A stretch of 32,000 nucleotides of DNA, taken from the NCBI GenBank assembly GCA_043808785.1, contig JAZDEL010000001.1:120001-152000 (forward strand), written 5' to 3'. Source of the DNA: Candidatus Iainarchaeum sp. (GTDB lineage Archaea > Iainarchaeota > Iainarchaeia > Iainarchaeales > JAZDEL01). This document shows positions 1-32,000 of this stretch, piece after piece. Below the pieces are notes generated by a model that made no database searches, was not told the origin of the DNA, and was given only the letters and a program-made list of their open reading frames with translations. The translations under genes were made by a program, and so were the position numbers. How positions within the stretch are numbered: position 1 is the first letter of the stretch; every line of letters starts with the position of its first letter.

Positions 1-1
1 G

Positions 2-235
2 ATAGGCGCCTACCTTGACAGGCGTTTTGTGCGGGACCTTTACGACATTTATTTCCTCACAGGCGGGGGCGGAGATTTCGGCGGCATGGCAAAGGAATGC
101 CGCAGGTTTGCAAACTCGGCAAAAATGCCCGCCGACGAGAAGAACCTGAGGGCACTTGTGTATTCGGGGATTGCGCCCCCCGCAAAACAGATGCTGGAAA
201 CCGTTCTCAGGAGGTTCGGGCATGAAATACATTAA
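2..235 (+). CDS. C-terminal fragment of an AbiEii/COG2253-like nucleotidyltransferase (type IV TA toxin family); 5' end lies outside the window
   Basis: The frame is open from the window edge. It contains RDLYDIYFL, the same motif as PRDLYDAWFLF in the full-length AbiEii-like protein at 3565-4323. The stop is TAA at 233-235. Confidence 0.5.
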   Translation: MGAYLDRRFVRDLYDIYFLTGGGGDFGGMAKECRRFANSAKMPADEKNLRALVYSGIAPPAKQMLETVLRRFGHEIH

Positions 236-824
236 GGGCTTCAGGGAGCATTTCTCGAAGCAGCCGGTTTTTTCGATAAGGGATGTGCGGGTTTTCCTGA
301 AGAGGCAGGGCATAAGCAGGCAGTACGTGCACACCCTGCTTAACCATCTCCTGAAAAGGAAAGAGCTGAACAGGATAACAAGGGGCATATACACGTTCAG
401 GGGCGACCCCGCAGTCCTGAGTTTTGCTTACCGCCCCTCCTACCACTGCCTGCAGGACGCGCTTTCGCTCCGCAACCTGTGGGAGCAGGAAACGAACGCC
501 ATACTTATTACGCCGAGGAAGGTGCGCACGGGCGTCAGGGAATTTTTCGGCGCAAAGGCAATCATCAGGAGGGTAAACAGGCGCATGTTTTTCGGCTATG
601 ATTCCGTGAAGCATTATGATTTGTGGATTCCCGTTTCCGACATCGAGAAAACGCTGATTGATTTCGCCTATTTCAACGAGCCCCTCGACGGGAAAACCCT
701 GCAGGCAATAAAGCGGAAAATCGACAGGAAAAAGATGCGTGCATACCTGAAAAGGGTTCCGCAGCGGACCAGAATGAGGGTTGCCCTCCTGCTGGGAAAC
801 GCAAAGTGCGGCAGAGGGCGCTGA
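222..824 (+). CDS. AbiEi/COG5340-like winged-helix protein (putative antitoxin/transcription regulator)
   Basis: ATG at 222 overlaps the upstream gene by 14 nt. The N-terminal wHTH-like segment ...ISRQYVHTLLNHLLKRKELNRITRGIYTF parallels ...LSRVQAWKLASRLARKKRLIRLKRGIYLF of the protein at 2772-3563. Confidence 0.55.
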   Translation: MKYIKGFREHFSKQPVFSIRDVRVFLKRQGISRQYVHTLLNHLLKRKELNRITRGIYTFRGDPAVLSFAYRPSYHCLQDALSLRNLWEQETNAILITPRKVRTGVREFFGAKAIIRRVNRRMFFGYDSVKHYDLWIPVSDIEKTLIDFAYFNEPLDGKTLQAIKRKIDRKKMRAYLKRVPQRTRMRVALLLGNAKCGRGR

Positions 825-975
825 AAAACTTATGTTCATTATAATGAATATATGTATTGACAACCCGAAAGCCGCAGCAAAAAAGTCACGGGTTGGCAAC
901 CGATAACTTTTTGAAAAATACACGGGTTATTAACCGATGACTTTTCGGAAACATCCGCGGCTACAGGCTGTTCCC

Positions 976-1012
976 CATGCAGGGAAACTATTTGCGAAAG
1001 TTTCCCTCCATG
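976..1012. repeat. Inverted repeat / hairpin (14-bp stem with 13 pairs, 9-nt loop) in a 400-bp intergenic region
   Basis: CATGCAGGGAAACT (976-989) pairs with AGTTTCCCTCCATG (999-1012), with one C-C mismatch. Confidence 0.6.
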
Positions 1013-1084
1013 CGGAACCGTGCTTCGGGTGCGCACGCTTCAACAGTCGCCCCGCCCGCACCAGCAAAGCGCCAAAGCCCTGCG

Positions 1085-1171
1085 CCAAAATGCACAAAAA
1101 GCGCCAAAAACGAGCATCAAATTGACTGCGGTAAACATTTTCATATACTTTTGTTCACTATGGTTTCTATG
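1085..1171. repeat. 87-bp dispersed repeat, copy 1 (just upstream of the AAA+ ATPase gene)
   Basis: Gap-free alignment to 15948-16034 with 11 mismatches in 87. Shared strings are ccaaaatgcacaaaaag, gccaaaaacg, gcatcaaatt and tatacttttgttcactat.gtttctatg. Confidence 0.8.
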
Positions 1172-1223
1172 ATGCTCATTATATTGAGCAATATTGCACG
1201 TTATTGCTCATTACTGTTTTATC

Positions 1224-2492
1224 ATGATTTCAAAGGGCATTTTGAGGACGGTAATTGCGGACCAACTGAAGGAGCTGGATTCATTGGCGGATTCCGTGCC
1301 GAGAACCATTTTTCCCGCAGCTGTTTCTTACAGCGGGGCCTCCGCCCTTGTTGTCAAGGGCGTCAGGAGATGCGGCAAAAGCACTTTGCTGAAGCAACTG
1401 ATAAAGGCGAAATTTGAAAACGATTTTTTTTACTTTAACTTTGACGACGAAAGAATAGGCGAATTCAGGGCTGAAGATTTCCAGCAGCTGATGGAAACAT
1501 TGATTGAGGCGTTCGGGGAAAAAAAGAACATTTTCCTCGACGAAATCCAGAACATCAAAGGCTGGGAATTGTTTGCCAACAGGATTTTGAGGCAGGGCTA
1601 CAGGGTTTTCCTTACGGGCTCCAATGCAAACCTGTTAAGCAAAGAGCTTGGGACGCACCTGACCGGGAGGCACGTGGACCTTGAACTTTACCCCTTTTCC
1701 TTTGCCGAATTCCTGAAAGCCAAAAAAGCGGAAATCCCGAAGAAAGGCATTTATTCCACGGCGCAAAGGGCGCTGCTTTCAAAAGCATTCAAGGAATACC
1801 TCTCAAAAGGCGGAATGCCCGAAGTAGTTGTTTTCTCGAACGAGGCAATCCTGGCGGCGGTGCTTGCGGACATAATGCGGAAAGACATTTGCGAAAGATA
1901 CGGCGTAAGGAAGCCCGGCGAACTCAAAGCAGTGCTGAATTTCCTGATAGCAAATTCCGCAAACCCCATGACCTACCGCTCCATAACAGGCAATTTCGGG
2001 ATTCAAAGCGCCAACACCGTGCAGAAATACATCGAATATGCGGAAGAAACATGCCTTGTTTTTACCGTCCGTAAGTTTGAAAGGAAACTAAAGCGGTTCG
2101 ACAAAAATCCGAAGAAAGTTTATTGTATCGACAACGGCATAATCGTGAAAAACGCCCCGGGCATGGCGGAAAAAAAGGGCGCCCTGCTGGAAAACACGGT
2201 TGCCGTCCACCTGAAGAGGCTCGGAAAAGAATTCTATTACTTCAAGGGGATAAATTCCGAAGCCGATTTCGTCGTTCCTGCGGAAAAGCGGGCAATCCAG
2301 GTGTGCTACGAACTCAACAGCGAAAACAAAGAGCGGGAAACGAGAGGGCTTATTGAGGCAATGCGGGAAACCAAGGCAGCCGCGGGCCTGATACTGACGC
2401 TCGAACAGGAACAGGAGCTGACCATCCAAAACAAAAAAATATCCGTAAAGCCTGTCTGGCAGTGGCTTCTGGAGGAAAAAGCCGCGGGATAA
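1224..2492 (+). CDS. AAA+ ATPase of the AAA_14/DUF4143 type
   Basis: Walker A is VVKGVRRCGKSTLLKQL and Walker B-like is NIFLDEIQNIKGWE. The length and C-terminal region fit the archaeal/bacterial DUF4143 ATPase family. ATG 1224 is preferred over the TTG at 1194 used in the ORF track. Confidence 0.8.
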   Translation: MISKGILRTVIADQLKELDSLADSVPRTIFPAAVSYSGASALVVKGVRRCGKSTLLKQLIKAKFENDFFYFNFDDERIGEFRAEDFQQLMETLIEAFGEKKNIFLDEIQNIKGWELFANRILRQGYRVFLTGSNANLLSKELGTHLTGRHVDLELYPFSFAEFLKAKKAEIPKKGIYSTAQRALLSKAFKEYLSKGGMPEVVVFSNEAILAAVLADIMRKDICERYGVRKPGELKAVLNFLIANSANPMTYRSITGNFGIQSANTVQKYIEYAEETCLVFTVRKFERKLKRFDKNPKKVYCIDNGIIVKNAPGMAEKKGALLENTVAVHLKRLGKEFYYFKGINSEADFVVPAEKRAIQVCYELNSENKERETRGLIEAMRETKAAAGLILTLEQEQELTIQNKKISVKPVWQWLLEEKAAG

Positions 2493-2724
2493 TGCCGCGC
2501 GTTTTCCGCCCCCGCGCCCGAAAGAACATCCCTGCGCCGCATCACTGAAGCCGCCCGCAGCCCCCGAAAAAAACCGCCAAAATCAATCGCACGCCAAAAA
2601 AAAACGCCAAGCCCGCCCCGTGTGCGTGCGTGATTAAGCCCGGAAACAGCAACACTTTCCCGCCGTGGGCAGGGCTGGCGCAGGCTTACACGGAATGTTT
2701 TTGGCCCATCGGCCTGCAGATATG

Positions 2725-2732
2725 CTTAAATA
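2725..2732 (+). promoter_or_regulatory. TATA-box-like element (CTTAAATA) upstream of the AbiEi gene
   Basis: The GCTTAAATA string lies about 43 nt upstream of ATG 2772. The same GCTTAAATA string recurs at 30283 and 30301. Confidence 0.35.
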
Positions 2733-2771
2733 CTTTGTTGCCATTAACTACCTTCAGAGAGTAGTTTCGTT

Positions 2772-3563
2772 ATGCAAAAGATAACGTTCGGCGAGATGGA
2801 ACTGAGGGCGCTTTTCGCGCTTGAGGAAAAGGAAGCGGGAGTGATAACGCTGGCCGAACTTGCGAAAAGGCTGAAATTGTCAAGGGTGCAGGCGTGGAAG
2901 CTCGCGTCAAGGCTCGCCCGAAAAAAGCGCCTGATTCGGCTGAAGCGGGGCATTTACCTGTTTGCGCCCATGAAAGCCGGCCCCAAGGGGCTTTGGACCG
3001 AAAATGCGCTCGCATCCGTGCCCAAGCTGATGGGCAGGAATGGCTATTACGTCGGCTTTTGGGCGGCATTGAATCATTACGGCTTTACCGAGCAAATCCC
3101 CTATGCCGTGCAGATAGTGGCTGTAAGGCGCCATCGTGCCTTTGAAGCACTTCAGTCGCGCTTTGAGTTTGTGCAGGTGCGGCGGCTGGGCGAATGGCGC
3201 GAGGAAAAAATCGGCGGTGAAATTGTGAGGTTTGCCACGGTCGAGCAACTCATAATAGACTGCCTCGCCCTCCCTGAAAACAGCGGGGGCATCAAGGAGG
3301 CCTGCAAGGCAATTTGGGAAGCGAGAGAGCGAATAGGCTGGAAAACGCTCGAATCTCTTGCAGCCAAGTCAAATGATGCCGTAGTGCGCAGGCTCGGCTA
3401 TCTCTCCGAATTGCTCGGCATACGCAAATTTAAGTCCAAGGCGTTCGTTGGCTGGCGCTGGCTCGACCCCACCGCCCCGAAGAAAGCGCTGGCGAGGTCG
3501 GTTAAATGGGGCCTTTTGCTGAACGTGGCGGAAAAAGAGCTGACCGAATGGAGGGAGCACTGA
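2772..3563 (+). CDS. AbiEi/COG5340-like antitoxin/transcriptional regulator
   Basis: It has an N-terminal wHTH (VITLAELAKRLKLSRVQAWKLASRLARKKRLIRLKRGIYLF). Its stop lies 1 nt before the start of the AbiEii-like gene, the classical antitoxin-toxin order. Confidence 0.7.
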   Translation: MQKITFGEMELRALFALEEKEAGVITLAELAKRLKLSRVQAWKLASRLARKKRLIRLKRGIYLFAPMKAGPKGLWTENALASVPKLMGRNGYYVGFWAALNHYGFTEQIPYAVQIVAVRRHRAFEALQSRFEFVQVRRLGEWREEKIGGEIVRFATVEQLIIDCLALPENSGGIKEACKAIWEARERIGWKTLESLAAKSNDAVVRRLGYLSELLGIRKFKSKAFVGWRWLDPTAPKKALARSVKWGLLLNVAEKELTEWREH

Positions 3564-3564
3564 G

Positions 3565-4323
3565 ATGTTTGGCTTGAGCGAACTGAAAAGGCTTGCCGCC
3601 GGGGAAGGCGTGCCGCAGGCAGTCGCAGAAAAAGACGTTGCCTTATCGGCAGCACTCAGGGCAATCGCCGGCTCGAAACTTGCAAGGCACGCGGTTTTCA
3701 AGGGGGGCACGGCAATAAAGAAAGTTTACTTCAGGGAAGCGAGATTTTCCGAAGACCTGGACTTCACAGCAGTAGGCATTGGCAGGGGCGTTTGCCTGCG
3801 GTTGCTGAGGGAAGCATTGGAGGGCAGGGCAGTAGAAGGCATAACTTTCGGAAAGCTTGAAGAGGAAAAGACTGCGGCAGGCTTGAAGGCATCCGTGAAG
3901 TATGCCGGCCCCCTGGCATATCCGCAAAGAATCCGTTTCGACTTCAGCTTCCGCAAAAACATCGCCGAAAAGCCTGTGCGCAGGGAATTGATTGACTCTT
4001 ACGGGCTTGGTTCTGCGGGATTATTGGTTTTGAGCCTTGAAGAGATTTTTGCCGAAAAACTGCACGCGCTGGGCTCCCGCTCCGCGCCCAGGGACCTGTA
4101 CGATGCCTGGTTCCTTTTCGGGAAGGGAATCAAAATGGACAAGCGGATTCTCGGCAGAAAATTCGCGTACTACCCTGAAAAATTCGACGCTTGGGGGGCA
4201 ATTGAAAGCGCAAGGAAGAGCAAAGGGCGCCGGGCAAGAGACTTGCGGCACCTGCTCAAAAAACTGCCAGACTTTGAGCTTGTGGAACAGGAAGTCGAAA
4301 CGAAACTGCTGGAACTTTCCTAG
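3565..4323 (+). CDS. AbiEii/COG2253-like nucleotidyltransferase toxin
   Basis: The motifs FKGGTAIKKVYF..ARFSEDLDF and EIFAEKLHAL..RSAPRDLYDAWFL are typical of the DUF1814/AbiEii fold. The gene is tightly coupled to 2772-3563. Confidence 0.75.
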   Translation: MFGLSELKRLAAGEGVPQAVAEKDVALSAALRAIAGSKLARHAVFKGGTAIKKVYFREARFSEDLDFTAVGIGRGVCLRLLREALEGRAVEGITFGKLEEEKTAAGLKASVKYAGPLAYPQRIRFDFSFRKNIAEKPVRRELIDSYGLGSAGLLVLSLEEIFAEKLHALGSRSAPRDLYDAWFLFGKGIKMDKRILGRKFAYYPEKFDAWGAIESARKSKGRRARDLRHLLKKLPDFELVEQEVETKLLELS

Positions 4324-4330
4324 TGGCCGC

Positions 4331-4640
4331 CCGCATCCATCCCGCCCCAAAAACCGCGGGAAAATCCCCCGATTTGCGGAATCGGCGCCGATTTTCGCTT
4401 TCCATAACTAATATAAACAATAATAGTGTAATTATAGTGCCTTTGCACGCGCGCTGTTCGTGCGCGGCGCGGGGCGTGGGGTTGTGCTTAGTTTATGAAC
4501 CGCAGAATGCCGCTTTTTTCGCGTGCTCCGTGCGAAATCCCGCGTTCGCCGTGCGAAATCCCGCGTTCCGTGCATTCGCGCACCATGTGCGGCGGAATTC
4601 CCGTTTCCGCGCTCTTCCTTGCCCTGATTGCCGTGCTGGC
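4331..4640. repeat. Direct repeat copy A (about 310 bp): duplicate of the terminator-promoter-5' coding region of the giant gene
   Basis: 4331-4447 is identical to 5920-6036 (117 nt). After a ~30-nt divergent patch, 4481-4570 again matches 6071-6160. Similarity fades near 4640. Confidence 0.9.
4380..4400 (+). terminator. Perfect 14-bp palindrome followed by a T-rich tract (possible terminator/operator); second copy at 5969-5989
   Basis: AATCGGCGCCGATT (4380-4393) is followed by TTCGCTTTCC. It sits 57 nt after the AbiEii stop, and the copy sits 57 nt after the HEPN stop. Confidence 0.35.
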
Positions 4641-4673
4641 TTTGTTTCCAGGTGCTTTGAGAAATTTCGATTG
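4494..4673 (+). pseudogene. 59-codon remnant of the giant gene's 5' end (signal-peptide-only ORF)
   Basis: It translates to MNRRMPLFSRAPCEIPRSPCEIPRSVHSRTMCGGIPVSALFLALIAVLALFPGALRNFD*. The first ~26 residues are identical to the N-terminus of the 6084 ORF. It then runs out of the repeat into a stop. Confidence 0.6.
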
Positions 4674-4692
4674 AAGCCCGCCAGAGCGAAAT

Positions 4693-4700
4693 ATTTATAT
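4693..4700 (+). promoter_or_regulatory. TATA-box-like element (ATTTATAT) upstream of the MNT gene
   Basis: It lies in AAATATTTATATTTG, about 38 nt upstream of ATG 4735, inside the unique (non-repeated) part of the cassette. Confidence 0.35.
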
Positions 4701-4734
4701 TTGCGTTTATCCGATAATACTATCGTGAAATCGT

Positions 4735-5364
4735 ATGGTTAAGGCGGAGTTCATAGACGCGATATTCGGGCAGTTTTTGCCCGAATTGAAGAAGAAGTTT
4801 ACCATAAGGAAACTTTCCCTGCTCGCTAAATTATCGTATGATGCCGCCTACAGGCATATTCACCATCTTATAAACGAAGGGGCGCTTAAAGAGGAAAAGG
4901 TCGGCGCCTATTCTTACGTCAGCATTAATTTTGAAAGTAGCCTCGCCCGGAAGATTGTTGAGAGGATAAGCTTGGGCAGAACCCGGCGGTTTATGAAGAA
5001 AGATATTGTTATGAAGAAAATGCTTGACGAGCTTGTGACGGGGCTGGAAAAGGCCGCGCCGAATGAGCTGCTTTCGGTTGCCCTTTACGGCAGCCATGCG
5101 AAAGGGACAGGGACAGAGCGCAGCGATGTGGACATTTTTGTCGTAGTTTCCGATTTTGGCGTGCGGGAAAAAGTTGAAAGGGCATGCAGCGGGGTTGAAA
5201 AAAGGTACGGCAAAGACATCGCCCCGCTGATTACGACTGCCGTTGAATTCAAAAATATGCTTAAATCTGAGAAGCCGATGGTTGCCCATGAAATACTGAT
5301 TGACGGCATTGTTCTTTACGGCTATGAAAAGTATTACTCAATTGCGTTTGAGGCGGTTAAATGA
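4735..5364 (+). CDS. wHTH-fused minimal nucleotidyltransferase (MNT-type antitoxin-like)
   Basis: The NTase signature is LYGSHAKGTGTERSDVDIFVVV (GS...DxD). There is an N-terminal wHTH-like region (RKLSLLAKLSYDAAYRHIHHLINEGALK). An ATGA overlap links it to the downstream HEPN gene. Confidence 0.75.
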   Translation: MVKAEFIDAIFGQFLPELKKKFTIRKLSLLAKLSYDAAYRHIHHLINEGALKEEKVGAYSYVSINFESSLARKIVERISLGRTRRFMKKDIVMKKMLDELVTGLEKAAPNELLSVALYGSHAKGTGTERSDVDIFVVVSDFGVREKVERACSGVEKRYGKDIAPLITTAVEFKNMLKSEKPMVAHEILIDGIVLYGYEKYYSIAFEAVK

Positions 5365-5912
5365 GGGGGCAAAAACTCAGGGAATTTGAAAAAAAAGGGC
5401 TGTGCGGAAAAACCCCGTTCATAAAGAGAATTGCCCCCCATTTTATGGAAAAGGCGAGGCATAACCTTCTTTTCTGCGCCGCTGCATGGGGCGTGAGCAG
5501 CAGGGAAGATGCGAAGAAAATCCTGGGGCTGCCTGGCGACTTTTCCGCTTTTGATTGGGTCGTGATAGCCGCCTACTATGCGATGTATCACGCCGCCCTG
5601 GCAGCGCTTGCGTCTGTCGGCTACAAAAGCGATAACCATGCCGCAACAGCTGCAGCCCTTGAAGTATTTTTTGTCAGGAAGAACCTTCTGGAACGCAAAT
5701 TCCTCGACAAATTGAAAGAGGCAAGGGCGCTTGAGGAGGAATATGCCCAAACGTTCAGGCGCGCAAGAAGGCAGAGGGAAACCGCGCAATACTGGGTAAC
5801 GGAAGAAACGGGAAAAGACGCTGCGGAAAAGCTCCTTGGGGATGCGAGGGGCTTTGTGGACAGAATTGAGAGGCTGATAAGTGAAATAGGGCGCAAAACT
5901 GAAAATGCGTAG
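5361..5912 (+). CDS. HEPN-domain protein (partner of the MNT)
   Basis: The protein is all-helical by composition and the gene is 4-nt coupled to the MNT gene. It has a HEPN-like core ...YYAMYHAALAALASVGY... and R-x4-Y (RETAQY) where RNase-type HEPNs have R-x4-6-H. Confidence 0.65.
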   Translation: MRGQKLREFEKKGLCGKTPFIKRIAPHFMEKARHNLLFCAAAWGVSSREDAKKILGLPGDFSAFDWVVIAAYYAMYHAALAALASVGYKSDNHAATAAALEVFFVRKNLLERKFLDKLKEARALEEEYAQTFRRARRQRETAQYWVTEETGKDAAEKLLGDARGFVDRIERLISEIGRKTENA

Positions 5913-5919
5913 CCCTGCC

Positions 5920-6270
5920 CCGCATCCATCCCGCCCCAAAAACCGCGGGAAAATCCCCCGATTTGCGGAATCGGCGCCGATTTTCGCTTTCCATAACTAA
6001 TATAAACAATAATAGTGTAATTATAGTGCCTTTGCGCGGCGTGTAATCATGCACGGCGCGGGGTGTGGGGTTGTGCTTAGTTTATGAACCGCAGAATGCC
6101 GCTTTTTTCGCGTGCTCCGTGCGAAATCCCGCGTTCGCCGTGCGAAATCCCGCGTTCCGTGAATGCGCGCACCATGTGCGGCAGACTTCCCGTTTCCGCG
6201 CGTGCTCCGCCTCCGGGCGGCAGACTTCCCGTTTCCGCGCTCTTCCTTGCCCTGCTTATCGTTCTTGCCG
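5920..6270. repeat. Direct repeat copy B (about 350 bp): functional terminator-promoter-5' end of the giant gene
   Basis: See copy A. Copy B carries an extra in-frame 39-nt duplication (6178-6201 and 6217-6240). Confidence 0.9.
5998..6026 (+). promoter_or_regulatory. AT-rich promoter region with two TATA-like boxes (TAATATAAAC, TAATTATAG) for the giant gene; duplicate at 4409-4437
   Basis: This is the only AT-rich block between the HEPN stop and ATG 6084. It is 100% conserved between the two repeat copies. Confidence 0.4.
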
Positions 6271-9200
6271 CGGATGTCCACGCGCCCGTAATGGACGTGA
6301 ATGCCGCGGGCTTGAACTTTCAGGTTACAACCATAAACCTCTGGGACAACAGCGCGGACTGGAACATATTTTTTCAACAAAGTTTGGGTGGGTTAGTTAC
6401 GCAATTATATGATGAAAACAGGGCTGGAACAACAAACTTTTCCTCAACAAACGAATTTGACAGGTGGTATGCCACAATATCAGGGAGCGGAAAACAGGAA
6501 ATCAATGATGCAAGCGCAAGGCTTTGGAAAATGGGGGACTTAAATTCGCGGGCGCAGATAGTTTCAGAAAGCGCGTTTTATAGGTGTTCAGGAGGACTGT
6601 GTAACTTCGATGTGAACACTTATCGCGTAAATTCAATTTACCCCATAGGGCGCACCGAAACAGGGCACGGAATAGTGCGCTGGGTCGTGCACATGGAAAT
6701 GACTGACACGAACCTGCTGAAAGCGACAACTGACTACAACGCGTTTCACCACGCAATCAGCGTGGGGGCGCCCACAAAATACGACTTCAATTCCTTCACA
6801 GACAACAATGTTGGGGCGCCGGGCGATGCGGAATGGTGGCACGGGCAGCAGTATACGAGGCAGAGCGGCGATGCGAACCAGGTCTTTGTTATTGGTTATT
6901 CCCCAAACAGGGTGCAGCGTTTTTTTGAGCGCCTGTGGAATCCAACCAGCGCAAACCAATGGGTAAGCGATAATTGCATAAACTTGGACCCAAACGACAG
7001 TTGCTGGAATGACAATAACCTCTACCCGCAATTCAACGCTGGCGAAATGGAATACCTGAATTACGTTATTTTTCTAACGGACACAAATTGGTTTACTTCA
7101 ATTAATGGCAACATATATGCGTTGACAGACGAAAACCGCATAGATTACGTAATGCAGGACTGGCGCAACCCCGACACGCCGTTCATGCAGAAGGGCGTTT
7201 TCAGTTATTTCGACTTCAATGTCGGCGCATACGACATGAACGCCGACATGAACCGCGTGGACTTCAATATGGACACGCGCGGGACAAAGAATTCGTACAA
7301 CGAGTTCTATTCGGACATGAACACGATGGATACGAACCGCTACCGCCCGGCTTTTGTCGTGCGCAATTATACTGCGGATGCTGTGCCAGAGGTGAAAATA
7401 AACGGCAGGTTCGGCACCTACGATGTGAACTACATGGCGGACGTGAACTGGGCCGCGGATTATGCCGTTGTTGTCTGGTACGGCGATTTGACCCTGCCCG
7501 ACCAGAACGTGCAGCTGCAGATAGGCTATGACATAAATGCGCCGGCGGTTTCGATTACCTCCCCTTCCGTGGGCTCCTCGACTGCGGCAACCTCGATGAA
7601 CATAAAATACTGGGGCATCGACATGAACACGGGGATAAAGAAATATTACGTGCGCATGGACGCGGGGGACTGGATTGACAATAATGTGAGCATAACCAAA
7701 AACTTCCTCGGGTTAGGTGCGGGGGAGCATACGGCTTATGTTATCGCAACGGACAATGCGGACAATAACTCCGCGCAGGCGAGTGTTACCTTTACCTTGA
7801 CCGCGCCTGCGCTGACAATAAGGCACCTTGACGTGAACGCGACAGGGGCGAATTTTGAGGTGGGGACGGCGGATTTCAATGTGTTTTTCCAGCAGAGTGA
7901 GGGTGGATGCATAACGAAAGTCGTTGATTTGAACAGGGATTCGGCAAAGAAAAATTTGTCTGTCAGCAGTGGCAGCGAGTTCTTTGATCACTGGTTTGGG
8001 ACAGACAGCAGCAGTCAGAGCAGGACAGAGGGTGATGATAATGCCTCACAATTATGGAAAGCCGAGGACCTGAACAGCAGGGTTAAAATCACGTCAAGCG
8101 GCGCATTAACCCGCTGGGGCGCGGCAGGGGAAAGCATCTCCGGCACAAGCGGGCAGATTTACGACCTTAATTTCCTAAAAACCACGACAATTTACCCGAT
8201 AGTGGGCGGGTTCAGGCTTGTGATTCACGACGAATTTACCGACGTAAACTCCGCAGCCACGGATTATGGTTGGTTTTACCACGGCACCGAGATAATCTCA
8301 AGCACATTCTACACCTATTCGGATAATAATTGGGGCGGGACTGGTTGGGGCGCCAAGGTTCTTGATAAGTCTTTCTGGCGCGGAATGCAGCGCTATGACC
8401 TGAACTCCGATTTTGACGCAAATACGGTCATTGTAATCGCTTATGAAAAGCCAACCTCACAAAAGTTCTTCAACGGCAAATGGGACCCATCAGTCGTTGT
8501 GTCCAATTGGGGGCTCCCCTCCAGTGGCACCTATTGGGCCGATTCTACCCTTTCCGATTTCAGCGCAGGCGAGATGGATTACATAAATTACACCATTATC
8601 CTCATCGGCACTAAGGAATTCGGGCAGGTAATTCCCGGAATACAGGAAGCCCCGGACGAGAACTTTGTTGATTATTACATGCTCGACTACCGCAATCCCG
8701 ACAATTTGTTCATGGCAACAGGCACCTCGCAGGGCTTTGATTACAACCACGGCGCCTATCTTGTCACTGCAAGCGGCAACCGCGTGGACTTCAACATCTC
8801 CACTAACGGAATATACAACGACCACAACAACTGGGACACTAACCGCTACAGCCCCGCCTTTGAAATCGCAAACTACACAGCAAGCACCCGCCCATTGATG
8901 CGCCTGAACAACGTCGATTTGAACGAGGGGATTGACTTTGTTGCGGATGTGAACACCGAGGGCCAGTACGCGGTTGTTGTCTGGTTCGGCGATTTGACAG
9001 GGGACGACCAGAACGCGCAGATACAGATTGACAACGACTGGGCCGCGGGCGCGAACACCGCCCCAGATGTTAATGTAACCTCTCCCAGTGACGCAAATTA
9101 CCTCTCGCAATACACGGGAGGATATGACCACAACATTTCCCTTGTTTTCAGCGTGATGGATGCGGAGGGAGATGAACTCAATGCGGATTTGTATTATTCA

Positions 9201-12200
9201 ACCTCCGCGGGGGATTTCACTACTGCGATAATCAACGACCTCAACCTCAACGACCACGCAAACAACGCCGCGCTTTCCTGCGATGATGTGGACTGGACGG
9301 ACGCCACAACATGCGTCTTTGACTGGAACGTTTCAGCAATAGCGGACGGCAACTACTTCATTGATTTGAATGTCTTCGACACCTCGGATTTGAACAAGGT
9401 GGACTCGAGTGCGGTCTCGTTCTACATAGACAACACTGAGCCCTCCACAAGCTGGGACGGCAACAGAACATGGAGCAAGCACGACCAGAACATAACTTTG
9501 ACATGCACCGATGACACAGCGTGCGCCTCGACAAAATACAGGTTAGACACCAACGGTGCCTCGGTTGTGAGTTATGGGGCGTGGCAAACATACACCGCGG
9601 CGGGAATTTCCGTAACCGACGACGGCAATTACGCGATTGATTTCAACAGCACGGACACAGCGGGAAACGTGGGAGATACAAACACATTCTACATTTTGAT
9701 AGACAAGAACTCGCCCGCTGTTTCGTTCACCTCGCCCGCTGCGGGCTCCGAAACGGCGGCAAACTCGATGAACGTCAAATACTCAGGCAACGATTCAAAC
9801 GGCAGCGGAATCCTGAGATACTGGGTAAAAATGGATTCGGGCGAATACATAAACAACGGCACGAACATAACCAAAAACTTCCTCGGGTTAGGGGCGGGTT
9901 CACATACCGCTTCGGTTATTGCGACCGACAATGCGGACAACAACTCGAGCACGGCGAGCGTGACATTTACCCTTACAACGCCCGCAGTGACAAAGCGCTA
10001 CCTCGACGTGAACCAGACAGGGCTGAACTTCGAGGTCGGCACAGCGGACTTCAATTTGTTCTTTAACCAGGGCCAAGGGGGCGTTGTAACTGGCTTTGCA
10101 GACCTGAACGTGGACGCAAGGGTTAAAACAAATTTTGCAGGGACCAGCGGCCTGAGCACTTGGATGATGCAGCACGTCCCCAGCACCTTCTGGAGATACG
10201 AAAACCAGGACACCAGCGCAAGGCTGAGCCTTGACGAGGACCTGAACGCAAGGGTGAAAATAGGCGCAGAAGGCGCACTTATGACTTCCACCAGCAAAGT
10301 GTTCGACCTCAATTTCACGAAAACGAACACTATTTACCCGAACGGGAAATGGTATGTCACCATGATTTTTACCGACACCAACACCGATGCCACGAATTAC
10401 GCAACTACGAGGCATTACGAATGCGCAGACAATGATTATACTGCGGTATATAGGGACAATGACGACGCCACCCCCGACCCCGGGTTCGAATGGTGGCACC
10501 AGCTTGTGCGGAAAGACCTGAATTCGGATTACGATTCAAATACATCCGTGACCTGCGGCTACGACACGCCCTCCGCGCTTAAGTTCTTCACGGGAAAGTG
10601 GAATGTCGACGGCATTCCCAGTGCCCTTTCCGGCTGCACCAGCGGCGGCGGCTGGGCGGCAACGCTTGACCCCGAATTCGCCGCAGGCGAGGTTTCATAC
10701 CTCAATTATATGCTTTACATAAGCAACATGAGGGAAACGGGACCGGCCAGTGAGGAAGAGTTTATAGATTCCTTTTACCTCGATTACCGCACGCCCGACG
10801 ATTTGTTCATGACAACGGGAACATCGCAGGGTTTCGATGTAAATGTCGGGGCATACAAGCTCACAGCCAGCGGCAACCGCGTGGACTTCAACATCTCCAC
10901 TAAGGTAGGGGCGACGGATGTCAACAGGTACAAGCCCGCGTTCGAGATTTCCAATTACACCGCATCCACAAGGCCGCTCCTCAGGCACAACGGCGCGGAC
11001 AAGAACGAGGGAATTGATTTCATCGCTGACGTCAACACAGTGGGGCAGTACGCCGTTGTGGTGTGGATGGGCGACATCCTGACAACGGATGTCAATGCGC
11101 AGTTCCAGATTGACGACTCATGGGTAACGGACACAAACGCCCCCTCCACCTCCTGGGACGGCAACGCCTCATGGAGCAAATACGACCAGAACATACGCCT
11201 CACATGCACCGATGACAGTTCAGGCTGCGCAAGCACGAAATACAGGCTGGACACCAATGGCTCATCAACGGTTTCATATGGTTCATGGGCGGCATACACC
11301 TCCGCAGGCATCTCGGTAACGGGAGACGGAAACTTCGCCCTTGACTTCAATTCAACAGACACGGCGGGCAACGTTGGGGATACAAACACCAAATACGTGT
11401 TGATAGACAGCAACGCCCCCGCGGTTTCCTTCACCTCCCCCGCTGCGGGTTCCTCCACGGCGGCAAACTCGATGAACGTCAAATACTCAGGCAATGATTC
11501 AAACGGCAGCGGAATAACTAAATATTATGTTCGCATGGACTCAGGGAACTGGATAGACAACAATGTGAACATCACAAGAAACTTCTTAGGGTTAACTGCG
11601 GGCGAGCACACCGCTTACGTGATTGCAACGGATAATGCCGACAATAATTCAAGCACTGCGAGCGTGACGTTTACCTTAACCACACCTGCGGCGACCGTAA
11701 GGCACCTTGACGTGAACGCGACAGGGGCGAATTTCGAGGTGGGGACTGCGGATTTTAACCTGTTCTTCCAGCAGGATAGAGGTGGGGGCATATCAAGGCT
11801 TGTTGATTTGAACAGGGATGGCGTGCTTAAAACCAACGATGTGGGTTCTTTATGCTACTATAGCTCTTATAGTTTTCCTGGACTGCTTGACGGGTGGCAT
11901 GCCAGGATGGATACGGGCACAAGGCACAGGACGCTTCATGACGACAACAGCGCGCAACTGTGGAAAGCCGAGGATTTGAACAGCAGGGTTCAGATAAAAT
12001 CCAGTGGCGCGCTCATGGATTGGAATGGTGCAGGCTCCCCGCATTGGGATTTGAACTTTACCCAGACAAACACCGTTTACCCAGTTCTTGGCGGTTTAAG
12101 GGTTGCAGTCCACCTTGAGATGACGGACACAAACTCGGGGGCAACAAATTATGGCGCCCCATTCACTAATATTTATTGTACAAGCGGCTTTGTCACATAC

Positions 12201-15200
12201 ACAGACAACAATGTAACCAACCCCGCAGGCAATGAATGGTGGTATGCAGTCCAGCGCCGCGATTTGAATTCGGACTTCGACGCAAACACGGCAATTGCCC
12301 GCGGCTACGCCAAGCGCGCAGCAGATGCCCATTTTTACAACAACAAATGGGACCCGACTTGGGTTGATGCGTGGGTGAACACAAACGGCGGTAATTGGAC
12401 TGCCAATAGCGGTCTTACTACTCAATTCAACGCTGGGGAAACCGACTACATAAACTACACGCTTTACATCGCCAGCACAAAGGAACTTGGGCAGGTAATA
12501 TACGGGGCTGCTGCCGGATCTTCCGGAATAAAGAACGCCCCCGACGAAAACAAAATCGATTACATCATGCTCGATTACCGCAATCCCGACAATTTATTCA
12601 TGACAACAGGCACCTCGCAGGGCTTTGATTACAACCACGGCGCCTATCTTGTCACTGCAAGCGGCAACCGCGTGGACTTCAACATCTCCACTAACGGAAT
12701 ATACAACGACCACAACAACTGGGACACTAACAGGTACAGCCCGGCGTTCGAAATCAGCGGTTACACAGCCTCCACCCGCCCGCTCATGCGCCTTAACGGG
12801 GCGGATTTGAACGAGGGAATCGACTTTGTTGCGGATGTGAACGATTCCGCGGATTATGCGGTTGTTGTTTGGTTAGGCTCGCTCACGGGAGACGACCAGA
12901 ACGCGCAATTGCAGATTGCCTCATCATGGGACTCAAACGCCCCCGCTGTTTCGATAACCTCCCCCGCCTCGGGCTCCTCGACGGCGGCGAACTCCATGAA
13001 CGTAAAATACTGGGGCGTGGATGTGGACACGGGAATAAAGAAATACTACGTCCAGATGGATTCTTTGGGATGGATAGACAACGGCACGAACATCACGCGC
13101 AAGTTCTTCGGCTTAGCTGCGGGTTCGCACACGGCTTACGTAATTGCCGTTGATAACGCGGACAACAATTCAACAACGGCGAGCGTTACCTTTACCTTAA
13201 CCACGCCTGCGGCGACCGTAAGGCACCTTGACGTGAACGCGACAGGGGCGAATTTTGAGGTGGGGACGGCGGACTTTAATATGCTCTTCAACCAGCAGTA
13301 CGGCGGGGGAATTACGAAAATATTTGACCTGAATCGTGATGGGGTAATTAAAACCAACTTTGCGTCGGCTGTTTATTCGACTTTTGAGTTTGACCAATGG
13401 GTGGCGGCGATTGGTGCCCAGAGCCGCGTGATGGCTGATGACAACGGCGCCCAATTATGGAAAGCCGAGGATTTGAACAGCAGGGTTAAGATAAGTTCAA
13501 GCGGGGCGTTTATTGAATGGGATGGCGCACCCGCTGGGCCGAAATGGGACTTGAATTTCAACAGGACATATGCAATATATCCTATTACAGGCGGTCTCAA
13601 AATTGTTGCACACCTTGAAATGACTGACACAAACAGTTCGGCAACAAATTATGACATTTTTCGCCATGTTTTTTATTCGAAAGGTTCAGGGACTGTTACA
13701 CATACGGACAACAATGTGTCCGCACCAGCGGGAACAGAATGGTGGTATGCAGTCCAGCGCACTGATTTGAACTCCGACTTTGATGCAAACACAGCGATTG
13801 CCCGCGGCTATGCCAAGCGCGCCGCAGATTCAAGTTTTTACAACGAGAAATGGGACCCAACTGCCGTGCACATGTGGTATACTAGCGGTTGGGCTAACTG
13901 GCAAGATGGCGATCTCTCCCCTGAATTCCAGCCAGGCGAAACCGATTACGTAAATTACATTATGTATTTCGCAAGCACAACCGAACTTGGGGGGGTGACT
14001 TATGGGTTGTCTTCGGGAATACAGTCCGCCCCCGACGAAAACAAAATCGATTACATCATGCTCGACTACCGCAACCCCGACAATCTGTTCATGGCAACAG
14101 GCACCTCGCAGGGCTTCGATTCCAACACGGGCGCCTACAAGGTTACCGCTTCGGGCAACAGCGTTGACTTCAACATCTGCACTAACGGAATAATGAACGA
14201 CCAGAACCTCTGGGACACGAACAGGTACAGCCCCGCGTTTGAAATCGCAAGTTACACCGCCTCCACGCGCCCCTTAATGCGCCTGAACAACGTGGATTTG
14301 AACGAGGGAATTGATTATGTTTCCGATGTGAACACTGCAGGCGATTACGCGGTTGTAGTCTGGCTCGGCGATTTGACTGTTGAGGATTCGAATGCGCAGC
14401 TGCAGGTTGCGGCAAGCTGGAATGCCGCGCCGACGGTAGCCATAACGCACCCTATAGACAGGCTTTCAACGACGGGGAACGGGATAACCGTGGCATACTC
14501 GGGCACGTCCCAGAACGGGATTGCGAAATATTACGTCAGGATTGACACTAATGATTGGATAGACAACGGCACTAGCACATCATACTCCTTCAGCGGCCTG
14601 AACTATGCGGCGCACGTTGTGTATGTAATCGCAAATGACACAACGGATGTGAATTCCGCTACGGCAAGCGCATCATTCACGCTTTCCCCGATAGGGGAGG
14701 CGCCGGTAACGGAGGCAATCGGCGGAACCCCTGAGGAAGGGGGCGCGCAGGGAACGGAAGGAACTCAGGGAACCGAAGGGCAGGCAGCGCAGACCGAAAC
14801 AATAGCGGAATCAACCTTCGTATTCGAACAGAGGGGGCAGGGCGCAAGAGGCGCGCTTGCAGGGCTCGGCATCCCGCAGGTCCAGCTGGAGCAGGCAGCG
14901 GCAATGTCGGGCAAGGTGATAAGGTCTGTGGAAATAACAAAGGCGCTCAAAGGCGAAATGCTTTATTACAACAGCAAAATAACCCTTGTAGTAATGAACA
15001 CATCCATGGAGGATATGAAGGACGTGAGCATTGTCGAGCACATACCCAAGGAAATAGCGCAGGACGCATCTGAAATAAACTCCGAAACGCCCTTCATCGT
15101 TATAAAGGGCGACCCTATTGTAAGATTCATGATTGGCGACATCAATGCAGGCGGGGAAACGGAGATAACCTACTTGGTGCCAAATGCAATAAGCATTGGC

Positions 15201-15872
15201 GGCGCAAGGGCGGCAATAGAATACTACTCATCCAATGCCCCGATAATAGCGGGCTCGCCGCGTTTGGGGGTGGCTGAGAGCATCAAATATGCCGTGCTCA
15301 GCTCCCTGTACCGCTATGTTCCCACAAAAAGCCAGATAACCGAAACCCTGAGGAGCGCGGGCATGGATGTAAGCAAGGCAGCGGAGGCGTTGCGCATAAA
15401 CAGCCTCGTTACCCTGTACAAGGGCGGAACAGTGATTGCGGAGGAAGGCATGCATGGCACAAAATACACCACAAACTTCACCATAAAGGTCGTGAACAGC
15501 TCGGACAAGCCCATAATGGATACGCGTGTGCTGGAGGTAATCCCGAAAACAATTGCGGAAACCGCAAACCTTGTAAATGCAAAGGGAAACCACAGGGTGC
15601 TTGTTCAGGACCCGGTGCTTGAGTTTGAAATAGGCACGCTTCCCGCGGGAAAATCGGCAACAGTGCAGTACGAAGTCGGGAAGAAAGTGGGCAGGCAGGA
15701 GATAGAGGAGCTGTCCGCCCCTGTAGTGACGGGCGTAACCGAAGAGCCTGCAAAGGAGGAGGCGCCGAAGGACGACACCCTGTTAATTATAGGGCTTGCG
15801 GCGCTTGCGGTTATATGCGTGGGCGCATTCCTGATGAAAAAGTACGAGATAAAGCTTGAGCTTGAGATATGA
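6084..15872 (+). CDS. Giant (3,262 aa) modular, C-terminally membrane-anchored cell-surface protein
   Basis: This is an uninterrupted 9,789-nt ORF. The signal-like segment is ...VSALFLALLIVLAADVHA. Five ~430-aa modules are each followed by a ~90-aa Ig-like domain (SP..GS.TAA.SMN.KY.G.D..GI.KYYV.MD...WIDN..NIT..F.GL.AG.HTAYVIA.DNADNNS..ASVTFTL). There are two chitobiase-C/Big-like inserts (PSTSWDGN..WSK.DQNI.LTCTDD..CASTKYRLDTNG). The C-terminus has two beta-sandwich-like domains, the TM helix LLIIGLAALAVICVGAFLM and a short basic tail. The start is uncertain (ATG 6084 or ATG 6174). Confidence 0.9.
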   Translation: MNRRMPLFSRAPCEIPRSPCEIPRSVNARTMCGRLPVSARAPPPGGRLPVSALFLALLIVLAADVHAPVMDVNAAGLNFQVTTINLWDNSADWNIFFQQSLGGLVTQLYDENRAGTTNFSSTNEFDRWYATISGSGKQEINDASARLWKMGDLNSRAQIVSESAFYRCSGGLCNFDVNTYRVNSIYPIGRTETGHGIVRWVVHMEMTDTNLLKATTDYNAFHHAISVGAPTKYDFNSFTDNNVGAPGDAEWWHGQQYTRQSGDANQVFVIGYSPNRVQRFFERLWNPTSANQWVSDNCINLDPNDSCWNDNNLYPQFNAGEMEYLNYVIFLTDTNWFTSINGNIYALTDENRIDYVMQDWRNPDTPFMQKGVFSYFDFNVGAYDMNADMNRVDFNMDTRGTKNSYNEFYSDMNTMDTNRYRPAFVVRNYTADAVPEVKINGRFGTYDVNYMADVNWAADYAVVVWYGDLTLPDQNVQLQIGYDINAPAVSITSPSVGSSTAATSMNIKYWGIDMNTGIKKYYVRMDAGDWIDNNVSITKNFLGLGAGEHTAYVIATDNADNNSAQASVTFTLTAPALTIRHLDVNATGANFEVGTADFNVFFQQSEGGCITKVVDLNRDSAKKNLSVSSGSEFFDHWFGTDSSSQSRTEGDDNASQLWKAEDLNSRVKITSSGALTRWGAAGESISGTSGQIYDLNFLKTTTIYPIVGGFRLVIHDEFTDVNSAATDYGWFYHGTEIISSTFYTYSDNNWGGTGWGAKVLDKSFWRGMQRYDLNSDFDANTVIVIAYEKPTSQKFFNGKWDPSVVVSNWGLPSSGTYWADSTLSDFSAGEMDYINYTIILIGTKEFGQVIPGIQEAPDENFVDYYMLDYRNPDNLFMATGTSQGFDYNHGAYLVTASGNRVDFNISTNGIYNDHNNWDTNRYSPAFEIANYTASTRPLMRLNNVDLNEGIDFVADVNTEGQYAVVVWFGDLTGDDQNAQIQIDNDWAAGANTAPDVNVTSPSDANYLSQYTGGYDHNISLVFSVMDAEGDELNADLYYSTSAGDFTTAIINDLNLNDHANNAALSCDDVDWTDATTCVFDWNVSAIADGNYFIDLNVFDTSDLNKVDSSAVSFYIDNTEPSTSWDGNRTWSKHDQNITLTCTDDTACASTKYRLDTNGASVVSYGAWQTYTAAGISVTDDGNYAIDFNSTDTAGNVGDTNTFYILIDKNSPAVSFTSPAAGSETAANSMNVKYSGNDSNGSGILRYWVKMDSGEYINNGTNITKNFLGLGAGSHTASVIATDNADNNSSTASVTFTLTTPAVTKRYLDVNQTGLNFEVGTADFNLFFNQGQGGVVTGFADLNVDARVKTNFAGTSGLSTWMMQHVPSTFWRYENQDTSARLSLDEDLNARVKIGAEGALMTSTSKVFDLNFTKTNTIYPNGKWYVTMIFTDTNTDATNYATTRHYECADNDYTAVYRDNDDATPDPGFEWWHQLVRKDLNSDYDSNTSVTCGYDTPSALKFFTGKWNVDGIPSALSGCTSGGGWAATLDPEFAAGEVSYLNYMLYISNMRETGPASEEEFIDSFYLDYRTPDDLFMTTGTSQGFDVNVGAYKLTASGNRVDFNISTKVGATDVNRYKPAFEISNYTASTRPLLRHNGADKNEGIDFIADVNTVGQYAVVVWMGDILTTDVNAQFQIDDSWVTDTNAPSTSWDGNASWSKYDQNIRLTCTDDSSGCASTKYRLDTNGSSTVSYGSWAAYTSAGISVTGDGNFALDFNSTDTAGNVGDTNTKYVLIDSNAPAVSFTSPAAGSSTAANSMNVKYSGNDSNGSGITKYYVRMDSGNWIDNNVNITRNFLGLTAGEHTAYVIATDNADNNSSTASVTFTLTTPAATVRHLDVNATGANFEVGTADFNLFFQQDRGGGISRLVDLNRDGVLKTNDVGSLCYYSSYSFPGLLDGWHARMDTGTRHRTLHDDNSAQLWKAEDLNSRVQIKSSGALMDWNGAGSPHWDLNFTQTNTVYPVLGGLRVAVHLEMTDTNSGATNYGAPFTNIYCTSGFVTYTDNNVTNPAGNEWWYAVQRRDLNSDFDANTAIARGYAKRAADAHFYNNKWDPTWVDAWVNTNGGNWTANSGLTTQFNAGETDYINYTLYIASTKELGQVIYGAAAGSSGIKNAPDENKIDYIMLDYRNPDNLFMTTGTSQGFDYNHGAYLVTASGNRVDFNISTNGIYNDHNNWDTNRYSPAFEISGYTASTRPLMRLNGADLNEGIDFVADVNDSADYAVVVWLGSLTGDDQNAQLQIASSWDSNAPAVSITSPASGSSTAANSMNVKYWGVDVDTGIKKYYVQMDSLGWIDNGTNITRKFFGLAAGSHTAYVIAVDNADNNSTTASVTFTLTTPAATVRHLDVNATGANFEVGTADFNMLFNQQYGGGITKIFDLNRDGVIKTNFASAVYSTFEFDQWVAAIGAQSRVMADDNGAQLWKAEDLNSRVKISSSGAFIEWDGAPAGPKWDLNFNRTYAIYPITGGLKIVAHLEMTDTNSSATNYDIFRHVFYSKGSGTVTHTDNNVSAPAGTEWWYAVQRTDLNSDFDANTAIARGYAKRAADSSFYNEKWDPTAVHMWYTSGWANWQDGDLSPEFQPGETDYVNYIMYFASTTELGGVTYGLSSGIQSAPDENKIDYIMLDYRNPDNLFMATGTSQGFDSNTGAYKVTASGNSVDFNICTNGIMNDQNLWDTNRYSPAFEIASYTASTRPLMRLNNVDLNEGIDYVSDVNTAGDYAVVVWLGDLTVEDSNAQLQVAASWNAAPTVAITHPIDRLSTTGNGITVAYSGTSQNGIAKYYVRIDTNDWIDNGTSTSYSFSGLNYAAHVVYVIANDTTDVNSATASASFTLSPIGEAPVTEAIGGTPEEGGAQGTEGTQGTEGQAAQTETIAESTFVFEQRGQGARGALAGLGIPQVQLEQAAAMSGKVIRSVEITKALKGEMLYYNSKITLVVMNTSMEDMKDVSIVEHIPKEIAQDASEINSETPFIVIKGDPIVRFMIGDINAGGETEITYLVPNAISIGGARAAIEYYSSNAPIIAGSPRLGVAESIKYAVLSSLYRYVPTKSQITETLRSAGMDVSKAAEALRINSLVTLYKGGTVIAEEGMHGTKYTTNFTIKVVNSSDKPIMDTRVLEVIPKTIAETANLVNAKGNHRVLVQDPVLEFEIGTLPAGKSATVQYEVGKKVGRQEIEELSAPVVTGVTEEPAKEEAPKDDTLLIIGLAALAVICVGAFLMKKYEIKLELEI
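6300..7803 (+). repeat. Giant-gene coding repeat 1 (module A1 6300-7535 + Ig-like B1 7536-7803)
   Basis: It starts with LNFQVTTINLWDNSADWNIFFQQSLGG and ends with NVQLQIGYDINAPAVSITSP...SVTFTLT. Boundaries are approximate. Confidence 0.75.
7804..9977 (+). repeat. Giant-gene coding repeat 2 (A2 7804-9050, extra Ig-like + chitobiase-C-like insert 9051-9707, Ig-like B2 9708-9977)
   Basis: The module runs from RHLDVNATGANFEVGTADFNVFFQQSEGG to NAQIQIDNDW. It is followed by APDVNVTSP..., EPSTSWDGNRTWSKHDQNITLTCTDD... and NSPAVSFTSP...SVTFTLT. Confidence 0.75.
9978..11681 (+). repeat. Giant-gene coding repeat 3 (A3 9978-11135, chitobiase-C-like 11136-11410, Ig-like B3 11411-11681)
   Basis: The module runs from RYLDVNQTGLNFEVGTADFNLFFNQGQGG to NAQFQIDDSW. 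It is followed by NAPSTSWDGNASWSKYDQNIRLTCTDD... and NAPAVSFTSP...SVTFTLT. Confidence 0.75.
11682..13201 (+). repeat. Giant-gene coding repeat 4 (A4 11682-12935 + Ig-like B4 12936-13201)
   Basis: The module runs from RHLDVNATGANFEVGTADFNLFFQQDRGG to NAQLQIASSW, followed by NAPAVSITSP...SVTFTLT. Confidence 0.75.
13202..14690 (+). repeat. Giant-gene coding repeat 5 (A5 13202-14420 + diverged Ig-like B5 14421-14690)
   Basis: The module runs from RHLDVNATGANFEVGTADFNMLFNQQYGG to NAQLQVAASW, followed by NAAPTVAITHP...ASASFTLSP. Confidence 0.75.
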
Positions 15873-15947
15873 GGCGGGCATGCGGAAACAGGCTTTATGG
15901 CTGATGGATGGCTGAACAACAGAGTGTGATTTAAAGCACAGGAAATG

Positions 15948-16034
15948 CCAAAATGCACAAAAAGTGCCAAAAACGTGCATCAAATTTTCTGTAGCGAACA
16001 TTTTTGTATACTTTTGTTCACTATAGTTTCTATG
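15948..16034. repeat. 87-bp dispersed repeat, copy 2 (just downstream of the giant gene)
   Basis: Gap-free alignment to 1085-1171 (76/87 identical). Confidence 0.8.
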
Positions 16035-16045
16035 GCGGGTTGAGG

Positions 16046-16094
16046 CTATAAAGGACTTAAGATTAATAAAATCTTAATGTTTAGTCCTTTATAG
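16046..16094. repeat. AT-rich imperfect palindrome / hairpin
   Basis: CTATAAAGGACT (16046-16057) pairs with AGTCCTTTATAG (16083-16094). An inner stem pairs TAAGAT (16058-16063) with ATCTTA (16071-16076). Composition is strikingly AT-rich against a GC-rich background. Confidence 0.6.
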
Positions 16095-16106
16095 ATAGAT
16101 TTTTAA

Positions 16107-16802
16107 GGATTTCAGGCGCAATGCCTTGAAAAAGAAAAATTTTCATTTGACGAAACAGGGTTCATTTACGTAAGCCTTTCCCTTGAAGGAAACACCCTTA
16201 CTCTGTCCGAAACCGAAAAAATAACCGGGCAAAACATTGCCCCCGCATCAAAACCATTCAAGGATGCGCAGCAGGTCCTGGATTATAAAAAAGCGCTTGA
16301 CGGGTTTATTTTCTCGGATAAGGCAATCACGCAGGAATCTATTATCGAGTTTCACAGGGCGGCAATGAATCCCCTGGCTGCGGGCGCAGGCAAATTCAGG
16401 GCGGGAAATGTCAGGATAAAAGGCAACCCCGCCTTTAAAACCCCCGACTGGAGGGAGCTTTCGGGGCTATTGGCGGTGTTTTTCAAAAGCGCGGGCATCC
16501 CGGAAAAGAAAAAAGTTTCCGCCGCCGAAACAGTCGAAAGCGCTGCCTTTTTGCACAACGAATTCCAGCGCATCCATCCGTTCATTGACGGCAACAGCAG
16601 GACATCGAGGGCGGTATTCCTGAAAGCGCTGGCCCAAAGCAATTTTCCGTTAATAAAAATTCCCGTGGGCTTTTCCGACCAATACATGAAACTGACCAAA
16701 CTAAGCGAAAAAAGAGACGACAAAAAATTTGCCCTGCTGATGAAGCAGATAGCCCTCGAAAACCTGAAATACTTTGCAAAAAAACTCGAGTATGAATCCT
16801 GA
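16107..16802 (+). pseudogene. Fic/DOC-family protein gene lacking an upstream start codon (probably 5'-truncated)
   Basis: The Fic motif HPFIDGNSRTSR is a variant of HxFx(D/E)GNGRxxR with Gly->Ser. The frame is open back to the TAA at 16104 and encodes Fic-like N-terminal sequence (...SLSLEGNTLTLSETEKI...IIEFHRAAM). There is no ATG, GTG or TTG in frame before ATG 16365. Confidence 0.6.
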
Positions 16803-16879
16803 ATTGGTATTTAAGGTTTAATCGGCAAATATATAGGTTTCTACACTTTTACTCGAAGCTGGGGCTTCCGATAGAAGGC

Positions 16880-17224
16880 TTGGCGAAAGAAAAAGTGAAA
16901 ATCGAGGGGATAAATACAATCGCTTGCGAAGCGCTGCTGATTCTGAAGCAGGGCGCCGAAATAGACAGGAGGGGCTCGGTTAAGGGCCAGAAAGATGCGA
17001 TAGATATATTCACCTTATTGATATATGCGCCAATCGACTTCAAAAAATATCTCGCGCTGCTGGCAAAAAACAAAAAGGAAAGCCTTGTTAAAGAATTGAT
17101 TGGCGAAATAATGCGCTTTAATCCGAAAGATTCCGAAAAATACCTGGGCGTAAATTGCGGGGAATTCGCAAAAATGAAAAAAGAACTGCCGGGCAGAATA
17201 AAAGCCGCCCAAATCTCAAGATGA
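16880..17224 (+). CDS. Small ORF resembling only the C-terminal half of an AbiEii/DUF6036-like nucleotidyltransferase (possible gene fragment)
   Basis: The pattern ...IEGINTIACEALLILKQGAEIDRRGSVKGQKDAIDIFTLL resembles the LK..A.R.KD..D..L C-terminal motif. There is no NTase N-domain. It has a TTG start and lower GC than its neighbours. Confidence 0.3.
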   Translation: MAKEKVKIEGINTIACEALLILKQGAEIDRRGSVKGQKDAIDIFTLLIYAPIDFKKYLALLAKNKKESLVKELIGEIMRFNPKDSEKYLGVNCGEFAKMKKELPGRIKAAQISR

Positions 17225-17258
17225 AACTTCGGGCAATATCCGTGGGCTTCAACATCGC

Positions 17259-18206
17259 CTACCTCGGCAAATCTATAACTATGCCCTCGCCCTTCTTTAT
17301 CTTGTATATCACAAGCCCCTTCTTGTGGTTGCTGCTCCTGAGCTTGAGTATCTCTATCGCATTCGTGCGCGAGAGCTCCCTCTTCACATTGTAAAGCACC
17401 ACAACCCCGTCCGCCAAAAATTCTTCAACTCCGGTTCTGCTGTATATCCTCGGGTCCTGCTCGGTTTCCGCAATTATGAGCGAAAGGGCGCCAGTGGATT
17501 CAAGCGCGTCGAAAAGCTTCTTCACATACCTCCTGTAATTTTCCTCGTCCTCGAAGGCTATGCTCAGGGCCGAGAGCGAATCTATGGCAATGCGGTCCGG
17601 CACAAACGGAAACACTATCTTCTCGGTTTTTATGTCGGGCTCCCTGTCGCTCATGAACATGCGCTCGACGCTGCGGGCAAGCTTAAGGGAATCGCATTTC
17701 ACACCCGCGAAAAGGCCGCGGCGCTCCATTTCATACAGGTCCCAGCCGTAATTCTTTTTCATGTGCGCCTTTATCTTCTCGGGTTCCTCCTCGAAGGAGA
17801 TGAAGATGCCGCGCTCGCCGTTTAGGCAGCCGTTGTACAGGGACTGCATTGCAAAAGTGGTTTTTCCCGTGCCCGCGCCCCCTGATATGAGTATGCTGGA
17901 GCCCCTTTCAATCGCGCCGTCGTCCACAAGGCCGTCAAAATTGCTCACCCTCACGGGAAGATATTCTCCATCGCCCCTCACGCCCTTGTAGTTTGCGTGC
18001 TTTATCGCCTCCCTGAGGCCCAGCTTGTCCCCGAACTCGATTATGTCCGAGAAAATCCTGTATGCGCCCTCATCAAACTTCTCTTCCGCACCGCGGGATT
18101 TTGCAGCGTCCGTGCCCTTTGCGCCTTTTTGCGGCTCGTTCTTCCTTTTCAGGAAATTCAGGGATACTTTTCCAAACAATTTAGCCATTCCAATCATCTT
18201 GCCCAT
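17259..18206 (-). CDS. KaiC/RecA-superfamily ATPase (single KaiC-like domain) with a ~95-aa N-terminal extension
   Basis: Walker A is ILISGGAGTGKTTFAMQSLYNG and Walker B-like is RIAIDSLSAL. The segment ...LSLIIAETEQDP... is typical of archaeal KaiC-like ATPases. Confidence 0.8.
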   Translation of the reverse strand: MGKMIGMAKLFGKVSLNFLKRKNEPQKGAKGTDAAKSRGAEEKFDEGAYRIFSDIIEFGDKLGLREAIKHANYKGVRGDGEYLPVRVSNFDGLVDDGAIERGSSILISGGAGTGKTTFAMQSLYNGCLNGERGIFISFEEEPEKIKAHMKKNYGWDLYEMERRGLFAGVKCDSLKLARSVERMFMSDREPDIKTEKIVFPFVPDRIAIDSLSALSIAFEDEENYRRYVKKLFDALESTGALSLIIAETEQDPRIYSRTGVEEFLADGVVVLYNVKRELSRTNAIEILKLRSSNHKKGLVIYKIKKGEGIVIDLPR

Positions 18207-18284
18207 GTTTCCGCCGAACGCATTTTTTACGGCTTATATCATTTAATAATAACCTCTAACCCTTATTAAAATATCCCCCCTTCC

Positions 18285-19469
18285 TTAGCAGATGCCCCCT
18301 TCGAGCTTCTCCAGCTCTTCCCGCAGTTCCCCCAGCCTTTTTGAGTATGTTTTTTTGCTTATCGTGGCATTCTCGAAGTAATCGCGCTTCAGTTGCGAAA
18401 TTTCGCCCTCTATGCCCGACCTCTTCCTCATTTCACCGCGTTTTCTGAGGCTTCTGCCTATTGCGCTCTTGGTTGCGAAAAATAAAATTGCCATCAGCAA
18501 AACAAACCCCGCCGCGCCCGCAATAAGCACGGTGTTGCTGTTTATTATGCCTTCGCTTATGATTACGGTTATTTCCCTGTGTGCGGTGTTGCCGTATCCG
18601 TCTTCGGCACCTATTTCCAGTGCGGTTGTGCCGAGGTTGGACTCGTTAGGCATGAAGTTATAGCTGTAACTGTAATCCTCCCCTATATCCATCCTGAACT
18701 TCTCCCCCCCCACCTTCAGGGTTGCGTCTCCCTTGAACAGCCTGCCGTCCAGGTATCTCATGCGCACCTTTACGGGAATCTCGAAGCCCAGGGTAAAGTT
18801 GGATGCCTGCGGGCTTTCAATCTCGACATCGACCTGCGCAGGGGCGATGCTCATTCCGAACACGCCCTCTCCGCCGATTTCGGAATCTTCGCTTCCCCCC
18901 TGCGCGGTTACGGTAAATTCCCATTTCCCGAGCGGCGCATCCACGGGGATGAACTGCCGCATTGAATAAACCCCGCCGCCCGCATGCGTGAACTCGTGCC
19001 TCGATCCCTCGGCGCCCCATGCAACAACCGACGCGTCCTCCACGGCCTTGCCGTCCTCGGAAACGCGTATGCTTGCGTTGAACTCCTCCGTGCGGTAGTG
19101 CTCGGTTTCGCTCGGGCTGAGGAGCGTCAGCAGCAGGTAGCCGCCCTCTCTTGTCGGGTTTACGTAAATGTCGGTGCTTTTTGTGCTGAGCCCGTCCACA
19201 GCGGTTAGCCTCCATCTCCCTTTGGGGTCCAGCTGGGTTATTTTGTGCATAATCCCGTATGCCTTGTCCGCCGCGCAGGAGGTTGTTTCGTGGAACACGA
19301 GCAGGCCATGCATTTCCGCGCTTAGTTCCACGGCATTTGTTTCACACCTGCCGTTTATGGTTATGGTTTCGCCCTTTGTGTAGGAATTCTTCGGCACCTC
19401 TATTGTTGTCGCGCCCGCCAGCGAGCAGAGCGCAAGCAGCACCGCAATTAAAACAATCCATGCCCTCAT
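18285..19469 (-). CDS. Secreted single-pass membrane protein: signal peptide, Ig-like/beta-sandwich ectodomain, TM helix, cytoplasmic coiled-coil (SHOCT-like) tail
   Basis: The signal peptide is MRAWIVLIAVLLALCSLAGA. The ectodomain ends ...GAEDGYGNTAHREITV. The TM helix is VLIAGAAGFVLLMAILFF and the tail is ...ISQLKRDYFENATISKKTYSKRLGELREELEKLEGG. An ATGA overlap links it to the upstream gene. Confidence 0.8.
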   Translation of the reverse strand: MRAWIVLIAVLLALCSLAGATTIEVPKNSYTKGETITINGRCETNAVELSAEMHGLLVFHETTSCAADKAYGIMHKITQLDPKGRWRLTAVDGLSTKSTDIYVNPTREGGYLLLTLLSPSETEHYRTEEFNASIRVSEDGKAVEDASVVAWGAEGSRHEFTHAGGGVYSMRQFIPVDAPLGKWEFTVTAQGGSEDSEIGGEGVFGMSIAPAQVDVEIESPQASNFTLGFEIPVKVRMRYLDGRLFKGDATLKVGGEKFRMDIGEDYSYSYNFMPNESNLGTTALEIGAEDGYGNTAHREITVIISEGIINSNTVLIAGAAGFVLLMAILFFATKSAIGRSLRKRGEMRKRSGIEGEISQLKRDYFENATISKKTYSKRLGELREELEKLEGGIC

Positions 19470-21427
19470 TTTTTGTTCGCCCCCTTCGCGCTTCCGCCGC
19501 TGTCCGCCCTTTCAATCCCCTTTCCCGCTCCGCCTGCCGTGTCCGCCTTGCCTCCCTTACTCCCTTTCCCCCCGCCTTTCCCAAGCCTCTTAAGTTCCTT
19601 GTTTATTTCCCCGAGCCTGGCGTCGCATTTCTGCATAGTGCCCTCGAATTCCTCGCGCCCCATATTAAGCTTGTTAAAGTAACGGTCCTCTATCTCGCGC
19701 CTCCTTGCCCTGATGCCCGCGGCCTCCTTCTCCAGCCTGCCTATGCCGCGCCTCCTGCCGAAGAAATATATTGCCGACTGCATCACGATAAGCAGTGCCG
19801 CGATTCCGGCAAGTATTGCGGGGAGGTTTTGCATAAGCAAGTATGAAAGCGCAACCCCTGAAACGTCGAGTTCCCTTTCGGCAATGCCCATGTTTCCGTA
19901 TGCGTCCTCCGCAATCACGGTTATCTTAACGCGCCCGGCGTCATCCTCCCTGAAAACATATTCCTGCCTGCAGCGCCCGGTTTCCACCATCGGCATGGAG
20001 ATGTTCCTGTCGTAAACTGCAAGCGTGCATGACGCATTTTCCGCGAGTTCGCCCCACGGATATGAAACCCTTGCGGAGAATGCGGCACTTTCCCCTATTT
20101 CGAAGTGTATTGCCGCGGGGTCGGTTATCTCCACGGAAAGTTCGGTTTCCTTTATCGCGGCCTCGAAAGTTTTCGTGCCGCTGCGCCTGCTGCCGTTGTC
20201 GTCCCTTACCGCGTTCAGGGTAAACTCCTGCGTGCCAGCGGGCATCGAAACCCCGACATTATAAACGCCCTCATACTTCCCCTCGCCCGCGCCGTCGAGC
20301 AGAACTGTCCCGCCGTTCGGAAGCGCCACTGAAACCGTTGCGCCGTCGAATGCCGCCCCGCCCGCGTCCTTCACCACGACGCTGAACAGCATCTCCTCAC
20401 CCCTTGCATATTCCGCTTTGAGCGCGCCAAGCAGCTCCACCGAGAGGAATGCCGCCCTGTTCGGGTCTATGAGGCCTATCTCCTTCCCGAACCTGCCGTG
20501 GTTGCCGTAACTGTCGCTGCAGTTTATGTCCACAGTAACCTTCCTGGCCTTGTCAAGTATGCTTGTGCGGTACTGCGTTTGGAAGCTTCCGTCGGATGAG
20601 GAGGTTACGGATTCCGAGAAAATCGGGCTCGAGCCCGAGAGTATCCTTATGTCAACAGGCACCTCCGCAGGCTTGCCGCCCTTGCTCACTTTTCCGGAAA
20701 CCGAAACAGTGCCGCCGAGCACATAATTTTCATTCAGGGAAGCGGATATTTCCAGGACATCGGTTATGGTTATTGCAGTCTCGGCGCTCGATTTTACGCC
20801 CTTGAATTCGCCGTTTACCTTTACATCATGCCCCCCCGGTTCGGCGTTAAGGTTTATGTCCACGCGTGCCGCGCTTATGTTGTCGCCGAATGCCGCGTCC
20901 TCGTGCGCCCCGTCGTTGTAGAATTCCGCCCTTTCAAAAGGCCCTGTTGCGGACAGTTTTGCCGAGGGGATCTTCCTGCCGTTTGCCGTGGCCTGCACTT
21001 TTATCAGTATGCTGTCTCCGCGGAAGTAGGTTGCCGCCGCCGCGGGCTCCATAATCGTGAGTTCAAGGCTTGTCGGGTCGCAGTCCGAGGGGCAGTTTGC
21101 GTAACCCTCACTGCCCTCGCATACTTCGTTGCCGCAGCAGTTTGCCACGGTAACAAGCCTGCAGCTCCCGCTCACGCACCGGTAATTGCGGCACAGTTTT
21201 TCCGGAACCCTGTCGGCGCAAATGCCGCAGTCCCCGGGGCAGCCGCACATGTCCTCCTCGCCGTTGCAAATGCCGTCGCCGCATGTCGCCGCATATGCCG
21301 GCGGCAGGGCAATAATCGCCGCAAGGAAAATTGCAGTAACCGCCAATTTGGGATTCATTTTATCGCACCGTGCACAAGCAAGTGCGGCAAAAACAAAAAA
21401 CCGCCGCACCATGCCGCATTTTGACAC
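19466..21427 (-). CDS. Secreted single-pass membrane protein: Cys-rich N-terminal module, several Ig-like/beta-sandwich domains, TM helix, coiled-coil (SHOCT-like) plus G/K-rich cytoplasmic tail
   Basis: The best signal peptide starts at internal ATG 21358 (MNPKLAVTAIFLAAIIALPPAYA); ATG 21412 and 21427 are alternatives. The Cys-rich module is CGDGICNGEEDMCGCPGDCGIC...CPSDCD. DSYGN and DAYGN motifs mark the domain ends. The TM helix is LPAILAGIAALLIVMQSAIYFF and the tail is ...EIEDRYFNKLNMGREEFEGTMQKCDARLGEINKELKRLGKGGGKGSKGGK... Confidence 0.8.
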   Translation of the reverse strand: MSKCGMVRRFFVFAALACARCDKMNPKLAVTAIFLAAIIALPPAYAATCGDGICNGEEDMCGCPGDCGICADRVPEKLCRNYRCVSGSCRLVTVANCCGNEVCEGSEGYANCPSDCDPTSLELTIMEPAAAATYFRGDSILIKVQATANGRKIPSAKLSATGPFERAEFYNDGAHEDAAFGDNISAARVDINLNAEPGGHDVKVNGEFKGVKSSAETAITITDVLEISASLNENYVLGGTVSVSGKVSKGGKPAEVPVDIRILSGSSPIFSESVTSSSDGSFQTQYRTSILDKARKVTVDINCSDSYGNHGRFGKEIGLIDPNRAAFLSVELLGALKAEYARGEEMLFSVVVKDAGGAAFDGATVSVALPNGGTVLLDGAGEGKYEGVYNVGVSMPAGTQEFTLNAVRDDNGSRRSGTKTFEAAIKETELSVEITDPAAIHFEIGESAAFSARVSYPWGELAENASCTLAVYDRNISMPMVETGRCRQEYVFREDDAGRVKITVIAEDAYGNMGIAERELDVSGVALSYLLMQNLPAILAGIAALLIVMQSAIYFFGRRRGIGRLEKEAAGIRARRREIEDRYFNKLNMGREEFEGTMQKCDARLGEINKELKRLGKGGGKGSKGGKADTAGGAGKGIERADSGGSAKGANKK

Positions 21428-21520
21428 TTAATATATATAAAAGGTGATATTTATTGGTTATGCTCGCGCCGCCGCTTGCCTTCCGCGCTTTTTTTATCGC
21501 GGTAGAATAGGTTTATATAT
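21428..21520. promoter_or_regulatory. Divergent intergenic promoter region with AT-rich TATA-like boxes
   Basis: TTAATATATATAAAAGG (21428-21444) faces the minus-strand operon. GTTTATATAT (21511-21520) lies ~27 nt upstream of ATG 21543. Confidence 0.4.
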
Positions 21521-21542
21521 GAGTTTCTACCCTACAATAGGA

Positions 21543-22016
21543 ATGGTTCTTAAAAATTCGGGAGCAAATTTCGCTGCGGTTGCAATTCTTGTTGCCGCGC
21601 TCGCTGTGGGCGGGTATTTTGTTTTTGTACAGCCCGCATTGCAGCCCGCAAACGGCGGGGCGCAGCCATCCTTTCAGGGCGGTGCAGGCCCGCTTGTGGA
21701 GCGTTCGTTTTCAACGGGAACCCTGAGTGAAGGGCAAACCCTTACAGTGACCATTAAGGTCAGTACAGGCGGCGCCACATACTACGCCTTTGACGAGGTT
21801 CTGCCCGAGGGCTGGGTTGCGGTGAACACAGGCCTTTCAACCGAGCACATCGGGCACGCAAAGATGGTAGTTATAGAGGGTGCGGCAGATGCCACGTTCA
21901 GTTACGATGTCGTGGTGTCGGGAAAGGGCGCCAGGGCTTTTTCGGGCGGGTATATGTTCGAGGGCATGGCGAACGAGTCCGCGATAGCGGGCTCCTCAAG
22001 CGTCACTGTCCAGTAG
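21543..22016 (+). CDS. Small secreted/signal-anchored protein consisting of one beta-sandwich-like module
   Basis: The hydrophobic N-terminus is MVLKNSGANFAAVAILVAALAVGGYFVFV. The module RSFSTGTLSEGQTLTVTIKVS..ATYYAFDEVLPEGWVAV...FSGGYMFEG...IAGSSSVTVQ is paralogous to the N-terminal module of the next gene. Alternative starts are ATG 21519 and GTG 21444. Confidence 0.65.
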   Translation: MVLKNSGANFAAVAILVAALAVGGYFVFVQPALQPANGGAQPSFQGGAGPLVERSFSTGTLSEGQTLTVTIKVSTGGATYYAFDEVLPEGWVAVNTGLSTEHIGHAKMVVIEGAADATFSYDVVVSGKGARAFSGGYMFEGMANESAIAGSSSVTVQ

Positions 22017-22186
22017 CGCTGCGGAATTTCCCCGTAATTAATGTGCAGGCATTTTATTCGGCACGAATATGTGCCGTGAATGCCCGCTGGCGGATATTTT
22101 GCCGCATAGCCTGCGGATATTTTGTTGCGCGCGGCGCGTGCAAATTTCATATTTCGCATATGTGCGGGCTTTGGGCGCATGCCAAC

Positions 22187-22196
22187 TTTTATATAT
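22187..22196 (+). promoter_or_regulatory. TATA-box-like element (TTTTATATAT) upstream of the 742-aa surface protein gene
   Basis: It is centred ~35 nt upstream of ATG 22227, which implies a very short or absent leader. Confidence 0.4.
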
Positions 22197-22226
22197 TGCT
22201 TCATCCATTATTAACGGTGGTTGACG

Positions 22227-24449
22227 ATGGCTTTCATATTGCGCAAAAATGAGGCCGCGTTGCTTTTTATTTCAATGCTCCTGGCTGCTGCAGGGCTGAT
22301 GCTTGCCCTGCAGGATTCCCGCACGCTCGGATTTTTCAGCATTTTCCTTACGGGAGACAGCGTAACCCGTTCTTTCTCTTCCACAAACCTGGTTGCAGGC
22401 AGCACACTGACAGTTTACCTTAATGTTGATATCGGCACCGCGGGCTATTACGCGCTTGAGGACCATCTCCCAAGCGGATGGACGGTTGTTCCCGGCTCGA
22501 CAAACATGTACACCGACCAGGCGGGCGTTGTAAAATGGCTGGTTTACCAGAATCCCGTGGACACGACCCTTTCATACCAGACGGTTGTGCCTGCCGGCGC
22601 TTCCGGCGACTACTCGTTTTCGGGCACATGCCTTTTCGAGGGCAGCGGCGAAACCACTATCCTGGGGCAGTCCTCGGTGAATGTGGGCGGCATGGACAGT
22701 ACGCCGCCCGTAATCAGCAATGTTTCCGCAGTGGTTTCCGATTCTGGCACGGGCGCAACTGTTTCATGGTCGACGGATGAGGACAGCAATTCGAAGGCGG
22801 ATTACGGGCTTTCAACAGCCTACGGGCAGCAGGTTTCGAGCCCCGTTATGGTGCCTGCACATTCGCTTCCAATAGGCTCGCTGCAGCCCGGTACCGCGGA
22901 TAAGGCATACCATTACAAGGTAACGAGCGCGGATGCCTCGGGAAACAGCGCAACAAGTCCGGATTACACATTCACAATCCCCGCATTGTGTGCCGACGGG
23001 CCGATATCGGGCACGTGCATATGCGGCGGCTCGACAAAGTCTTCCGGCTATTGCTGTTCGGGTTTCTGGCAGGCAAATGACTGCACATCCCCGCCCGAAC
23101 CATGTGCGGAAGGGGAAATAACCGGCGGCACCTGTGTATGCGGCCAAATTACCGCAGGCAACGGATACTGCTGTTCGGGCGCATGGCAGGATGGCGCCTG
23201 CGGCGGCGAGAATGGCGGCGGAGGAGGCGGCGGAGGCGGAGGAGGCTCCTCGATTTACTACGCCGCGGACAAGGACAGGGACGGGGTAGGTGACTGCCCG
23301 GGCAGCATCGACAAGAACCAGGCTGAGAAGTCAACCGCAACCGTGCAGCAGGAGATTGCGGAATCCGTAAAGCTGAAAAGAAACCTGCCATACTTTAAAT
23401 ACCTGACCCGCGGCAAGGTTACGACTGTTTATTACACCGCGGGAATTGACTGCGACTGCAACCCGATGCAGAGGTTTATAGGGATCTGCAGGAACAACAC
23501 CGCATGTAGGGGCGGCAAATGTGTTGTTGCCGAAGCCGGCAGCCCGGGGGGGGACCTGATAGAGGGCCTGGGCGGGGATGCGGATAAAACCTCGATATTC
23601 TCGAAATCTTTCGAAACTGTGGCCGCAGCCGAGGGCATACGTGCCGTGCTTGGAGAGGCGGGCTATGGCTCGGCGGAAATCAGGTATGCCGAGGCTGTTG
23701 CAGGCAGGCTGAAGTTCACAAGGAAAATAGAGGTTTTTAAGATTGCGGGCATTGACGGAAACGTGAGCCATAGTTCGCTCATAACGATTTCCGCGAAGAA
23801 CGAGGTCGGAACAAACCTTACCAATATTGTCGTGCTTGAGAAGGCCCCGAAATCCATTGCGCAGAATATTTCGGAAATATACAGCGACTTCGCATTCAAC
23901 ACGTATGTCAACGACCCGGTTATTGAATTCCCGCTCGGCGACATGAATGCGGGCGGGGAGTCGGCGGTTTCTTACTCCGTGAGGCGCGACATAACCGGAA
24001 CATATTCCGATTTCATGGCGCCTGTTGCGCTCAGCCTTGACGAAACCGAGCCGCCCGCCTGCGAGTGCAACGACAATAACCCGTGCACAACCGACGGCTG
24101 CAACGCCGACGGGAGCTGCACGCATCCGGACGTCCGGGACGGCATAAAGTGCGGGGAGGGGGGAAGCTGCATGAAGGGCGCCTGCACAAAGGAGGAGGGC
24201 GGTTTCGGTTCCGCGGGCCTGCTTGCCATAGGGCTGGCGATACTGATGCTTGTGCTGCTTGTGGGCGGCATAGTTTTAAGGCACGGCAAAGGCGGTGCCG
24301 AAACGGAAATTCCGAAAGCCGCGCCCGTGCGAACCCCAAGCGTGCGTGATGCGGAAAAACAGGCCCATGCAAAAAAAGCGGGCGAAAATGATCCTTGGAA
24401 AACCAAGGCAAACCCGGGCGGAGCGGAAATTATAGAAGAGGATGCGTAA
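22227..24449 (+). CDS. Multidomain C-terminally anchored surface protein
   Basis: It has a signal anchor (AALLFISMLLAAAGLMLAL). An N-terminal module is paralogous to 21543-22016 (RSFSSTNLVAGSTLTVYLNVD..GYYALEDHLPSGWTVV...FSGTCLFEG...LGQSSVNV). An Fn3-like domain follows (PPVISNVSAVVSD..ATVSWSTDEDSNSKADYG...YHYKVTSADASGN). Next come two Cys-rich repeats, a poly-Gly linker, a DKDRDGVGD Ca-binding-like motif, and a domain shared with the giant protein. The C-terminus has a CxxDxNxCTxDxC-type Cys-rich motif and the TM helix LLAIGLAILMLVLLVGGIVL. ATG 22227 is preferred over TTG 22221. Confidence 0.85.
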   Translation: MAFILRKNEAALLFISMLLAAAGLMLALQDSRTLGFFSIFLTGDSVTRSFSSTNLVAGSTLTVYLNVDIGTAGYYALEDHLPSGWTVVPGSTNMYTDQAGVVKWLVYQNPVDTTLSYQTVVPAGASGDYSFSGTCLFEGSGETTILGQSSVNVGGMDSTPPVISNVSAVVSDSGTGATVSWSTDEDSNSKADYGLSTAYGQQVSSPVMVPAHSLPIGSLQPGTADKAYHYKVTSADASGNSATSPDYTFTIPALCADGPISGTCICGGSTKSSGYCCSGFWQANDCTSPPEPCAEGEITGGTCVCGQITAGNGYCCSGAWQDGACGGENGGGGGGGGGGGSSIYYAADKDRDGVGDCPGSIDKNQAEKSTATVQQEIAESVKLKRNLPYFKYLTRGKVTTVYYTAGIDCDCNPMQRFIGICRNNTACRGGKCVVAEAGSPGGDLIEGLGGDADKTSIFSKSFETVAAAEGIRAVLGEAGYGSAEIRYAEAVAGRLKFTRKIEVFKIAGIDGNVSHSSLITISAKNEVGTNLTNIVVLEKAPKSIAQNISEIYSDFAFNTYVNDPVIEFPLGDMNAGGESAVSYSVRRDITGTYSDFMAPVALSLDETEPPACECNDNNPCTTDGCNADGSCTHPDVRDGIKCGEGGSCMKGACTKEEGGFGSAGLLAIGLAILMLVLLVGGIVLRHGKGGAETEIPKAAPVRTPSVRDAEKQAHAKKAGENDPWKTKANPGGAEIIEEDA

Positions 24450-24482
24450 TCCGCCGCGGGTTCATGGCTGCAGGGTATTGCG

Positions 24483-25106
24483 ATGCTCTACAAAAACCGC
24501 GAGAGGCTTGAAAAATACTCCCTCAAGGTCGGCATGCTGTTCTCGCGCTTCGGCATTTCCCCGAACGCCTGGACGCTGATGAGCCTTATTCCCGCGTTCA
24601 TTGCGTTTTATTTCCTGCTTGGGGGCGCGGCACAGAATTTTTTGCTTGCCGCGTTTTTCTTCATGCTTGCCGCCTTTCTGGACCTTATTGACGGGGGCGT
24701 TGCGCGCGTCACCGGCAGGGTGACGAAATTCGGCGCCTACCTTGACACGATTGCGGACAGGGTTGTCGAGGCCGCAATAGCGTTTGGCCTCCTGCTTGCA
24801 GCGCTTCCGGGGTTCATAATCCCCGCTTATGCATGGGTTTTCCTGTATTTCTGCGGCTCAAGTTTGACGACATACGCAAAGAGCGCTGCAAAGGAGAAGG
24901 GGCTGGTGGAAGCGGAACTGCGGGGCGGCATACTTGAGAGGGCCGAGCGCCTTTCCCTGCTTTTTTTGGGCATTCTCTTCGCTTCCGTGAACCCGCTCTG
25001 GCTTGTTTACATGCTTGCCCTGCTTGCCGTGCTTTCAAACATAACCGCGCTTCAGAGGGTTGCGATTGCCGCGCGCACATCCGCGGCAAATGCAAAAAAA
25101 ACATAG
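24483..25106 (+). CDS. CDP-alcohol phosphatidyltransferase family membrane protein (archaeal polar-lipid headgroup synthase type)
   Basis: The signature D-x2-DG-x2-AR-x8-G-x3-D-x3-D is present as DLIDGGVARVTGRVTKFGAYLDTIADRV. There are multiple hydrophobic helices. Confidence 0.85.
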   Translation: MLYKNRERLEKYSLKVGMLFSRFGISPNAWTLMSLIPAFIAFYFLLGGAAQNFLLAAFFFMLAAFLDLIDGGVARVTGRVTKFGAYLDTIADRVVEAAIAFGLLLAALPGFIIPAYAWVFLYFCGSSLTTYAKSAAKEKGLVEAELRGGILERAERLSLLFLGILFASVNPLWLVYMLALLAVLSNITALQRVAIAARTSAANAKKT

Positions 25107-25148
25107 CCTGTGCCGCGGGTTCCCGCCTGTGCAGCGCGACAAAACACA

Positions 25149-25156
25149 ATTTAAAC
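25149..25156 (+). promoter_or_regulatory. TATA-box-like element (ATTTAAAC) upstream of gatE
   Basis: It lies ~25-30 nt upstream of ATG 25176/25185, which suggests a leaderless or near-leaderless transcript. Confidence 0.35.
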
Positions 25157-25175
25157 AGTTGGTTCCTAATTCTAA

Positions 25176-27089
25176 ATGGTTTCCATGGAGCCTGATTATG
25201 CGAAAATAGGCCTCAAGGCGGGGCTTGAGGTTCACCAGCAGCTCAACACCGGCAAGCTTTTCTGCAGGTGCCCCTCAAAACTGCGGGAGGATCCCGCGGC
25301 GATAAAATTCGGGAGAAGGCTTAATGCAGTTGCCTCGGAAACGGGGGAGTATGACCGTGCCGCGCTCGATGCCGCCAAACTTGCCGCGCTCTACAGTTAT
25401 GAGGCTTATTCAGACACGAACTGCCTTGTCGAGGCGGACGAGGAGCCGCCCGCGCCTCCCGATGCGGAAGCGCTCGACACAGTGCTGGGGGTTTCGCTGC
25501 TTGCGGATGCCAGAATTTTCGATTCCATTTTCGCAATGAGGAAGCTCATACTTGACGGTTCCGCAACCGCATCCTTCCAGCGCACGATGCTTGTCGCGTG
25601 CTGCGGAAAAATCGCGCTTGAAAGCGGCAAACTTCTCGGGATAGACACTATTGCGCTCGAGGAGGACGCCGCGAAGATTGTCGAGCGCGGCAGCGGGGGT
25701 GCGGGGACATACAGGCTTGACAGGCTCGGCATTCCGCTCATTGAAATAGCGACAGCGCCGGAACTGCACGCGCCCGAAGAAGTTAAGGATGCCGCCCTTG
25801 CAATAGGAAACCTGCTCAGAAGCACGGGCAGGGCCAAGCGCGGCCTGGGCACGATAAGGCAGGACGTGAATATTTCAATAGCGCAGGGCGCGCGCATCGA
25901 GATAAAGGGCGTGCAGGAACTCGGGCTTATTGATGAATACGTCCGCAGGGAGGTAAGGAGGCAGATGGGCCTTGTTGAGCTTAGGGAGGAACTGAATAAG
26001 CGCGGGGTAAGGGAAGGCAGCCTCTCTGCAAAGCCGCTTGACATAAGCAATGCATTCGCCTCAACAGACTGCGGCTTCATCCGCACCGCCCTCGGCAAGG
26101 GTTCCGTTGTCCTTGGCGTGAAACTTGCGGGCTTCTCGGGGCTGCTCGGCAGGGAACTTATGCCGAATTACCGTTTCGGCACGGAACTTGCGTCAAGGGT
26201 CAAGGCAAAGGCAGGGCTTAAGGGGATAATGCATTCGGACGAGCTGCCCGCACAGGGAATTTCAGGGGGGGAGAAAGGGAAGGCTGCAGAACTGCTTGGC
26301 TGTGCAAAGCAGGACGGGTTTGTTTTCGCTTGCGCGCCGAGGCGGGAGGCGAAACTTGCCATTGCCGCGGTGCTTGAAAGGTGCGCGGAAGCCCTGCACG
26401 GCGTGCCCAAGGAAACAAGGAACGCCCTGCCCGACGGAAACACGGAATACCTGCGCCCTCTTGCGGGCGCTGCGCGCATGTACCCCGAAACAGACCTTGC
26501 GCCTGTTGTTGTCGATGCGAAAAAGATTGCCGCGCTCAGGAAAAGCCTTCCAATGAGTGCAGCGGAGAGGAAGAAATATTATGTGGCGTCGTTGCACCTT
26601 GGGGAAAAACTTGCGGAGAAGATGAAACTAAGCAACTATGCGATATTGTTTGAAGAGCTGGCGCGCAGGGGGCATAGCCCCACTGCCGCCGCAGTCCTCC
26701 TCCTCGAGGTAATGCCGCGCCTGCGCAGGGAGGGCACGGATACGGAAGCGATTTCGGAGGAGATGGTAGCAGCGGTGCTTGGCGAGATGAAGAAAGGCAG
26801 GCTCAATGCCTCGGCGAGCGTGCCGTTGCTAAAGGCATGGGCAAATGAACCCGAAAAAACAATTCACGAGTTGCTTGCGGCGCGGGGTTATGCGGGCGAG
26901 GCAACAGGCGAAAAGGAACTGCGCTCCGCTGTTGCAAGGGTTGTTGAGCGCAACATTGCGCTTGTGAACGAGAAGGGCATGCACGCAATGGGTGCGCTGA
27001 TGGGGGAATTGATGAAGGAGCTGCGCGGGCGCGTTTCCGGCGGCGAAGCGAGCAGAATACTTAAGGAAGAGATAGGTAAGCGATTATGA
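25176..27089 (+). CDS. gatE: Glutamyl-tRNA(Gln) amidotransferase subunit E (archaeal GatE)
   Basis: The N-terminal hallmark is GLKAGLEVHQQLNTGKLFCRCPS. It has ...RLDRLGIPLIEIATAP... and a GatB/YqeY-like C-terminal region. The length of 637 aa fits. The start could also be ATG 25185. Confidence 0.9.
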   Translation: MVSMEPDYAKIGLKAGLEVHQQLNTGKLFCRCPSKLREDPAAIKFGRRLNAVASETGEYDRAALDAAKLAALYSYEAYSDTNCLVEADEEPPAPPDAEALDTVLGVSLLADARIFDSIFAMRKLILDGSATASFQRTMLVACCGKIALESGKLLGIDTIALEEDAAKIVERGSGGAGTYRLDRLGIPLIEIATAPELHAPEEVKDAALAIGNLLRSTGRAKRGLGTIRQDVNISIAQGARIEIKGVQELGLIDEYVRREVRRQMGLVELREELNKRGVREGSLSAKPLDISNAFASTDCGFIRTALGKGSVVLGVKLAGFSGLLGRELMPNYRFGTELASRVKAKAGLKGIMHSDELPAQGISGGEKGKAAELLGCAKQDGFVFACAPRREAKLAIAAVLERCAEALHGVPKETRNALPDGNTEYLRPLAGAARMYPETDLAPVVVDAKKIAALRKSLPMSAAERKKYYVASLHLGEKLAEKMKLSNYAILFEELARRGHSPTAAAVLLLEVMPRLRREGTDTEAISEEMVAAVLGEMKKGRLNASASVPLLKAWANEPEKTIHELLAARGYAGEATGEKELRSAVARVVERNIALVNEKGMHAMGALMGELMKELRGRVSGGEASRILKEEIGKRL

Positions 27090-27946
27090 CTGCCGCAAGA
27101 ACTTCTTTCGCGGACGTAAAGGCGTGCTACAAGAGGCGCAGCCCATATTCCCGCAAGGGCGACAACGGCAGGGTTCTTGTTGTCGGGGGGAGCGATGATT
27201 TTTCAGGCGCTCCCGCGCTCGCTGCAATGGGAGCGCTTGCGGCGCTGCGCACAGGCGCCGACCTCGCGGTAATTGCCGCCCCTGAAAAAGCGGGGTGGGC
27301 GATGAGTGAGTACAGTCCAGATGTAATTGTGAAGAAGTTCAGAGGGCGCGTGTTCGCGCCTGCGCATGCCGCCAAAATAGCAAAACTTTCGCAGGGTTTT
27401 GATTCCGTGCTCATCGGGCCCGGCTTAGGCACCGCGCCCCCAACATTCTCCTTCTGCCGCGCGCTCGCCGGAAAAGTAAAACAGCCGATGGTTGCGGATG
27501 CGGACGCGCTCAAGGCGCTTGCGGGAACAAGGTTCAGCGGGCGAACCATAATCACGCCGCATTCGGGCGAGTTCGAGATTTTTGCACGCACGAAGCTGCC
27601 TCCCCCTGCCGCCGTTTCCGCACGTGCAGTGCTTGTTAAACGTGCCGCAAAAAAGCACGGATGCACAATACTCCTGAAAGGGCACGCGGACATAATTTCC
27701 GACGGCGCGCGCGTGAAGCTGAACCGCACGGGCAATGCGGGAATGGCAAAGGGCGGCACAGGGGACGTGCTTGCGGGCATCTGCGCTGCGCTGCTCGCGC
27801 TGCATAACGCGCCTTTTGAAGCCGCGTGCGCCGCGGCATACATAAACGGCAGGGCGGGCGATATCTTATTAAGGAAGAAAGGATATGGGTTTATCGCGGG
27901 CGATTTGCCGCAGGCGATCCCCGAAGTGATAAAAAAATTAAGGTAA
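27086..27946 (+). CDS. nnrD: NAD(P)H-hydrate dehydratase (YjeF C-terminal / carbohydrate-kinase-like family)
   Basis: The motifs are KGDNGRVLVVGGSDDFSGAPALAAMGALAALRTGADL and GMAKGGTGDVLAGI. An ATGA overlap links it to the gatE stop. Confidence 0.85.
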   Translation: MTAARTSFADVKACYKRRSPYSRKGDNGRVLVVGGSDDFSGAPALAAMGALAALRTGADLAVIAAPEKAGWAMSEYSPDVIVKKFRGRVFAPAHAAKIAKLSQGFDSVLIGPGLGTAPPTFSFCRALAGKVKQPMVADADALKALAGTRFSGRTIITPHSGEFEIFARTKLPPPAAVSARAVLVKRAAKKHGCTILLKGHADIISDGARVKLNRTGNAGMAKGGTGDVLAGICAALLALHNAPFEAACAAAYINGRAGDILLRKKGYGFIAGDLPQAIPEVIKKLR

Positions 27947-27951
27947 TAAAG

Positions 27952-28305
27952 ATGCAGGAAAAAATCTACACGGAAAAAAGGCCCTGGGGAAAGTTCACAA
28001 GGTTCGTGCACGGCAAAAAGTGCACCGTTAAAATCATAGAGGTAAAGCCGCGGCAGGCGCTCAGCCTCCAATATCACAAACACCGCTCGGAATTATGGTT
28101 CGCCCTTGATTCGGGATTGAAGGTGCAGCTGGGCAAAAAATCAAAACCAAAAAAATTCGCGGTTGGTTCCGTTGTTCATGTGGGCAAGAAGGTTCCGCAC
28201 AGGCTTGTCGGCGGTTCAAAATTGGCGCGCGTGCTCGAGATTTCAACAGGCGATGTGCGCGAGAATGATATAGTGCGCATCGAGGACAGGTACGGGCGCG
28301 CATAA
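27952..28305 (+). CDS. Cupin-domain protein of the mannose-6-phosphate isomerase type II C-terminal kind
   Basis: The sequence RPWGKFTRF...KIIEVKPRQALSLQYHKHRSELWFALDSG...VHVGKKVPHRL shows the cupin motifs (H.H...E and H). Confidence 0.7.
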   Translation: MQEKIYTEKRPWGKFTRFVHGKKCTVKIIEVKPRQALSLQYHKHRSELWFALDSGLKVQLGKKSKPKKFAVGSVVHVGKKVPHRLVGGSKLARVLEISTGDVRENDIVRIEDRYGRA

Positions 28306-28362
28306 CCGCGCGTGACTGTGTGCCTTGAGGGCAGGTGCGGTAGGGCGTGACGCCCTTCCGCA

Positions 28363-28542
28363 CTATATTGCTCCCTTCGCCTGCTTCTTCATCTTCCTCA
28401 TGCACTTCTTGTGCCAGTACCGGCCCATCCACTTTTTTTCCGTGCCGGCGCCGCCGCAGAGCGAGCACGGCTCGCTGCCGTACTTCGCGCCATCCCGCGC
28501 TTCCGCATCATCCTCATTTTTCATGAATAGCCCCCGAGCCAT
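28363..28542 (-). CDS. Possible small (59 aa) zinc-ribbon-like protein downstream of arcC
   Basis: It translates to MARGLFMKNEDDAEARDGAKYGSEPCSLCGGAGTEKKWMGRYWHKKCMRKMKKQAKGAI (CxxC ... HxxC plus a basic tail). It has the same orientation as arcC. There is no homology evidence. Confidence 0.3.
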   Translation of the reverse strand: MARGLFMKNEDDAEARDGAKYGSEPCSLCGGAGTEKKWMGRYWHKKCMRKMKKQAKGAI

Positions 28543-28609
28543 TTTCGTTTTCCCCTTCGGCGCCTTTATCGCGCTTAACCAAGCCGTCAAGCAAGCCCAT
28601 AATCGCACC

Positions 28610-29536
28610 TCACGGGGTTATTATCGTGCCCGTTCCGCCCTCAAGCCCCTTAACAAGATTGTCCAGCGAGGTTATTATTACTTTCCTGCCGCCTTTCGAG
28701 AGGAAATCGAGCGCTGCCTCCACTTTCGGCTTCATGCTGCCCTCGGAAAAATGCCCCGCACGCAGGTATTCCCGCATCCTGCCGGCGCTTACTTTGCGCA
28801 GCCTTTCCTGTTTTTTTGTCCCGTACCCGAGCATAACGTGCCCGACGTCCGTAAGTATCGCCATTGTTTTTATGCCGAGGGAATTCGCGAGCAGTGCCGA
28901 GGCGTGGTCCTTGTCTATAACGGCCTCAACACCCTTAAGGCGCCGCCCGGTTTTTACCACAGGTATGCCGCCCCCGCCGCACGCGACAACAATGGTTCCG
29001 CTGTCCAGCAGTTTCCTTATTGCCCGCAGTTCCACTATGCCCTTCGGCATCGGGCTCGGCACAACCCGCCTCCAGCCGCGCCCCGCGTCCTCCGCAACCC
29101 TGAACCTGTGCGCAAGCGTCCTCGCCTTCTCCGCGGAATAGAAAGGCCCCACCGGCTTTGTGGGGTTCCCGAATGCCCGGTCGCGTGCATCGACAACAAC
29201 CTGCGTAACCACGGTTGCAACGCCCCTGTGCGGCAGCAGGTTCCGCAGTTCCTGCTGGAGCATATACCCTATCTGCGCCTGCGTCATTGCCACGTCCACA
29301 TCCAGCGGCATCTCGGGCACCTCGTCCTTTGCGGCAACCATCTGTATCTGCAGGTTGCCGACCTGCGGGCCGTTGCCGTGCGTTACGACAACCGTGTGCC
29401 CCCTCCGCACCAGTTTTGCGATATGCCTGCAGGTCCTGCGCACGTTGCGCAGCTGCTCCCCGTGCTTTCCCGCCTCGTGCCGCCTTATCAGCGCGTTGCC
29501 GCCCAAGGCGACGAGGATTTTTTCATGCGCCATCAT
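28610..29536 (-). CDS. arcC: Carbamate kinase
   Basis: The motifs are ILVALGGNALIRR, VVTHGNGPQVGNL and IVVACGGGGIPV. The length of 308 aa fits. Confidence 0.9.
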   Translation of the reverse strand: MMAHEKILVALGGNALIRRHEAGKHGEQLRNVRRTCRHIAKLVRRGHTVVVTHGNGPQVGNLQIQMVAAKDEVPEMPLDVDVAMTQAQIGYMLQQELRNLLPHRGVATVVTQVVVDARDRAFGNPTKPVGPFYSAEKARTLAHRFRVAEDAGRGWRRVVPSPMPKGIVELRAIRKLLDSGTIVVACGGGGIPVVKTGRRLKGVEAVIDKDHASALLANSLGIKTMAILTDVGHVMLGYGTKKQERLRKVSAGRMREYLRAGHFSEGSMKPKVEAALDFLSKGGRKVIITSLDNLVKGLEGGTGTIITP

Positions 29537-29700
29537 TAGCCCCGGAGAGATTCGAACCCTCCGCAGCCTTTTCTTAAAAAGAAAAGGCTGGCGAAAAGAA
29601 CAGCCGTGCTTCGCACGGCAACTCTCCGTCGTGCCTCCTTTACTATGACTGCATTAGCCCCGGAGCAATTCAAAGCTTCCGCTTTGAAAACTCCGTGGCT
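29537..29700 (-). other. tRNA-Gln-derived structured spacer: two tRNA-like acceptor/T-arm minihelix elements plus three perfect hairpins, ending 1 nt before the arcC ATG
   Basis: The plus-strand string tagccccggag occurs at 29537, 29655 and 29704. 29537-29557 is identical to the tRNA-Gln 3' end at 29704-29724, and its T-arm can still fold (GAGGG/TTCGAAT/CTCTC). Hairpins lie at 29564-29590, 29603-29619 and 29669-29688. No canonical cloverleaf can be drawn. Confidence 0.5.
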
Positions 29701-29703
29701 TGA

Positions 29704-29776
29704 TAGCCCCGGAGAGATTCGAACTCCCGTCGCAAGGTCCAAAGCCTTGCATGCTTGGCCGCTACACCACGGGGCT
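29704..29776 (-). tRNA. tRNA-Gln (anticodon UUG), 73 nt, no encoded CCA
   Basis: The reverse complement is AGCCCCGTGGTGTAGCGGCCAAGCATGCAAGGCTTTGGACCTTGCGACGGGAGTTCGAATCTCTCCGGGGCTA. The acceptor stem is AGCCCCG/CGGGGCT. The anticodon stem is CAAGG/CCTTG with loop CT-TTG-GA. The T-arm is GGGAG-TTCGAAT-CTCTC and the discriminator is A. Confidence 0.9.
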
Positions 29777-29830
29777 TTTGCGCATACCTTATAATTAGGC
29801 GTTTTTGTTTTTATTACTGCCTTTTGGCGG

Positions 29831-30211
29831 TTATTGCGTGCTGGAAACGACTTCCGCCTTCTCGACGCCCGGCACGCTTTCCGCGAGCTCCTTTATCTTC
29901 TGCAGGAAGTAGCCCATCACCGGGCAGGCAACGGTTGTCGGGGTGAAGTGCACTGTTGCCTTTCCGCCCTTAACCTCTATCTTTTTCACAAGCCCCATTT
30001 CAACTATGTCTATTCCCGTGTGGGGGTCGATTATAAGCCTCAGTTTTTCGCGGATTTTTGCCTCTGTGCCGCCCGCGGCGGAACCCGCCTTTGCCCTGCC
30101 GCCCTTTGCAGCGGGCTTTGCCGAACCCCTGCCTGTATGCCCTGCTTTCGCCCTGCCCTTTGCCGAACCAGCCTTAACCCTGCGGGTCCTTGTTTTCCTT
30201 TTCGAAGCCAT
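29831..30211 (-). CDS. DUF59/MIP18-family (Fe-S cluster assembly-associated) protein with a ~50-aa basic low-complexity N-terminal extension
   Basis: The core IIDPHTGIDIVEMGLVKKIEV..GKATVHFTPTTVACPVMGYF matches the DUF59 pattern (iDPe.g.div.lGlv...v.mtlT...CP). The N-terminus is MASKRKTRTRRVKAGSAKGRAKAGHTGRGSAKPAAKGGRAKAG... Confidence 0.8.
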   Translation of the reverse strand: MASKRKTRTRRVKAGSAKGRAKAGHTGRGSAKPAAKGGRAKAGSAAGGTEAKIREKLRLIIDPHTGIDIVEMGLVKKIEVKGGKATVHFTPTTVACPVMGYFLQKIKELAESVPGVEKAEVVSSTQ

Positions 30212-30507
30212 GATATAACCACCTCTTGAATCCCTTTAAACTTAACGCTTTTGCAGGTATTTGTGGCAGTTTCCTACAAACTGCTTAAATATCTGCGGAA
30301 ATGCTTAAATACTTCATTTACTGTTCCTTATACGCGGCAGGAACAAACTTTTTAGCAAGACTGCGGCGCCTCCTTCCGAAAGGCAAGTCAAATACTTCGG
30401 AAACAGGTATTGTTAAACGGGAGGGCAAACAAGGCGGTGATGAGCGCAGTAGTGGGAAAAAAGGTCAGTACGCCCCCGAGGGCTGGATTAAAGATGTTGT
30501 GTTAGCC

Positions 30508-31008
30508 ATGGGCAAGTTTCCGCTCGAAGAGACCCAAAATCACGCACATGTTGTCATGGATGCCCTGAAGTCCAAAGAAGTAGGCTGGGGTAAAGTTCGC
30601 CCCTCGATAGAATACTTAAAAGAATTTATTGCACAAATTGAGAGAGTTGGCGAGGAATCCGGAAAATCAGGCAGGAACTTTCTCAGGTCGGGGGCAGTGG
30701 TGCCTGCGGAATTCGCCCCTTTGCTTGAACGGGTTGTCTGGGTGACGGATGAGTGCGAGATGCTGGTCGAGCGTGTCAGGAGAAAAAAGGGGGTTGATGA
30801 TGACATTACCGCGCGCGCAAGGCTGCCGAAGGGAACGCAATGTGGACAGGCGATACGAAGGCGCGGAAGAGCGCAGAAGCAGTCACAAAAAAGTGACAAA
30901 AATCGTGAATTATGGCGGTTAAGCCTCTTCGGATTTTTGCCCTCTCCCAAACTATTTAAAGGTTTCTTATTTGAATATATCAGCCGGTTCAGCGGGGGAG
31001 TAGCTTAG
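30508..31008 (+). CDS. Hypothetical protein (uncertain; 3' end reads through the tRNA-Ile promoter and into the tRNA)
   Basis: The ORF is open from 30301, but ATG 30301 sits inside a GCTTAAATA TATA-like box, so internal ATG 30508 (MGKFPLEETQNH...) is more plausible. No motif was recognised. The last 15 nt overlap the tRNA. Confidence 0.3.
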   Translation: MGKFPLEETQNHAHVVMDALKSKEVGWGKVRPSIEYLKEFIAQIERVGEESGKSGRNFLRSGAVVPAEFAPLLERVVWVTDECEMLVERVRRKKGVDDDITARARLPKGTQCGQAIRRRGRAQKQSQKSDKNRELWRLSLFGFLPSPKLFKGFLFEYISRFSGGVA

Positions 31009-31068
31009 CCTGGTTGGAGCATTCGGCTGATAACCGAAAGGTCGTGAGTTCAAATCTCATCTCCCCCA
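30994..31068 (+). tRNA. tRNA-Ile (anticodon GAU), 75 nt, no encoded CCA
   Basis: The sequence is GGGGGAGTAGCTTAGCCTGGTTGGAGCATTCGGCTGATAACCGAAAGGTCGTGAGTTCAAATCTCATCTCCCCCA. The acceptor stem is GGGGGAG/CTCCCCC. The anticodon stem is TTCGG/CCGAA with loop CT-GAT-AA. The T-arm is GTGAG-TTCAAAT-CTCAT. A TATTTAAA box lies at 30953-30960. Confidence 0.9.
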
Positions 31069-31129
31069 CTTAGGTGCAGGTTAGTAGGGCTGCAAGCCGT
31101 ACGGATCACGCCCGGATCCTTCCGGGCTT

Positions 31130-31148
31130 AAATCTCATCCCCCCCACT
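31130..31148 (+). repeat. Duplicate of the tRNA-Ile 3' end (18/19 match to 31052-31070)
   Basis: aaatctcatcCccccccact aligns with aaatctcatcTcccccact. The copy cannot form a T-arm with its upstream sequence. Confidence 0.7.
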
Positions 31149-31189
31149 CCGGATTTTCGGTTAGGCAAGGAACCCGCCAAACCGCGCCG

Positions 31190-31204
31190 TTTTTTTGGTT
31201 TTTA
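31190..31204 (+). terminator. Oligo-T tract (T7 GG T5) between the convergent tRNA-Ile and the regulator gene
   Basis: The sequence is cgccgTTTTTTTggTTTTTa. Archaeal RNA polymerases terminate at oligo-T. Confidence 0.4.
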
Positions 31205-31741
31205 TAGCTCTTCCCAAACTTCCGCGAAGTTATCCACCATCTCATCGAGGAAGCTCTTCCTGTGCTCCACAATGAGTTCCGCTGTTTTGCCCTTGTCCGT
31301 GAGGTAGAAAAAGCTCTTCCTCCCCCGCCTGCGCTTTTCAACAATCTTCGCCTCAATAAGCTTGTTCAGGTGCCACGAGGTTGTCGGCGGGGAGAGGCCG
31401 ACAGCCTTTGAAATCGAAAGGTTGTTGGACCTTTTGTGCGTGAGCAGGTGCAGCACTATCTTGCGTATGCTATCCTGCCTCAGGAGCGACATTTCCTTTC
31501 CCTGTTCGCCCAATTGCTTGCCCCTTACCGAAAAATATCGGACGAACTTCCCGTCTTTCTCCGCCCTCAAAAGCTGGCTCTTCCGCAGGAATTCCAAATG
31601 ATACTGAAGCGCCCCTACCCCGACGCCTGTCCTGCGCTGTATTTCGCGGAAGTGCAGTGCGGGTGATTTATCTATAGTTTCGTAAATCTTCCTGCGCACA
31701 TCTAAAGCGAGCGCGGAGTCATCCTCTTCCATTGGCGGCAC
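31202..31741 (-). CDS. Transcriptional regulator with two ArsR-like winged-helix domains
   Basis: wHTH 1 is ALHFREIQRRTGVGVGALQYHLEFLRKSQLLRAEKDGKFVRYF. wHTH 2 is LSISKAVGLSPPTTSWHLNKLIEAKIVEKRRRGRKSFFYL. The GTG start at 31741 abuts the stop of the upstream membrane gene; the alternative start is ATG 31732. Confidence 0.75.
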   Translation of the reverse strand: MPPMEEDDSALALDVRRKIYETIDKSPALHFREIQRRTGVGVGALQYHLEFLRKSQLLRAEKDGKFVRYFSVRGKQLGEQGKEMSLLRQDSIRKIVLHLLTHKRSNNLSISKAVGLSPPTTSWHLNKLIEAKIVEKRRRGRKSFFYLTDKGKTAELIVEHRKSFLDEMVDNFAEVWEEL

Positions 31742-32000
31742 CTACTTCCTGAATATCGCAAAGAACAGGGTTGCCAGTATGGCAAGTTCAAAAACATTCT
31801 CCGCAGGGTCGGCAAGGAAACTGCCTGGTGAAATGTACATATCTATTATTTTTATGCCCCACTTGAGCGCGAAGAAAAAGAACGCAAGCGCCACAAAAGT
31901 CAGGCGTGCCGAGCCCTTTTTCCGCATTGCGAGCAGCGCAACGGAGAGCATTGCCAGCGAAAGAATGAAAACCAGCAGCTTTATGTAAAGGTCGAAGCCG
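31742..32000 (-). CDS. Small hydrophobic membrane protein, 5' end outside the window
   Basis: The frame is open to the window edge. It encodes hydrophobic helices (LLVFILSLAMLSVALLAM, LTFVALAFFFFAL, FELAILATLFFAIF). The stop TAG at 31742-31744 is directly adjacent to the regulator start. Confidence 0.5.
   Translation of the reverse strand, partial: GFDLYIKLLVFILSLAMLSVALLAMRKKGSARLTFVALAFFFFALKWGIKIIDMYISPGSFLADPAENVFELAILATLFFAIFRK

Follow-up and report, generated by a model that had tools for sequence, protein, structure and literature searches.

Integrative elements that carry a replacement for the end of their target gene are exemplified by e14 and phage 21 in the icd gene of E. coli; elements of this type encode an integrase that recombines at a short identical core, leave the displaced gene end behind as a diverged pseudo-fragment and are flanked by imperfect direct repeats of more than 100 nt. 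A different route to the acquisition of foreign DNA, namely, homology-facilitated illegitimate recombination (HFIR) or Campbell-type capture, has been described in Acinetobacter, Streptococcus and Pseudomonas, and the orphan-array model of the Vibrio T6SS and Rhs loci provides a precedent for arrays with orphaned fragments that are built by HFIR (PMC5361080). The HepT/MntA (HEPN/MNT) pairs comprise the type VII toxin-antitoxin (TA) systems (PMC7641770, PMC11586414), with GSX10DXD defined as the catalytic motif of the MNT protein (PMC7641770), and an AF0298-like group, HEPN-T, has been delineated among the HEPN proteins (PMC3710099). Finally, TA cassettes are credited with protecting integron arrays and regions of the chromosome from deletion (Szekeres 2007 and Iqbal 2015, as cited in PMC9668308).

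Here we describe an archaeal locus that bears some resemblance to each of these systems. In the window, that is, the entire 32-kb stretch of Candidatus Iainarchaeum DNA that was analysed, an MNT/HEPN gene pair is the only content of the segment (4641-5918) between two copies of a direct repeat, denoted R, that encompasses the upstream region and the beginning of the coding sequence of a giant surface-protein gene (Table 1).

Table 1. Positions of the repeats, genes and candidate regulatory sites of the locus in the window
Feature	Position	Strand	Description
D17 copy 1	1084-1171	+	88-nt direct repeat, 88% identical; upstream of AAA_14/DUF4143 ATPase gene
AbiEi antitoxin gene	2772-3563	+	Pfam AbiEi_4, AbiEi_1; PADLOC AbiEi, E 3e-51
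AbiEii toxin gene	3565-4323	+	Pfam AbiEii, E 2e-31; PADLOC, E 9e-46
R copy A	4330-4640	+	311 nt; palindrome, TATA-like boxes, leader, truncated signal-peptide start
Perfect 14-bp palindrome of R, AATCGGCGCCGATT, then TTCGCTTTCC	4380-4393		Twin in copy B at 5969-5982
Two TATA-like boxes of R, TAATATAAA and TAATTATA	4409-4417, 4429-4436	+	Twins in copy B at 5998-6025
Variable patch of R copy A	4447-4475	+	11 positions differ from copy B 6036-6064; close to predicted transcription start
Leader block of R	4476-4572	+	100% identical in both copies; upstream ATG 4495
Elements within leader block			T6 run 4514-4519; 9-bp hairpin 4517-4537; 21-nt tandem repeat 4528-4548, 4549-4569
Stranded mini-ORF in copy A	4585-4674	+	29 aa from likely true start (MCGGIPVSALFLALIAVLALFPGALRNFD); 59 aa from ATG 4495
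Cassette upstream spacer	4641-4693	+	Junction J1 with copy A at 4640/4641
Cassette candidate promoter/operator	4694-4725	+	TATA box TTTATATT 4694-4701; palindrome CGATAATACTATCG 4712-4725
MNT nucleotidyltransferase gene	4735-5364	+	Presumed antitoxin; Pfam Polbeta, NTP_transf_2
HEPN gene	5361-5912	+	Presumed toxin, AF0298/UPF0332-like; Pfam HEPN; alignment to 2hsb
R copy B	5919-6268	+	350 nt; putative promoter, leader and signal-peptide start of giant gene
Giant surface-protein gene	6174-15872	+	3232 aa from ATG 6174; ORF open from 6084
D17 copy 2	15947-16034	+	75 nt after the stop of the giant gene

The repeat R was detected by repeat search, MAFFT and blastn alike, and a 26-mer taken from it occurs exactly twice in the 32-kb window, compared to 0 occurrences expected. 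Each copy starts one base ahead of the position assigned in the preliminary description, and the gap from the AbiEii and HEPN stop codons, originally put at 8 nt, measures 6 nt at both. The leading 117 nt of R are, as first noted, 100% identical between the copies, and a second identical block is present as well, with a length of 97 nt (4476-4572 and 6065-6161). All 20 substitutions fall inside 4447-4475 and 4573-4640, a degree of clustering that was reached in none of 100,000 random-placement trials. Overall, the copies differ by ~6% plus one indel, in a mosaic pattern with divergent patches in which the difference amounts to 13-38%. The right ends are the most diverged part of R and include a 27-nt identical block (4600-4626 and 6228-6254); copy B is longer by 39 nt, with the frame maintained, owing to an internal duplication in which the 24-nt unit at 6178-6201 occurs again at 6217-6240. 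The putative promoter and the structured leader are where the identical blocks fall, and the differences are located near the predicted transcription start and in the signal-peptide codons. The 14-bp palindrome and the T-rich element reported previously were found in both copies and could act either in the manner of a terminator or as a site of protein binding; RNA folding of segments of R, the palindrome included, was no better than that of shuffled sequences (z from -0.3 to -1.5). The TATA-like boxes presumably belong to an archaeal promoter.

The giant protein consists of about five repeat modules of ~500 aa each and a C-terminal transmembrane anchor. The start of its gene is, most likely, the internal ATG at 6174 (4585 in copy A) rather than 6084: the public gene call, 3232 aa long, begins at this ATG, and the signal peptide of the orthologue aligns with the giant protein from this position onward. 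That R holds the start of the giant gene is borne out; with the start taken at 4585, copy A retains ~18 signal-peptide codons instead of the ~45 codons initially proposed. The stranded 59-aa ORF exists too, at 4495-4674 rather than 4494-4673; the mini-ORF includes a signal-peptide hydrophobic core, and a mature domain is lacking. We considered the possibility that copy A runs on, in a degraded form, into the giant gene, but this was ruled out because there is no homology past 4640. The nearest orthologue of the giant gene is ~50% identical; for the single orthologous locus recovered (L001/L005), the identity amounts to ~40-50%, and TA genes are absent from its upstream side. A search for related loci with the N-terminal module of the giant protein recovered only this known Iainarchaeum locus and nothing in metagenomes.

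Upstream of R copy A lies an AbiE module. The AbiEi wHTH antitoxin gene (stop codon 3561-3563) is followed, after a 1-nt gap, by the AbiEii nucleotidyltransferase gene (ATG at 3565), both with full-length Pfam and PADLOC matches, as is characteristic of the AbiE type IV TA, or abortive infection, systems; the operon ends at the TAG stop of AbiEii (4321-4323), 6 nt ahead of R. The identities originally given to AbiEii, MNT and HEPN were confirmed by Pfam; an exact-protein look-up of AbiEii and of HEPN returned no record.

The segment 4641-5918 is, in agreement with the first reading, one self-contained unit with its own TATA box, an operator-like palindrome and overlapping MNT and HEPN genes. 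It is single-copy, with no other copies in the window detected by blastn, and neither codon use nor GC content sets it apart as foreign from the remainder of the island. The pair resembles HepT/MntA in that the genes are adjacent in one operon, with MNT upstream and a 4-nt overlap (ATGA), in the exact GSX10DXD motif, which is intact here (GS-HAKGTGTERS-DVD), and in the invariant Tyr at the active-site helix. There are, however, two differences. The MNT protein contains an additional N-terminal domain that is probably a winged-helix, DNA-binding one; of the earlier label wHTH-MNT, the MNT part is confirmed by the Pfam matches, and the wHTH part is weakly supported. The AlphaFold model (pLDDT 47) was too poor for judging this domain. 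Furthermore, the HEPN protein is of the AF0298/UPF0332-like kind and, in place of the Rx4-6H RNase motif, contains R139-ETAQ-Y144, without the His. This R-x4-Y form matches the AF0298-like HEPN-T group (PMC3710099), and the R-x4-Y signature, Q143, Y144 and an alternative His, H93, are invariant across 24 relatives. Because this form lacks the canonical His, the toxicity of the HEPN protein is only predicted; in the HepT/MntA systems, the toxic HEPN is neutralized through AMPylation catalysed by MNT.

The same overlapping MNT/HEPN pair, with 60-80% protein identity, is found in many DPANN archaea. The relatives were collected by a search with HEPN alone; MNT and HEPN are paired, with overlapping genes and different neighbours, in all 8 of the HEPN-containing DPANN contexts examined. 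Homology to other DPANN loci at the DNA level is confined to ~4686-5888 of the window and stops at the edges of the cassette; the TATA box and the 14-bp palindrome upstream of MNT are conserved in those loci, with an aligned palindrome consensus of CGATAATATTATCG. The spacer 4641-4693 gave no blastn match to other loci, and a short colinear similarity was detected to the MNT-upstream spacers of the loci L012 (p=0.003) and L018 (p=0.03). In L012, from the genome Ga0315279_10000007, the MNT/HEPN pair is one unit of a cassette array the units of which are separated by a recurring site, and the pair thus moves as a cassette. The core of this site was also sought at the edges of R and the ends of the cassette, where the resemblance is at the chance level: the window contains 9 matches of comparable quality, and 12-28% of random tiles reach the same score. 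The conservation of the cassette, including the operator-like palindrome, extends across several DPANN lineages, with relatives labelled Micrarchaeota, Diapherotrites and Woesearchaeota.

How did the cassette come to be flanked by R? Insertion with a long target duplication, one of the two origins initially envisaged, is not supported as a transposition-like process. No transposase, integrase or tyrosine recombinase was detected with Pfam among the larger ORFs across the 32-kb window, no terminal inverted repeats (TIRs) were found at the cassette ends (TIR test p=0.996), no attC core pairs (R'' RYYYAAC, R' GTTRRRY) are present on either strand of 4200-6400, and there was no match to Rfam families. 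With copies that differ by ~6% plus an indel and are mosaic, R has little in common with a target-site duplication of recent origin; a transposon or IS would produce a duplication of 2-15 bp, compared to the diverged 311 nt here, and the cassette encodes only MNT and HEPN. Neither does the locus classify as an integron, with no IntI recombinase among the larger ORFs, no attC cores and only two copies of R, which, at 311-350 nt, is to be compared with attC sites of ~57-141 nt that contain R''/R' cores within an imperfect-palindrome structure. The locus is similar to e14/icd in that the insertion is located within the end of a gene, the gene is intact since a second copy of its end was supplied, and a diverged remnant was left; in contrast to that system, no integrase was detected among the larger ORFs, the duplicated end is the 5' end, with the putative promoter, rather than the 3' end, and the right ends of R are the most diverged.

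The other origin envisaged at the outset, capture by recombination, fits best: direct repeats of host sequence flank the insert, one of the joints is non-homologous, and there are no mobility genes. With HFIR/Campbell-type capture, the locus shares a single homologous anchor, a single non-homologous joint, an orphaned fragment of the neighbour and the lack of an element-encoded enzyme; what sets it apart is the anchor, which comprises the promoter region, the leader and the beginning of the signal-peptide sequence of a giant surface-protein gene in an archaeon, and the nature of the cargo, a TA cassette. We consider it the most probable course of events, if by no great measure of certainty, that the cassette was captured through one homologous exchange in or downstream of R and one illegitimate joint. 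The MNT/HEPN pair would have arrived as a discrete, self-regulated cassette and landed immediately upstream of the giant gene, with the illegitimate joint at 4640/4641, where no homology past 4640 and no microhomology signal were observed. A linear fragment might have entered through HFIR or, with an equivalent result, a circle might have been integrated by a Campbell-type single crossover; under both routes, the incoming DNA would already have consisted of the cassette and, behind it, an R-like upstream region, and no dedicated mobility enzyme would be involved. The outcome would be two copies of R, of which copy B would continue to provide the promoter and the start of the giant gene and copy A would be a displaced promoter with a truncated signal-peptide stub, and the palindrome and T-rich element of each copy would be placed right after the preceding TA operon. 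From the sequence, we infer the route and, with it, the assignment of the native copy. The layout of blocks and patches, together with the in-frame 39-nt indel, is as expected of two upstream regions that functioned in two lineages until recently. Several considerations weigh against the capture. Neither a donor (cassette-R-giant gene, without AbiE) nor an empty site (AbiE-R-giant gene) was found in the collections searched, where the nearest relatives are only ~50% identical, which accounts for this lack; the composition of the cassette is not foreign with respect to the island; the model does not account for the position of both stop codons precisely 6 nt ahead of R; gene conversion after an intragenomic duplication is an equally good source of the 100%-identical blocks; and the demonstrations of HFIR come from bacteria rather than from DPANN archaea.

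The last but one of these points leads to an intragenomic scenario, in which the cassette already resided between AbiE and the giant gene, and a second copy of R then arose on the upstream side of the cassette, through either template switching during replication or an unequal exchange between copies of the genome, with subsequent divergence and partial homogenization by gene conversion. Two long, 100%-identical blocks next to 13-38% diverged patches do fit conversion tracts, and a cassette similar in composition to the neighbouring island genes, with no donor found, would be natural under this scenario. Nevertheless, we deem it unlikely, if worth keeping in mind: it requires two illegitimate joints, at 4329/4330 and 4640/4641, instead of one, and a neutral remnant that kept 214 nt unchanged beside diverging parts would need frequent conversion, which should also mean frequent deletion by crossover. 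An error of assembly, either two strain haplotypes joined in series or a free circle of R and cassette threaded through the 117- and 97-nt blocks, appears improbable. The source evidently is a metagenome contig, of 214 kb, the copies of R differ in the manner of strain alleles, and the length of the identical blocks suffices to confuse short k-mers; yet, the longest of these, at 117 nt, is within the span of 150-nt reads or of k=141, the non-identity of the copies is unlike a simple duplication artefact, and the junctions 4640/4641 and 5918/5919 around the single-copy cassette must exist in real molecules.

The exact 6-nt distance from the stops of both TA operons to R speaks for site-specific recombination, whereby either the whole of R or just its left edge would serve as the attachment site at which a recombinase encoded elsewhere inserts TA cassettes serially. 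The presence of the same cassette in the repeat-delimited array of L012 and the reported TA-rich integron-like arrays in Archaea (PMC9668308) point in the same direction. Such a system is, however, very doubtful here given that R, with its putative promoter and coding sequence, is far longer than any att core, its edges resemble the L012 core no better than by chance, attC core pairs, Rfam matches and, among the scanned ORFs of the window, a tyrosine recombinase are all missing, and no R follows the upstream neighbour of AbiEi (p=0.055). The spacer after the ATPase gene was examined as a relative of the left end of R, and the resemblance is not significant (p=0.055, dinucleotide null). It seems the least probable of all that R is a dispersed promoter/leader module of several secreted-protein genes, unrelated to the arrival of the cassette. 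The window does contain another duplicated upstream element, D17, but there are just two copies of R in 32 kb, copy A is not followed by a gene body, the 26-mer of R yielded 0 matches in each of three public DNA collections (genome, metagenome and viral contigs), which do not include the source genome, and the leader is not associated with any other protein among 1.84 billion representatives.

The downstream copy of D17 is followed by a Fic reading frame that has no start codon and is missing ~95 N-terminal residues. With this 5'-truncated Fic gene beside it, the outer D17 pair has the appearance of another event of the kind proposed for R. The ATPase and Fic genes of another locus, L019, were evaluated as syntenic with the window and dismissed, being only 21% and 29% identical.

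Returning to capture by recombination, homologous recombination between the copies of R would delete the cassette precisely, and it is plausible that the TA pair counter-selects such repeat-mediated loss. A TA pair located between direct repeats is the configuration in which, according to the account in PMC9668308, TA loci reportedly reduce deletions; those results pertain to bacterial type II systems. In PMC7641770, we found no post-segregational killing by a HEPN/MNT-type module. It is conceivable, although a distinctly long shot, that a general strategy is at work, such that MNT/HEPN cassettes of DPANN archaea spread by landing in the 5' ends of important surface-protein genes and bring along a replacement promoter and leader that allow the host gene to survive, conversion homogenizes the long flanking repeats, and the TA pair kills those segregants from which it was lost through recombination between the repeats. 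If true, this would, together with the L012 array, imply a recombinase-independent or still unknown mobilization of cassettes in DPANN archaea.

The recombination scar seen at this locus is real, though of a fairly ordinary kind, and the mechanism is otherwise standard recombination biology. It is also a clean, datable footprint of the growth of a defence/TA island in a reduced, host-dependent archaeon, in which a self-regulated TA cassette would have been gained beside a giant adhesin-like gene without inactivating that gene. As such, the locus provides a natural setting for testing whether HEPN/MNT pairs of archaea stabilize DNA against repeat-mediated deletion.

The MNT/HEPN cassette (presumed antitoxin and toxin genes, 4641-5918) is bracketed by a direct repeat, denoted R, that lies far above chance expectation and was recovered concordantly by repeat search, MAFFT and blastn, so that the repeat pair of the preliminary description is real although its bounds (4331-4640 and 5920-6270) required correction. 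The copies are, as reported, 100% identical over the first 117 nt, and the further identical block, put at about 90 nt, spans 97 nt (4476-4572 = 6065-6161, 100%). All 20 substitutions are confined to two patches, 4447-4475 and 4573-4640, a clustering reproduced in 0 of 100,000 random-placement trials. Copy B exceeds copy A by 39 nt, an in-frame gain that stems from recurrence of a 24-nt unit (6178-6201) at 6217-6240. An R 26-mer has exactly two occurrences in the window where 0 are expected, and the cassette is single there by blastn. The TAG stops of the unrelated toxin genes AbiEii (4321-4323) and HEPN (5910-5912) each lie exactly 6 nt before R, rather than the 8 nt originally given, and the 6-nt spacers (4321-4329 and 5910-5918 regions) do not match each other; this shared register is accounted for by none of the models tested.

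Positions of the repeats and of the elements within R and the cassette
Feature	Position	Remark
R copy A	4330-4640	311 nt
R copy B	5919-6268	350 nt
14-bp perfect palindrome AATCGGCGCCGATT, then T-rich stretch	4380-4402	leftmost feature of R
Two TATA-like boxes in R	4409-4417, 4429-4436	
Variable patch of R		near expected transcription start
Upstream ATG	4495	in identical leader block
T6 run	4514-4519	in identical leader block
9-bp hairpin	4517-4537	in identical leader block
Perfect 21-nt tandem repeat	4528-4569	in identical leader block
Internal ATG, then signal-peptide hydrophobic core	4585 (copy A), 6174 (copy B)	
Cassette TATA box and palindrome region	4694-4725	conserved 5' of MNT in loci L003, L006, L012 and L015 of other genomes
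Window form of cassette palindrome, CGATAATACTATCG	4712-4725	
D17, outer direct repeat	1084-1171, 15947-16034	88 nt, 88% identical, promoter-like

The palindrome with T-tract and the AT-rich promoter attributed to R are both present, the latter as the TATA-like boxes; the promoter and terminator roles are predicted from sequence, and no RNA fold predicted for R was better than shuffles. The T6 run, hairpin and tandem repeat of the leader (4514-4569, twin 6103-6158) are 100% identical in both copies; this leader may serve in regulation or attenuation rather than encode protein. The true start of the giant surface-protein gene is probably the ATG at 6174: the public gene call (3232 aa) starts there, and the 33-aa signal peptide of the Iainarchaeum orthologue aligns from the same point. 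With this start, copy A would therefore keep about 18 signal-peptide codons and a 29-aa stub from 4585. The stranded signal-peptide ORF proposed earlier thus exists (59 aa from 4495) but with fewer giant-gene codons than the claimed 45 or so, and no giant-gene homology was found beyond 4640 in copy A.

How this arrangement arose can be considered in some detail. A scan of the window's larger ORFs revealed no transposase or recombinase, the cassette has no terminal inverted repeats, and neither attC cores nor an Rfam match was detected; features of transposition or site-specific insertion were thus not found, and the suggested insertion with long target duplication is not supported. The R edges resemble the site core of L012, a locus of another genome, no more than chance would allow. 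Nor was R found to be the widespread dispersed element that had been envisaged: only 2 copies occur in 32 kb, its 26-mer gave no hit in three DNA collections, and its leader was found on no other proteins.

By contrast, capture of the cassette by recombination, the other origin proposed, is well founded, and the R-cassette-R structure is, on balance, best read as the product of one homologous exchange and one illegitimate joint. Under this scenario, the cassette would have arrived on DNA in which an R-like region came after it; this DNA would have entered either as a linear fragment by homology-facilitated illegitimate recombination (HFIR) or as a circle integrated by a single crossover, and the host's own R, cut off at 4640, would have stayed upstream as copy A. 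HFIR has been invoked (PMC5361080) for orphaned-fragment arrays in the T6SS and Rhs loci of Vibrio. The identity of the copies is mosaic, with no difference in promoter and leader, divergence in the start region and in the signal-peptide codons, and an in-frame indel, a pattern that would fit two upstream regions both functional until recently. In-situ duplication followed by gene conversion is a less likely source of the same structure. An assembly artefact is more doubtful still: both unique junctions must be present in real molecules, and ordinary reads are long enough to cross the longest identical stretch (117 nt). Neither an empty site nor a donor arrangement was found among the relatives' loci, as even the nearest genomes are too far removed.

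The cassette itself forms a discrete and conserved unit. A HEPN-only search yielded 72 relatives (identity up to 80%), the named ones labelled DPANN, Micrarchaeota, Diapherotrites or Woesearchaeota, and also recovered the window's own HEPN on a 214-kb contig. Each of the eight HEPN-containing contexts examined pairs an MNT gene (209-211 aa) with an overlapping HEPN gene (181-185 aa); one MNT relative is solitary. The neighbours differ in each of the eight contexts (among them alanyl-tRNA synthetase/L40e, seryl-tRNA synthetase/topoisomerase, transketolase, 2-hydroxyacid dehydrogenase, an ATPase with Fic). DNA homology of other loci to the window is limited to about 4686-5888, and a TATA box with the 14-bp palindrome CGATAATATTATCG is conserved 5' of every MNT gene, which bears out the earlier view of 4641-5919 as one self-contained unit with its own TATA box. 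Among distantly related DPANN (HEPN protein identity 60-80%), these elements are kept at the DNA level; a presumed TA module would not normally show such strong operator conservation, which is suggestive of autoregulation through the N-terminal domain of MNT. Over a short colinear stretch, the spacer 4641-4685 resembles the spacers upstream of MNT in L012 (p=0.003) and L018 (p=0.03), and therefore probably came along with the cassette.

Independent evidence of cassette-like mobility is provided by L012, where the MNT/HEPN pair belongs to an array whose small cassettes are set apart by at least 7 same-strand copies of a site; the core of this site is conserved and its arms are shuffled. The array (2500-9550 of JGI 3300032070, Ga0315279_10000007, 586 kb) includes a second MNT-like pair, and its site consists of the core GTTCAAATCCTGCCCTCCGCACAG, a GCCCTCC/GGAGGGC inverted repeat and then ATTTAAAG. 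No tRNA or integrase was found within the 12.5 kb fetched and no canonical attC cores by eye; the array may be CALIN-like or novel. A T-loop-like element, GGxTTCGAATGCTGxTTCxAATAT..ACACAGC, is common to the spacers L019 5146-5200 and L012 7150-7200, which belong to two different DPANN genomes and adjoin MNT/HEPN or neighbouring cassettes.

MNT contains the exact GSX10DXD motif (as defined in PMC7641770). HEPN is alignable to AF0298 (2hsb), with R-x4-Y in place of Rx4-6H; among 24 relatives, H93, Q143 and Y144 do not vary and R137 and R139 hardly do. It thus matches the AF0298-type group of Anantharaman et al., which lacks the Rx4-6H histidine and has a conserved alternative one (PMC3710099). 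Given the motif match and the invariant residues, the pair conforms to its family, and HEPN toxicity is predicted. In the MNT N-terminal domain, Pfam wHTH matches were below threshold, and profile searches gave weak matches to small winged-helix regulators (E 0.007-0.5); the AlphaFold model of MNT was unusable.

The window encodes the archaeal markers GatE, a KaiC-like ATPase and CDP-alcohol phosphatidyltransferase, and its region 1-17000 is a TA/defence island, in the order solo AbiEi, PDC-S01-type AAA_14/DUF4143 ATPase, AbiEi/AbiEii, copy A, MNT/HEPN, copy B, giant gene and Fic frame. The solo AbiEi-like antitoxin gene (156-824), without an AbiEii partner, is followed by about 260 nt of non-coding DNA and then D17. 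The AAA_14 ATPase, AbiE, R-cassette-R and the giant gene all lie between the two D17 copies. The Fic frame (16104-16802) is open from about 16104, with its first start codon, ATG, at 16365; compared with full-length Fic (L019), some 95 N-terminal residues are missing, the match to the PADLOC PDC-S04 profile is limited to positions 87-211, and the frame is probably a 5'-truncated pseudogene. The D17 pair beside it may mark an earlier event similar to the proposed cassette capture.

The only relatives of the giant protein are 48-52% identical, the two named ones coming from Candidatus Diapherotrites/Iainarchaeum MAGs. The protein (6174-15872) has about five modules of ~500 aa and a C-terminal transmembrane anchor, and its gene contains DNA repeats with periods of 1.5-2.2 kb. 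One module has a 48%-identical homologue, P0004 (L002 10001-12190, another assembly), encoded inside a head-tail virus-like block with portal, capsid-like, intein-containing and ligase genes. Elsewhere, after a tRNA-Gln gene (29704-29776, minus strand; region 29534-29776), part of its 3' end recurs twice, at 29652-29682 and at 29534-29564 (77-84% alike), and the second of these copies abuts the start of an amino-acid kinase gene; both copies look like att-site remnants of past integrations.

Conceivably, the TA pair would penalise its own repeat-mediated excision, by analogy with bacterial precedents in references cited in PMC9668308; PMC7641770 does not mention post-segregational killing by HEPN/MNT. 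The locus neatly exemplifies a familiar type of genome scar, and useful by-products of its analysis are the L012 cassette array and the DPANN-wide cassette, whose operator is conserved.

Follow-up and report, generated by a model that had tools for sequence, protein, structure and literature searches.

A giant, C-terminally anchored protein of an Iainarchaeota archaeon with five copies of a previously unnamed module: a candidate multivalent adhesin

The window (the whole 32,000-nucleotide stretch of DNA that was analyzed) contains a giant gene on the plus strand. The first-pass annotation described one 9.8-kb ORF at 6084-15872, and we found this frame to be present and open throughout, with no interruption. 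The length given there, 3,262 aa, is that of the maximal ORF; the start codon is likely the ATG at 6174 (M31), as in the matching GenBank record, which makes the protein 3,232 aa long. That record, MFH1224321.1 (V1676_00785), comes from a MAG of Ca. Diapherotrites (Iainarchaeota, DPANN), where the protein is annotated as hypothetical and its gene lies on a contig of 214 kb. The stretch 6084-6173 falls within upstream DNA that is duplicated and carries short tandem repeats, and one copy of a 283-nt direct repeat spans both an AT-rich box, which may act as a promoter, and the gene's first codons. The encoded protein is acidic (pI 4.4), and its parts run in the order signal peptide, five ~410-aa modules with Ig-like domains, membrane-proximal pair, transmembrane (TM) helix and tail:

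5919..6201, plus strand: second copy of the 283-nt direct repeat, 95% identical to 4330-4612
5990..6030, plus strand: AT-rich promoter-like box TAATATAAACAATAATAGTGTAATTATAG, upstream of the giant gene
6084..15872, plus strand: maximal ORF, 3,262 codons plus stop
6174..15872, plus strand: probable CDS, 3,232 aa, identical to GenBank MFH1224321.1
6174..6284, plus strand: signal peptide, hydrophobic region LPVSALFLALLIVLAA
6285..7535, plus strand: module 1 (aa 68-484), the most divergent subtype, groups with P0001
7536..7823, plus strand: Ig-like spacer 1 (Big_7/OmpL47-type)
7824..9053, plus strand: module 2 (aa 581-990), 95% identical to an Iainarchaeum orthologue module
9054..9416, plus strand: extra, putatively Ig-like domain (aa 991-1111)
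9417..9707, plus strand: OmpL47-type/Big-like domain A (aa 1112-1208)
9708..9998, plus strand: Ig-like spacer 2
9999..11135, plus strand: module 3 (aa 1306-1684), the short subtype, 90% identical to an orthologue module
11136..11411, plus strand: OmpL47-type/Big-like domain B (aa 1685-1776)
11412..11702, plus strand: Ig-like spacer 3
11703..12935, plus strand: module 4 (aa 1874-2284), the copy used for the structure model
12936..13223, plus strand: Ig-like spacer 4 (Big_7/OmpL47-type)
13224..14426, plus strand: module 5 (aa 2381-2781), 69% identical to module 4
14427..14687, plus strand: Ig-like spacer 5, Big_7 score exactly at the Pfam gathering cut-off
14688..14819, plus strand: low-complexity G/T/E/Q-rich linker (stalk)
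14820..15263, plus strand: membrane-proximal domain A, homologous to domain B
15339..15758, plus strand: membrane-proximal domain B, homologous to A, with a weak sub-threshold DUF11 match
15780..15833, plus strand: single C-terminal TM helix LLIIGLAALAVICVGAFL
15834..15869, plus strand: 12-residue cytoplasmic tail MKKYEIKLELEI

The protein had been read as an anchored surface protein, and this is borne out by a Sec-type signal peptide, Ig-like spacers and one C-terminal TM helix. Signal peptide cleavage likely falls after VHA, immediately ahead of module 1, and the signal peptide layout is the same in homologues. Only two hydrophobic segments occur in the whole protein, the N-terminal signal peptide and the C-terminal helix; the helix stands as first annotated, while the tail behind it has 12 residues and not the 10 originally given. 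Both membrane-proximal domains named in the first-pass annotation were recovered, and they are in addition homologous to each other (32% identity, E 2e-13). Domain A also precedes the anchor in the homologues P0003, P0004, P0006, P0007 and P0012. DUF11 (PF01345) matched domain B at 19.4 bits (E 0.0014; Pfam gathering cut-off 24.6 bits) and gave no match to domain A; P0003 carries a precomputed PF01345 match. We found no PGF motif before the TM helix (C-terminal sequence ...KEEAPKDDTLLIIGLAALAVICVGAFLMKKYEIKLELEI), and Pfam and NCBIfam searches of the protein yielded no S-layer family or PGF-CTERM match. An archaeal PGF-CTERM or archaeosortase-processed S-layer glycoprotein was rejected on these grounds.

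We performed BLASTP with module 4 against the whole protein and recovered five copies, as had been counted by eye, at aa 70-490, 578-990, 1302-1690, 1870-2290 and 2377-2786 (39-67% identity, E from 3e-79 to 0). The ten conserved strings reported earlier all repeat in 4-5 copies and are evenly spaced. Identity among the five modules is 39-69%, with modules 4 and 5 forming the sole recent intragenic duplication. The C-terminal third is the best-conserved part of the module, and the polar residues D42, E97, R102, Y133, D298, Y322 and R351 are nearly invariant, even in homologues of 20% identity. The module had been called unassigned, and the profile searches suggested at that point agree: Pfam gave no match to any of the five copies even at E <= 10, and NCBIfam and PDB-sequence profile searches with the module returned nothing relevant. 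The aldose 1-epimerase/galactose mutarotase family (Aldose_epim) was rejected as an assignment, with no Pfam match and an hhalign probability of 0.4% for A3 against E. coli GalM.

Each module had been described as followed by an Ig-like domain, and we recovered a spacer of ~96 aa behind all five; these spacers are 49-79% identical and score as Big_7/OmpL47-type, i.e. Ig-like. Two chitobiase-C/Big-like domains had also been described; besides the spacers we found two OmpL47/Big-type domains, at aa 1112-1208 and 1685-1776, which are 75% identical to each other. The initial set of Ig-like domains was right for the five spacers and missed one more, probably Ig-like, at aa 991-1111; this extra domain has no family match and recurs in the Iainarchaeum orthologue and in P0010, P0012 and P0014. 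NF047446 scored 120.4 bits against the whole protein (E 3.3e-35, 6 stretches), above its cut-off of 40 bits, a membership that concerns the spacer domains only, with single spacers at 29-32 bits each. Ca_tandemer and LapB-repeat matched one spacer weakly (E 0.05 and 0.008), both far below threshold, Ca_tandemer at 14 bits against a cut-off of 50.

To model module 4, we used AlphaFold with distant homologues added (26-sequence alignment). The model is confident (pLDDT 78, pTM 0.88), and the predicted structure is all-beta with ~31 strands. A Foldseek search of this model against the PDB gave 45 matches at E <= 1e-3, nearly all of them supersandwich domains of carbohydrate-active proteins. Among them were the GH38 alpha-mannosidase 6lz1 (E 3e-7), the aldose 1-epimerases 3mwx, 1ns2 and 3ty1, the polysaccharide lyase BACCELL_00875 (5nok), heparinase II (2fuq), OpgD (8iox), GH36 alpha-galactosidases, LacZ and cellobiose phosphorylase. 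The supersandwich matches (~40 domains) had a Foldseek probability of 1.0 and E from 3e-7 to 1e-3; at query-normalised TM of 0.28-0.37, rmsd of 7-20 A and identity <= 14%, the resemblance is at the level of the fold only. Giant-virus (PBCV-1) capsid chains were also among the top matches, so the signal is partly that of a generic large beta-sandwich. The supersandwich serves as an accessory domain in most of these enzymes; it is catalytic in a few and is no proven stand-alone lectin. The module is predicted to resemble a galactose-mutarotase-like beta-supersandwich, a likeness of fold short of established homology, and to that same extent the model points to glycan contact. The first-pass annotation, which left the function of the module open and proposed structure prediction, was right about the missing family; the modelling adds the hint of glycan contact, through carbohydrate-active supersandwich domains at these low TM values.

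The N/D-rich composition noted earlier is real, and it is ordered: D-x-N triplets occur 129 times against 23 expected (5.6-fold enriched) and account for 46% of the Asn and 49% of the Asp residues. Four of the five modules contain a canonical D-x-N-x-D-G loop (VDLNRDG). The signature is independent of fold, as it appears on every extracellular fold type of this protein and of its archaeal relatives, and it is absent from bacterial homologues of the module domain. Ca binding or glycan contact had been proposed from the composition, and Ca2+ is a putative ligand. We considered that D-x-N might be a lineage-specific, fold-independent recognition code and the modules a new lectin-like family for partner-cell recognition by Iainarchaeota, a combined reading that we regard as quite improbable. 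The code could be a modification sequon, in which case it would mark an undescribed surface modification with Asp at -2 and without the usual +2 Ser/Thr, or it could form a regular Ca2+-binding lattice. If it is a modification or ion-binding code, it would represent new archaeal surface biochemistry.

A search for further copies of the module had been suggested; run exhaustively with an HMM over 1.84 billion representative proteins, it identified 48 relatives, 9 of them close, and all labelled close homologues are DPANN. Apart from this MAG, close relatives occur in a single GTDB species representative, Ca. Iainarchaeum (kingdom Nanobdellati, DPANN). The MAG itself also encodes two paralogues, of 3 and 2 modules, so that one genome holds 5-, 3- and 2-module proteins. 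Module subtypes are common to these paralogues and to the syntenic orthologue, in which the module order differs, and the 3' flank of the gene is syntenic with an independent Iainarchaeum assembly. Neighbouring genes also code for Ig-rich membrane proteins. In distant bacterial homologues the module domain sits in extracellular multidomain proteins, together with Laminin_G_3 (ConA-like lectin), Peptidase_C25, CHU_C, fn3 and CarboxypepD_reg. The module is a rare, previously unnamed domain family within a known kind of protein. A host-dependent small archaeon had been guessed from the letters alone, and the Ca. Diapherotrites MAG and the DPANN relatives fit this guess. Some Iainarchaeota may be free-living, however, and host contact is therefore not a given.

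Since five copies of a domain with a predicted fold of sugar-binding type stand on one protein, a multivalent adhesin is its most likely role. Our preferred reading, to which we give about an even chance, is that this giant type-I surface protein, anchored by its C-terminus, serves an Iainarchaeota (Diapherotrites, DPANN) archaeon as such an adhesin, probably glycan-binding and Ca2+-stabilised. The Sec signal peptide would be cut off right before module 1, and the single TM helix, the two DUF11-like membrane-proximal domains and the low-complexity stalk would hold the protein at the membrane. Rigid Ig-like spacers would keep the five ~410-aa beta-supersandwich modules apart and off the cell. 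Each module, with its predicted galactose-mutarotase-like fold of carbohydrate-binding type and its highly conserved C-terminal beta-sandwich part, may bind glycans that belong to the envelope of a different cell (S-layer glycan, EPS) or to a surface. Several specificities could be placed on one stalk by the conserved module subtypes, of which there are at least four, and the dense D-x-N decoration of Asp and Asn probably binds Ca2+ and stiffens the chain. Adhesion or cell-cell contact had been proposed earlier; the anchored architecture behind that proposal holds, and it is from this architecture that a role in host or cell contact is suggested. Little is known of how DPANN archaea recognize other cells and stay attached to them, and their large surface proteins are the leading candidates for this role. 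Anchored adhesion proteins of giant size have been described in DPANN, e.g. SPEARE in Nanohaloarchaeota (PMC6642349). A giant multi-module surface protein is interesting, though not unprecedented: should it be a generic adhesin and nothing more, it would simply add to a familiar class, and it also offers a concrete, testable object in which an unnamed domain family is displayed as several conserved subtypes on one stalk.

Other readings account for parts of these data. The protein could have a structural role in an envelope or sheath (S-layer-like or spacer) and lack a specific ligand; its modules and Ig domains would then form a protective, Ca2+-bridged coat around the small cell. Its acidity and extreme, ordered Asp/Asn content, its all-beta architecture, the Ig-rich products of neighbouring genes and a C-terminal anchor whose conserved membrane-proximal domain is common to several surface proteins would all suit a coat. 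Against it, one genome encodes paralogues with different module numbers, the orthologue has a different module order while distinct subtypes are kept, and neither PGF-CTERM nor S-layer families match; the paralogues, differing order and conserved subtypes are more readily expected of variable adhesins than of one conserved lattice protein, and we consider a coat rather unlikely. It is unlikely, too, that the modules form a membrane-anchored catalytic array (epimerase-like or OpgD/GH186-like beta-glucanase) processing host or environmental polysaccharide at the cell surface, a possibility raised by the model. The best fold matches are enzyme domains, the beta-sandwich itself is catalytic in aldose 1-epimerases and OpgD, and the near-invariant polar residues and well-conserved C-terminal third would also suit an enzyme. 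These points are set against low TM-scores to mostly non-catalytic accessory domains, sequence and profile searches that linked the module to no enzyme family, the lack of an (alpha/alpha) toroid or TIM barrel as partner, and five tandem copies with Ig spacers, which are typical of adhesins and not of enzymes.

An assembly artefact, in which repeats and the two paralogues of the same genome produced a chimera or a wrong copy number, is very unlikely. Nearly all homologues elsewhere (P0002, P0003, P0004, P0008, P0049 and the L002 gene) end at contig ends, so the module family is hard to assemble, and the MAG contains three paralogues whose modules are 50-69% identical. However, the internal DNA repeats are only 63-92% identical, the closest pair being short (92% over 152 nt), and with intragenic repeats this diverged there is no sequence sign of repeat collapse. 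The uninterrupted 9.8-kb frame on a 214-kb contig, the 3' synteny with an independent assembly and the 95% and 90% counterparts of modules 2 and 3 in the orthologue likewise speak against an artefact.

Finally, we compared the giant protein with known systems. Galactose mutarotase-like domains (aldose 1-epimerase; GH38 C-terminal; GH36/GH31 N-terminal; GH2 domain 5; GH65/GH94 N-terminal; C-terminal domains of heparinase II and other polysaccharide lyases; OpgD/OpgG) share the predicted class, a large two-sheet all-beta sandwich of ~30 strands, with no detectable sequence or profile similarity and TM of only 0.28-0.37; unlike them, the module has no catalytic partner domain and recurs as a stand-alone unit, in five copies along a stalk. 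Leptospira OmpL47-type multi-beta-barrel surface proteins (NF047446/NF047441) are alike in that the spacers match their domain model, but only these ~70-100-aa spacers match, the ~410-aa modules are unrelated, and the score of 78 with the equivalog model NF047441 falls short of its cut-off of 250. SPEARE proteins are 3,000-8,500 aa long and mostly extracytoplasmic; they are anchored by a TM segment close to the C-terminus, combine multiple adhesion-type domains and occur as several paralogues in each small genome (PMC6642349). Great length, a C-terminal TM anchor, multiple domains and several paralogues are shared with these and other giant DPANN surface proteins. SPEARE proteins carry laminin-G domains, with a serine-protease domain also in the Ca. 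Nanohaloarchaeum antarcticus member, and are best conserved in a cytoplasmic restriction-endonuclease-like (type III) region after the TM helix (PMC6642349); membership was rejected for the giant protein, which has no LamG, protease or nuclease match in Pfam or NCBIfam and a tail of 12 aa. An RTX or Ca2+-stabilised tandem-repeat adhesin was also rejected, as the Ig-like domains are single spacers and not a tandem run, and the C-terminus is a TM anchor. With RTX/BAP-type Ca2+-stabilised bacterial adhesins the protein shares a design principle of anchor, rigid Asp/Asn-rich Ig-like extenders and, here putatively, ligand-binding modules; it differs in being archaeal and Sec/TM-anchored, not a T1SS substrate and without RTX repeats, and in alternating its modules with spacers instead of carrying them at the tip.

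The reading frame at 6084-15872 (+) is a single ORF, unbroken over 3,262 codons, and the architecture of its giant product largely bears out a first-pass annotation made from the sequence alone. The conserved strings named there each occur four or five times at even spacing, and when we performed BLASTP with one module against the whole protein, the five proposed copies were borne out (aa 70-490, 578-990, 1302-1690, 1870-2290 and 2377-2786; 39-67% identity, E 3e-79 to 0). The mean column identity of the five-way alignment was 61%. Every module is followed by an Ig-like domain of ~96 aa (49-79% identical between copies), and two are also followed by a Big-like domain of ~100 aa (two copies, 75% identical), both as proposed. 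These two domain types fall in the NCBIfam model for OmpL47-type beta-barrel domains, which matched six stretches of the protein with 120 bits (cut-off 40); Pfam matches of the smaller domains to Big_7 and Big_13 were borderline. Only two segments are hydrophobic, an N-terminal signal peptide and a C-terminal transmembrane helix (aa 3233-3250). The two domains ahead of this anchor are homologues of one another (32% identity, E 2e-13), and the membrane-proximal domain also precedes the anchor in related proteins. Corrections to the first reading were small: there is an additional domain at aa 991-1111, Ig-like in appearance and unannotated, and the tail after the helix has 12 residues and not 10.

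The most unusual element of the giant protein, which is acidic (pI 4.4; Asn 8.7%, Asp 8.2%), is a D-x-N signature. We computed the expected number of each triplet from the composition of the protein.

Triplets of Asp and Asn in the giant protein, observed and expected
D-x-N: 129 observed, 22.8 expected, z = 24.5
N-x-D: 30 observed, 22.8 expected, not enriched
D-x-D: 11 observed, 21.5 expected, depleted
N-x-N: 6 observed, 24.3 expected, depleted

Of all Asn residues 46%, and of all Asp residues 49%, belong to D-x-N triplets, with mainly L, V, T or F in the middle. They are enriched 4-6-fold alike in the modules, the Ig-like domains and the OmpL47-type domains of the ectodomain (window 6174-14687) and hardly occur in the C-terminal anchor region; twelve D-x-N positions are kept in all five modules, many at strand ends. 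The motif is enriched 3-7-fold in archaeal relatives (the homologous proteins P0001-P0010, P0012 and P0014 being those named for it) and has a ratio of ~1 in bacterial homologues of the same domain. The motif therefore does not come with the fold; extracellular domains carry it as a lineage-specific overlay. The standard N-x-S/T sequon was not enriched (57 observed, 48.7 expected). An origin of the Asn richness of the DGR type was rejected because the D-x-N triplets form conserved columns over the whole ectodomain rather than a short variable region. Calcium binding had been suggested from the N/D-rich composition. In agreement with this, four of the five modules each have one VDLNRDG site, a canonical calcium loop of the form D-x-N-x-D-G by the established pattern of EF-hand and DxDxDG-type loops. 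Calcium binding is thus a reasonable but partial explanation. It does not account for the number and strict order of the D-x-N triplets, which could serve as Ca2+ ligands or as a modification motif.

The module had been described as unassigned, and it remained so in Pfam, NCBIfam and PDB sequences, searched with single sequences and profiles. Pfam and NCBIfam searches of the whole protein, single modules and sub-domains gave it no family, and PDB sequence searches with 5- and 26-sequence profiles returned chance-level matches only (calsensin and 3b7c at E~0.8). Structure comparison took the assignment further, to a resemblance of fold. AlphaFold reached a pLDDT of 52 from a 9-sequence alignment of close homologues only, and a pLDDT of 78 with a pTM of 0.88 from a 26-sequence alignment to which distant homologues had been added (A3). 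The latter model is nearly all-beta, with ~31 strands, and yielded 45 Foldseek matches in the PDB (E<=1e-3), mostly to galactose-mutarotase-like supersandwich domains, at low query-normalised TM-scores of 0.28-0.37 and identity of at most 14%.

Foldseek matches of the module model
GH38 alpha-mannosidases
aldose 1-epimerases
polysaccharide lyase BACCELL_00875 and heparinase II
OpgD
GH36 alpha-galactosidases
LacZ
GH94 and GH65 phosphorylases

PBCV-1 capsid chains were also among the matches, and the sole match at a similar level in a viral structure library was a phage "fibronectin type III" protein. A link to E. coli GalM was tried by profile comparison (hhalign), with a null result. The predicted resemblance to supersandwich domains thus lies at the level of fold, homology not being demonstrated. 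Among close and distant relatives, conservation peaks in the C-terminal third of the module (~residues 290-400), which carries the motifs DYRNPD, GAY, VDFNIS and NRYxPAFxI; variable insertions occur at about residues 55-90, 160-170, 225-245 and 265-290.

Among 1.84 billion cluster representatives, searched exhaustively with HMMER, 48 proteins were related to the module at E<=1e-3, nine of them at E<=1e-30. Seven of these nine are labelled Diapherotrites or Micrarchaeota and two carry no label; the Micrarchaeota labels may be loose, given that one protein so labelled (P0003) is almost identical to the C-terminus of an orthologue in a Candidatus Iainarchaeum MAG. That MAG (phylum Iainarchaeota (Diapherotrites), kingdom Nanobdellati (DPANN)) is the one other GTDB species representative in which close relatives occur. 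It too has several copies, and the MAG studied here encodes two paralogues, P0006 with three modules and P0007 with two. Distant relatives match over the whole domain or just its C-terminal third, and those open to characterisation look bacterial (e.g. Candidatus Moranbacteria, "bacterium F11"). They are large, extracellular proteins with Laminin_G_3, Peptidase_C25, CHU_C, fn3 or CarboxypepD_reg as neighbouring domains, and no Pfam family covers their homologous region. Two metagenome scans and one viral-contig scan found no relatives. Word-indexed searches were insensitive: they gave four matches with the module profiles but nothing with the C-terminal anchor region, of which local phmmer did find homologues. 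The module represents a new family of domains, very sparse in its distribution, in what is predicted to be a known fold class.

At least four subtypes of module can be distinguished, which are common to the paralogues and to the syntenic orthologue in the Iainarchaeum MAG (locus L002).

Module subtypes and where else they occur
Module 1: P0001
Module 2: L002 (95%), P0007-2, P0008-2
Module 3: L002 (90%), P0006-2
Modules 4 and 5: first modules of P0006, P0007 and P0008; third module of P0006

The one pair that seems to stem from recent duplication within the gene is modules 4 and 5. In the orthologue the module-3-type copy stands ahead of the module-2-type copy, the reverse of the giant protein. 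With subtypes shared and their order reversed, the family therefore evolves by gain, loss and reshuffling of cassettes, with subtypes kept distinct.

Read from M31 (window 6174), the giant protein is identical to GenBank MFH1224321.1 ("hypothetical protein V1676_00785", Candidatus Diapherotrites MAG, 214-kb contig). We prefer this start because 6084-6173 lies within a 283-nt segment that has a 95%-identical copy 1.6 kb upstream and also holds a 21-nt tandem duplication, and because homologues have short n-regions with cleavage immediately ahead of the first module.

Repeats at the 5' end of the giant gene
4330-4612 and 5919-6201: 283-nt direct repeat, 95% identical, flanking the NTase/HEPN toxin-antitoxin pair (4735-5912)
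6117-6158 and 6155-6268: short tandem duplications

The 21-nt unit occurs twice and reads PCEIPRS PCEIPRS in the long ORF; a 39-nt duplication lies in the signal-peptide n-region (GRLPVSARAPPPGGRLPVS). Both copies of the 283-nt repeat contain an AT-rich promoter-like box and the beginning of the signal-peptide coding sequence, and a short remnant ORF, MCGGIPVSALFLALIAVLALFPGALRNFD*, lies at the end of copy 1 (4330-4612). This points to insertion of the toxin-antitoxin cassette, during which the 5' end of the giant gene was duplicated, or else to a paralogue remnant.

The giant gene could be an assembly chimera, as almost all homologues in other assemblies end at contig ends. This is unlikely because its internal DNA repeats are diverged (63-92% identity, the closest pair 92% over only 152 nt), two modules have orthologous counterparts in the independent Iainarchaeum assembly (95% and 90% identical), and synteny with that assembly holds in the 3' flank. 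The module numbers of homologues in other MAGs are lower bounds, since contig ends truncate nearly all of these proteins (L002 94-5352, P0002, P0003, P0004, P0008 and P0049 among them).

The surroundings of the giant gene are rich in toxin-antitoxin and defence genes (156-5912 and 16365-16802), and genes for GatE with a GAD insert, a KaiC-like ATPase and an HVO_0163-type HTH protein mark the flanks as archaeal.

Features around the giant gene
156-824: AbiEi_4-like ORF
1194-2492: AAA_14/DUF4143 ATPase
2772-3563: AbiEi
3565-4323: AbiEii
4735-5364: NTase
5361-5912: HEPN
16365-16802: Fic/DOC protein, just downstream of the giant gene
17259-21427 (-): three-gene cluster, convergent, downstream of the giant gene
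22221-24449 (+): 742-aa ORF
29704-29776 (-): tRNA-Gln(TTG)
30994-31069 (+): tRNA-Ile(GAT)

The cluster encodes a KaiC-like ATPase and two secreted, Ig-rich membrane proteins (652 aa, with a Cys-rich N-terminus, and 393 aa), each ending in a C-terminal transmembrane helix and a short cytoplasmic coiled-coil-like tail and neither covered by a Pfam family. It is syntenic in the Iainarchaeum MAG (L002 5364-9389), where the ATPase is 71% identical and the surface proteins only 42-43%. Functional coupling of the giant gene to this operon was set aside, as the synteny occurs in the close orthologue only and the neighbourhood of another paralogue, P0004, differs. The 742-aa ORF, with weak sub-threshold matches only (Pur_ac_phosph_N/fn3-like and a Cys-rich Dicty_CTDC repeat) and mild D-x-N enrichment (6 observed, 1.8 expected), may be another secreted protein of this surface-protein neighbourhood. 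Near the tRNAs are housekeeping genes, including those for GatE, NAD(P)H-hydrate dehydratase, an amino-acid kinase and a CDP-alcohol phosphatidyltransferase.

The best-supported reading of the giant protein is a multivalent adhesin. A flexible stalk would rise from the membrane anchor and the two conserved domains next to the membrane, and would carry a rod in which Ig-like spacers alternate with the five predicted supersandwich modules. The modules may contact glycans on a partner cell or another surface, with more than one specificity provided by the several subtypes, and the chain is probably stiffened by Ca2+. Anatomy, signals of topology, rarity, lineage, the class of the predicted fold and the conservation of subtypes are established here, whereas binding of glycans, dependence on Ca2+ and contact with a partner cell are inferred. 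Besides the assembly chimera, the rival readings are a structural coat protein, which would have no ligand, and an anchored array of catalytic domains, which would act on glycans. We favor the adhesin over these.

Giant, C-terminally anchored proteins rich in adhesion domains have already been described in DPANN, such as SPEARE (PMC6642349), whose laminin-G, protease and cytoplasmic nuclease parts are absent from the giant protein. The VARTIG modules of Thermococcales (PMC8416519) offer only a loose analogy. Bacterial Ca2+-stabilised repeat adhesins are alike in design, though unlike in secretion route and sequence.

Follow-up and report, generated by a model that had tools for sequence, protein, structure and literature searches.

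Three adjacent genes in the 32,000-nucleotide stretch of Candidatus Iainarchaeum DNA that was analysed (referred to as the window) appear to represent a conserved module of DPANN archaea, in which two paralogous surface proteins, A and B, would form a hetero-oligomer that docks a ring of a CI-type KaiC-like ATPase through their cytoplasmic tails. On balance, we give this reading a little better than an even chance of being right. Its main support is that the pairing of A/B-type tails with this ATPase recurs across many DPANN genomes and, therefore, looks like an undescribed membrane-spanning machine.

Anatomy of the locus and its products

The genes for A, B and the KaiC-like ATPase were found as three co-oriented minus-strand open reading frames in the order A-B-KaiC (Table 1), encoding 653 (when counted from a GTG), 394 and 315 amino acids, respectively. 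An earlier note on this DNA, made from the letters alone, had described their co-orientation, the ATGA overlap and the 78-nt gap, all of which were located at exactly the positions it gave, and the same 4-nt overlap between A and B was seen in many orthologous loci. Because the orthologues of A begin with MNPK..., the true start of A is probably the ATG at 21358 rather than the GTG, which would give a protein of 630 residues. The AT-rich TATA-like element in the spacer between B and KaiC was common to the window and a 71%-identical orthologous locus (L018), from which we infer that KaiC may also have a promoter of its own, and may be transcribed independently as well, in this lineage; the promoter function of the element is itself inferred.

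Table 1. Positions of the genes and of the observed or predicted features of the module in the window
Feature	Position	Strand	Basis
Gene A, type-I surface protein	19466..21427	-	ORF; paralogue of B; A-type clade in tree
A, signal peptide MNPKLAVTAIFLAAIIALPPAYAA	21287..21358	-	Hydrophobic segment, residues 28-46; translation
A, N-terminal Cys-rich module CGDGxC...CxxDC...CCGN..C...NCxxDC	21077..21286	-	Conserved in all A orthologues
A, tandem beta-sandwich ectodomain	19853..21076	-	BLASTP against B; homology to B model
A, transmembrane helix, residues 530-548, then RRR	19784..19840	-	Hydropathy scan
A, cytoplasmic tail domain, residues 567-611, ...EIEDRYFNKLNMGREEFEGTMQKCDARLGEINKE	19595..19729	-	Tail HMM from other loci, E=6.9e-8
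ATGA overlap, A stop/B start (translational coupling)	19466..19469	-	Read from sequence
Gene B, type-I surface protein, 394 aa	18285..19469	-	ORF; orthologues aligned
B, three beta-sandwich (MG/Ig-like) domains, residues ~25-305	18555..19397	-	AlphaFold2, pLDDT 80.8
B, transmembrane helix, residues ~308-330	18480..18548	-	Hydropathy; AlphaFold2
B, cytoplasmic tail domain, residues 349-390, ...ISQLKRDYFENATISKKTYSKRLGELREELEKLE, predicted helix-turn-helix	18300..18425	-	Tail HMM, E=6.6e-12
B-KaiC spacer, 78 nt, TATA-like ATATTTTAATA at 18264-18274	18207..18284	-	Sequence
Single-domain KaiC-like (CI-type) RecA-superfamily ATPase, 315 aa	17259..18206	-	PF06745; KaiC CI PDB matches
KaiC, variable basic N-terminal extension, residues 1-80	17967..18206	-	Alignment; model
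KaiC, ATPase core	17274..17966	-	Invariant columns; alignment to KaiC CI; high-confidence model
KaiC, Walker A GGAGTGKTT	17856-17882	-	G109-T117

BLASTP aligned A with B over ~370 residues (E=5e-21), the match extending through the transmembrane helix into the tail. Judged by this alignment, A and B are true paralogues, as the earlier note had claimed. Both proteins start with a hydrophobic signal sequence, and near the C-terminus each has one transmembrane helix with an R/K-rich stretch behind it. Likewise, the beta-sandwich ectodomain and the D-x-x-G-N motif that had been attributed to them along with the signal peptide and the single transmembrane helix were all present; in the motif of B (EDGYGN), D290 and N294 are invariant among the orthologues. 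In a tree of the shared module, which carries no support values, the A and the B sequences separated completely into two clades whose subtrees were congruent. This suggests that the duplication is ancient and that the paralogues have been co-diversifying. The Cys-rich module of A is missing from B and found no match in Pfam or NCBIfam, while the C-terminal ~300 residues of the A ectodomain are homologous to the B ectodomain by BLASTP, and a profile search of the A ectodomain gave weak matches to Big_7, DUF11 and Big_1.

An exhaustive profile search with B retrieved 657 representative relatives or clusters; a word-indexed homologue search with the B profile had yielded three proteins, and the AlphaFold2 model of B rests on an alignment of three sequences. 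In Foldseek the model matched complement MG arrays and Big-domain adhesins of bacteria with a probability of 1.00; MpIBP and SiiE were among the adhesins matched, and the S-layer protein 7ptp of Haloferax was a further match. All Pfam matches of the ectodomains to MG2 and Big_7 were sub-threshold. As modelled, the B ectodomain qualifies as a tandem MG/Ig-like beta-sandwich fold. The predicted transmembrane helix continues unbroken into a juxtamembrane helix and leads into a helical hairpin (helix to residue 366, turn at 367-371, helix at 372-393).

The third gene product matched PF06745 over residues 86-311 (E=5e-48, 163.9 bits against a cut-off of 26.6), and the best PDB matches of its core were KaiC CI domains, including the GVEEF(L/V)AD segment. 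Invariant among 30 homologues were G109-T117, the E139/E140 pair, D209 of Walker B, the K288/R290 finger and H294, and these residues aligned to the KaiC CI motifs; as far as the sequence shows, the enzyme is catalytically intact. Its homologues are 50-65% identical across DPANN, and mean pairwise identity amounted to 54% for KaiC versus 29% for A, as expected if the ATPase is active and strongly constrained. A metagenome scan recovered at least 458 contigs with a gene of the KaiC clade; an exact-sequence look-up of the window KaiC returned no record. The N-terminal region to which the earlier note had assigned ~95 residues does exist, but its length is closer to 80. In 94 homologues this extension had a median length of 59 residues and was K/R-rich, and in the AlphaFold2 model residues 1-41 were disordered (pLDDT < 50), followed by two short, weakly confident helices at 46-71. 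Since the extension is both variable and mostly disordered, it is unlikely to serve as a specific docking site.

A tail family linked to one KaiC clade

The cytoplasmic tails of A and B had been noted to resemble each other, and a comparison under proper statistics had been set as a test of this resemblance. Detection by regular expression gave mostly false positives, and an iterated HMM was used instead. When built from other genomes only and scored against 445 six-frame segments of the window, this HMM produced two matches, one in B (E=6.6e-12) and one in A (E=6.9e-8), with the next-best match at E=6. The alignment of 69 non-redundant tails spans 46 positions, with the consensus ..L..lik.LQ..YF..g.Is.eeY..lm..Y...L..I. 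and near-invariant residues Q, Y, F/Y, I/M/L, Y/F, Y/L and L. In all partner proteins the tail begins 20-30 residues past the transmembrane helix. These partners range from ~195 to 1710 amino acids, every one of them ending in the same motif, and the giant ones have two to three tail repeats each, all cytoplasmic by the count of transmembrane helices. The tail is the conserved element of the partner proteins, their ectodomains varying in length between about 200 and 1700 aa, and by the HMM statistics the tails are a robust new family. The 3262-aa and 742-aa surface proteins that neighbour the trio in the window both lack the tail according to the HMM.

Known domains offered little purchase on this family. 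The label 'SHOCT-like' that the earlier note had applied by eye found no support at threshold: the window tails did not match the 28-position SHOCT profile (PF09851) at E<=10, and two of 60 family tails matched its core, the best with 13.6 bits against a gathering score of 27 (E=0.06). Eight of the 60 matched GvpG (PF05120; best E=8.7e-4, ~15 bits against a gathering score of 30.6), all in one register at profile positions 30-66 of 67, which is the C-terminal half; the window's own tails matched neither GvpG nor SHOCT. If anything, the sub-threshold likeness would be better to the C-terminal half of GvpG than to SHOCT. What the tails have in common with these domains is a short helix-turn-helix with LQ..Y(F/E)..G.I(S/T).EEY after a hydrophobic helix, and the C-terminal helical hairpin of SHOCT is met, in form only, in the B tail (350-393). 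No gvp genes (gvpA, gvpF and others) were present in the window or among the recurrent neighbours of the module. A word-indexed search with the 46-residue profile against 5.8 billion sequences was empty because the domain is too short to reach E-values in a collection of that size. Characterised interaction domains gave no match to the tail at threshold, and PDB sequences gave nothing significant; the best PDB match, the domain Ia motif of NAD-dependent DNA ligase (E=0.09), was taken as convergent.

The genomic linkage of the tail to the ATPase, the absence of which would have refuted the earlier note, proved to be conserved. Tail-bearing membrane proteins were encoded in 30 of the 32 KaiC-clade loci that had at least 4.5 kb of flank on each side, the nearest usually lying less than 100 bp from KaiC. 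In the two exceptions the adjoining giant secreted ORF was cut by the end of the locus, so that a tail would not be visible. By contrast, none of 15 loci of other KaiC homologues (haloarchaea, Methanomassiliicoccales and others) had the tail; these control loci were generic P-loop matches from a genome scan with the KaiC alignment, with two true orthologues among the matches listed. The trio was kept in every orthologous locus looked up by gene (L018, L021, L022, L024, L026 and L107), and the linkage spans Diapherotrites/Iainarchaeum, Micrarchaeota and unlabelled DPANN metagenome contigs. Gene order varied between A-B-K, K-A-B and A-K-B, or B/A lay on the opposite strand ~2.5 kb off, and in L038, L039, L043/L107, L051 and L056 KaiC overlapped its partner gene by 4 nt. 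Among the neighbours of 92 loci, the A/B family recurred in 59 and every other gene family in six or fewer; in other genomes the module was flanked by housekeeping genes, with no toxin-antitoxin (TA) genes. As far as gene neighbourhoods can tell, the tail is linked to this KaiC clade near-exclusively.

Proposed mechanism and competing readings

We envisage that A and B probably pair as a hetero-oligomer in the membrane, with their MG/Ig-like stalks outside and A topped by a distal Cys-rich cap. Each transmembrane helix would pass into the juxtamembrane helix and the 46-residue helix-turn-helix tail, and the tails would bring the KaiC-like ATPase, which presumably forms a hexameric ring, to the cytoplasmic side of the membrane. 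The two to three tail motifs per KaiC gene would match such a six-fold ring. We further infer that the nucleotide state of the ring may be coupled across the membrane with the conformation or clustering of the ectodomains, either outside-in, which would let the cell sense a host or surface ligand, or inside-out, which would let it control a surface structure. That A, B and KaiC form a functional unit, as the earlier note supposed, is supported by the linkage and the tail statistics; the heteromer, the ring, physical contact between tail and ATPase and the direction of signalling remain inferences. In a distant branch of the KaiC clade, genes for REC, histidine-kinase, dCache and hemerythrin proteins lie beside KaiC and a giant surface ORF, which fits a signalling role, although such two-component neighbours were seen only where the partner ORF is cut and its tail unseen. 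Extending the proposal to a DPANN-wide two-chain receptor that is coupled to the KaiC ring via the new tail domain, with sensing or control of host contact as a possible role in these episymbiotic archaea, is tentative, and we would sooner expect it to fail than to hold. There is no direct evidence of tail-KaiC contact, no gene of the module codes for an output component (a transcription factor or kinase, for instance), and a structural role in the envelope would predict equally conserved linkage.

In such a structural role, the A/B stalks would hold or space an S-layer or giant adhesin, with KaiC as a factor for assembly or turnover. This reading overlaps with the docking model and differs from it mainly in purpose. 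At an estimated ~4 nm per domain, the three beta-sandwich domains of B and the ~4-5 of A would give a stalk of ~12-20 nm, to be compared with the pseudoperiplasm of 20-25 nm in a cultivated Micrarchaeon, where the S-layer protein may need a separate transmembrane stalk (bioRxiv 10.1101/2021.04.28.441871). The S-layer protein 7ptp is among the Foldseek matches, a giant surface protein adjoins the trio in the window and in L018, and the housekeeping flanks elsewhere fit a constitutive role. This giant neighbour is not kept across loci, however, Pfam and NCBIfam searches linked no S_layer_N domain to A or B, and a passive stalk leaves the most-conserved tail motif and an active ATPase unexplained. 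We regard this scaffold role as unlikely, while it retains a real share of our belief.

Three further readings were rejected. ArlH is a single-domain KaiC-like ATPase that is held at the membrane with the single-pass coiled-coil protein ArlX, and with this precedent the window KaiC could serve a type IV pilus or archaellum-like machine as an accessory ATPase, A and B being pilus-associated. T2SSE and T2SSF genes lie ~1 kb downstream in L021, and kaiC genes occur in pilus clusters of Nanohaloarchaeota (PMC9563170). Yet T2SSE/F are neither in the window nor recurrent across loci, the score against NCBIfam ArlH (NF052589) was 23 bits with a cut-off of 215, and A and B, with signal peptides of the cleavable type and an anchor at the C-terminus, lack class III pilin signals; we consider this reading very improbable. 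A surface-gene pair might also have come to lie beside a housekeeping KaiC paralogue by chance, without functional coupling, given that archaeal KaiC paralogues are numerous and that the 78-nt spacer contains the TATA-like element. Linkage in 30 of 32 loci despite reordering, the 4-nt KaiC overlaps in several genomes, the empty control loci and a tail family seen only beside this clade leave scarcely any room for such a coincidence. Least credible of all is a defence or toxin-antitoxin island, which was suggested by AbiE, MNT/HEPN and AAA_14 genes upstream in the window (TA-type genes at 1194-5912) and by a weak PADLOC match of KaiC to mad8 (E=5e-7) that is confined to the P-loop region, but A and B had no PADLOC matches, and in other genomes the module has housekeeping neighbours and no TA genes, no such family being recurrent.

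Relation to known systems and implications

The docking model can be set against several described systems. The window KaiC resembles the CI domain of cyanobacterial (circadian) KaiC and the single-domain archaeal homologues PH0186 and PH0284 in its RecA core, Walker A/B motifs, EE pair, K/R finger and His. Circadian KaiC, however, has two domains (CI and CII), whereas the window protein has one, with Glu and Phe aligned to the S-T phosphosites of CII, and unlike circadian KaiC it carries a basic, disordered N-terminal extension. It fell short of the NCBIfam models for circadian KaiC, NF006799 and TIGR02655 (124 against 408 and 95 against 546 bits), and below all cut-offs of the archaeal KaiC equivalogs (114 against 249 bits for KaiC_arch_3); KaiA or KaiB partner genes were found neither in the window nor recurrently among the neighbours of the 92 loci. 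Both the module and the ArlH-ArlX pair of the crenarchaeal archaellum would combine a membrane-positioned KaiC-like ATPase with a protein that spans the membrane once and has a helical region in the cytoplasm, but the window KaiC is no orthologue of ArlH, the loci lack recurrent ArlI/ArlJ, and its partners are type-I proteins with the N-terminus outside and a large ectodomain rather than cytoplasmic coiled coils anchored by the N-terminus. A functional analogy may be drawn with integrins, which are likewise two paralogous type-I chains with beta-sandwich stalks, one of them with Cys-rich modules, and short tails that a cytoplasmic regulator could engage. The comparison serves only to picture two-way coupling: no homology to integrins is claimed or was detected, and in the module the partner on the cytoplasmic side is a RecA-fold ATPase.

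According to Makarova, Galperin & Koonin (2017, mBio), as cited in PMC5847659 and PMC6393860, the KaiC paralogues of archaea are connected to a variety of input modules; compared with such signal hubs, the module in the window would take its input from two single-pass surface proteins with a dedicated tail. The searchable literature contained no description of a tail-KaiC surface module, although the 2017 study cannot be excluded as a prior source. The available part of the supplements to a Micrarchaeum co-culture paper held only host KaiC/GvpD entries.

The module is small and widespread, and few genes in these loci are as well conserved as that of the ATPase. The genomes of DPANN archaea are tiny and their lifestyle is mostly one of attachment to other cells; to our knowledge, the communication between their surface and the cytoplasm is poorly understood. 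If the docking model is true, it would assign a function and a membrane address to a single clade among the KaiC-like ATPases of archaea, which are still enigmatic, and provide a new cytoplasmic tail domain with which partners could be found in any genome. The more tentative extension to a DPANN-wide receptor would also define an unrecognised class of prokaryotic transmembrane coupling devices in which a slow RecA-fold ATPase takes the place of a kinase. Two tail peptides with one soluble ATPase would be a simple system for studying how such an ATPase is coupled to ectodomains. The module could also be the S-layer anchor or the host-contact apparatus that is missing for Micrarchaeota and their relatives.

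Organization of the trio and its surroundings

The paralogous surface-protein genes A and B and the gene for the KaiC-like ATPase share one orientation, A and B being joined by an ATGA overlap and B being separated from the ATPase gene by 78 nt. The ORFs and the sequence thus agreed with the layout proposed in the earlier note. Since orthologues of A begin with MNPK, its true start is likely the ATG at 21358. Furthermore, a TATA-like sequence, ATTTT(T)AA(A)TA, lies in the spacer between B and the ATPase gene both here and at the closest orthologous locus, L018, and the ATPase gene may therefore have an internal promoter of its own in this lineage, as far as can be judged from the motif.

Features of the window
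Feature	Position	Strand	Remarks
AAA_14/DUF4143 ATPase	1194-2492		Upstream of surface-protein region
AbiEi/AbiEii toxin-antitoxin pair	2772-4323		Upstream of surface-protein region
ORF	4323-4742		Looks like a duplicated stub of the giant surface gene
Direct repeat	4330-4612 and 5919-6201		283 bp, 95% identical; flanks MNT/HEPN pair
MNT	4735-5364		Between repeat copies
HEPN	5361-5912		Between repeat copies
Giant surface protein	6084-15872	plus	3262 aa; Asn/Asp-rich, large internal repeats, C-terminal TM helix
Fic/DOC-domain ORF	16365-16802	plus	145 aa; between giant surface gene and KaiC; may be a fragment
Unannotated ORF	16880-17224		114 aa; after Fic/DOC ORF, before KaiC gene
KaiC-like ATPase gene	17259-18206	minus	ORF
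TATA-like element	18264-18274		B-KaiC spacer
Gene B	18285-19469	minus	ORF
Gene A	19466-21427	minus	ORF listed from GTG
Secreted protein	21444-22016	plus	190 aa
C-terminally anchored surface protein	22221-24449	plus	742 aa
tRNA-Gln(TTG)	29704-29776	minus
tRNA-Ile(GAT)	30994-31069	plus

The window encodes archaeal genes, GatE included, which is consistent with its archaeal origin, and the KaiC-like protein is 100% identical to an NCBI protein from a Candidatus Diapherotrites MAG. Apart from the two tRNAs no Rfam family scored above threshold within the window. Because the direct repeats flank the MNT/HEPN pair and the annotated start of the giant surface-protein ORF falls within the second copy, this cassette appears to have been inserted, with duplication, in the 5′ region of the giant gene. 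The giant protein could be an S-layer protein or adhesin, and its orthologue in L018 is convergent to the trio. By eye only, the 190-aa and 742-aa proteins have a common N-terminal domain (YYA(F/L)(D/E)E.LP.GW.VV), and the 742-aa and giant proteins a common membrane-proximal one (PK.IA....E...F.V...DP(V/I).F..GD..AG).

The ATPase and its surface-protein partners

The window ATPase is a single-domain protein that matched the Pfam KaiC family (E=5e-48) but reached none of the NCBIfam equivalog cut-offs for KaiC or ArlH. Among solved structures it aligned best with the CI half of KaiC, and the GVEEF(L/V)AD segment is part of that match; whereas the CII half carries the Ser-Thr phosphosites, the window protein has Glu-Phe at those positions. 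The Walker A motif, the catalytic Glu pair, the Walker B Asp, the K/R finger and one His were invariant in 30 homologues. The additional N-terminal region noted earlier is indeed present, but comprises ∼80 rather than ∼95 residues; it is basic, predicted to be mostly disordered, and variable in length among homologues (median 59 aa).

A and B were verified as paralogues (E=5e-21 across ∼370 residues in a BLASTP comparison), each with a signal peptide and one C-terminal TM helix, as previously claimed; in both, the tail opens with positively charged residues. The AlphaFold2 model of B (pLDDT 80.8) contains three beta-sandwich domains, and Foldseek matched the ectodomain to MG/Ig-like arrays in complement C3/C5, the adhesins MpIBP and SiiE, and a haloarchaeal S-layer protein, in agreement with the proposed Ig-like architecture. 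In this model the TM helix runs on unbroken to residue 366, after which come a turn (367-371) and a last helix (372-393). A cysteine-rich N-terminal module and extra beta-sandwich sequence are found in A and not in B, of which the tail and middle domain are best kept. Mean identity was 54% for the ATPase versus 29% for A. When a B profile was run exhaustively with HMMER, it returned 657 representative relatives, ∼100 of them B-sized and the others A-sized or far larger with a C-terminal B-like module. In a neighbour-joining tree of the common C-terminal module, without support values, all A sequences formed one clade and all B sequences the other, with matching subtrees; from this topology, the duplication would be older than the divergence of these lineages, with both copies retained.

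The cytoplasmic tail

Iterated HMM searches defined the tail as a 46-residue motif with 69 non-redundant copies, the consensus being kekkeLeklikkLQkdYFekgsIskeeYeklmeeYekeLaeiekk and the near-invariant positions Q, Y, F/Y, I/M/L and Y/F. An HMM built without the window sequences matched only B (E=6.6e-12) and A (E=6.9e-8) in the window, which substantiated the claim that their tails match each other, and detected no such tail in the two other large C-terminally anchored surface proteins, the 3262-aa giant included. The proposed likeness to SHOCT was not supported at threshold: SHOCT gave no match to the window's tails, and in individual scans its core matched only 2 of 60 family tails (E=0.06). 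GvpG matched 8 of the 60 (best E=8.7e-4), always at profile positions 30-66 of 67, and every match to either family was well under the gathering score. The tail profile had no significant match among solved structures either. We regard the tail as founding a new family of SHOCT/GvpG-like form, in which a small aromatic core is packed in a helical hairpin.

Giant partners of the ATPase carry two or three tail copies and, where they have extra TM helices, every copy remains on the cytoplasmic side. Giants of 1400-1420 aa with three tail repeats occur at L094, L097:6452-10714 (-) and L100:893-5101 (+), all metagenomic or genomic loci around clade ATPases; at the latter two the order is TM-tail-tail-TM-(∼150 aa outside)-TM-tail, and all three tails are therefore cytoplasmic.

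Conserved linkage and possible function

At all six orthologous loci located by exact look-up, an A-like and a B-like gene adjoined the ATPase gene. A metagenome scan with clade-specific C-terminal ATPase motifs added at least 80 loci, and HMMs of A, B and the ATPase were run against all ORFs of all loci. In the close sub-clade, A and B were present at every locus with adequate flank, in the orders A-B-K, K-A-B or A-K-B (K, ATPase gene), or with B/A on the opposite strand ∼2.5 kb off. Overlaps of 4 nt were common, and the ATPase and partner genes overlapped in L038, L039, L043/L107, L051 and L056. More distant clade members are accompanied by either a giant protein (1100-1700 aa) plus a small (190-450 aa) single-pass protein, or a single 600-700 aa protein, both forms ending in the same sequence pattern as the A/B tails. 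Where at least 4.5 kb was required on each side, tail-bearing proteins were present at 30 of 32 clade loci, an adjacent giant secreted ORF running past the locus end at the other two, versus 0 of 15 loci around KaiC homologues outside the clade among the matches listed. The linkage to tailed membrane proteins suggested in the earlier note thus extends to other genomes.

Two observations concern individual loci. The distinct ATPases P0082 and P0085 (L022 and L107), each with its own A and B pair, are listed with the same 831-kb longest contig, and one genome may hold two module copies, although this was not shown on a single contig. At L068, L082 and L090, a distant branch of the clade, the ATPase gene and a giant secreted ORF are adjoined by two-component genes (two REC proteins, a HAMP-HisKA-HATPase kinase and a dCache sensor) and by genes for hemerythrin, DUF7090/DUF835 proteins and an additional KaiC.

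The contrast between 30/32 and 0/15 loci contradicts chance adjacency. No neighbour family besides KaiC and A/B recurred among the loci examined, which contradicts a defence island and, together with the score below the ArlH cut-off, a pilus or archaellum. A serious alternative is that A and B are structural, acting as an S-layer stalk; in a Micrarchaeon in culture, the pseudoperiplasm measures 20-25 nm and the S-layer protein may require a separate TM stalk (bioRxiv 10.1101/2021.04.28.441871). A signalling role, with the direction of coupling unsettled, is favoured by the REC, kinase, dCache and hemerythrin genes that adjoin the distant branch; it also agrees with the published picture in which KaiC paralogues of archaea serve as signalling hubs, at least as cited in PMC5847659.

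Our analyses established the anatomy, the paralogy, the tail family and the tight, specific linkage to a highly constrained, active CI-type ATPase. In the inferred mechanism, A and B would form a hetero-oligomer, retention of both copies being the expectation for an obligate heteromer. Their tails would bind the ATPase, for which there are no physical interaction data, and which would be hexameric like other KaiC-family proteins; the continuous TM-juxtamembrane helix would relay changes between ectodomain and ring. The two or three tails per ATPase gene are, speculatively, compatible with a six-fold ring.

The earlier note knew of no such system, and searches of the available literature on KaiC with DPANN lineage names or SHOCT turned up no account of the module; the 2017 archaeal KaiC neighbourhood survey was not covered. 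We conclude that the finding is real, that the module is apparently an undescribed, conserved variant of KaiC-based machinery, and that what defines it is a new cytoplasmic tail domain.
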